A stretch of 40,070 bases of DNA from Elusimicrobiota bacterium (GTDB lineage Bacteria; Elusimicrobiota; Elusimicrobia; Elusimicrobiales; UBA9959): positions 1-40,070 of the forward strand of contig JBAXKK010000013.1 of the NCBI GenBank assembly GCA_037137395.1, in the 5' to 3' direction. Under the pieces are notes generated by a model, which was not told the DNA's origin, did not search any database, and was given only the letters and a program-made list of their open reading frames with translations. Made by a program: the position numbers and the translations under genes. The stretch's first letter is position 1. The number at the start of each line of letters is the position of its first letter. Positions 1 to 40,070 of the stretch are shown piece after piece.

Positions 1-113
1 CTTAATCCGCTGGAAGAAAGCATGACTCGCCAAAGTTTCCTTTAACTCAACAGTTGCTTGCCGCTTATCACTTACGACTTAGCACTGATTTTAATACGCT
101 TCAGGGGGTGGGG

Positions 114-788
114 ATGTCCGAAACACTAACAGTAAATCCGGTCAGAAAACAGTTTTCATTAATTTCTGGCGACGGCCTTGCAGGCCTGGCGGCAGACAGA
201 GCCGCTAACGGGGTTAAAACCATGCTGGCTGATATAATAACCTCTCACGAGGCCCGCGTTGAAAGCATCGGCTCCCTTTTTGAAAACACCTATATTGTTT
301 CCAGAGATTTCCATGAATCTCTTGCCGACACCCGGCTGGAAAGAGAGGGGATGCGCGCGCAGCTGCGCGACATCCTCACGCAAAACGAGCATTTGCGCAG
401 AAAAGACTTCGATCAGATGATGCAGGCTATCCTCTCGGTTCAGGATGGGCGGGAAAAGGAAGTAAAAAATTTATTGGATACCTACTTCAACGAGCAAAAA
501 GAGATGTCCGCGACTCTGCGGGGAAATCTGGACGGCTTCAAGGAGTCTCTGGCACAGGGCGAAGCCCAAAGAATCAGGGGATTTCAAACGCTGCTTAAAG
601 ACATCCTGGCCAAACAGGATGAGAGAAAAAACGGTGTAACTGCCAAGCTGAAGGAATTTCAGGAAGAGCAAAAAGTCGTGGCCGTGCGGCTAAAGGCGCT
701 TTTATCCAAAGGTCGGGAACTGCGCATAAGGGACCTCAAGGTAATGCTCGGCGAATTTAAAAGGAAGAGATTGCAGACAACGCTGTAA
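114..788 (+). CDS. Coiled-coil protein, GvpC-like/gas-vesicle-associated hypothetical
   Basis: Helical E/K/Q-rich ORF. ATG at 114 follows a G-rich RBS-like stretch, so it is preferred over the TTG at 54. Shares the motif GVKTMLADIITSHEAR with the ORFs at 892 and 2293. Confidence 0.6.
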   Translation: MSETLTVNPVRKQFSLISGDGLAGLAADRAANGVKTMLADIITSHEARVESIGSLFENTYIVSRDFHESLADTRLEREGMRAQLRDILTQNEHLRRKDFDQMMQAILSVQDGREKEVKNLLDTYFNEQKEMSATLRGNLDGFKESLAQGEAQRIRGFQTLLKDILAKQDERKNGVTAKLKEFQEEQKVVAVRLKALLSKGRELRIRDLKVMLGEFKRKRLQTTL

Positions 789-891
789 CCGGCCTACGGC
801 CGTGCCGTAACAAGCGCTATGCGCATCAGCCGGCCAGGCGGCACTCAGGAAGTATTCAGGCAAAATAAACAAAAAAACAGGAGGCGGAAAA

Positions 892-1647
892 ATGGGAATA
901 GCGGATGGAATGAAAAGCATCACGGAGGGCATAATCGCTTCGCATGAAGCGCGGATGAAGGGCGCGCGCGAGAGACGGAGCGAGGTGAATGAACTGGTGG
1001 ACAACGCGCAGAAAACGGTGCGCCACTTCGCTAATGAGCGCAAACACATGGGCGCGGGGCAGGCCAAGGCTCTGGCGGACTATGTGGAAACCTTAAGGAC
1101 CGATGTGACGGATTTAAAAAAAGTCACGACCGGCATGATGAAAGGTTTTCAGAAGGACCACTCGGAGATGGCCGCCGGCATCAGGGAAAAAGCCGAGGCT
1201 CTCAGGGAAACGCTGGTCCTCGGCGAAGCCGACAGAATGAAGAGCTTTAAAGGCATGATGGCTGATACGCGGGAAGTCATTAAAGGCGTTGAAAAAAGCG
1301 TCAAAGATATCAAAACTTACGTCGCCGATAAGATGTCGGAATTCAGCGGCGAGCGCGCCGAGATGAGCCAGGAGCTCCGCAAGGACTTGTCCAAATACGT
1401 GGTAGGTATCGCCAAAGACACCGCCGCCGTGTTGGGCGACGCCAGAGTAATGGTGGAGGGTTTTGCCAAAGAAAGGGTTGAAATGTCTAATGATTGGAAG
1501 AGTATGGTAAATTCCCTGGCTAAATCGGCCGGAGTAGAACCAAGGGTTAAAGCCGCCAAGGCCGTTGCGGTTGAACCGGAAGAGACGCCTGTTAAAATGA
1601 CAGGCAAAAAGAAAGGCCGGAAGAAAAAAGGAAAGAAGAACAGATGA
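892..1647 (+). CDS. GvpC-like gas vesicle outer-surface protein with internal repeats
   Basis: GGAGG RBS. Recurring F..ER..M units (FANERKHM, FQKDHSEM, FSGERAEM, FAKERVEM) recall GvpC helical repeats. Lys-rich tail. Lies upstream of gvpN, where gvpC usually sits. Confidence 0.65.
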   Translation: MGIADGMKSITEGIIASHEARMKGARERRSEVNELVDNAQKTVRHFANERKHMGAGQAKALADYVETLRTDVTDLKKVTTGMMKGFQKDHSEMAAGIREKAEALRETLVLGEADRMKSFKGMMADTREVIKGVEKSVKDIKTYVADKMSEFSGERAEMSQELRKDLSKYVVGIAKDTAAVLGDARVMVEGFAKERVEMSNDWKSMVNSLAKSAGVEPRVKAAKAVAVEPEETPVKMTGKKKGRKKKGKKNR

Positions 1648-1652
1648 CCCCT

Positions 1653-1716
1653 GCGCCTCCGACGCCATCCAAGGGGGGAACCGTATTACGGCCCCCCTTG
1701 AGATTGCGGAGGGCGC
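1653..1716 (+). terminator. Long GC-rich hairpin after the GvpC-like gene (terminator or mRNA stabiliser)
   Basis: caagggggg...ccccccttg core (1670-1700) extended by gcgcctccg/cggagggcgc. No U-tract follows. Confidence 0.45.
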
Positions 1717-1773
1717 TAGTGGTTCATAATCCCCAGGTTGATAGGCTGTGGATAAAAATTTGATCTAAAAAGC

Positions 1774-1922
1774 TGTCATCCCCATCCTCATTAGGCGGAT
1801 AAGCGGGGAGCCATTGAGAAGGTTGTCATCCCTGCGATCCGTTAGCAGTAAGTGGATCCCCGCCAAAGGCACGCAGGAATGACAGAGTTTTAAAAAAGCT
1901 ATCGGACGGTTGTGGAATGACA
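1774..1922. repeat. REP-like nested palindromic element (GTCATCCC...GGAATGAC)
   Basis: tgtcatccctgcg (1824-1836) pairs with cgcaggaatgaca (1872-1884). Outer pair is tgtcatccc (1774) and ggaatgaca (1914-1922). A related half-copy lies at about 10590. Confidence 0.55.
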
Positions 1923-1966
1923 GATAACTAACAATCTGAACGACCTATGTTGGGAGAAGTAAAAGC

Positions 1967-2296
1967 ATGAGCGAAATAATATGCGCGTTCTGTAGGGGCA
2001 AAGGCAAAGATCCCTTCAATCTGTTGTCCAGGCTGGCTGCTTGTCAGGTATGCGGCGGCACGGGGCATATCAAGATTGATAAGCCGGTAATCGAATGCGC
2101 CTTTTGTAACGGTAACGGCGCTCATCCTCATAGCCGCATTACCTGCTCCGCCTGTAACGGACAGGGCTGTGTCACCTGGCGGGGGTCTAAAGAGAAATGC
2201 CCCAATTGCGAGGGCGCAGGTTTCAAAGGAACCGGAAACCTCCCCTGCAGCGTCTGCGGCGGTATAGGAGTTATTCATAAAGGTGTGCTGATATGA
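1967..2296 (+). CDS. Stand-alone DnaJ-type cysteine-rich zinc-finger protein
   Basis: Six CxxCxGxG repeats: CAFCRGKG, CQVCGGTG, CAFCNGNG, CSACNGQG, CPNCEGAG, CSVCGGIG. No J-domain. Confidence 0.85.
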   Translation: MSEIICAFCRGKGKDPFNLLSRLAACQVCGGTGHIKIDKPVIECAFCNGNGAHPHSRITCSACNGQGCVTWRGSKEKCPNCEGAGFKGTGNLPCSVCGGIGVIHKGVLI

Positions 2297-2520
2297 CGGA
2301 CAATATATCGGGTGGCATGAAGTCTCTTTGCGAAAATATCATTGCAACTCATGAAGCCAGAAAGAGAAAGATGAAAGACTTAAAAGAGCATAGAAAGGAA
2401 TTAATCGGGAAGGTTGCTTCTTTAAGAGAAAATTTCAAAAAAAGAGCGAAAGAGACCCGCGCCGATTTAGCCGAGGCCGCCGGCATCTGGCATAAGATGA
2501 AGAAGACTTTGGGCCGTTAA
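2293..2520 (+). CDS. Short basic coiled-coil protein, paralog of the N-terminus of ORF 892
   Basis: ATGA overlap with the upstream gene. GGMKSLCENIIATHEAR matches DGMKSITEGIIASHEAR. Confidence 0.7.
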   Translation: MTDNISGGMKSLCENIIATHEARKRKMKDLKEHRKELIGKVASLRENFKKRAKETRADLAEAAGIWHKMKKTLGR

Positions 2521-2585
2521 ATGACCATAGGTCCTGATACGGCACAACCATAGGTTAGAAACCGGGGAAAAAGAGGTGAGCTGAA

Positions 2586-3500
2586 ATGACTAATGAGATG
2601 ACTACAGTATTGGAGCCGAGTCCTCAGTCGGATTTTGTGGAGACGAAGCAGATCAAGGACATCTCCCAGAGAGCGATTTCATATATAAAAGCGGGCTTCC
2701 CCGTCCATTTTAGGGGGATTTCCGGCAGCGGCAAGACCACCTTGGCCATGCACATCGCCGGCAAACTGGGAAGACCGGTGGTCATGGTCCATGGCGACGA
2801 GGAATTCACCACCTCCGATCTTGTCGGAGGCGAATACGGGTACAGGATCAAAAAAGTGGTGGATCGCTTTGTCTCCAGAGTCTTAAAGACGGAAGAAGAC
2901 ATGGTCAAGCGCTGGGTTGACAATCGCCTGACCGTCGCCTGCAAATACGGGTTCACGCTGATCTACGACGAGTTTACGCGTTCCCGGCCGGAAGCCAATA
3001 ATATTCTCCTTTCAATTTTGCAGGAAAAGATGATGGACCTGCCGGTGGGCAGGGGCGGAGAAGAACCGTATCTGAAGGTGGACCCAAACTTTACGGCGCT
3101 CTTTACTTCAAATCCTGAGGAGTACGCGGGCGTCCACCGCAGCCAGGACGCCTTGCGCGACAGGATGATCACCATGGACCTGGATTATTTTGACTATGAG
3201 ACGGAGGTAGCCATAACCCAGGCCAAATCCAAGCTCTCCAAAAAAAATGCCGAAACCATAGTCAATATCGTGCGCGGCTTACGGGAATCAGGAAAGTGCG
3301 AGTTCGCGCCGACGGTTCGCGGGTGCATAATGATCGCCAAAACGCTTAAAATCCAGAATCTCACACCGGCCCGGGCTAATGGCGGGTTTTCCCAGATGTG
3401 CCAGGATATCCTGGGCTCGGAAACCAGCCGCGTGGGCTCCAAGACCAATCAGGGAAGGGTTAGAGACATTGTGAAGGAATTGGTCGCGAAGCACAGCTAG
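2586..3500 (+). CDS. gvpN: Gas vesicle AAA+ ATPase GvpN
   Basis: Walker A GISGSGKT, Walker B IYDEF, plus GvpN-typical WVDNRLTVAC, EFTRSRPEANN and TSNPEEYAGVH..QDAL.DR. Confidence 0.95.
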   Translation: MTNEMTTVLEPSPQSDFVETKQIKDISQRAISYIKAGFPVHFRGISGSGKTTLAMHIAGKLGRPVVMVHGDEEFTTSDLVGGEYGYRIKKVVDRFVSRVLKTEEDMVKRWVDNRLTVACKYGFTLIYDEFTRSRPEANNILLSILQEKMMDLPVGRGGEEPYLKVDPNFTALFTSNPEEYAGVHRSQDALRDRMITMDLDYFDYETEVAITQAKSKLSKKNAETIVNIVRGLRESGKCEFAPTVRGCIMIAKTLKIQNLTPARANGGFSQMCQDILGSETSRVGSKTNQGRVRDIVKELVAKHS

Positions 3501-3511
3501 TCTTAGGTGGA

Positions 3512-3615
3512 TAGGCTGTAGGCAGTTAGACTGTTAGGTAAGAAGCAGTGACACTGGCCTGTCGCGGGCCACTGGCGCTGTCCGCGACTGAAACACAGCC
3601 TACAGCCTAAACAGC
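3512..3615. repeat. (T)TAGGCTG short tandem units with an inverted counterpart
   Basis: taggctgtaggcagttagactgttagg (3512-3538) and the reverse-complement acagcctacagcctaaacagc (3595-3615). Confidence 0.7.
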
Positions 3616-3658
3616 TCGAGTAATTACTAAAACTATCAGCGGCCTGCGGAGGCGGAAA

Positions 3659-3835
3659 ATGCTTATACGGGTATATTCAAAAATGGACGCTAAAAATAAA
3701 ATCGCGCTTCCCCGCGGTATTCGCAGGGAACTTGATATCCGGCCTGGAGAAAAGCTGGAATTACAGGTAAAAGGGATGAAAAACGCGAAAAAGCTGGTTA
3801 TCGCTAAACAAAACAGCCGGAGGCGCATACCATGA
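3659..3835 (+). CDS. AbrB/MazE/SpoVT-family DNA-binding protein (58 aa, absent from the ORF track)
   Basis: MLIRVYSKMDAKNKIALPRGIRRELDIRPGEKLELQVKG... fits the swapped-hairpin pattern KxDxKxxIxLPxxIRxxLxIxPGxxL. GGAGG RBS. Its TGA overlaps the next ATG (ATGA). Confidence 0.8.
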   Translation: MLIRVYSKMDAKNKIALPRGIRRELDIRPGEKLELQVKGMKNAKKLVIAKQNSRRRIP

Positions 3836-4146
3836 CATCAAAACGACCGATATCCAGCCTGCGGGAAATAAAAAGCATACATTCCGCCGGCATACGCGGC
3901 ATCCCTAAGGTGCACAGATCCGGCTATCTGGACTTGTACACACTGGGAAGAGAAAAAGACCGGCTGGAGAACGAAATAGCCAGCCTGGATAAACGAAGAA
4001 CCGCCGCCGCGAACCAATTGGTTGTTGTGGTAAAGCGCGTCATTCAACTCCAGAAGGAAACGAGCGCGGAACCCGCGAAAAACAAAAAAAACGCGTACGG
4101 CACTCCACACGCAAAATCCTTAAAAACAATGAGCATGAAATATTAA
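3832..4146 (+). CDS. gvpV: Gas vesicle protein GvpV-like
   Basis: YLDLYTLGREKDRLENEIASLDKRR coiled-coil motif typical of GvpV, located shortly downstream of gvpN. Confidence 0.65.
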   Translation: MTSKRPISSLREIKSIHSAGIRGIPKVHRSGYLDLYTLGREKDRLENEIASLDKRRTAAANQLVVVVKRVIQLQKETSAEPAKNKKNAYGTPHAKSLKTMSMKY

Positions 4147-4204
4147 ATCCCGGATCGCCGTGATTTCTTAAGGAAAATCAGAATAAATTAAGGAGAAATA
4201 GTAT

Positions 4205-4744
4205 ATGATCAGGAAAAAAGAAACTAAAAAAGATGAAAATATGGACATTGATTTTGGGATGGGAAAATTGAGCCTTGGCGGCTTGTTCGCGGGCATCGGG
4301 AAATTGGCCGAGCTGGCCGAAAAAATGAATGAGGCCGGCGGCGAAATCAAAAAAGAAGGCGAAATAGACCTCAGCCATCTCAAGAAAGGGATGAAGGGGG
4401 TTTTCGGGTTTTCCGTAAAGAACATGGCCGGTGGCAAGCCGGTCGTAGAACCCTTCGGCAACATAAAAAAGACGCCGCAGGGTCCTAGGGTTGAAGAAGA
4501 ACGCGAACCCATCACGGACGTATTCGACGAGAAAGAAGAGCTCCGTGTGTACGCTGAAATGCCCGGGGTGAACGAAGCGGACATTAAGCTGGATTTAAAG
4601 GGCGACATACTGGATATCCGGGCCGTGACCGGGGACAGGAAATACCACAAAGAAGTCCTGCTCACCTCCAAAGTGACGGCGGAGGCCCCCGTCCCGTCCT
4701 ATAAAAACGGCGTTCTGGAAGTGAAACTCAAAAAATGCCCCTGA
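4205..4744 (+). CDS. Hsp20/alpha-crystallin family protein (GvpH-like)
   Basis: REPITDVFDE..ELRVYAEMPGV...YKNGVLEVKLKK alpha-crystallin domain. AGGAG RBS. Confidence 0.88.
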   Translation: MIRKKETKKDENMDIDFGMGKLSLGGLFAGIGKLAELAEKMNEAGGEIKKEGEIDLSHLKKGMKGVFGFSVKNMAGGKPVVEPFGNIKKTPQGPRVEEEREPITDVFDEKEELRVYAEMPGVNEADIKLDLKGDILDIRAVTGDRKYHKEVLLTSKVTAEAPVPSYKNGVLEVKLKKCP

Positions 4745-5718
4745 TCGGACTTAACGAAAGCGCGTTAAAGCTTATTTTATTCGGTGGTAAGGGCGGCGTG
4801 GGCAAAACGACCTGCGCCGCCAGCGCCGGCGTTTTTCTGGCCAGGGATTTTAAGACGCTGCTTGTGTCAACGGATCCGGCGCATTCCGTTTCGGACAGTC
4901 TGGGGCAACAGATCGGGGACGCCGTAACGGGCGTTAAAAATATAAAAAATTTGAGCGCGCTTGAGATAGACGCTGAAAAAGCCCTTCGGGGATTTAAGAC
5001 GGAATACGAGAAGGAGATTAAAAAAATACTGGACACCTCCACCAATTTAGACCAGGAAGACATTGAATCCGTGTTCTCCATGTCCATCCCCGGACTGGAC
5101 GAAGTTATGGGCTTTAAAACCATAATGAATCTCATGGATAAAGGGGAATACGACAAATATATAATCGACACCGCGCCGACCGGCCACGCCCTGCGGCTTT
5201 TGACCATGCCCAAACTTCTGGATGATTGGGTTAAGATGCTGGCCAAGCTCAGGTGGAAATATCGCTACATGGTTAAAACTTTCAGCGGCAAAAGCCCCTC
5301 CGATGAAGCCGATGATTTTTTGCTGAATATGAAAAAGACCGTTAAAAAAATAGAAGAACTCCTTAGGGATCCTGACCGCTGCGAGTTTATCGCCGTGACT
5401 ATCCCTGAAGAGATGGCTATCCTTGAAACCTCGAGATTAATCGGCAGCTTGGGCGAATACGGCGTGAAAGTGAAGCAACTGGTCGTCAACAATGTGGCGA
5501 TGGTGAGCGATTGCGAGTTTTGCCGGGAGCGGAGAAAAGAGCAGGAAAAATATATAAGCCAGATAAAGAAAAAATTCGCCAATCTCCATACGACCATCAT
5601 GTATCAGCAGCCCCGGGAGGTCAAAGGAGCGGACGCTTTAAGCGTTTTCACCCGGCAGCTGGCGCAGGGCGACCGGGTAGAGGTGGCGGACAGGCCAAGG
5701 ATTACAACTTATGATTAA
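4735..5718 (+). CDS. ArsA/Get3(TRC40)-family ATPase
   Basis: GGKGGVGKTT deviant Walker A, STDPAHS, PGLDE, DTAPTGHALRLL and a C-terminal CEFC CxxC motif. Confidence 0.92.
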   Translation: MPLIGLNESALKLILFGGKGGVGKTTCAASAGVFLARDFKTLLVSTDPAHSVSDSLGQQIGDAVTGVKNIKNLSALEIDAEKALRGFKTEYEKEIKKILDTSTNLDQEDIESVFSMSIPGLDEVMGFKTIMNLMDKGEYDKYIIDTAPTGHALRLLTMPKLLDDWVKMLAKLRWKYRYMVKTFSGKSPSDEADDFLLNMKKTVKKIEELLRDPDRCEFIAVTIPEEMAILETSRLIGSLGEYGVKVKQLVVNNVAMVSDCEFCRERRKEQEKYISQIKKKFANLHTTIMYQQPREVKGADALSVFTRQLAQGDRVEVADRPRITTYD

Positions 5719-7873
5719 AAACACCGAACAACTGACCTTAAAAGTAAAAGAAGCCCAGCCGAAAGACGTGGGCAGGGCTATTGTGCGCATCGACCCGGAA
5801 GATATGAAGAAGCTCGGCGCGGACGTAGGCGACATCCTTGAGGTTGAAGGCAAAAGGAAAACTCCGGCCAAGGTGATGCCCTGTTACGCCGAAGAGCGCG
5901 GCAAGGGAATAATCCAGATGGACGGAATAGGCCGCGAAAACGCGCAGATCGGGCTGGGTGAAAAAGTGAAGATCCGCAAAATTGTTCCCAAGCCCGCCGG
6001 CAGAATTTCCCTCACGCCTTTATCGCTTTCAAGCCTTCCGCAAAGTTCCGACACCAAATATCTGGGTTCTCTCATAGAGGGTCTCCCGGTCACCAGCGGC
6101 GACAGGGTTAGGGCCACGTTGTTCGGTTCGCGGTCCTGCGATTTTAAGGTGTCTGCCACCGTTCCCGACGGTACGGTCGTTATCAATCCGGAGACTTCAA
6201 TAAGAGTGGAAACGACAAAAAAACCGGAGGAAGGCGGCTCAACCAAGATATCCTACGAGGACATCGGCGGGCTCGGCTCGCAGATACGGAGGATCCGGGA
6301 GATGATAGAACTGCCTTTGCGCTATCCCCAGATCTTTGAGAGGCTGGGCATAGACGCGCCCAAAGGCGTTCTTCTCTACGGCCCTCCCGGAACCGGAAAA
6401 ACTCTGATCGCGCGCGCCGTGGCCAACGAAACCGACGCTTATTTTAACCATATCTCCGGGCCCGAGATCATGGGCAAATTCTACGGCGAGAGTGAAGGGC
6501 GCTTGAGAAGCGTATTCGAAGAGGCGAAGGCTCACGCCCCCGCAATTATTTTTATTGACGAGATAGACGCCATCGCGCCCAAGCGCGAGGATATGGGCGG
6601 AGAAAAACAGGTGGAGCGGCGCGTGGTGGCGCAGCTTCTGGCGCTCCTGGACGGGCTGGAATCACGGGGCCAGGTAATAGTGATAGGTGCCACCAATATC
6701 CCCAACACCCTGGACCCGGCGCTCAGACGGCCGGGACGGTTCGACCGGGAGATCTCCGTGCCCATCCCGGATAAAAACGGAAGATTGCAGATACTGCAGA
6801 TCCATACCCGCGGCATGCCGCTGGCTAAAGACGTGAGCATGGAAAAATTAGCGGAGATCACTCACGGCTTTGTGGGCGCGGATCTGGAAGCCCTGGGCCG
6901 GGAAGCCGCGATGTCGGCTTTAAGGCAGGTCCTGCCGGATCTCGATCTCGCGTTGGCTGACATCCCGCACGAAACCCTGATGAAGCTTGAAGTTACCATG
7001 GATAATTTCTGGGACGCCATGAAAGAGGTGGAACCTTCGGCCATAAGGGAATTCTTCGTTGAAGTCCCCGATGTAAAATGGGAGGACGTGGGTGGACTGG
7101 AAAAAATAAAGGAAGAGCTGAAAGAGGCGGTTGAATGGCCGCTCAAGTATTCTGCTGTGTTTAAAAAAGCGGGAGCCAAGCCGCCCAAAGGGATCCTTCT
7201 TTACGGTGAGCCGGGCACGGGCAAGACCCTGCTGGCTAAAGCCGTGGCCAGTCAGACCGGCGTTAACTTTATCTCGGTGAAAGGCCCCAGCCTTATTTCA
7301 AAATTCGTCGGGGAAAGCGAGAAGGGCATCCGCGAGGTGTTTAAAACCGCGAAGCAGGCCTCGCCCACCATCCTGTTCTTTGACGAGATCGACGCGCTGG
7401 TCCCCAAGAGAGGCTCGGCCAGCACGGACGCGCATGTGACTGAACGCGTCATCAGCCAGTTCCTGGCCGAGATGGACGGGGTTGAAGAGCTTAAAGGAGT
7501 GCTTGTTCTGGCGGCCACCAACAGGGTTGACCTGATCGAACCGGCCGTCCTGCGCAGCGGCAGATTCGACCTGCTGCTGCCTCTGCCGAAACCGGATCCC
7601 GCGACCCGGGAGGCGATATTTAAAATACATACCCGCAATAAGCCGCTCGCCCATGAGGTGGATCTGAAAGACCTGGCGAAAGTGACCGAAGGCAGGACCG
7701 GCTCCGACATCGAGTTGATCTGCCGCAAAGCCGTAATGCTGGCGATAAGGGAATACATAGAAAAGAATCCCGGCGCGGACATGACGGGCGCTTCCGAACT
7801 GAAACCGGAGCTGAAAATCCTGAAGAGACATTTTGAAGAGGCAATCAAGCCGTTCCTTGAAAAAAAGAGTTAA
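5711..7873 (+). CDS. CDC48/VCP/p97-family AAA+ ATPase
   Basis: N-domain (DVGRAIVRID) followed by two AAA modules: GPPGTGKT/FIDEID/RRPGRFDRE and GEPGTGKT/FFDEID/RSGRFD. Confidence 0.95.
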   Translation: MIKNTEQLTLKVKEAQPKDVGRAIVRIDPEDMKKLGADVGDILEVEGKRKTPAKVMPCYAEERGKGIIQMDGIGRENAQIGLGEKVKIRKIVPKPAGRISLTPLSLSSLPQSSDTKYLGSLIEGLPVTSGDRVRATLFGSRSCDFKVSATVPDGTVVINPETSIRVETTKKPEEGGSTKISYEDIGGLGSQIRRIREMIELPLRYPQIFERLGIDAPKGVLLYGPPGTGKTLIARAVANETDAYFNHISGPEIMGKFYGESEGRLRSVFEEAKAHAPAIIFIDEIDAIAPKREDMGGEKQVERRVVAQLLALLDGLESRGQVIVIGATNIPNTLDPALRRPGRFDREISVPIPDKNGRLQILQIHTRGMPLAKDVSMEKLAEITHGFVGADLEALGREAAMSALRQVLPDLDLALADIPHETLMKLEVTMDNFWDAMKEVEPSAIREFFVEVPDVKWEDVGGLEKIKEELKEAVEWPLKYSAVFKKAGAKPPKGILLYGEPGTGKTLLAKAVASQTGVNFISVKGPSLISKFVGESEKGIREVFKTAKQASPTILFFDEIDALVPKRGSASTDAHVTERVISQFLAEMDGVEELKGVLVLAATNRVDLIEPAVLRSGRFDLLLPLPKPDPATREAIFKIHTRNKPLAHEVDLKDLAKVTEGRTGSDIELICRKAVMLAIREYIEKNPGADMTGASELKPELKILKRHFEEAIKPFLEKKS

Positions 7874-7886
7874 AAAGGAGATGACT

Positions 7887-8951
7887 ATGGATGGTAAATA
7901 TATTTACGGAATTGTCACTTCCGGCGCGGTGGAATTGCCGGGGGCCGGCGCGGCGCCGGATCTGGCGGGTATTTATGCCATCCCGCATCAGAACGCTTCG
8001 GCAGCAGTAAGCGACTGCGAAATGATAGATTACAGAAATATGCGTAAAGACGCCCTGGCCCTGCTGCTGGTCCGCCATCAAAAGGTGATCGAGGGCATTA
8101 TGGAACTCGGGAACGCCATTATCCCCGTTAAATTCGGGACGCTCGCCTGTTCGGACGCCGAGGTCCGGGATATTCTGGTCAAAGGGTACCGTCTGATACA
8201 GGAAATCGCCCCGAAAGTCCGGGATAAAATCGAGATAGATGTCGCCGTTACCTGGAAGGATTTCGGCTCTACGCTTAAAGAGATCGGACAGGGCAAAGAG
8301 ATAACCGAGTTGAAAAAAGCGGTTTTAAGCGCCAAAACCGTGACCGTGGAAGACCAGATGAAAGTCGGCCTCGCGGTCAAGAAAATACTGGACGATAAAA
8401 AGGATTATCATTCCGGCCTGATACAGGACGCTTTAAAAAGCCTGAGCCATGACTGCCGGGCGCATGAATTAATGGATGATCAGATGGTTATGAATTCCGC
8501 TTTTTTGATAAGCAAGGCCCGGCAGGACGAGTTTTACGCGCGCATCGAAAGCCTCAACAGCGAATTCTCCGGGAATATGAATTTCCGGTGCATCGGCCCG
8601 CTGCCCCCGTACAGTTTCTACACCATTGATATAAAGAAACTGGATTTCAAGGACCTGGAATGGGCGCGTAATCAATTGGGAGTGGCCGAGGAAGTGACGA
8701 CCAAAAGCGAGATCAAAAGACACTATCACCGCGCGGCGCACGCTTTACATCCCGACAAAAACCCGGACAAGCCCGGAATGGAAAAAGAATTCGGCAACGC
8801 CGCCAGGGCTTATAAAATCCTGGCGGACTATTGCCGGGCCGGAGAGCAGACCCGCCAAACGGACGGCGGGCAGGCGGGCCGTGAGGCGGATATTTCCTTC
8901 AACGAGGAAAAATTCAAAGAAAGCGCCATACTGGTTAAAATGACGGACTAG
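7887..8951 (+). CDS. GvpL/GvpF-family protein with a C-terminal DnaJ J-domain
   Basis: KYIYGIV, HQKVIE, IIPVKFG, NSAFLI and GPLPPYSF, followed by EIKRHYHRAAHALHPDKNPD...AYKIL with the HPD motif. Start placed at ATG 7887 after AAGGAG. Confidence 0.88.
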   Translation: MDGKYIYGIVTSGAVELPGAGAAPDLAGIYAIPHQNASAAVSDCEMIDYRNMRKDALALLLVRHQKVIEGIMELGNAIIPVKFGTLACSDAEVRDILVKGYRLIQEIAPKVRDKIEIDVAVTWKDFGSTLKEIGQGKEITELKKAVLSAKTVTVEDQMKVGLAVKKILDDKKDYHSGLIQDALKSLSHDCRAHELMDDQMVMNSAFLISKARQDEFYARIESLNSEFSGNMNFRCIGPLPPYSFYTIDIKKLDFKDLEWARNQLGVAEEVTTKSEIKRHYHRAAHALHPDKNPDKPGMEKEFGNAARAYKILADYCRAGEQTRQTDGGQAGREADISFNEEKFKESAILVKMTD

Positions 8952-8966
8952 ACTGGGACGCGAACG

Positions 8967-9740
8967 ATGATAATGAAAAAAGAAGGCCAATACGCCTATT
9001 GCATAATCGGCGCCAGGCAGGAGAGAAATTTCGGCCCCATAGGCATCAACGGCCGCGAGGTCCTGACCATCGGCTATGACGACCTGACCATGGTGGTCAG
9101 CAGTCATCCTCTGACCAGGATTAAAGCGACGGGGGACAACATGCTGGCCCACACGCGGGTCATAGAGGAAGTGATGAAGGAATTTGACGGCGTGCTCCCC
9201 GTCAGATTCGGCACCATAGCCGCCAGCGCCGACGAGGTAAGGAACCTGCTGGACCGCAGGCGCGGGGAATTCAGGATCGCCCTGCGGGACCTGGACCATA
9301 AGGTGGAACTGGGCGTTAAAGGGGCCTGGACGGACATGGAGGGGATTTTTAAGGAAATCGTGAAAGAGAACGCGGGGATCCGCAAGATGAAGGAGAAACT
9401 CCAAAACGACGCCGGCACAAAAAATATCCAGAAAAAAAACGAAACGGGCAAACTGGTGGAAGCTGCCCTGCAGAAAAAGAAAACGGATGAAGCCGATGAG
9501 ATCGTGGAGCGCCTGAGAAGGACCTCCGTCAGTTATAAGCTCAATAAGACCAGCGGCGACAATATGTTCATAAACGCCGCTTTTCTGGTGGATAAAGGCA
9601 GGGAAAAAGAATTCGACAATATCATGTGTGATTTAGGCGAAGAGTTTAAAAAACGGGTAAAGTTCCTCTATGCCGGGCCGCTGCCGGTGTTCAATTTCAT
9701 CAATATCGTGATTTATCCGGAAGAATGGGAAAAAAACTAA
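8967..9740 (+). CDS. GvpL/GvpF-family gas vesicle protein
   Basis: YAYCII, HTRVIEEVM, VLPVRFGT, NAAFLV, GPLPVFNF. Confidence 0.92.
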   Translation: MIMKKEGQYAYCIIGARQERNFGPIGINGREVLTIGYDDLTMVVSSHPLTRIKATGDNMLAHTRVIEEVMKEFDGVLPVRFGTIAASADEVRNLLDRRRGEFRIALRDLDHKVELGVKGAWTDMEGIFKEIVKENAGIRKMKEKLQNDAGTKNIQKKNETGKLVEAALQKKKTDEADEIVERLRRTSVSYKLNKTSGDNMFINAAFLVDKGREKEFDNIMCDLGEEFKKRVKFLYAGPLPVFNFINIVIYPEEWEKN

Positions 9741-9744
9741 AACT

Positions 9745-10521
9745 ATGACCACAGACGGCAGATATATATACTGCATCATCAAGGCAAATGGAACTCAAAC
9801 CTTCGGCCCGCTTGGGATCGGGGGGAGAGGCGACCAGCTTTACTCCATCGTCCACAATAATATAGCCGCTGTGGTGAGCAATTCCCCCATAACAAGCTAT
9901 CCTGTCTCAAGAGAAAACCTGATAGCCCATGAAAAGGCTATTGAAGAGGTTATGAAGGCGCATACCGTGCTGCCGGTCCGGTTCTGCACCATCGCCGGAA
10001 GCGATGAGAAAGTTAAGGGGATACTGGAGACCGCGCACGATAAATTTTATGATTTATTGGGCGTCATGGCCGGCAAAAAAGAGTTGGGGTTAAAAGCCGT
10101 ATTCCCCGTTAAAGGCGCGCAAGCGGGCGGGAAAGGGGACATTTACGGGCATATTCTGGAGAAACACGCGGACATAAGGGCTTTGAAAGAAAAAATAGCC
10201 GCGCTGCCCGTTAACCAGACCCATGCCCAGCGCATGGCAATAGGCGAGATGGTTGAGGCCGCCCTTGAACAGGAAAAAGAGCTCTGCAAAAATGATATTT
10301 TAGCCGTTCTGTCGCCCCTGGCCGCGGAAGTAAAAGTCAACAGTAATTACGGAGAGTTGATGATCTTGAGCGCCGCGTTCCTGGTTGAGTATAATAAAGA
10401 AGCCTACTTTGATAAACTGGTGGAGCAGCTGGACGCGAAATACGGCAACAGGATTAAATTTAAATATGTGGGGACCTTGCCGCCGTTCAATTTTGTGAAT
10501 CTGGTTATAAACACGGATTAA
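9745..10521 (+). CDS. gvpF: GvpL/GvpF-family gas vesicle protein (GvpF-like, upstream of gvpG)
   Basis: GRYIYCII, HEKAIEEVM, VLPVRFCT, SAAFLV, LPPFNFV. Confidence 0.85.
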   Translation: MTTDGRYIYCIIKANGTQTFGPLGIGGRGDQLYSIVHNNIAAVVSNSPITSYPVSRENLIAHEKAIEEVMKAHTVLPVRFCTIAGSDEKVKGILETAHDKFYDLLGVMAGKKELGLKAVFPVKGAQAGGKGDIYGHILEKHADIRALKEKIAALPVNQTHAQRMAIGEMVEAALEQEKELCKNDILAVLSPLAAEVKVNSNYGELMILSAAFLVEYNKEAYFDKLVEQLDAKYGNRIKFKYVGTLPPFNFVNLVINTD

Positions 10522-10537
10522 GCGGCTGCATAGGTCG

Positions 10538-10665
10538 TTTAGGCTGTAGGCTGTTAGGCTGTAGGGTAAAGACGCCGATTGAAAAAAGTTGTCATCCCGG
10601 CAATCAAAGCCGCTTGTCCACCATCTACCCTCCGGTGTTTGGCGGGTAGTGGTGGAGGAGCCATA
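10538..10665. repeat. TAGGCTG tandem units plus a REP-like half site and hairpin
   Basis: tttaggctgtaggctgttaggctgtagg, then aaaaagttgtcatccc and the hairpin ccaccatctaccc...gggtagtggtgg. The layout resembles 1742-1815. Confidence 0.65.
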
Positions 10666-10688
10666 AAGCAGGATCCAAGGTAATAAAA

Positions 10689-10928
10689 ATGTTCTTGATA
10701 GACAATATCCTGCTCTCGCACCTGAACGGCCTTCTTTGGCTGGGCAATAAAATCGACGAGATGTATGTAAAAGAGATATCCGATGAGGGGCGCGTGATGG
10801 AAAACCTTATGGCGCTGCAGCTCCAGTTTGAACTGGATGAAATAACCGAAACGGAATACAGCGCGCGGGAAAAAGACATTTTAGCGCAGCTGGAAGCCAT
10901 CAGAAAAATGAAGGAAGAGGAGAGATAA
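10689..10928 (+). CDS. gvpG: Gas vesicle protein GvpG
   Basis: MFLID.ILL...GL.WL..KI...L..LQLQFELDEITE.EY..RE..IL..L pattern. Confidence 0.88.
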   Translation: MFLIDNILLSHLNGLLWLGNKIDEMYVKEISDEGRVMENLMALQLQFELDEITETEYSAREKDILAQLEAIRKMKEEER

Positions 10929-10929
10929 A

Positions 10930-11187
10930 ATGCCCAATATCGAAGAAGCCGGGAAAGCGGCCGGCGAATTCCTGAAGAAAACTCTTAAGGTAAAAGAAAC
11001 AAAGGTTATCAAGGCGGTTAAAGCGGGGACCGGTTGGGAAGTGGAATCGGAGGTCTATGAGGAAAGCTCCCTTATGAAATCCCTCGGACTTCCCGTGAAA
11101 GTCCAGGATAGGAATGTATACACCGTCAAGCTCAGCGACGGCCTGGAGATAGAATCTTACATGCGCGGGCAGTCGTCCGCGGATTAG
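10930..11187 (+). CDS. gvpO: GvpO-like gas vesicle protein
   Basis: GWEVESEVYEE...YTVKL..GLEIESY pattern. Confidence 0.7.
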   Translation: MPNIEEAGKAAGEFLKKTLKVKETKVIKAVKAGTGWEVESEVYEESSLMKSLGLPVKVQDRNVYTVKLSDGLEIESYMRGQSSAD

Positions 11188-11196
11188 GGATCCATA

Positions 11197-12006
11197 ATGC
11201 AGGGTCTATATCTTTATTGCCTCAGGGAAAAAACCGGGAATCCGCCTGGGATGTCCGTAAAGGGCATTGACGGCGCGGGGGATATTTTTGTTATCCCATA
11301 TAAAGATCTGGAGGCGGTGGTAAGCAGGGTTTCATTGGAGGAGTTCGGTTCTGAGGAAATACAGAAAAAATCGCAGGATGATCTGAAATGGATCAGGGAA
11401 AAAGCCCTCGCCCATGAGAAAGTTATAGAGGGTGCGATGAAAAGCGGGGATAAGGTTTTAAGTGTGATTCCCATGCGCTTCGGGACAATTTACAAAGAAG
11501 CGGCGGGTTTGGAGGAAGCCCTGGGTAACGGCTACGCAAAGGCCGGGGAAAACCTGGATAAAATCCGCGGGAAACGGGAATGGTCCGTAAAGATGTACCT
11601 GAAAAACGTGTGGGAATTCGAACAGGTTGTAAAAGATAAAAACGGGGCGATAAAAGAGAAAGAAAAGGAAATGGCGGCTTTATCCGAGGGAATGGCGTTT
11701 TTTATGGAAGAAGAGTTGAGGGAGCTTGTGCGCAAGGAAGCCGATATCGAAGTGAATAATCTCGCGGATGAGGTTTTTGAAACTCTCGGCAAGCTGTCGG
11801 CAGCGTGTGTCAGAAGCAAGATCCTGGGGAAAGAATTAACCGGGAAGCCTGAACCCATGATTTTAAACGCCGCCTGCCTGGTTCCGGAGGAGAAAACCGG
11901 AACCTTTAAGCGGGAAATTGAAAACCTGAATCAAAAATTGACGGTAAAAGGGTTGTACCTTGAATGCGGCGGCCCCTGGCCCGCGTATAATTTTGTTTCT
12001 TTTTAA
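11197..12006 (+). CDS. gvpL: GvpL/GvpF-family gas vesicle protein (GvpL-like)
   Basis: GLYLYCL, WIREKALAHEKVI, VIPMRFGTIY, EWSVKMY, ILNAACLV, GPWPAYNF. Confidence 0.88.
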   Translation: MQGLYLYCLREKTGNPPGMSVKGIDGAGDIFVIPYKDLEAVVSRVSLEEFGSEEIQKKSQDDLKWIREKALAHEKVIEGAMKSGDKVLSVIPMRFGTIYKEAAGLEEALGNGYAKAGENLDKIRGKREWSVKMYLKNVWEFEQVVKDKNGAIKEKEKEMAALSEGMAFFMEEELRELVRKEADIEVNNLADEVFETLGKLSAACVRSKILGKELTGKPEPMILNAACLVPEEKTGTFKREIENLNQKLTVKGLYLECGGPWPAYNFVSF

Positions 12007-12010
12007 CGTT

Positions 12011-12565
12011 ATGATCGACAAATCAAAGAGCCTGATAAATAAAAATGAGCGCGTGACACTGGTGGACGCGCTGGATAAGGTCTTGGAGAAAGGCGCGGTC
12101 ATCAACGGCGATATAGTGTTGAGAGTGGCGGATGTGGACCTTGTGTTTCTGGGGCTGAGGCTCATTTTAACCTCCGTTTCCAAGGCGGAGGAATTATCCG
12201 GCAGAAATTTAAGCGACCGGAACAGGGGATTTACTCCCGAGGATACTGCCTACATCCAGAAACTGCAAACGGAAATAAGAAGAGCCGAGGAGAATATCCC
12301 CAAGCTTATCGACCTCGGCAGTCCCAAAAAAACGGAGCAGGGCTTGGCTAAACTGATCCTGACCCTGGTTGAACTGATAAGAAGGCTTATGGAGAAGGAG
12401 GCCTTCCGGAGGGTGAAAAAGGGCACCCTTTCCAAAGCGGAAGTCCAGAAACTGGGTTTAAGTCTTAAGGCGGTAAAGAAAAAAATAAAGGAAATTCAGG
12501 CGATCTTCGGCATCGCGGATGAGGACCTGAATCTGGACCTGGGGCCTTTAGGGAATTTAATGTAA
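12011..12565 (+). CDS. gvpK: Fusion of a GvpA-family (GvpS/J/M-like) domain and GvpK
   Basis: N-terminal TLVDALDKVLEKGAVINGDIVLRVADVDLVFLGLRLILTSV; C-terminal GLAKLILTLVELIRRLMEKEA...DLNLDLGPLG. ATG 12011 lies just after the upstream stop. Confidence 0.88.
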   Translation: MIDKSKSLINKNERVTLVDALDKVLEKGAVINGDIVLRVADVDLVFLGLRLILTSVSKAEELSGRNLSDRNRGFTPEDTAYIQKLQTEIRRAEENIPKLIDLGSPKKTEQGLAKLILTLVELIRRLMEKEAFRRVKKGTLSKAEVQKLGLSLKAVKKKIKEIQAIFGIADEDLNLDLGPLGNLM

Positions 12566-12572
12566 GGAAAAC

Positions 12573-12851
12573 ATGGAAAAAGAAGAATTGGGAATAAGCT
12601 GCCCGACATTTTTGAGACAGGAAACGGTAATTAAGGATATTACCGAGGAGATTAATCAGGCTAAAGGAGCGCGTGAAAAGACGCCATTTGCCGAAGAATT
12701 ACAGAAAGCGGCGGAGATGCTTTTGACTTGCGCGGATTATGACGATAAAAATTTGGACTGCAAGAATTGCCGCTTTATCACGAATTTGCGCAAGAGGACA
12801 ACTGCTTTAATTATAAAAGCTAAAAATTGGCAAAAGGGAAGAGGGGAATAG
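12573..12851 (+). CDS. Small hypothetical protein with Cys motifs
   Basis: AAGGA RBS, tightly packed in the operon, motif C...C.......CKNC. Confidence 0.65.
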   Translation: MEKEELGISCPTFLRQETVIKDITEEINQAKGAREKTPFAEELQKAAEMLLTCADYDDKNLDCKNCRFITNLRKRTTALIIKAKNWQKGRGE

Positions 12852-12852
12852 T

Positions 12853-13158
12853 ATGTCCGAACAAAAAATGATGCACGCCACCAACGCCACCAACCTGGCG
12901 GATATCCTGGAACGGGTGCTGGAAAAGGGCATTGTGATAGCCGGGGATATCAAAATTCAGATCGCCGATATTGACCTGCTCACTATCAAGATAAGACTTT
13001 TGGTTTGTTCCGTGGACAGGGCTATGGAGATGGGCATAAACTGGTGGGAAACCGACAGTTTCCTTTCCTCAAAAGCGAAAGAGGCCGAGATGGAAAAGGA
13101 AAACACGGAGATGAAAAAGCGGCTGGAGAAATTGGAGCAAAAAGTTAAGGCCGCGTAA
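12853..13158 (+). CDS. gvpJ: Gas vesicle protein GvpJ (GvpA family)
   Basis: LADILERVLEKGIVIAGDI...LLTIKIRLLVCSVDRAMEMGINWWETDSFLS followed by a coiled-coil tail. Confidence 0.9.
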   Translation: MSEQKMMHATNATNLADILERVLEKGIVIAGDIKIQIADIDLLTIKIRLLVCSVDRAMEMGINWWETDSFLSSKAKEAEMEKENTEMKKRLEKLEQKVKAA

Positions 13159-13169
13159 TTAACGTAAAT

Positions 13170-13415
13170 ATGGAAATTAACGGTATTGCGAAAATTGCCA
13201 AAGCGGAACTGGTTCAGCTTACCGGCTTCAGTGCTCCCGCCGCGATAGGGATAAACAAAGAAGCGGAGACCTGGCACATCACCGTAGAGATAATCGAGAA
13301 GCCCTCCAAAGCGGCCAACCTCGACCTTCTCGGAGTTTATGATGTCAGGATTGACGCTTCCGGAAAACTTCTCGGGTATGAGAGAATAAGAACGAGAAAA
13401 CGGTGTGAGAATTAA
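13170..13415 (+). CDS. gvpO: Gas vesicle protein GvpO/GvpR family
   Basis: WHITVEIIE...DLLGVYDVRIDASGKLLGYERIR. Confidence 0.82.
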   Translation: MEINGIAKIAKAELVQLTGFSAPAAIGINKEAETWHITVEIIEKPSKAANLDLLGVYDVRIDASGKLLGYERIRTRKRCEN

Positions 13416-13433
13416 AGTAACGACTCGGGCATT

Positions 13434-13512
13434 CAGGCTGAAGGCTGTAGTCTATTAGGCTGTTAGTCAAAATCTGCCCCGACAGTCTAACTGACTGCGG
13501 CCTGTTCACCTG
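13434..13512. repeat. AGGCTG tandem units forming an imperfect hairpin after the last gvp gene
   Basis: caggctgaaggctgtagtctattaggctgt pairs with acagtctaactgactgcggcctgttcacctg. Confidence 0.6.
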
Positions 13513-13540
13513 AGCAGGTGCGATTTTAAAAGGATAAATA

Positions 13541-14221
13541 ATGCGAACTCTGATCTATGTGCCGGTTATCCATTCAAGCGCCGACCTGGGATCTTTGGCG
13601 AAAGAGGTGACCAAAAGAGGCATGGCTGATTTTGGGCCGGAATTCTGGGCAGCGCATGAGCGTACGATCCTGGCCTTCTGGGACGCGATAATCAAGCACT
13701 TTAATACGGTAGATGTGTCCGGCTTCAGGCTATATCAGGACGGGATGATAACGGACGGCGAGGTTGCGCAGAAAATAGTGGAGGAAGGGGTGAAGGCGGG
13801 CAGCAAAAACTACGAATTAGTCTCGGAGCTCCTGAAAAAAGGGGCGGTATTGATCAAAACGGAAGATTTCGGCCTGGTCAAAGAAGAGCGCGACCGGATG
13901 CTCAGGATAACGCAGGCCAAGACCCTGCCGGCCAAACTGTTCGGTTTTGTGATGTACAAGATCAGCAAAAACAAACTCCTGAACAAACGGGACGAATTTA
14001 TCGCCAGAAGGATATGGGAGACGCTGTGCGACGGGCAAACCGGGATTATTTTTGTCGGAGCGTATCATAATATCAAAAAACGGCTGCCCGCGGACATCCG
14101 GATCGTGGAAGTAAAGGACGCGGACAAGATAAGGGAATATCAGGCCCTGCTGCCCTTTTATCACAGGCGCAAAGAACGCTTCGCCGAACTCGCTAGCTAC
14201 CTGGCCGCAGAAATAAAATGA
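13541..14221 (+). CDS. Uncharacterised protein, TraB/Tiki/GumN-like motif pattern
   Basis: LIYVPVIH, LYQDG, TED, RDEFIARRI, FVGAYH. Paralog of 16112 and 21627. Confidence 0.6.
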   Translation: MRTLIYVPVIHSSADLGSLAKEVTKRGMADFGPEFWAAHERTILAFWDAIIKHFNTVDVSGFRLYQDGMITDGEVAQKIVEEGVKAGSKNYELVSELLKKGAVLIKTEDFGLVKEERDRMLRITQAKTLPAKLFGFVMYKISKNKLLNKRDEFIARRIWETLCDGQTGIIFVGAYHNIKKRLPADIRIVEVKDADKIREYQALLPFYHRRKERFAELASYLAAEIK

Positions 14222-16119
14222 AAATGAAAAGGGTTGTTCCTCACCAACAGGTGCAAGAAGCGGTGGCGCAGACGGCCAAAGAATGGGCGACGATATTTGA
14301 TGCCATTTCCGACTTAGTGTCCCTGCATGACAGGAATTTCAGGCTCATCAGGGTGAATAAGGCATTCGCCGCTGCATTCAAGAAGAGGCCGGAAGAGCTG
14401 GTTGGCAGAAAGTGCTATGCCGTCATTCATGGCTCAAAAAAGCCGCCTAAGAACTGTCCCCACTCCAAAGTTCTGCAGACCGAAAGCCCCACGCAGATGG
14501 AGTTGTTTGAACCACATTTGGGATGCACTCTGGATGTGTCCGCTTCGCCTATTTTCGATCAGAGAGGAAAGCTGACCGGTTCAGTCCATATCGTCAAAGA
14601 TATTACCGCACGCAGGAGGGCGGAGGATGCCCTGGCCGATGAAAAGGAATGGCTGGCTGTCACATTGCGCAACATCGGCGACGGCGTCATCGCCACGGAT
14701 ATCGACGGCCATGTTATTCTGCTCAACAAGGTGTCGGAAAAGTTGACTGGCTGGAGTCAGGAGGAAGCTCGCGGAAAACCTTTCCGAGAGGTTTTCAACA
14801 TCATCAACGAGGAAACCGGGAAGGTTTGCGAAAACCCCATAGGCAGGGTGTTGGAGAAAGGCACGATCGTGGGGCTTGCCAACCATACCGCGCTCATCGC
14901 CAGGGACGGAACACAGAGGAGCATCGCCGACAGCGCGGCGCCTATTCGGGACAGATACGGAAAAACCATCGGCGTGATTCTGGTGTTCCGGGATGTCACT
15001 GAGCAAGGGAAGACTGCGGAGGCGCTCTTGTTCAAGACCATCCTCCTGGAAACCCAGTTGGAAACATCCATTGACGGAATACTGGTCATAGATAACAAAG
15101 GATATTCCATTCTTTCCAATAAGCGTTTCGGCGAAATATGGAAGATACCTCAAGGTATTCTGGATACAAAAGACGATAAAACGATGCTGGAATACGTTTT
15201 AAAACAACTAAAGGATCCAGTGGAATTCAACCGCAAAGTCGCATATTGTTACGAACACAAAGACGAAGAGAATAGGGACGAAATAGAATTTGCCGACGGG
15301 AGATGTATTGACAGATACTCCTCGCCTTTAATAAGTGCCGACGGGAAATACCACGGCAGAATCTGGTATTTCCGCGACATTACCGCGCGCAAGGAGATGG
15401 AAAACCAGCTGGTGGCGTCGGAAAAAATAGCCGCCATAGGCCATTTTGTCACCGGCACCGCGCATGAACTCAACAATCCGCTCGCCACTATGATCTCATT
15501 CTCCGAGACTATGCTGGGGAAATTGAAGGGCGCGAAGGGGGACGCGGGCAAATTGCGGGAATCGGCCGAGATCGTGCTGCGCAACGCGATCCGCTGCGAA
15601 GCTATCGTTACCAGCCTTATGTCATACGGCAGGACGCAGGCGTCGCAATTTATATTGTTGGATGTCAATGAGGTGATAGATAAGTCCCTGACCCTCGCCG
15701 AGAGCTATTGCCGCCTGGAGGGAATAAATATCCATAAGGGTTATTCGGCCGGTCTGCCGCCGGTAACGGGCAACAAAGAACAACTGACGCAGGTGTTCAC
15801 TAATATCATCCGTAACGCCGTTCAGGCCATGAAGAGCCGCGGGGAACTACGAATTGAAACAAAAGCCGAAGGTAAAACCGTGAGCGTAGTATTCACTGAT
15901 TCTGGTGAGGGCATAGCCCCGGACAAGTTGCCCAAGCTCTTTTATCCCTTTTTTACCACGCGCGAGCCGGGGCAGGGCACGGGACTCGGGCTCTCTGTCT
16001 CCGCCGGCATCATAAGGGCGCATAACGGCAAAATAACGGCGGCAAGCCCCGGCAAGGGAAAAGGGGCCTCATTCACGGTGAGCCTGCCGATCACCGCGGA
16101 GGATGTGAAGCATGGCTGA
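14218..16119 (+). CDS. Cytoplasmic multi-PAS sensor histidine kinase
   Basis: Three PAS/PAC repeats, H-box AHELNNPL, N-box NAVQA, DSGEGI, FFTT, GTGLGL. No transmembrane segment. Confidence 0.93.
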   Translation: MKMKRVVPHQQVQEAVAQTAKEWATIFDAISDLVSLHDRNFRLIRVNKAFAAAFKKRPEELVGRKCYAVIHGSKKPPKNCPHSKVLQTESPTQMELFEPHLGCTLDVSASPIFDQRGKLTGSVHIVKDITARRRAEDALADEKEWLAVTLRNIGDGVIATDIDGHVILLNKVSEKLTGWSQEEARGKPFREVFNIINEETGKVCENPIGRVLEKGTIVGLANHTALIARDGTQRSIADSAAPIRDRYGKTIGVILVFRDVTEQGKTAEALLFKTILLETQLETSIDGILVIDNKGYSILSNKRFGEIWKIPQGILDTKDDKTMLEYVLKQLKDPVEFNRKVAYCYEHKDEENRDEIEFADGRCIDRYSSPLISADGKYHGRIWYFRDITARKEMENQLVASEKIAAIGHFVTGTAHELNNPLATMISFSETMLGKLKGAKGDAGKLRESAEIVLRNAIRCEAIVTSLMSYGRTQASQFILLDVNEVIDKSLTLAESYCRLEGINIHKGYSAGLPPVTGNKEQLTQVFTNIIRNAVQAMKSRGELRIETKAEGKTVSVVFTDSGEGIAPDKLPKLFYPFFTTREPGQGTGLGLSVSAGIIRAHNGKITAASPGKGKGASFTVSLPITAEDVKHG

Positions 16120-16741
16120 AACTAAAGGATTGATTTATGTGCCTATCCTGCACACCCAGCGCGAGGCCGCAGCTATAGGCGGCGCCATAAAAGACTGCGC
16201 GCCCGCCGACGGCAAAAATACCCGGCCGCCGGAGCGGCAGGAATCCATCACGGATATGTGGGGCGGCATAGCGTGCAAGCTTACTGAGACCAATATCCCG
16301 TGCCGGTCCTTCCGGATATACCAGGACGCGCTGCCGGTGTGCGGCATGGAGCGGTCCATAGTGGAGAAGCTGGCCGCCAAGGACAGCCCCAATCACCGGC
16401 TGGTCCTGGAACTGCTGGGCAGGGACGCGCGCCTTGAAGGGACCGAAGACCCGGATCTGCTGGTGGCGGAATACGACGCCCTGAGCAAGCTGCTGCAAGG
16501 TACAGGGCTAAAAGACGATCCCGCCGCTTTAGCGCTGTACAGGGCTGAAAGCAACCGGTTGATGGAGAAGCGGGACGCTTTTATAGCCGGAAGGATCCGC
16601 TCCACCATCCGGCCGGGCGAGACGCCGCTGGTGTTTATGGGCGTGCGCCATAAGCTTGAAAAGCTGCTTGAGGCCGATTTTGTCGTGGCTTACATCATCT
16701 ACAGGCTGCCGTTTAAAAAGGTCCGGGATATTTATACATAA
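16112..16741 (+). CDS. Uncharacterised TraB/Tiki-like protein (paralog of 13541)
   Basis: LIYVPILH, IYQDA, TED, RDAFIAGRI, FMGVRH. Overlaps the kinase stop. Confidence 0.65.
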   Translation: MAETKGLIYVPILHTQREAAAIGGAIKDCAPADGKNTRPPERQESITDMWGGIACKLTETNIPCRSFRIYQDALPVCGMERSIVEKLAAKDSPNHRLVLELLGRDARLEGTEDPDLLVAEYDALSKLLQGTGLKDDPAALALYRAESNRLMEKRDAFIAGRIRSTIRPGETPLVFMGVRHKLEKLLEADFVVAYIIYRLPFKKVRDIYT

Positions 16742-16973
16742 AGCAGGCTGCCCGCCAAACGGCCGGCGGGTCCGCCTCTGCGGATAGGCTATCCCAAAAG
16801 CTCGTAAGCCCAGTCCGGCTTTCGCCGGAAAGACGGCAAATCGGGCGGGTGTCCCAACGCACAAGTCAGGATGGAGACTGCGAAGGTTCTGGATACTGGT
16901 TACAGAATGCCAGTCGTTCCCGGATACTGGTTGCCACCCCTTAGAAGAGTCGCCTAAACAACCTGAAGTTACT

Positions 16974-17756
16974 ATGAAACCAAAAAACCAGGCCGCCGGC
17001 TTCTCGCCGCTTTATATTAACGACAACTTGCTGCAGGACGGCAAGGCGGCGGCGCTCCTGAAGTTTTCAAGGATTTTTTTTCCGCAGCTGGGGCCCTCCG
17101 TCCTCGGTCTGCTGATGGACATGGAAGGACATTCCTCCCGCCTCATCGCCGGCATAGAGCCCGCGGAAAGGGACCGGCTGGCGCGGGAATTAGAAGGGGT
17201 AAGCGTGGAACTGCGCTACACGATCCGGGACGGCGGCAAAGAGATGCTGTCGCTTCCCATCACACTATCGCCGGCGGAGGTGCTGACCGGCTCCGCGCTG
17301 GGCCGTCCGGCGCAATGCGTGCCGGAGCTGCAAAAGAAGATGGACGCCCTGCTGTTGTCTTTTCTTGAGAAGGAGCTTGAAAAAAAGGTCCGGGCGACCC
17401 TTGAGAATTTCATGAAAAACCTGCTGGGCAAACCCAAGCTCCCGGCTCTGCTGGAAGAATTACTTGCGCGGGGCCTTGTGAACAAAGACGGCCGGCTGGC
17501 GCCCGGCGCCACGATTCAGGATCTGACTACCGGCAAGTATTCCGGACTGTTCAAGGAAGTTGTTTCTGAGGAACTTATGAATGAGGCCCTGGTCGTTAAA
17601 GATACGATCAAGATCTGCTGTCAGGGCAGGGAAGAGGAGTATCAATCCCTGATAGACAGCGCGCTGCTGGAAAAAGGGGTGCTGGAAATAAGCCTGGAAA
17701 GCATCGGGAGACGGCGCAAGGCGGGCGGGTTGAGGGAAAACAATGACCATAAATAA
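16974..17756 (+). CDS. Hypothetical protein
   Basis: 260-aa ORF overlapping the downstream receiver gene. No recognised motif. Confidence 0.6.
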   Translation: MKPKNQAAGFSPLYINDNLLQDGKAAALLKFSRIFFPQLGPSVLGLLMDMEGHSSRLIAGIEPAERDRLARELEGVSVELRYTIRDGGKEMLSLPITLSPAEVLTGSALGRPAQCVPELQKKMDALLLSFLEKELEKKVRATLENFMKNLLGKPKLPALLEELLARGLVNKDGRLAPGATIQDLTTGKYSGLFKEVVSEELMNEALVVKDTIKICCQGREEEYQSLIDSALLEKGVLEISLESIGRRRKAGGLRENNDHK

Positions 17757-18150
17757 TAAAAAGGGCGGTCCGCCGGAAAAACAAAAAGGCAAAATTCTGG
17801 TTATAGACGATGAAAACGACATTCGCGCCGCCTTTAAAGCGGTGCTTGGCGGCGAGGGGTTCACCGTCATCACGGCGGCAGACGGGGCCGAGGGCGCGCT
17901 GAAAAACACGGAACACAACCCGGATGTGATCATCCTGGACCTTAAAATGCCGAAGATGAGCGGGATGGAAACCCTGAGGCTGATACGGGAAACGGATAAA
18001 GCGGTGCGGGTGATCATCCTGACCGGCTACGGGGAGGCAGGGTCCATCCGGGAGGCGGAGAATCTGGATGTTTTTGAATACGCGAGCAAGCCTTTCAGAA
18101 ACGCCACTATCATAGGCAGCGTGCAGGATGCGCTCGCTGAAGGCCGGTAA
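17743..18150 (+). CDS. Single-domain response regulator (receiver)
   Basis: ILVIDDE, DVIILDLKMP.MSG, IILTG, KPF. Confidence 0.92.
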   Translation: MTINNKKGGPPEKQKGKILVIDDENDIRAAFKAVLGGEGFTVITAADGAEGALKNTEHNPDVIILDLKMPKMSGMETLRLIRETDKAVRVIILTGYGEAGSIREAENLDVFEYASKPFRNATIIGSVQDALAEGR

Positions 18151-18162
18151 AAACATATCGTA

Positions 18163-18597
18163 ATGATTAACTTTGAAATTAACGGCGTTGAATACCGGGC
18201 GGACAAATTGGCGACGCTCAAGCAGTTCCACATATCACGGAAAATAGCGCCGCTGCTTCCAGCGCTGGCGCCTGTATTCCTGAAGCTGGGCGGGCTAGGC
18301 CGCCTAACGGACGATTTATCCTCCACGGTTGAAATTATGACACCGTTCGCCGAGGGTATCGCGGGTATGCCGGATGATACGGTTGAATATATCATCGGCG
18401 CCTGTCTGGCGGTTATTCAGCGCCAACAGCAAGGGGTATGGGCGCCTGTCTGGGACGCCCAGGCCAAGTCCTGCCCGTTTGAGGATATTGATATGGGCGT
18501 AATGATGCGGTTAATCGTTCGCGTCATTCAGGACTCTCTTGGCCCTTCTATTCTAGGGCTGATCGCGGGCAAGCCGGCAAACCCGGAGGGCTCCTGA
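18163..18597 (+). CDS. Phage tail-assembly-chaperone-like protein
   Basis: FEINGVEYRADKL..KQFHISRKIAPLL...EYIIGACL.V.QR...W...FEDIDM..M..L..RVIQDSLG resembles myophage tail chaperones, recognised by eye. Confidence 0.6.
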   Translation: MINFEINGVEYRADKLATLKQFHISRKIAPLLPALAPVFLKLGGLGRLTDDLSSTVEIMTPFAEGIAGMPDDTVEYIIGACLAVIQRQQQGVWAPVWDAQAKSCPFEDIDMGVMMRLIVRVIQDSLGPSILGLIAGKPANPEGS

Positions 18598-18653
18598 TTT
18601 TCGGGAGTATGGGCGGGGTCGGAATGCGCACCAGCCCCGATACATTGCGGAGT

Positions 18654-18662
18654 TGATATAAT
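18654..18662 (+). promoter_or_regulatory. Extended -10 promoter element (TGnTATAAT)
   Basis: tgatataat ending 39 nt upstream of the ATG at 18701. Confidence 0.45.
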
Positions 18663-18700
18663 ATGTTTACGGCGCTGACGGGCGCTTTACCGGTATAAAT

Positions 18701-19468
18701 ATGAAAACATTAACATTGGTCGCGGCGGTATGCCTGCTGTCAATTCTAAGCTCTAAATCCCGGGCGGCGGAAGAAACTCCGTCCGGACTTGCCTGCTCTT
18801 CAGAACTGGACATTGTCTCCAAGTATGTCTGGCGGGGCATCCCCCAGTCCCCTGCCGCGAACGAAGCCTATCAACCCTCGGTCACTGTGTCCAAATACGG
18901 CTTTACGGCGAACGCCTGGCTCAATTACAGCGTTGATATGCCCCAGCGGGATAAATTCAGCGAGTTCGACCTCACACTCAGCTATGAACGGAAACTTAAT
19001 GACTTATCCGTTTCTCCCGGGTTCGCGCTCTACACTTTCCCGGATCTAGATTCTTACGGCGAAGCGTACATGAAGCTGTCTCACCCAATCGGTTTTTTTA
19101 AAGTTATGACTGATCATTATTTTTCCATGTTAAGAAGCGATATCGCCGGGGGCTATTACGGGGACGCCGGACTGGGATACGAAAAGCCGCTTGCCGGTGA
19201 TTCCTTGTGGACAAGTTCGGCTTTGCTCGGCTGGGGTAACTCCGCATTTAACTCAGTTAATTACAATACGCCCGGCCCGGCAAACCGGTTCAATGTTCTG
19301 GTCCTGGATACCGCGGTATCCTTCAAGCTCGGCGATAACGGCCTTGTCAGGCCGCATTTAACCTACTACGCTACTTTACCCGGCAGACTCCGCGGGGGGA
19401 TCAGGGAGGCGGGGAACGCGCCTAACAGCCTGGTAATCGGCATAGCTGTGGACTACAATTTCTTATAG
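18701..19468 (+). CDS. Outer-membrane beta-barrel protein (TorF/Gcw_chp/MipA-like)
   Basis: Signal peptide, SKYVWRG...AYQPSV, EFDLTLSY, alternating aromatic strands and an aromatic C-terminus (DYNFL). Confidence 0.7.
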   Translation: MKTLTLVAAVCLLSILSSKSRAAEETPSGLACSSELDIVSKYVWRGIPQSPAANEAYQPSVTVSKYGFTANAWLNYSVDMPQRDKFSEFDLTLSYERKLNDLSVSPGFALYTFPDLDSYGEAYMKLSHPIGFFKVMTDHYFSMLRSDIAGGYYGDAGLGYEKPLAGDSLWTSSALLGWGNSAFNSVNYNTPGPANRFNVLVLDTAVSFKLGDNGLVRPHLTYYATLPGRLRGGIREAGNAPNSLVIGIAVDYNFL

Positions 19469-19477
19469 GAACTTCCA

Positions 19478-21634
19478 ATGGACGATAACCAAACGGGGTT
19501 AAATAAAAGGCGCGGCTGGTTGACGGCCGGCATGAGCGCGGCGGCGCTCGCCGCCGGCGTATTGCTTGTCTGGTGGATGATCGCATGGGCGGACCACGGG
19601 CTGCGCGCTGAACTGCTGCTGGAGACGCGGCTGGTAGCGCGGGCGGTGAACATAGATAGAGTCAAGACGCTCACCGGTACAGACGCTGACCTTAAAAGCC
19701 CTGATTATATACGGCTTAAAGAGCAGTTTGCCGCTGTTCTTCCGGCTAACCCCAAATGCTGGTTTATTTATCTCCTGGGCCGCAGGGCGGACGGGACGGT
19801 TTTTTTCTTCGTTGACAGCGAACCGGCGGGGTCAAAAGATTATTCCCCGCCAGGCGAGATCTACGCGGATATTTCGGCGGAGGACCGCCGCGTGGTAGAC
19901 ACCGGGGCGGATGCCGTCACTGGGCCGGCCTCCGACCGCTGGGGCGAGTGGATATCGGGGCTGGTTTCGATTTATGACCCGCGCACCGGCGCCGTAGCAG
20001 CCGTGCTGGGCATGGATATTGACGCCAGCGACTGGCAATGGGCTGTGGCCGCCAGAGCCGCGCTGCCGGCCGGGCTGCTGCTGGCGTTCGGACTGGCGCT
20101 ATTTATGATCCGTATGCGCGTCAAGGCGCGCCAGGCGGCCGGGCTGCTGACCGCCGAGCTGCGCGAGATTTCGGAGACGCACCGCCGCCTGATCGAGAAC
20201 AGCCACGACATTATTTATCTTCTTACCGCTGACGGGATATTCACCTTTGTCTCACCCGCCTGGACAACCCTGCTGGGGCATCCTGTAAACCAGGTTGTCG
20301 GGCAGCCATTCCAAAAATTCGTTCATCCCGATGATCTCCCGGGCTGTATGGTATTTTTACGAAAAATAGTGGAAACAGGGCAAAGGCAGAGCGGCGTGGA
20401 ATACCGCGTTAAGCACCTCAACGGGGAATGGCTCTGGCACACCTCAAGTGGTGTTCCGTTAAGGAATGATACCGGCGCGGTAATCGGTTTTGAAGGCATC
20501 GCCCGGGACATCACCAAGCGCAAGAAGGCGGAGCTGGCGCTGAAAGAAGCAGCGACCCGCCTGTCATTGGCCGTGCGCGCCGGCGGCGTGGGTGTATGGG
20601 ACTACGATATTATTAACAATATCCTTCTGTGGGACGACCAGATGTACGCGCTTTACGGCATTAAAAAAGATGATTTTAAGGGCGCGTACGAGTCGTGGAA
20701 GGCGGGGTTGCACCCTGACGATCTGGAACGGAGCGACGCGGAAGTCCAGATGGCTATACGGAGCGAAAAAGAATTTAACTCTGAATTCCGCGTTGTCTGG
20801 CCCGACGGCTCAATCCACCATATCAGAGCCCTTGCTATTGTTCAGCGCGACGATTCGGGCGCGCCGCAGCGCCTGGTCGGCACTAATTGGGATATAACCG
20901 AACACAAAGCGATGGAAAGACAAATTGCGGAGGCAGAGAAACTGGACGCCATAGGTTATTTTATCACCGGCACCGCGCATGAACTCAACAATCCGCTCGC
21001 CACTATGATCTCATTCTCCGAGACTATGCTGGGGAAATTGAAGGGCGCGAAGGGGGACGCGGGCAAATTGCGGGAATCGGCCGAGATCGTGCTGCGCAAC
21101 GCGATCCGCTGCGAAGCTATCGTTACCAGCCTTATGTCATACGGCAGGACGCAGGCGTCGCAATTTATATTGTTGGATGTCAATGAGGTGATAGATAAGT
21201 CCCTGACCCTCGCCGAGAGCTATTGCCGCCTGGAGGGAATAAATATCCATAAGGGTTATTCGGCCGGTCTGCCGCCGGTAACGGGCAACAAAGAACAACT
21301 GACGCAGGTGTTCACTAATATCATCCGTAACGCCGTTCAGGCCATGAAGAGCCGCGGGGAACTACGAATTGAAACAAAAGCCGAAGGTAAAACCGTGAGC
21401 GTAGTATTCACTGATTCTGGTGAGGGCATAGCCCCGGACAAGTTGCCCAAGCTCTTTTATCCCTTTTTTACCACGCGCGAGCCGGGGCAGGGCACGGGAC
21501 TCGGGCTCTCTGTCTCCGCCGGCATCATAAGGGCGCATAACGGCAAAATAACGGCGGCAAGCCCCGGCAAGGGAAAAGGGGCCTCATTCACGGTGAGCCT
21601 GCCGATCACCGCGGAGGATGTGAAGCATGGCTGA
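19478..21634 (+). CDS. Membrane-bound sensor histidine kinase (periplasmic domain plus two PAS domains)
   Basis: Two hydrophobic segments flank a sensor domain (DRWGEWISG), then PAS_3-like domains (VHPDD, LHPDD). The kinase core is identical to that of 14218. Confidence 0.93.
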   Translation: MDDNQTGLNKRRGWLTAGMSAAALAAGVLLVWWMIAWADHGLRAELLLETRLVARAVNIDRVKTLTGTDADLKSPDYIRLKEQFAAVLPANPKCWFIYLLGRRADGTVFFFVDSEPAGSKDYSPPGEIYADISAEDRRVVDTGADAVTGPASDRWGEWISGLVSIYDPRTGAVAAVLGMDIDASDWQWAVAARAALPAGLLLAFGLALFMIRMRVKARQAAGLLTAELREISETHRRLIENSHDIIYLLTADGIFTFVSPAWTTLLGHPVNQVVGQPFQKFVHPDDLPGCMVFLRKIVETGQRQSGVEYRVKHLNGEWLWHTSSGVPLRNDTGAVIGFEGIARDITKRKKAELALKEAATRLSLAVRAGGVGVWDYDIINNILLWDDQMYALYGIKKDDFKGAYESWKAGLHPDDLERSDAEVQMAIRSEKEFNSEFRVVWPDGSIHHIRALAIVQRDDSGAPQRLVGTNWDITEHKAMERQIAEAEKLDAIGYFITGTAHELNNPLATMISFSETMLGKLKGAKGDAGKLRESAEIVLRNAIRCEAIVTSLMSYGRTQASQFILLDVNEVIDKSLTLAESYCRLEGINIHKGYSAGLPPVTGNKEQLTQVFTNIIRNAVQAMKSRGELRIETKAEGKTVSVVFTDSGEGIAPDKLPKLFYPFFTTREPGQGTGLGLSVSAGIIRAHNGKITAASPGKGKGASFTVSLPITAEDVKHG

Positions 21635-22256
21635 AACTAAAGGATTGATTTATGTGCCTATCCTGCACACCCAGCGCGAGGCCGCAGCTATAGGCGGCGC
21701 CATAAAAGACTGCGCGCCCGCCGACGGCAAAAATACCCGGCCGCCGGAGCGGCAGGAATCCATCACGGATATGTGGGGCGGCATAGCGTGCAAGCTTACT
21801 GAGACCAATATCCCGTGCCGGTCCTTCCGGATATACCAGGACGCGCTGCCGGTGTGCGGCATGGAGCGGTCCATAGTGGAGAAGCTGGCCGCCAAGGACA
21901 GCCCCAATCACCGGCTGGTCCTGGAACTGCTGGGCAGGGACGCGCGCCTTGAAGGGACCGAAGACCCGGATCTGCTGGTGGCGGAATACGACGCCCTGAG
22001 CAAGCTGCTGCAAGGTACAGGGCTAAAAGACGATCCCGCCGCTTTAGCGCTGTACAGGGCTGAAAGCAACCGGTTGATGGAGAAGCGGGACGCTTTTATA
22101 GCCGGAAGGATCCGCTCCACCATCCGGCCGGGCGAGACGCCGCTGGTGTTTATGGGCGTGCGCCATAAGCTTGAAAAGCTGCTTGAGGCCGATTTTGTCG
22201 TGGCTTACATCATCTACAGGCTGCCGTTTAAAAAGGTCCGGGATATTTATACATAA
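21627..22256 (+). CDS. Uncharacterised TraB/Tiki-like protein (identical to 16112)
   Basis: Identical translation to 16112..16741. Confidence 0.65.
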   Translation: MAETKGLIYVPILHTQREAAAIGGAIKDCAPADGKNTRPPERQESITDMWGGIACKLTETNIPCRSFRIYQDALPVCGMERSIVEKLAAKDSPNHRLVLELLGRDARLEGTEDPDLLVAEYDALSKLLQGTGLKDDPAALALYRAESNRLMEKRDAFIAGRIRSTIRPGETPLVFMGVRHKLEKLLEADFVVAYIIYRLPFKKVRDIYT

Positions 22257-22488
22257 AGCAGGCTGCCCGCCAAACGGCCGGCGGGTCCGCCTCTGCGGAT
22301 AGGCTATCCCAAAAGCTCGTAAGCCCAGTCCGGCTTTCGCCGGAAAGACGGCAAATCGGGCGGGTGTCCCAACGCACAAGTCAGGATGGAGACTGCGAAG
22401 GTTCTGGATACTGGTTACAGAATGCCAGTCGTTCCCGGATACTGGTTGCCACCCCTTAGAAGAGTCGCCTAAACAACCTGAAGTTACT

Positions 22489-23271
22489 ATGAAACCAAAA
22501 AACCAGGCCGCCGGCTTCTCGCCGCTTTATATTAACGACAACTTGCTGCAGGACGGCAAGGCGGCGGCGCTCCTGAAGTTTTCAAGGATTTTTTTTCCGC
22601 AGCTGGGGCCCTCCGTCCTCGGTCTGCTGATGGACATGGAAGGACATTCCTCCCGCCTCATCGCCGGCATAGAGCCCGCGGAAAGGGACCGGCTGGCGCG
22701 GGAATTAGAAGGGGTAAGCGTGGAACTGCGCTACACGATCCGGGACGGCGGCAAAGAGATGCTGTCGCTTCCCATCACACTATCGCCGGCGGAGGTGCTG
22801 ACCGGCTCCGCGCTGGGCCGTCCGGCGCAATGCGTGCCGGAGCTGCAAAAGAAGATGGACGCCCTGCTGTTGTCTTTTCTTGAGAAGGAGCTTGAAAAAA
22901 AGGTCCGGGCGACCCTTGAGAATTTCATGAAAAACCTGCTGGGCAAACCCAAGCTCCCGGCTCTGCTGGAAGAATTACTTGCGCGGGGCCTTGTGAACAA
23001 AGACGGCCGGCTGGCGCCCGGCGCCACGATTCAGGATCTGACTACCGGCAAGTATTCCGGACTGTTCAAGGAAGTTGTTTCTGAGGAACTTATGAATGAG
23101 GCCCTGGTCGTTAAAGATACGATCAAGATCTGCTGTCAGGGCAGGGAAGAGGAGTATCAATCCCTGATAGACAGCGCGCTGCTGGAAAAAGGGGTGCTGG
23201 AAATAAGCCTGGAAAGCATCGGGAGACGGCGCAAGGCGGGCGGGTTGAGGGAAAACAATGACCATAAATAA
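22489..23271 (+). CDS. Hypothetical protein (identical to 16974)
   Basis: Identical translation to 16974..17756. Confidence 0.6.
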   Translation: MKPKNQAAGFSPLYINDNLLQDGKAAALLKFSRIFFPQLGPSVLGLLMDMEGHSSRLIAGIEPAERDRLARELEGVSVELRYTIRDGGKEMLSLPITLSPAEVLTGSALGRPAQCVPELQKKMDALLLSFLEKELEKKVRATLENFMKNLLGKPKLPALLEELLARGLVNKDGRLAPGATIQDLTTGKYSGLFKEVVSEELMNEALVVKDTIKICCQGREEEYQSLIDSALLEKGVLEISLESIGRRRKAGGLRENNDHK

Positions 23272-23662
23272 TAAAAAGGGCGGTCCGCCGGAAAAACAAA
23301 AAGGCAAAATTCTGGTTATAGACGATGAAAACGACATTCGCGCCGCCTTTAAAGCGGTGCTTGGCGGCGAGGGGTTCACCGTCATCACGGCGGCAGACGG
23401 GGCCGAGGGCGCGCTGAAAAACACGGAACACAACCCGGATGTGATCATCCTGGACCTTAAAATGCCGAAGATGAGCGGGATGGAAACCCTGAGGCTGATA
23501 CGGGAAACGGATAAAGCGGTGCGGGTGATCATCCTGACAGGCTACGGAGAGGCCGGGTCCATACGGGAGGCGGAGAATCTGGGCGTCTTTGAATACGCGA
23601 GCAAGCCTTTCAGGAACGCCACTATCATAGACACCGTGAAAGAGGCGCTTACAGGCCGGTGA
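23258..23662 (+). CDS. Single-domain response regulator (receiver)
   Basis: Same motifs as 17743; differs only in the C-terminal part. Confidence 0.92.
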   Translation: MTINNKKGGPPEKQKGKILVIDDENDIRAAFKAVLGGEGFTVITAADGAEGALKNTEHNPDVIILDLKMPKMSGMETLRLIRETDKAVRVIILTGYGEAGSIREAENLGVFEYASKPFRNATIIDTVKEALTGR

Positions 23663-23669
23663 GCTTTTT

Positions 23670-25190
23670 ATGCCAGATGACTTTCAAAATAATATTTCCG
23701 CCGCGCTGAACCTGGAGGAAGCGCGCCGACAGCTGGAAGAGCTTGAGGGGCGACTGTTGGTCAGCGAGGAGCGTTTCCGGACGCTGGTTGAAGCCACCAC
23801 CGACTGGATCTGGGAAACTGACGCGAATTTTGTCTGCACTTATTCTAACCCTAAGATTTTAGAAGTGTCGGGGTATACTCCGGAGGAAGTGCTTGGCTCG
23901 GCGCCGCTTGACCTGATTCTTATGAAAGGAACGCGCTTTTCGCGCGACGAATTCAACGCCGCCCGCGGAACAGGCCGGCCCTTTAATCAGATCGAACTCA
24001 ACTGCCGGCACAAAAACGGCCGCCATATTGTCCTGGAGATAAGCGGTGTTCCCATCCTGTCGGACAACGGGATTCCACGGGGCTGGCGCGGCATCGCCCG
24101 CGACATCACCAGGAAGGCGGAAGGGGCGCGGTTGCAGCAGACACTGGAAGAGATAATCAACCAGAATGACACGCTGGTTGTCGTCTGGGGGATAGACACC
24201 GACCAATGGCCGGTTGAATTTATTTCAGGAAATGTCACCAGTATCCTCGGTTACTCAAGCGACGACTTCCTGTCAGGCCGGGTTTCATGGCCTGGGATCA
24301 CCCACCCCGATGACAATCCCCGGCTTGAACTGGAAACCACCCGGCATCTTAAACAAGGGGACCGGAAATGGTCTCAGGAATACCGCCTGATAACAAAATC
24401 AGGGGGGATTAAATGGTTCAGAGATAACAACATCGCCTTTACAAGCACGACCGGCCAAATCACAAATATTCAGGCGGTTATTCACGACATCACCGAGCGC
24501 AAAAAGATTGAGGAAGAACGCAAGCTGATCGACAATAGGATCCGGCAGGCGCAGGAAGACGAGCAGAAAAAAGTCGCCGGCGCTATTCACGATATTTCAG
24601 GGTCCATGCTGGTGGGCCTTTCGTCTTCATTGCTGCTTGTTGAAGAAGAATTAAAACGCGGCGGCGTAAACAACGCCATAGGAAAATTGCATCAAACAAG
24701 AACTCTGGTTAAAAATATGGTGGAAATGATGAAGAATGTTTCCGCTGACATCTGGCCGCCCAACCTTGAGATCGCCGGACTTTCAGGCGCGCTGGCGGCG
24801 TTTTTCACCCAGGTTGGCAGCTACTCCAAAATTAAAATTTCCCACTATATCAATATACCGGATGACTGGGAAAAATACCACGCGCGGGCCGGGATAGTCG
24901 TCTACAGACTGGCGCAGGAAACCCTGAGCAACGCGATAAAACATTCCGGCGCCAAAAACCTTAAAGTGGTTATAAATTGTGACAATGACATATTAAAGTT
25001 TTCCATCAATGATGACGGCTGTGGTTTTGAGATTGATAAAGTGAGAAGTGAAAGCTGTTACGGCCTGGAAATTATGAGGGAGCAGGTTAAATCTATCGGC
25101 GGCAGTATCCTGATCACCTCAAAACCGGGGCGCGGGACCGCTATTGAAGCCGAATTCCCGCCGCCTGTAAACGCCGGGGGGGGGGGGTAA
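23670..25190 (+). CDS. PAS-PAS sensor histidine kinase, HisKA_3 (NarX/UhpB-like)
   Basis: Two PAS domains, QEDEQKKVAGAIHD, YRLAQETLSNAIKHS, DDGCGF, YGLEIMREQ, GRGT. Confidence 0.92.
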   Translation: MPDDFQNNISAALNLEEARRQLEELEGRLLVSEERFRTLVEATTDWIWETDANFVCTYSNPKILEVSGYTPEEVLGSAPLDLILMKGTRFSRDEFNAARGTGRPFNQIELNCRHKNGRHIVLEISGVPILSDNGIPRGWRGIARDITRKAEGARLQQTLEEIINQNDTLVVVWGIDTDQWPVEFISGNVTSILGYSSDDFLSGRVSWPGITHPDDNPRLELETTRHLKQGDRKWSQEYRLITKSGGIKWFRDNNIAFTSTTGQITNIQAVIHDITERKKIEEERKLIDNRIRQAQEDEQKKVAGAIHDISGSMLVGLSSSLLLVEEELKRGGVNNAIGKLHQTRTLVKNMVEMMKNVSADIWPPNLEIAGLSGALAAFFTQVGSYSKIKISHYINIPDDWEKYHARAGIVVYRLAQETLSNAIKHSGAKNLKVVINCDNDILKFSINDDGCGFEIDKVRSESCYGLEIMREQVKSIGGSILITSKPGRGTAIEAEFPPPVNAGGGG

Positions 25191-25192
25191 GC

Positions 25193-25843
25193 ATGGCCAT
25201 TAGGGTAATCCTTGTTGATGACCACGCCATCGTTATAGAAGGCCTCAGGGCGGTGCTGAAAAATACCGCCAGTGATATCCTCGTAGTCGGAGAGGCTTCC
25301 AACGGAAATCAGGCGCTGAAAATGGCGTTGACGATTCCGGCCGACATCTTCGTGCTTGATATCACTATGCCGGGCTTAAACGGCCTGGAAACCATGGAAC
25401 GGCTGATCCATAAAGATAAAAAAGCTAAAGCTATAATTCTCAGCATGCACGATGACGCGGCCACGATAAGAAAGGCGTTTTCAGCCGGCGCGCGCGGCTA
25501 TTTGGTTAAAGAGAGCGCGCCGGAGGATATTGTTAAAGCTCTGCGCACGGTTTATAAGGGCCAGTATTACTTAAGCCCCTCCGTGACCAATGTGGAATTG
25601 TCCGATATGATTAGCGCTGCATCGGGTGAGCTGGAAATGCGAAATACCGGGCTTACCTCTAAGGAAAGAGAGCTTATTCAGATGATAGCGGAAGGCCTGG
25701 GGAACAAGCAGATCGCCTATAAATTAAAAATATCAATAAATACCGTAAAAGTCCACAGGCATAATATCTCGCTAAAATTAAACATTCACAAGCAGACCGA
25801 TCTGGTGCGCTACGCCATAAAAGAAGGAATCGCAAAAGCGTGA
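25193..25843 (+). CDS. NarL/FixJ-family response regulator (REC plus LuxR HTH)
   Basis: ILVDDH, LDITMP, LSMH, GYLVK, LTSKERE..GLGNKQIA..L.IS.NTV.VHR. Confidence 0.95.
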   Translation: MAIRVILVDDHAIVIEGLRAVLKNTASDILVVGEASNGNQALKMALTIPADIFVLDITMPGLNGLETMERLIHKDKKAKAIILSMHDDAATIRKAFSAGARGYLVKESAPEDIVKALRTVYKGQYYLSPSVTNVELSDMISAASGELEMRNTGLTSKERELIQMIAEGLGNKQIAYKLKISINTVKVHRHNISLKLNIHKQTDLVRYAIKEGIAKA

Positions 25844-25870
25844 CACATACAACCTGAGGAGATAACCAAG

Positions 25871-26074
25871 ATGAAAAAAATACTGTTGTTCGCGCTGCCT
25901 TTCGCGGCGTTTATGCTCGCGGTTGGCTGCAAAAAGCCGGAAGCCATTGCGGCCCCGGTACAGCCGGTCGCTGCCGCCCCGGTGCAGCCAGTCGCCGCCG
26001 CGGCGCTGCCCGCTGCAAAGCCTGTTGAGCAGAAGTCGGCCGCAGTCAAACCGGCAGCTAAGAAGGGTAAATAA
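25871..26074 (+). CDS. Small Ala/Pro-rich lipoprotein
   Basis: MKK plus a hydrophobic core and lipobox LAVG-C. Tandem APVQPVAA repeat. GAGG RBS. Confidence 0.75.
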   Translation: MKKILLFALPFAAFMLAVGCKKPEAIAAPVQPVAAAPVQPVAAAALPAAKPVEQKSAAVKPAAKKGK

Positions 26075-26101
26075 AACCGCAGCAAACTGCTGGTGGTCGT
26101 A

Positions 26102-26134
26102 GAACCCAAAAAGGAGCAGCTCCTTTTTGGGTTC
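26102..26134. terminator. Perfect hairpin, probable terminator
   Basis: gaacccaaaaaggag-cag-ctcctttttgggttc (15-bp arms). Confidence 0.65.
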
Positions 26135-26208
26135 CTATGTTCCCCGCGGGTTACTTTGGGTAGTCGCCGTTTTTGTTGAGTTTGCGGATCTTTATGCCGT
26201 TGTGAAAA

Positions 26209-26372
26209 TTGACAGTGAGTAAAATTACTCAGTATACTGAGTAAACCATGATACCCCTGGAATTCACACGTATACTCAAAACAAACAATTCCAGTCTCCT
26301 GGTTGGGGCAGACAGGGAATACCTCTTGAGGAATTTCTCTCCATGCCGCCGGACTCATGGCTCCAGCCTATA
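26209..26372 (+). pseudogene. Internally deleted remnant of a DUF4143 AAA ATPase gene with its promoter/operator
   Basis: Promoter matches 31120-31158. The ORF start MIPLEFTRILKTNNS corresponds to MTLPKFRRSVLKTINS. It is joined to LLVG and then, after a frameshift, QGIPLEEFLSMPPDSWL, which corresponds to the C-terminus of 31159..32364. Confidence 0.85.
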
Positions 26373-26508
26373 ATGGATGATGGCCCTAATAATGCCATTA
26401 TCTGATACGGCACGGGCCGACTTCCTTGAGAGGACCGCTGCGGGTATGGGGCAACGGTAGACCTGCGCGGGGGGCGGGGAATCCCTGCGGAAGAAACGCG
26501 CCGCGCTC

Positions 26509-26546
26509 TTGACTTTCTGTCAGAAATAGTATATCCTTTTCTGACA
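26509..26546 (+). promoter_or_regulatory. Sigma70 promoter with an overlapping inverted-repeat operator for the AbiE pair
   Basis: TTGACT-17-TATCCT, with inverted repeat tgtcagaaa (26518-26526) / tttctgaca (26538-26546). Confidence 0.7.
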
Positions 26547-26557
26547 CAATAAGTATT

Positions 26558-27190
26558 ATGAACTCCATTCAAAAGAACGTTTTGGCCCGTATGCGAAAAC
26601 TGGGGGTAGGGATGATCCACGCCAGCAAGGATTTCCTCTGCCTTGGTTCCCGCGCGGCGGTTGACCAAGCTCTATCGCGGTTGACCGAACACAAAACCAT
26701 TAGGCGGCTCGGCCAGGGGCTGTATCATATTCCTCGGATGAATCCGACTTTAGGGATTGAGCTCGCCCCGGATATGGATACGGTAGCCCATGCCATTGCA
26801 AGAAAAACAGGAAGCCGTGTCGTTCCTTCCGGCGCGGTGGCCGCAAACTGGCTCGGATTGTCTACTCAGGTTCCCGCGAAGCCGGTCTACCTGACTGACG
26901 GAAAATCCAGAAGTATTCGTGTAGGTAACACCGTGTTCACCATGAAACATGTCTCACCCAGAGACCTTCCCCTTGGCAGTTCAACAAGCGCCATGGTCTT
27001 CCAGGCGCTTCGCCATATAGGTAAAGAATCCATCAACGAAGATACTATTACGCATCTGCGTAAAAGGCTTGCCGCCAAAGACCAGCGGAAGCTGCTCAAA
27101 GACTTGTTGTATGTCACCGGCTGGATCGCCGAGGTGGCACGCAAAGTCTGCAAGAACGTCGGAGGTTTAGGAGAGGTGCGCCATGGATGA
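26558..27190 (+). CDS. Type IV TA antitoxin, AbiEi-like (DUF6088)
   Basis: DFL.LGSRAAVDQALSRL...IRRLGQGLY..P, AAN.LGLSTQVPAKPVYLTDG. Coupled to the downstream toxin. Confidence 0.85.
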   Translation: MNSIQKNVLARMRKLGVGMIHASKDFLCLGSRAAVDQALSRLTEHKTIRRLGQGLYHIPRMNPTLGIELAPDMDTVAHAIARKTGSRVVPSGAVAANWLGLSTQVPAKPVYLTDGKSRSIRVGNTVFTMKHVSPRDLPLGSSTSAMVFQALRHIGKESINEDTITHLRKRLAAKDQRKLLKDLLYVTGWIAEVARKVCKNVGGLGEVRHG

Positions 27191-28223
27191 TATCGCGCGT
27201 CTTTCCGAGAGTGATCGTTCCGAACTGTTTAGTACGGCATCCAGCATACGCGGAGACATGCTGCCCGCCCTGATCGAAAAAGATTTTTGGGTCTGCTGGA
27301 CGCTTAAGCGTATCTTCACCTTGAATAACCCGCCGGCGGGTCTCATTTTCAAGGGGGGAACAAGCCTATCCAAGGTTTATCAGGCCATTGACCGATTTTC
27401 AGAGGATGTCGATCTTTCCTTTGACCGGAGCGCGTTAGGATTCGGTGGCGAGAACGATCCTGCGAAGGCTCCAAGCAGGAAACAGGAAGCGAAGCGGCTG
27501 GAAGGTTTGTCGGCGGCTTGCAGGAAAATGATCCATACCCGGTTTCTGCCGCAACTCAGCGCTGCTTTTGCCGCCGCACTTGGCACGACTCGGTCAAAGG
27601 GGCTATGGCATATCGAACTTGACCGGGAGGACCCGGACGAGCAGACCTTGCTATTCCATTACCCGGCCGGAATTGGCGGGCGTGAGGGCGCTATGGCCAG
27701 ATACCTGCAACCGGTAATCCGGCTGGAACTTGGCGCGCGGGGAGAGCAGTGGCCTGCTGAGGAGGCGGCGGTCATGCCATACGCGGCCCAGGCCATCCCC
27801 AAGCCCTTCAAAGACCCTTCTTGCAAAGTGAAGGTACTGGCGCCTGAACGCACATTTTGGGAGAAGGCCACTATCCTGCATGCCTGCCATCACTTCCCTT
27901 CGGGGAAGGGTTTCCCGCGTCGCCAGTCCAGACATTACTATGATGTTGTAAAACTTTATGAAAAAGGCATCGGCAAGAAAGCTATCGGTGACTTGACGCT
28001 GCTTAAAAGCGTGGCGGAGCATAAGGCCGTTTTCTTCCGCTCCGCTTCCGCAAAGTACGATGAAGCGGTTCCGGGCAGCCTTAGGCTTGTTCCGCCGCCA
28101 TTCCGGAGAAAGGATTTGGAGGACGACTACGCTAAGATGCAAGAGATGTTCTTCAGCGCTCCGCCAGCGCTTGATGATATTCTTGCCGTGCTTACGGAAA
28201 TTGAACGACAGGTGAATGGGTAA
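27183..28223 (+). CDS. AbiEii/AbiGii-family nucleotidyltransferase toxin
   Basis: IEKDFWV, FKGGTSLSK, RFSEDVD, ERTFWEK, SRHYYD. Confidence 0.92.
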   Translation: MDDIARLSESDRSELFSTASSIRGDMLPALIEKDFWVCWTLKRIFTLNNPPAGLIFKGGTSLSKVYQAIDRFSEDVDLSFDRSALGFGGENDPAKAPSRKQEAKRLEGLSAACRKMIHTRFLPQLSAAFAAALGTTRSKGLWHIELDREDPDEQTLLFHYPAGIGGREGAMARYLQPVIRLELGARGEQWPAEEAAVMPYAAQAIPKPFKDPSCKVKVLAPERTFWEKATILHACHHFPSGKGFPRRQSRHYYDVVKLYEKGIGKKAIGDLTLLKSVAEHKAVFFRSASAKYDEAVPGSLRLVPPPFRRKDLEDDYAKMQEMFFSAPPALDDILAVLTEIERQVNG

Positions 28224-28432
28224 CGCTGACTGTCCGAACTGTTGGGTCGTAAGTGCGCAGCCGCCTCTATGAGGAGATGAATTCCTCGGACCCGATCTTT
28301 GACTAGCGGCATTGTAGAAGGGCCTGGTATGTGAGGTTATAAATTTATGTCCTTTGCCGCTTTATCAGCCTAAAAAGGGGGATTTTTAGCACTTTTTGAT
28401 AGGTTTCGGGGTTACTGTAAAGGTTATTGTGG

Positions 28433-28450
28433 GCCCCCGCAACCAAATTT
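28433..28450 (+). mobile_element. tRNA-fMet 3'-end fragment, probable att (attR) site
   Basis: gcccccgcaacca equals the 3' acceptor end of bacterial initiator tRNA. No tRNA body lies upstream, and a terminator follows. The 18-mer recurs at 28682-28699. Confidence 0.65.
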
Positions 28451-28484
28451 AAAGCCCTCGGAAATATCCGAGGGCTTTTTTATT
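28451..28484 (+). terminator. Rho-independent terminator
   Basis: aaagccctcgga-aata-tccgagggcttt followed by a T-tract. Confidence 0.85.
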
Positions 28485-28488
28485 ACAG

Positions 28489-28694
28489 GCGGGGGAGCGA
28501 GACAACTGCTTGTCCCGCGTCAGGATTTGAAAGGTAGGGGAAACCGCAATGCGGTGTCCACCTGTGGTTTATGCAGTTGGAAAGGGTGCCGGGAGCGTTG
28601 GCGAGTCAGCAGACGAGTCCGTGAGCCGGGGTCGCGACCTCAGGTGAGCGACGGCGAGCCTGAGAGTTGTGACAAAATCCTGCCCCCGCAACCA
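28489..28694 (+). ncRNA. Structured tRNA-like element ending in the tRNA-fMet T-stem/acceptor 3' end (CCA)
   Basis: gcggggg (28489) pairs with cccccgc (28683); caggattt (28521) pairs with aaatcctg (28675). Several internal hairpins. Ends in ...gcaacca. Confidence 0.45.
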
Positions 28695-28719
28695 AATTTC
28701 AGTTTCTCGACGATAAACC

Positions 28720-28750
28720 GGCTCACGCAAAAACCGTGGGCCTTTTTTTT
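28720..28750 (+). terminator. Rho-independent terminator
   Basis: ggctcacg-loop-cgtgggcc followed by T8. Confidence 0.65.
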
Positions 28751-28896
28751 GCCGTTTTTTATCGCTTTATGTCGCAAGGTTTTGTGCCTTGCGGTGTAAC
28801 AAGATTTTCAATTTTGATAACTTGATAGTGTTCTAAAACATAAAAATGTAAAATCTGGAAATGGATTAGTGGAGCAGATACAAGGGAGCGACAACC

Positions 28897-30732
28897 ATGG
28901 AATTGCTATCGCCTAGCGCATCTTTCGCCAATATTAGGAGATTCGCCAAAGAGGCGCATAAAACCGCCGAAGATTTTGGTCTGGCTCTGGACAGGTTCGG
29001 GCGAGAGCCTGGTGAGGCCTGGCATGCCGCGGCCGACGGGTTCAGGGAAAAGTTGACCGGGCTGGAGAAGGAACTGGCCGGTGTAAAAGATAAAACCTCT
29101 CTGCCGGCTACGGCGCGAAAGGAATTCGCCGCCCGGGTACAGGCGCTTGCCGTGGATCTGGCCGAGCTGCGCCCTACGCTGCGCTGCGCGGTGCTGGACG
29201 CCTGTCCGCAGGCGGAGATAAAACATCCAGCGGGTGGCACGGCCGAAACAGTGTGGAAGAACTATGACAAACTTACGGCCGGTATTACGGACCGCGTGCT
29301 GCGGTTGGACGCTGTGGTTAGGCTGGCGCAGCGATCCCACGGCCCCGCTGCCGCCTTCGCGCTGATCTGCCCTGCGCTGGAAGAGCGCCTGGGCGCGGCT
29401 GATATATTTAATGTCTTGCCGGCACTCGGGGTATTATTGCAGCACATCCCTCTGCCGCGCCTCGGTGGGCTCACACTTATGGAGAGCATTGCGAATGATT
29501 TCAGGGAGCAGGCGCTTTCCGGCGCCGCCGCGGACGGCCTTTTCGCCAGATTTTTAGAAGGGATGCTGTCCGGGGACCCCGATCGGCGCAAAGCGGCCCG
29601 CAAAGAGCTTGATTGTGCAAGGAACGCCAGTAGTGACGAGCGCTACGGCCGCGCTTCAGAGGATGGTTTTTCCAACAGCAGGGAAATATTGGGCGTCTGG
29701 TCAGGCGTGAAAGCCGCGCTTACCGACCCCGATCCGGTCCGCCGGAGAGCTGCGCTCTGCGCCCTCCCTGCCCTGCAGTTCAGTTTTATTACGCGTGATT
29801 CCCGCGGAGACTGCGCAGAATTTGTCGCGCGCGGCATGGATGATGAAGATGGGACAGTGCGGTATAAGACGCTGCGCTTCGCCTCGGACCTGGCATTGAT
29901 AGGTAGGGTGGATGATCAGGAAATTCTCGCGCTGCTGGAGAAAACCGCCGAGCGCCTGATTTCCGAAACGAAGAAGAAAAGGCCGCAGTCGGCGGCTTGC
30001 GCGCGAAAGCTGCTAAAACGAATAACCGGCCTCCGCAAGTATGACAGGGAGAGGGCAAATTTCACCGCGCCCCGCGTCGCAGAGACGGAGGGCGAAGGGC
30101 GTGAACTCTCTTTTACGGTGCCTCGCAGGTTGCCTTTTGAGACGGTATTCCAGTTCAAAATAACCCTGCTCGGAACGCAGCCGCCGATCTGGAGGCGGTT
30201 GCAGGTGCCGGGTTCCTATACTTTCTATGACTTGCATGTCGCAATTCAGAACGCCATGGGGTGGTCCGACAGCCATCTGCACGTTTATGAAATCGGAGAG
30301 AAACGGAAGGTTTGCATTGAGTCGCCCTACGCGGTCGAAGACCTGGAGGAGAAGCCGTATGGCTTTACTCCGGAAATAATGCTTAGACAATTCTTTAAAA
30401 AGGAAAACGACTCTGCGATTTATGTCTATGATTTCGGAGACGACTGGCGGCACGAAGTGCTGCTTGAGGATATACAGCTTAAAAAGACTGGGCTTAAATA
30501 TCCAATGTGTATGGACGGGGAGCGGGCCTGCCCTCCAGAGGATTGTGGCGGACTCGGCGGCTACGTGGGTTGCGTGGCGGCGGCGACCAATAAAGCTATT
30601 CCGGAAGAGGATGACGAGGCCCTCGCACTGCTGACCTGGCTGGACGGCTGGACTCCGGAGAAATTCAATCCAAAAGACGTGGTTTTTGAGAATCCGGCCA
30701 AGCGTTTTCTCGACAGTTTCGAAGAAGACTGA
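28897..30732 (+). CDS. Plasmid pRiA4b ORF-3-family protein with a long helical/HEAT-like N-terminal extension
   Basis: C-terminal FKITL...PPIWRRLQVP...DLH.AIQ.AMGW.DSHLH, YDFGDDW.H and GERACPPEDCGG. Middle ALTDPDPVRRRAALCAL and MDDEDGTVRY are HEAT-like. Confidence 0.85.
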   Translation: MELLSPSASFANIRRFAKEAHKTAEDFGLALDRFGREPGEAWHAAADGFREKLTGLEKELAGVKDKTSLPATARKEFAARVQALAVDLAELRPTLRCAVLDACPQAEIKHPAGGTAETVWKNYDKLTAGITDRVLRLDAVVRLAQRSHGPAAAFALICPALEERLGAADIFNVLPALGVLLQHIPLPRLGGLTLMESIANDFREQALSGAAADGLFARFLEGMLSGDPDRRKAARKELDCARNASSDERYGRASEDGFSNSREILGVWSGVKAALTDPDPVRRRAALCALPALQFSFITRDSRGDCAEFVARGMDDEDGTVRYKTLRFASDLALIGRVDDQEILALLEKTAERLISETKKKRPQSAACARKLLKRITGLRKYDRERANFTAPRVAETEGEGRELSFTVPRRLPFETVFQFKITLLGTQPPIWRRLQVPGSYTFYDLHVAIQNAMGWSDSHLHVYEIGEKRKVCIESPYAVEDLEEKPYGFTPEIMLRQFFKKENDSAIYVYDFGDDWRHEVLLEDIQLKKTGLKYPMCMDGERACPPEDCGGLGGYVGCVAAATNKAIPEEDDEALALLTWLDGWTPEKFNPKDVVFENPAKRFLDSFEED

Positions 30733-30817
30733 GCCGGTAGAGGTAAGGAGATATCTAAGTGAAGCCACTTAAGATGTTGAGTGAATTCCTTATTTACAAG
30801 GATGGGGGGGCGCCGAT

Positions 30818-31027
30818 ATGAAAGCGATTTTAGAATTCAATCTTCCGGAAGAGGATGCGGACCATCGTGTTGCGTTGGATGGATGGAAATGGAAATCAGT
30901 TTTATATGGCGTGGATCAATGGCTGCGAAAGCTGGAAAAGCACGAGGATAAAGACACTATTGCCGTTACAGAAGTGCGGAAGCGCATCCATGAAGAGCTT
31001 AATGATTCCGGATTGACCTTCGATTAG
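30818..31027 (+). CDS. Small phage-like hypothetical protein
   Basis: MKAILEFNLPEE...A..G..W......DQWLR resembles a common phage hypothetical family. G-rich RBS. Confidence 0.6.
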   Translation: MKAILEFNLPEEDADHRVALDGWKWKSVLYGVDQWLRKLEKHEDKDTIAVTEVRKRIHEELNDSGLTFD

Positions 31028-31063
31028 CGCAGATAATGGCGAATTCTCCTAAATCCTGCTCAT

Positions 31064-31096
31064 TGACTTTTTTATAGTGGTGGTATAAAAAAGTCA
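31064..31096. promoter_or_regulatory. Perfect 13-bp inverted repeat overlapping TTGACT/TATAAA
   Basis: tgacttttttata-gtggtgg-tataaaaaagtca. Confidence 0.5.
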
Positions 31097-31119
31097 TTTT
31101 GTGCGTTTAACAGGTATAT

Positions 31120-31158
31120 TTGACACTGAGTGAAATTACTCAGTATAATGAGTAAATT
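31120..31158 (+). promoter_or_regulatory. Consensus sigma70 promoter with TGAGT/ACTCA operator palindromes; near-leaderless transcript
   Basis: TTGACA-18-TATAAT, ATG 9 nt after the -10, no SD sequence, ttactcagtataatgagtaa near-palindrome. Confidence 0.8.
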
Positions 31159-32364
31159 ATGACACTACCAAAATTCAGACGGTCGGTTCTCAAGACAATC
31201 AATTCCAGACTACAGGAAAAACGCAAATTCATTCAGGTCCTGATGGGGCCGCGGCAGGTGGGGAAGACAACTTTAATAAGGCAGTTCCTCAAAGGCAGTA
31301 AAAATCCGCACCATTATGCCTCGGCGGACGAGCCTTCATTGCGGGACCATACCTGGATAGAGGCCCAGTGGGAGATTGGCCGGCTGCGGGCGCAGGATGC
31401 GGGCAAGAACGGAGCTGTTTTTATACTGGATGAGGCCCATAAAGTTCCAAATTGGTCGGAAGTGGTCAAGCGGTTATGGGACGAAGATACTGCCGAGGGT
31501 AGGAATCTTAAAGTCGTCTTGCTCGGTTCCTCGCCTTTATTGATTCAAAAGGGTTTGACTGAAAGCCTTGCGGGTCGGTTTGAGCTGATTCGGATTCCAC
31601 ACTGGTCGTTTGCGGAAATGAAAGGAGCATTTGGCTGGAGATTGGACCAATACCTGTATTTCGGCGGTTATCCGGGATGCGCCGAGCTTGTGCCGGATGA
31701 AGAGCGCTGGCGGCGGTACATACAAGATTCTTTGGTTGAAACTACTCTATCGCGCGATATTCTCTTACAAACACGTGTAGATAAACCTGCGCTTCTGCGG
31801 CAACTGTTCCGCCTTGCCTGCGACTATTCCGGTCAGATACTGTCCTACCAGAAAATGATGGGACAGTTGCAAGGTGCTGGTAACACCGTCACACTCGCGC
31901 ACTATTTGGAACTCTTATCAGGCGTCGGCATGGTAACCGGACTGCAAAAATATTCCGGCAGCCGTCTGCGGCAGCGCGGATCCAGTCCTAAACTAATCAC
32001 CCTGAATACGGCGCTTATGACCAGCGGCACCAATCAAACTTACACTGCAGCGCGTGAAAACAGCGATATATGGGGGCGGCTTGTGGAAACGGCTGTCGGC
32101 GCCCACTTGGTTAATAGCCTGGCTGGAACCGGTACAGAGGTCCTCTATTGGCGTGAGGATAACAGAGAAGTGGACTTTGTCCTTAAAAGGCATGATAGGC
32201 TTATAGCTTTGGAGGTTACCAGTTCCAGGCGCAAGGACTCGGTCCCGGGGATGGCGCTATTTGCTAAGGAATTCCATCCGCAAAAGAAGCTTCTTGTGGG
32301 GGGGCAGGGTATTCCTCTTGAGGAATTTCTTTCCAAACCGGCTGACTTTTGGTTCAAGCTTTGA
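31159..32364 (+). CDS. AAA_14 ATPase with a DUF4143 domain
   Basis: GPRQVGKTT, ILDEAH, LGSS, ESLAGRF, YFGGYP, GRLVETAV, YWRE..EVDFV. Confidence 0.92.
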   Translation: MTLPKFRRSVLKTINSRLQEKRKFIQVLMGPRQVGKTTLIRQFLKGSKNPHHYASADEPSLRDHTWIEAQWEIGRLRAQDAGKNGAVFILDEAHKVPNWSEVVKRLWDEDTAEGRNLKVVLLGSSPLLIQKGLTESLAGRFELIRIPHWSFAEMKGAFGWRLDQYLYFGGYPGCAELVPDEERWRRYIQDSLVETTLSRDILLQTRVDKPALLRQLFRLACDYSGQILSYQKMMGQLQGAGNTVTLAHYLELLSGVGMVTGLQKYSGSRLRQRGSSPKLITLNTALMTSGTNQTYTAARENSDIWGRLVETAVGAHLVNSLAGTGTEVLYWREDNREVDFVLKRHDRLIALEVTSSRRKDSVPGMALFAKEFHPQKKLLVGGQGIPLEEFLSKPADFWFKL

Positions 32365-32821
32365 GTGGTTTATTGGCAAAATTGAATCGAAATACTCGCG
32401 AAATCGGCCCTAAAAACCCTCGCGCTAAACCTATCCGGTGACATAATACTTAATTCCCTGTGTTGGACTGTTTTACAACCAAAACTTCATAAACCGCGCC
32501 ACAAGCATGGGAACGGGTTATCGGGGACGGTTCTCTGTAACACTTCGTTATCGCATAATTTGCTTATGGGGAGAAAAGCCAACAGGCCTTGGTGGCCGCT
32601 GCTTCCTAACTTCCTAATTAAGGTTTAGGGTTATTTTTTAGATCAAATGCGTCACAACCGGCCTTTAATCTGACAGCGGGTAAAGTTGTGGTCTCTTTAG
32701 CTCAAACGCTCTCCTGTAAAGCCCCCCAAAGGGCCCCAGAATCCACCAAAAAAACTAAACCCACCCCGACAAGACGCTGTCGGGGTCGTCTGCTACGCTA
32801 TTAATACGGCAAGGGGGGATT

Positions 32822-33670
32822 ATGGCAAACAAAAAGATCACGAAGAGCACGAATTCAATTCTGCCGCCCGGGTATAGCCATTTCCTGAAGGATTTAAAAA
32901 TACGCATTAAGGCTGCCCAGGTGCGGGCAGTCCTTTCGGTTAATCACGAAATGACAGGGGTGTATTGGTATATTGGAAAATCCATAGTATATCGCCAGCA
33001 GAATATCGAATGGGGAAACTCAGTAGTGGACCAACTAGCGGTGGATATTCATCACGAATTTCCGGGAATTGAGGGTTTTTCTCCGCGCAATATATGGCGA
33101 ATGCGGGCTTTTTATAAAGCCTATACGCAGCCGGGAATAATTCTGCCACAACTTGCGGCGGAATTGGATGGGGAAAATCTGCCACAGGCTGTGGCAGAAA
33201 TACCGTGGGGGCACAATATTATCCTATTGGAGAAACTTAAGCTCCCTTTGGAGCGTATTTGGTATGCGAGGGCTATAATGGAATATGGGTGGAGCCGCAG
33301 CATGTTGGTTCATCACATAGGCGAGGGCCTGATCAACAGGCAGGCTAAAGCCCTCAGCAATTTCAACCGCACGCTTCCGCCCCCGCAATCGGATTTAGCC
33401 CAGCAGGTCCTTAAGGATCCATATTTCTTTGATTTTGTAACGCTATACGCGGACTCCCATGAGAAGGATCTGGAGCAGGGACTACTGGGCCATATTCAGA
33501 AGTTCCTTGTTGAGCTAGGCGTTGGGTTTGCATTCGTAGGGAGACATGCCGGGCACAAGGGCCGGCAGCACAACCTTCATGGAAAAGCTGCCGCAGAACT
33601 CCGGCAGCAGCACATGGCGTGCCCGGAACGGCGACGCCAGGTCCACAAGCCCGAGCACGGAATAAGGTGA
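32822..33670 (+). pseudogene. Truncated DUF1016/YhcG PD-(D/E)xK nuclease
   Basis: YW.IG, GFSPRNIWRMRAFY, IPWGHN, KDPYFFDF and ELG.GFAFVGR are present. Similarity stops at about 33546, before the expected catalytic IDLLFY/ELK motifs. Confidence 0.8.
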
Positions 33671-33710
33671 CACACAACTTAATTAGAAATAAGTTGTGTG
33701 TCACTTTATT
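33661..33710. repeat. 21-bp-arm inverted repeat (REP-like)
   Basis: aataaggtgacacacaactta / taagttgtgtgtcactttatt, 20 of 21 complementary. Confidence 0.8.
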
Positions 33711-33854
33711 TATTTTGGCCGGGATGGGGCGTACTAAAAACAAAAATAAGCCTGTCGCGGCGAAGAAATAGTAGAATTAAGTATTGGGTTTGTAATCGGG
33801 GCTATACAACATGACAAATGTGAAACAGCTGACTGAAAATATTATTGCTTTTCA

Positions 33855-34112
33855 GTCGGAAGCAGCAATAACAAGCTGGTTCTGGTGCAGCACAGCTCTA
33901 TAGCCGACCCCGACACCGGCGGCAGCTACACCGTAAAGAAATACACCAGCAAAAAGAAATACGCCCCAGACGGCACCTGGCAGCACGAAGAAATAATCCT
34001 AAAGCCCCTGAACCCGGCCTACAGCGACATCGTCATCCCGACCGTGGAAGACGAAGAATTTATGGTCGTTGCGGAATATGTTAATAAAGTGGTAGAGCCA
34101 AATGATGAATAA
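33855..34112 (+). pseudogene. 5'-truncated C-terminal S24/LexA-like domain fragment of a larger nuclease/helicase
   Basis: The frame reads GSSNNKLVLVQHSSIADPDTGGSYTVKKY...IILKPLNPAY..I and has no proper start. Confidence 0.55.
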
Positions 34113-34425
34113 ATGGGGAATTCCAGATTGGCTTGAGCATGAGGTCCGACAGAGAGACAAGACGTGCATTTATTGTGGCATTACAATGCTTGAATCATCC
34201 TCATCGGATGGTTCGCGAAAAGCAGTTGCGACTTGGGAACACATTATTAATGATGCTCGAATGGTTACTAGAGAAAATATAGCTAGGTGTTGTGTCTCTT
34301 GCAATGCTAGTAAAGGCGCGCAAAAACTATCAGAATGGTTAGATTCCAAGTATTGCAAGGAACATGGTATTTCCAGGGAAAGTGTCGCTGATGTTGTAAA
34401 AAATGCTCTAAATAACAACACATAG
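34102..34425 (+). CDS. HNH endonuclease
   Basis: VRQRDKTCIYCG, WEHI, ENIARCCVSCNASKG. Confidence 0.85.
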   Translation: MMNKWGIPDWLEHEVRQRDKTCIYCGITMLESSSSDGSRKAVATWEHIINDARMVTRENIARCCVSCNASKGAQKLSEWLDSKYCKEHGISRESVADVVKNALNNNT

Positions 34426-34507
34426 ATTGATTACAAATATTATTCGGCTGCAATTCATGTCGCCTAAAATAGAACTGGTTTTGAGATAAAGACCATAAGC
34501 AAATTAA

Positions 34508-35395
34508 ATGCTCGAAAAAGACATTGAAAATCTAATTGCCAGATATCCTAAGGAATTCTTCCCGAAGGAAGAATTTTTATTGCTCGGGCAACAACATGCT
34601 ATTGAAGGGCGCCGCATCGACATTCTGTTCCAGGACAAGTTTGGCAGAAAGATTATTGTAGAGGTGAAGCGCGGGATTATTACACGCGAGGCTTCAGGGC
34701 AGGTAATGGATTATGGGCTAATGAAAAGCAAAAGCCAGGATATTTGTGAGCTGATCTTATGTGCAAATGTTATCCCAAGCGAACGAAAGTGTTTTCTTGA
34801 GAATGCCGGCATAGAGTGCAAAGAGGTTAGCGTTGGATTTATAACAGACCTGGCAAAACGGGTGGGGTATATGTTTATCGATTCAGAGAAAGAGGCTTCT
34901 GGAAATTCTGGGATAACAAGTTCATCTGTGCTGCCAGTTGCTCTTAGGGATTCTAATACTTCTGTTTGGATGTTCCAGGCGAATCCAGATAAATATGACA
35001 TACTCAACGCACTTTCAGATGAGAAAATAGGGAATTCTATCCATTGGCTGGTTAATCAGCATAAAGGAGAGATCCGGCAGGGGCATATCGGATTGCTTTG
35101 GATGTCAGGCAAAGACTCAGGCATTTATGCGGTCGCACAGATAACATCAGCCCCGCAACTAATGGAGGAATACCCTGAAGAGAAGAAGTACTGGCTAGGG
35201 GATGAAAAAGGGGTAGGGCAACGATTGCGGGTTAGTATGAGTGTCGCGAAGCGTTTAACTAATGCCCCTTTGTTTAGAAAAGCCATTAAAGATATAAAGG
35301 GATTAGAGGGCCTCTCTATTCTAAAGAACCCGCAAGGCACTAACTTCCCAGTCAGTAATGCGGAATGGGAAATAATTTTGGAACAGATTAAATAA
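34508..35395 (+). CDS. NucS-like PD-(D/E)xK nuclease fused to an EVE domain
   Basis: N-terminal LEKDIE, RIDIL, IVEVKRG, GQV..Y. C-terminal WMFQANP..YD, W.V, GIYAVAQI, L.ILKNPQGTNFPVS..EW..I. Confidence 0.8.
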   Translation: MLEKDIENLIARYPKEFFPKEEFLLLGQQHAIEGRRIDILFQDKFGRKIIVEVKRGIITREASGQVMDYGLMKSKSQDICELILCANVIPSERKCFLENAGIECKEVSVGFITDLAKRVGYMFIDSEKEASGNSGITSSSVLPVALRDSNTSVWMFQANPDKYDILNALSDEKIGNSIHWLVNQHKGEIRQGHIGLLWMSGKDSGIYAVAQITSAPQLMEEYPEEKKYWLGDEKGVGQRLRVSMSVAKRLTNAPLFRKAIKDIKGLEGLSILKNPQGTNFPVSNAEWEIILEQIK

Positions 35396-35553
35396 GAATA
35401 TTTATATGGTGGATGTGCAGTAATGTAATCTTTTGTGTCCCTGGATGGCAAAACGATGATGATCCTTCCGGAAAGACTCCAAGACCACACCCAGCCACAG
35501 ATTTTTTGAACTGGCATAATCAAAACCGATATCTAGAGTGAGACTTCGCGCTT

Positions 35554-37539
35554 ATGAAACGAGAATACTACTCAGCCTCAATCACCAGTCTTTGTGCCGC
35601 TAAACCGGAAGAAGTAATCGGTATTTTAAGTGCCGGCAGTGCTACTGCGGGGTTCCCTGTTACACCAGAGCAGACTGGCGCCTGGCTTCAACAGATAGAG
35701 ATTCTTAAAAAAGCGCTTAAGGGGAAAGTGGGCAAGATCTATTTCGAGTACTCCATCCCACGCATGGGGCGCAGGATAGACGTTGTGCTTCTTATTGAGC
35801 ACGTAATCTTTGTGCTGGAGTTCAAGGTCGGCGCGCAGGACTTTTCGGCTTATGCGGTGGACCAGGTGCTGGATTACGCGCTGGACCTTTCCAATTTCCA
35901 CGAAACCAGCCACGGTAAATATGTTGCCCCGGTGCTTATCTCCACAGAGGCCGAGCCCCAACCGGTGGTCGTGGGCTGCTCCGCCAACAACCCAAAGCTA
36001 TTCATGCCCATCAAATGCGCCGTCTCGCAGATCAACGAGGTTATTGCCTCGGCACTCTCCTTTGCCGATGGTCCCAGCATAGCCGCCGAAACCTGGGAGG
36101 GCGGGCGCTACTCGCCTACGCCCACCATAGTGGAAGCTGCCATGGCTTTATACCGTGGTCATAAAGTGGCGGAGATTTCCAGAAGCGATGCTGGCGCTAT
36201 AAACCTGGACCAGACCTCTGCCAGTGTTGCGCAAATAATAGCCGCCGCCCGCGCGGGCTCGCGCAAGGCCATCTGCTTTGTAACAGGCGTCCCCGGCGCG
36301 GGGAAAACCCTTGTGGGCCTTAATATCGCCACCACCCACATAAATAAAGACGACGAGTTATACAGCGTCTTCCTTTCCGGTAATGGCCCTCTTGTGGCGG
36401 TACTGCGGGAGGCCCTCGCTCGGGACAAGGTTCTGCATGAAAAGGCCAAGGGTAACAAGGTAAGAAAGGGTGTGGCCTTCAGTGAAGTTAAAATGTTCGT
36501 CCAGAATGTCCACAACTTCCGGGATTCCTGTTTGGTAGATTCAAAGCCACCTATAGAGCACGTGGCGCTTTTCGATGAGGCCCAGCGGGCCTGGGATCTG
36601 CAGCAGACGGCCAACTTCATGAAGCGCAAGAAGAAGCGCCCCAACTTCAACCAGTCCGAGCCGGAGTTTTTGATCTCCTGCCTGGACCGGCACCCGGACT
36701 GGGCCGTGATCGTGTGCCTTGTGGGCGGCGGGCAGGAGATAAACACTGGCGAGGCCGGCATAAGCGAGTGGATAGACTCGCTCCTGCGCAAGTTCCCCGG
36801 TTGGGACGTTTACATTTCGCCGCGCATAACCGACAGCGAGTACGGTGCGGGCTCGGTCATAGCCAAATTAAAAGAGACGCCGCTGAAGGTGGAATATAAG
36901 GACGAGCTGCACCTGGCCGTTTCGCTGCGCTCTTTTCGTGCTGAGCGCGTCTCCGAGCTGGTGAAAAAGGTGCTGGACCTGGAGGCCGCCGCCGCCAAAG
37001 AAACGCTTAAGGATATTGGTGGCAACTACCCTATAGTGCTTACCCGCGACCTGCAGAAAGCCAAGGCCTGGCTTAAGGCCCGCGCGCAGGGCACCGAGCG
37101 CTATGGCATAGTGGTGTCTTCCCAGGCCGAGCGCCTTAAGCCCTACGCTATCGACGTGAAATCCCCTGTGGACCCGGTTGATTGGTTCCTGGCCGGCAAG
37201 GATGACGTGCGTTCGTCCTACTATCTGGAAGATGTCGCCACGGAATTCCATGTGCAGGGCCTGGAGCTGGATTGGGCCTGTGTCACCTGGGACGCCGACA
37301 TGCGCCACACGCCGGGCGGTTGGGAGAACTGGTCATTTAAGGGCAACAAATGGCTGCGCATCCTCAAAGACGCGCGCAAAGCTTACCAAAAGAACGCCTA
37401 CCGCGTTCTCCTAACCCGCGCCCGCCAGGGCATGGTGCTGGTGGTGCCGGAGGGGGATGCTGAGGACCATACCCGGCTCCCGGAGTATTACGATTCAACA
37501 TATAAATATCTTGCGCAGATTGGTTTTTTAGAGATTTAA
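35554..37539 (+). CDS. DUF2075 (Schlafen group 3-like) DNA/RNA helicase with an N-terminal nuclease-like domain
   Basis: [59 protein letters not shown]. Confidence 0.9.
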
Positions 37540-37565
37540 TGTTCCCAAGGTAAAGCGAATCGAGT

Positions 37566-38771
37566 ATGAAACTGCTGATCCTCGTTATTATCTTCATCAT
37601 AGTCGTTAACCTCCTTAAGGCAGCAATGCCGAAGCTTCGCTCGTCCCACAGGCACTGGGCAGGCAAAAGAACCTCCTCATATCGGCCAATCTTCACCCCA
37701 CAGACCGGGAAGGCGGTGATAATAGGGGAAAGCGGCGCCTGGCTTAACCTCTGCAGGGAGTTGCGCGAGAAAGGCCTGCCAATAAATAGACCAGCCGATG
37801 CGCGGTTGCTCCTGGAAAGACTGCGGGCCGGGCAGAAAGCGGCCATAGACGAATTTCACACCGAGATTGTCGGGTGCATACGCCATATCAACGATAAGAT
37901 AGCCGCCCGGCGGGCCCAGAGCGGCATTATGGCCACATTGTTCAATTGGTTCCATATCTGGACCCTAAAGAATAATGTTGTCAGCCTGTATGCGCTTGAG
38001 CGGCGTTATGCCAGCATACTGCAAGAGAACATCGCCACCCTGGAGGCGATGTATAAATCACCGGAGTATGCAGGCGCTCACGCTGAACTGGACGTAATAA
38101 TGAAACTGCGCGGCCTGCCCGGCAACTACGTGGTAATGAATAATTTGCAGTTACATGCCAGTCGGTTCATTAAATTCGAAGGCGTTCCGCTTCAAAGCGC
38201 CCAAATAGATCATCTAGTGCTTTCACCTGCGGGGATATTTATCATTGAGACCAAGCGCTGGAGCAAGAGCTTCGCAAAGTCCGGTTCTTATCACAACCCC
38301 TTCGACCAAGTGCAGCGCGCGCGCTACCTTTGCGCCGATCTGCTTAAATCGAACTTCGGCAAGCTGCCGGTGCGAAGCATAATACTCACGGAGGGCGCTC
38401 TGCCGCCTGCGCCGCCGGATTCATATGTGAAGGTACTGCATTTAGATGACTTGAACGGCTATATCACCTGGTTCAAGCAGCGTGAATTGTTCCCAGAGCA
38501 GCAGACCGCCATACGCGCGCTCTTGGAAGAGCATGTGATAAAAATGGAGTTACCTCTGGTTGCTGTTGAGGAACCGGCGCCAGTAGAATTACTGGATAGC
38601 GATCTTCTAAAGGACCTGCAAACGGAAATGCGTGCAGGCAGTAAGCCAGAGCCATATCAGCGTCGCGCGGTGCTAATCCCTACCGAGCCGCCGCCGCTAA
38701 AAGCCCCCGAGGATGTAAAATACATGCCGCCCTCCATGCGGGCGGAATTCGACAAGAAAAAACACTTGTAG
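37566..38771 (+). CDS. Membrane-anchored NERD-domain nuclease-like protein
   Basis: N-terminal hydrophobic segment, GAHAE, QIDHLVLSPAGIFIIETK.W, NPFDQV. Confidence 0.85.
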   Translation: MKLLILVIIFIIVVNLLKAAMPKLRSSHRHWAGKRTSSYRPIFTPQTGKAVIIGESGAWLNLCRELREKGLPINRPADARLLLERLRAGQKAAIDEFHTEIVGCIRHINDKIAARRAQSGIMATLFNWFHIWTLKNNVVSLYALERRYASILQENIATLEAMYKSPEYAGAHAELDVIMKLRGLPGNYVVMNNLQLHASRFIKFEGVPLQSAQIDHLVLSPAGIFIIETKRWSKSFAKSGSYHNPFDQVQRARYLCADLLKSNFGKLPVRSIILTEGALPPAPPDSYVKVLHLDDLNGYITWFKQRELFPEQQTAIRALLEEHVIKMELPLVAVEEPAPVELLDSDLLKDLQTEMRAGSKPEPYQRRAVLIPTEPPPLKAPEDVKYMPPSMRAEFDKKKHL

Positions 38772-38883
38772 TGGTTCTTACGGACTAACGAGAGGAAAAG
38801 CTGTCATGCACTTTCTGCAAAACGTGGACTAGGGGACGCTGCTTCCCAACTTCCTATATTAGATAGTGGGGGATTAGTCTGTC

Positions 38884-39231
38884 ATGAGAATATGGGATAT
38901 AAAGCCGCGGCGGTTGTGCCGCAACCATTTGCTTGGTGAGCATCGGGAACTGCATTGTATCTGGGTGGTGTTGACACAGGGGGAAAAGGGTTATTCCAGG
39001 CATCCTGAAACCCTGCGCTGGCGCGGACACCTGAAAGCTCTATATTTGCGCCACACAAAGTTGGTGGCCGAAATGGAGCACAGAGGCTATTGCCACAAAA
39101 GCCCGCTGGATCGGCGGCTGGCTTCGGGAAGCTCTGTTCAGAACAAATATATCGATTCCCCGCGCAGGCAGCTGATGCTGCTGGCCGCCAAGAAATGCGA
39201 ATGTCGGGTGAATGTGTGTAATAAGGAGTAG
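38884..39231 (+). CDS. Pyrimidine dimer DNA glycosylase/endonuclease V-family protein
   Basis: MRIWD...LCRNHLLGEHRELH, HPETLRW, LY.RH..LV.EM..RGY.H.SPL. Confidence 0.82.
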   Translation: MRIWDIKPRRLCRNHLLGEHRELHCIWVVLTQGEKGYSRHPETLRWRGHLKALYLRHTKLVAEMEHRGYCHKSPLDRRLASGSSVQNKYIDSPRRQLMLLAAKKCECRVNVCNKE

Positions 39232-39236
39232 GCAAA

Positions 39237-39578
39237 ATGTTGGCTGAGACTGAAAAAACCCTGCTGAATGAATCTTTAAACCATTATTGTGAAACACGGA
39301 TCCCGTCGCATATCCGGGACAAGGTGCGGCTGATCCACCGCTGGAGGGGGAATACCGTCACATTAATAGAGACGCGGCCCTACTTTCAGGACCCAAAGCG
39401 TTGGACGGAGTCTCCCGTAGCTCAATTCCGCTATGTTGCCGCCAGGAAGCGTTGGGCGCTTTATTGCAGGGATGGCAAAGGCCGCTGGTATCTCTACGAT
39501 GAGGTCAAGCCGGCTATATCCATCCAGACCTTGCTGGATGAGGTGGACCGCGATCCCACAGGCATCTTCTGGGGTTGA
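39237..39578 (+). CDS. DUF3024 family protein
   Basis: RIP.HIRDKVRL, E.RP, PVAQFRY, W.LYC.D...RW..Y, DPTGIFWG. Confidence 0.85.
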   Translation: MLAETEKTLLNESLNHYCETRIPSHIRDKVRLIHRWRGNTVTLIETRPYFQDPKRWTESPVAQFRYVAARKRWALYCRDGKGRWYLYDEVKPAISIQTLLDEVDRDPTGIFWG

Positions 39579-39590
39579 AGAGGGAAATTA

Positions 39591-39630
39591 ATGTTCACTT
39601 AAAAGTGAACATCGATAAATAGTGAACATT
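39591..39630. promoter_or_regulatory. Palindromic operator-like site
   Basis: atgttcactt-aa-aagtgaacat plus a third half-site agtgaacatt at 39621. Confidence 0.5.
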
Positions 39631-39765
39631 GTTGCGTCCACGCCCCCGATGGCGTAAGACCAATCAAATACAATCTTATATACTTGGAATATAGGTTTGG
39701 GGTCATCACCAATAATCATCATATTACATATTGTAATATGTAATATTACCTGCTATACTCTATCC

Positions 39766-40053
39766 ATGAGACCATCCAAAAGCATTAAACCGCAGGATAT
39801 TGTTATATTGCTTAAACTTGTGGTACTGGGAGACAGCCGCTGGCGGCATGTTGATCTTGCCGAGAGCTTAGGCCTTTCCCAAGGGGAGATAAGTTTCGCC
39901 TTGGATCGCTGCAAAACGGCTGGTTTTATTGATTCATCTAAAAAGAAGATTCTAAAATCTGCGCTATTGGAATTCCTTGTTCACGGTCTTAAATACACGT
40001 TTTCAGCAAGGCCCGTGTTCCGTCCCAGCTACCTGAGGCCGGAAAACGGGTAG
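39766..40053 (+). CDS. wHTH/MarR-like protein, probably 3'-truncated
   Basis: IKPQDIVILLKL...W....LAESLGLSQGEIS.AL.R...AG, ALLEFLVHGLKY.F. TATACT lies 6 nt before ATG 39766, and an atattaca/tgtaatat palindrome lies upstream. Confidence 0.6.
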   Translation: MRPSKSIKPQDIVILLKLVVLGDSRWRHVDLAESLGLSQGEISFALDRCKTAGFIDSSKKKILKSALLEFLVHGLKYTFSARPVFRPSYLRPENG

Positions 40054-40070
40054 TAAATCCCACCTAATCG

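Follow-up and report, generated by a model that had tools for sequence, protein, structure and literature searches.

What kind of object follows the tRNA-fMet 3' fragment in the 40,070-nt stretch of Elusimicrobiota DNA analyzed here (the window): an imitation of a tRNA, a repeat linked to tRNA genes, or a small element that moves? An initial annotation listed a tail fragment, terminators, the segment GCGGGGG, a hairpin, an inverted T-arm and a direct tail copy, and all of these pieces were located in the window (Table 1). The ends of the element are one inverted and one direct copy of the tRNA-fMet tail. Folding of 28486-28695 with RNA parameters gave -96.6 kcal/mol (z -4.49), a value equaled by 0 of 200 shuffled sequences, and DNA parameters gave z-scores of -3.05 for the + strand and -2.34 for the - strand. 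The ends had been predicted to pair into two stems, and the computed fold agrees. These stems had also been likened to an acceptor stem and a T-stem; they do form, but by pairing with positions 65-71 and 57-64, one base off register and with no T-loop. ARAGORN called no tRNA and no tmRNA in the window, in line with the earlier statement that the structure is neither. The Rfam 15 scan that had been recommended returned nothing for the window at the gathering score and nothing credible by E-value, and no family was matched at 17 loci of the sequence family described below.

Table 1. Parts of the element and its flanks in the window
Feature	Position	Strand	Remark
tRNA-fMet 3' fragment, positions 64-76	28433..28445	+	sequence comparison
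Trailer hairpin / bidirectional intrinsic-terminator-like site, belongs to the repeat unit	28451..28478	+	missing from the empty allele of G003
GCGGGGG, inverted copy of tRNA positions 65-71	28489..28495	+	pairs with the upstream tail or the downstream direct copy
Side hairpin H1 with flanking A and GT	28496..28520	+	9-bp stem 28497-28518, conserved loop
Anti-T arm, inverted copy of tRNA positions 54-64	28521..28531	+	spans the putative insertion point between 56 and 57
Core arm P2: tandem G-A blocks, AGCA tip	28532..28627	+	interrupted close to its base by the nested repeat
56-nt repeat with two hairpins, nested, from another family	28535..28590	+	no visible target duplication
Core arm P3	28630..28674	+	ends where the direct copy begins
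Direct copy of tRNA-fMet positions 57-76	28675..28694	+	20 nt, identical to the tRNA-fMet of three same-genus genomes
Second terminator-like hairpin	28720..28742	+	original trailer, outside the element

About 140 inner nucleotides had been regarded as the insert of the element. Their hairpins are real, but 56 of these nucleotides, including the first inner hairpin then quoted, are a foreign repeat. Since uninterrupted relatives measure 153 nt between landmarks that lie 209 nt apart here, the window element is a composite. Its H1 stem has one A-C mismatch, and its last core base (28674) is A where the family has C, which suggests that this copy is probably worn; it is a damaged copy of a family element. 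The nested repeat, which we take to resemble REP sequences, starts with GTAGGGG and belongs to a separate population. The window's own genome (G000) holds three further full or partial copies and one weak match, and many copies occur in G003, G004, G008, G016 and G019 (about 15-20 matches in G003, G004 and G016). In this genome the repeat also lies away from tRNAs. It sits inside other repeats, inside genes and in one tRNA-Pro 5' copy, again with no target duplication visible; beyond the window, its sites include contigs C28, C9 and C66 of G000 and loci L010, L013, L017, L030, L418 and L421.

The extent of the unit was defined by an empty site. In G003, a genome of the same genus, tRNA-fMet continues straight into the sequence that follows the direct copy in the window (90% over 107 nt): the tRNA-fMet end and trailer of this element-free allele can be aligned to the direct copy plus some 90 bases beyond it. 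This alignment places the boundaries of the unit at tRNA position 57 and at the end of P3, with the first terminator included. Judged by the alignment, the direct copy is likely the displaced original tRNA 3' end, and the empty site may reflect a precise loss as easily as the state before insertion. None of the three same-genus tRNA-fMet genes found is directly followed by an element. Contigs from four DNA runs covered pieces of the element and held no joint that skips it, although contigs cannot show absence; in one of the runs, two contig pieces overlap across the element.

The present tRNA-fMet of the genome lies on another contig (C103), beside a frameshifted large serine recombinase (L039, 84-1824) whose C-terminus is read through the tRNA on the opposite strand. 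The same island occupies tRNA-fMet in G001 (L414). This current tRNA has T50-A64 and both element arms keep the G64 of the relatives, indicating that the arms track neighboring DNA and not the current tRNA. An island likely came between the tRNA gene and the element, with the tail fragment ahead of the element as its right end (attR), and we infer that C103 and the window contig represent the two ends of that island. Since the island would have separated this copy from its tRNA and a second repeat was inserted into it, the window copy is probably inactive. With the nested repeat removed, its core is 89% identical to a tRNA-Ala copy in G003 and 87% identical to a tRNA-Leu copy in G008.

Several other features of the window were recorded. 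Just after the second terminator (28770-28790) lies a short motif, present as three repeats behind tRNA-fMet in G003 (L412), that possibly represents recombinase arm sites of a downstream island. Genes of defense-island type flank the element on both sides (26558-28223 and 28897-38771) and include a DUF6088 and AbiEii pair, pRiA4b-ORF3, AAA-DUF4143, DUF1016/YhcG, NucS-EVE, a Schlafen-type helicase and NERD. A gas-vesicle cluster occupies 2586-13415 (four GvpL/F, GvpK, GvpO, two GvpA/J-type proteins, and CDC48-like and ArsA-type ATPases). Between 14218 and 23662, two nearly parallel blocks about 5.5 kb apart, each with a PAS histidine kinase, 209-aa and 260-aa ORFs and a response regulator, look like a tandem duplication. 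A palindrome-rich segment of 62 nt, 81% identical at 26209-26270 and 31120-31181, precedes two genes 4.9 kb apart.

The element belongs to a large family. BLAST found it in 26 of 41 relatives, and a covariance model built from 10 copies detected it in 56 of 151 genomes of the phylum, including 6/7 and 40/45 genomes in two families of the order, with at least 19 matches in the richest genome (20 candidates scored per genome). Presence is patchy within the genus, and units also occur in tandem arrays. Host tRNAs were counted in a pool of 80 regions around the best-listed model matches and 55 earlier sources: a same-strand tRNA lies within 700 nt upstream of 138 of 158 unique hits, with 29 isoacceptors represented. 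The proposal of a tRNA-linked repeat with arms matching each local tRNA was thus confirmed over 29 tRNA types. The other 20 hits mostly follow, by eye, a tail fragment or a cut tRNA, and two of them are a reverse-orientation subtype; the window copy itself follows a tail fragment only. In one genome (G017; L083 788-923 and L085 246-376), the core is reversed between tail copies and the tail is broken between positions 58 and 61/62.

Three of the 45 ARAGORN calls in the window's own genome (Arg-TCT, Arg-TCG and Val-TAC) are followed by a family element. Behind five more calls we observed a second tRNA-linked type, with an unbroken mirrored arm and, by eye, a different purine-rich core (contigs C24, C43, C62, C77, C113 and C106; L034-L038). 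These type B loci gave no match to the family model, and Rfam gave nothing beyond tRNA.

A pattern scan of species genomes extended the range further, with at least 118 loci in 11 of 64 parts and an estimated total of about 700. Taking the labels as given, 43 of the 118 belong to Patescibacteria lineages, most others to Elusimicrobia and a few elsewhere; 106 of 125 pattern matches lie behind a tRNA or tmRNA. The model found 3 to 14 matches in each of five pattern-scan genomes. Eleven of these matches are in a complete 753-kb genome (G170), where a crude detector placed arm plus core at 13 of 40 tRNA/tmRNA calls. At two tRNA-Glu genes of G170 (L384 and L386), the arm mirrors approximately positions 69-76 plus the trailer instead of the T-arm, which suggests that the target is not strictly the T-loop. 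Near-identical cores are observed across different tRNAs and across two phyla: 67 of 96 elements have their closest core behind another tRNA, and cores are up to 81% identical between Elusimicrobia and Patescibacteria.

We then analyzed the architecture of the unit across the family. On average, the mirrored T-arm agrees with its own host at 10.4 of 11 positions, whereas shuffled hosts gave 8.2, with a maximum of 8.5 in 1000 shuffles; this set comprised 97 elements, the remaining 16 of 113 unique elements having no clean core end. The inverted 65-71 segment likewise changes with the host tRNA, and none of the parsed family elements has arms matching a tRNA other than its host. In 58 aligned copies, 93.8% of cells are paired and 49 of 53 pairs show two-sided changes, with slid-partner controls at 34-42%; the alignment was fitted to the structure and its sequences are related. 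All 9 pairs of H1 show two-sided changes, with 98.5% of cells paired in the same 58 sequences, and H1 stems, whose boundaries were chosen for pairing, contain 884 Watson-Crick and 4 G-T pairs. Arm P3 holds two conserved G-U pairs. In 151 of 168 elements, the trailer hairpin and the mirrored acceptor arm form one continuous fold-back.

At the other end of the unit, the direct copy, read backwards, stays identical to the host as far as C56 and no further in 99 of 114 parsed elements (of 120 elements standing first in their array, 6 had no parsable junction and were dropped), and 14 of the 114 carry a TC-to-GA swap opposite positions 57-58. Direct copies are often scarred or decayed, and 66 of 170 are out of register. 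An in-register CCA ends 27 of 97 of them, and 25 of 37 where the host gene encodes CCA. Differences between direct copy and host peak at positions 60-61 (13 and 12 of 104, with at most 5 at any other position), marking a scar or locking hotspot. On whether the direct copy follows the mirrored arm, the count was 1 vs 1 of 104. In 39 of 97 elements the trailer, too, is repeated by the downstream copy. These results indicate that the family is real and strongly conserved, and it is absent from Rfam 15.

The plan of the unit is that of the tRNA-linked repeats (TLRs) of E. coli, a precedent that the initial annotation had not named, and the family is a new variant within TLRs. In the sections of PMC8144298 used here, TLRs are defined by a 3' segment of 18-19 bp identical to the 3' end of the upstream gene; they are noted there as known since 1978, are said to "have no known function", and the rRNA-linked ones are described as RNAs with modest effects. 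TLRs sit immediately behind a tRNA or rRNA gene. The family shares the position behind a tRNA gene (138/158) and the tail copy, which is 20 nt here and found family-wide with decayed cases. It also shares an inverted T-arm copy that closes a structured core, a feature that we read from the E. coli units ourselves and that is not part of the published definition. Inverted copies of their own T-arm were present in the tyrT/tyrV, serX, proK, lysQ and lysV units of E. coli K-12, and glyY, checked in the same way, has no such unit. Trailer, inverted T-arm, GA-rich core, direct tail, arrays, repeated terminators and truncated last copies follow one plan in both; the E. coli Tyr, Ser and Pro units have the same TC-to-GA swap opposite 57-58 as the 14 family members, and the RtT model (Rfam RF00391) pairs both arms as the family does. 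By contrast, direct copies start at 58/59 in E. coli TLRs and at 56/57 in the family, which in addition has H1 splitting the mirrored arm and tmRNA targets. RF00391 matched none of 5 family-rich genomes and none of 17 family loci at its 45-bit threshold, the E. coli control being positive; conversely, neither of the two E. coli loci tested scored above 7.8 bits with the family model, and no core homology was detected in either direction. Taken together, these findings indicate that the element works like a TLR and is not an RtT.

Our literature search met no description of the family or of the inverted arm in TLRs, the latter of which may be described in Rudd 1999, Egan and Landy 1978 or Bosl and Kersten 1991/1994. 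The main text of PMC8144298 contains no "inverted", "mobile" or "duplicat" wording, and the family is not described in the available parts of bioRxiv 10.64898/2026.09.22.753630, PMC5737381, PMC5217627 and bioRxiv 10.1101/2024.07.17.603846. TwoAYGGAY (RF01731) and the DUF3800 motifs resemble the family, according to the portions of their descriptions at hand, as multi-copy structured intergenic elements. Kinship with them was rejected: there was no Rfam match, AYGGAY loops are lacking, and those portions mention no tie to tRNA tails.

Other systems share single features with the family. Integron attC and CTX phage attP are folded single-stranded recombination sites. As in these sites (for attC, see the structure passage of PMC5737381), inverted arms of the family rebuild a site-like duplex from one strand, parts are extrahelical and structure is conserved over sequence; unlike them, the family has arms that are tRNA tail copies and has no integrase gene or cassette array attached. 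As for a cognate tyrosine recombinase, no dedicated integrase tracks the element, and a resident recombinase pair, which could conceivably act on the folded strand, is present in all genomes compared. Elements of the IS200/IS605 type, with Y1 transposases and IS608-type guides, choose their targets by a base-pairing guide. Together with REP/REPIN-RAYT systems (REPIN passages of bioRxiv 10.1101/2024.07.17.603846), they resemble the family as short non-autonomous DNA hairpins that spread in trans with a base-pairing target guide. The family differs in being tied to tRNA/tmRNA 3' ends with tail duplication and in not being tracked by Y1 or RAYT genes, and no co-occurring RAYT flanked by the repeat was found. 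The window's own genome has four RAYT-like Y1 genes (contigs C47, C4, C17 and C46), three of them with their own distinct short flanking repeats, unrelated to the element. Tyrosine integrases also place islands and prophages at tRNA T-loops, leaving the gene intact and a tail copy downstream. The family unit, by contrast, is only ~200 nt long, contains no ORF and no integrase, has an internal inverted arm, and shows identity from 56/57 that does not cover positions 54-55 of the 7-base T-loop.

Does the conserved fold act as RNA or as DNA? The + strand, which has the sense of the tRNA, folds better than its complement in 167 of 170 cases with DNA parameters and in 163 of 170 with RNA parameters. 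In predicted folds of related sequences, 197 core hairpin loops comprise 95 of the cGNAg/cGNYAg/cAGNAg types (45 loops represent one inherited loop, GTCA), 6 GNRA and 1 UNCG. Shuffled cores gave DNA-type loops in 1 of 227 cases, and the neighboring trailer hairpins (71 loops) have 16 GNRA, no cGNAg or cGNYAg and one cAGCAg. According to section 2.3 of PMC13037366, DNA mini-hairpins with GNA triloops or GTTA loops are much more stable than the RNA counterpart tested there, and the passages of PMC10085684 consulted describe CGAG tandem G-A blocks in DNA hairpins, together with GNNA tetraloops and an AGCA loop interpreted as a GNA triloop. Furthermore, a terminator, consisting of a hairpin followed by a U-tract, precedes 63 of 97 cores. 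The loop types, the shielding by terminators and the loss of CCA favor a role as single-stranded DNA and disfavor a tRNA mimic.

The boldest suggestion of the initial annotation, a tRNA mimic, here taken as an RNA with an aminoacylatable CCA end, was not supported. In the window copy, two stacked stems do form from the ends and leave ACCA unpaired. A 7-bp acceptor on 66-72, a 5-bp T-stem with T-loop and a conserved CCA, as expected of tRNA, tmRNA or tRNA-like structures, were not found: the register is shifted by one, there is no T-loop, CCA is present in 27 of 97, the loops are of DNA type, and most cores lie behind a terminator. Moreover, direct copies decay faster than the pairing of the mirrored arm to the real gene. 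We consider such a mimic extremely improbable.

We favor, with slightly better than even confidence, a non-autonomous element that would move as a folded single + strand and be joined at the T-loop between positions 56 and 57, guided by its mirrored arm. The unit would comprise the tRNA tail from position 57, the trailer hairpin, the mirrored tail with its side hairpin and the two structured arms. The folded single DNA strand of this unit would move, its 11-nt mirrored arm would pair across the 54-64 target, and an enzyme supplied from elsewhere would join it between positions 56 and 57 of tRNA genes. Integration would restore the tRNA with the unit's own tail and push the old tail downstream, where it would become the direct copy. 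Copy number could then shift by slippage between direct copies, and cores might pass to other hosts when loci exchange sequence with each other or with single-stranded DNA that enters the cell. The proposal of a tiny non-autonomous element targeting tRNA 3' ends is therefore also our preferred one. We keep it conditional, as searches found neither an enzyme nor a free intermediate; the single-stranded intermediate, the guide and the enzyme are all putative.

These searches covered several candidates. In the family of genomes with 40/45 carriers, a Y1 transposase is present in 16 of 45 genomes, a reverse transcriptase in 11 of 45 and the RAYT-like protein of G170 in 2 of 45, none of them tracking the element. 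Five element-rich and five element-free genomes have integrase sets alike in kind, and all ten hold a conserved recombinase pair, which we read as XerC/D, plus island integrases. The covariance model had no match in 57 loci around integrases and Y1 genes, and no recombinase recurs beside 125 element loci; among the neighbors of 45 plus 125 loci, only pilin-like and housekeeping proteins recur. Between G170 and the window's own genome, 253 of 912 ORFs matched, and none of the proteins among the matches listed tracks the element. A crude detector found no leading/lagging bias in G170 (6/25 vs 7/15, p 0.17). Phage and plasmid collections gave no family match, and viral contigs gave one in four pattern scans, a prophage-like contig whose tRNA-Ser tail carries an array. 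On this contig (L043), mixed element subtypes lie behind the tRNA-Ser tail at the prophage end, and a reverse transcriptase gene, DGR-like by eye, is located 3 kb away.

The missing mismatched-arm elements count against a mover of the att type, which should leave them on target change, and the repeated trailers fit copying in place or array contraction as well. An alternative would dispense with a dedicated enzyme: units would arise by replication template switching and be maintained by gene conversion and slippage. The nascent strand would fold back at the trailer hairpin, copy the tail backwards, switch to a donor core by way of the T-arm consensus common to both, fold back and recopy the tail; tandem inversion duplications arise by comparable fold-back steps. 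Fold-back continuity (151/168), arms that always match the local host, trailers repeated after the direct copy (39/97), the lack of a co-occurring enzyme and the near-perfect H1 palindromes (4 G-T against 884 Watson-Crick pairs) all speak for this path. Nevertheless, H1 breaks the mirrored arm at a fixed register, which a single fold-back would not give, the two window trailers are unrelated beyond 6 bases, and the conservation of loops and G-A blocks implies that something recognizes them. We judge template switching unlikely, though far from negligible.

A role as RNA, like that of RtT or RrA/B/F, is a doubtful prospect. Here the unit would be co-transcribed, cut at the duplicated tail, and act as a protein sponge or tune tRNA maturation by T-arm pairing. 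The tRNA-sense fold obtained with RNA parameters (163/170) and the two conserved P3 G-U pairs agree with this, and the sections of PMC8144298 used here report transcription, processing and Hfq/CsrA binding for E. coli TLRs. Against it stand the DNA-type loops, the terminator ahead of 63 of 97 cores and the patchy presence within the genus. The window copy, moreover, has a terminator directly upstream, no promoter-like site nearby, and arms with G64 where the tRNA has A64; the same sections of PMC8144298 report that an E. coli strain devoid of all 22 TLRs was built and grown. Very unlikely, in our view, is a decoy or shield kept by the host, in which spare tails would absorb phage and island integration or the fold would mask the site. 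Several copies, including that of the window, adjoin island ends or tail fragments, and the defense-type genes on both sides of the window copy would suit such a role. The island here, however, appears to have come in at the tRNA gene, on the upstream side of the element; positions 54-55 are absent from direct copies, which often show scars or decay (66/170 out of register); and a decoy would not need the conserved core.

Returning to the folded single-strand reading, a broader form of it is conceivable, although we hold it to be more probably wrong than right: TLRs across bacteria might be one class of self-guiding single-stranded DNA elements, with an 11-nt T-arm guide rewritten on target change, inserted by a new enzyme or by a housekeeping recombinase in a new role and passing between phyla as naked single-stranded DNA.

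Many short duplications of tRNA 3' ends, which annotation would otherwise label as island scars, are accounted for by these units. The E. coli TLRs were investigated as RNAs. A separate family that turns over fast, with hundreds of copies, arms matched to 29 tRNA types and tmRNA, DNA-type loops and cores shared across phyla shifts the question to DNA mobility, which can be tested in E. coli K-12, for which a strain devoid of all 22 TLRs exists according to the consulted part of PMC8144298. If an insertion enzyme that rewrites its guide were found, it would represent new recombination chemistry, and if the self-guiding class is true, it would constitute a new, reprogrammable mechanism of site-specific insertion.
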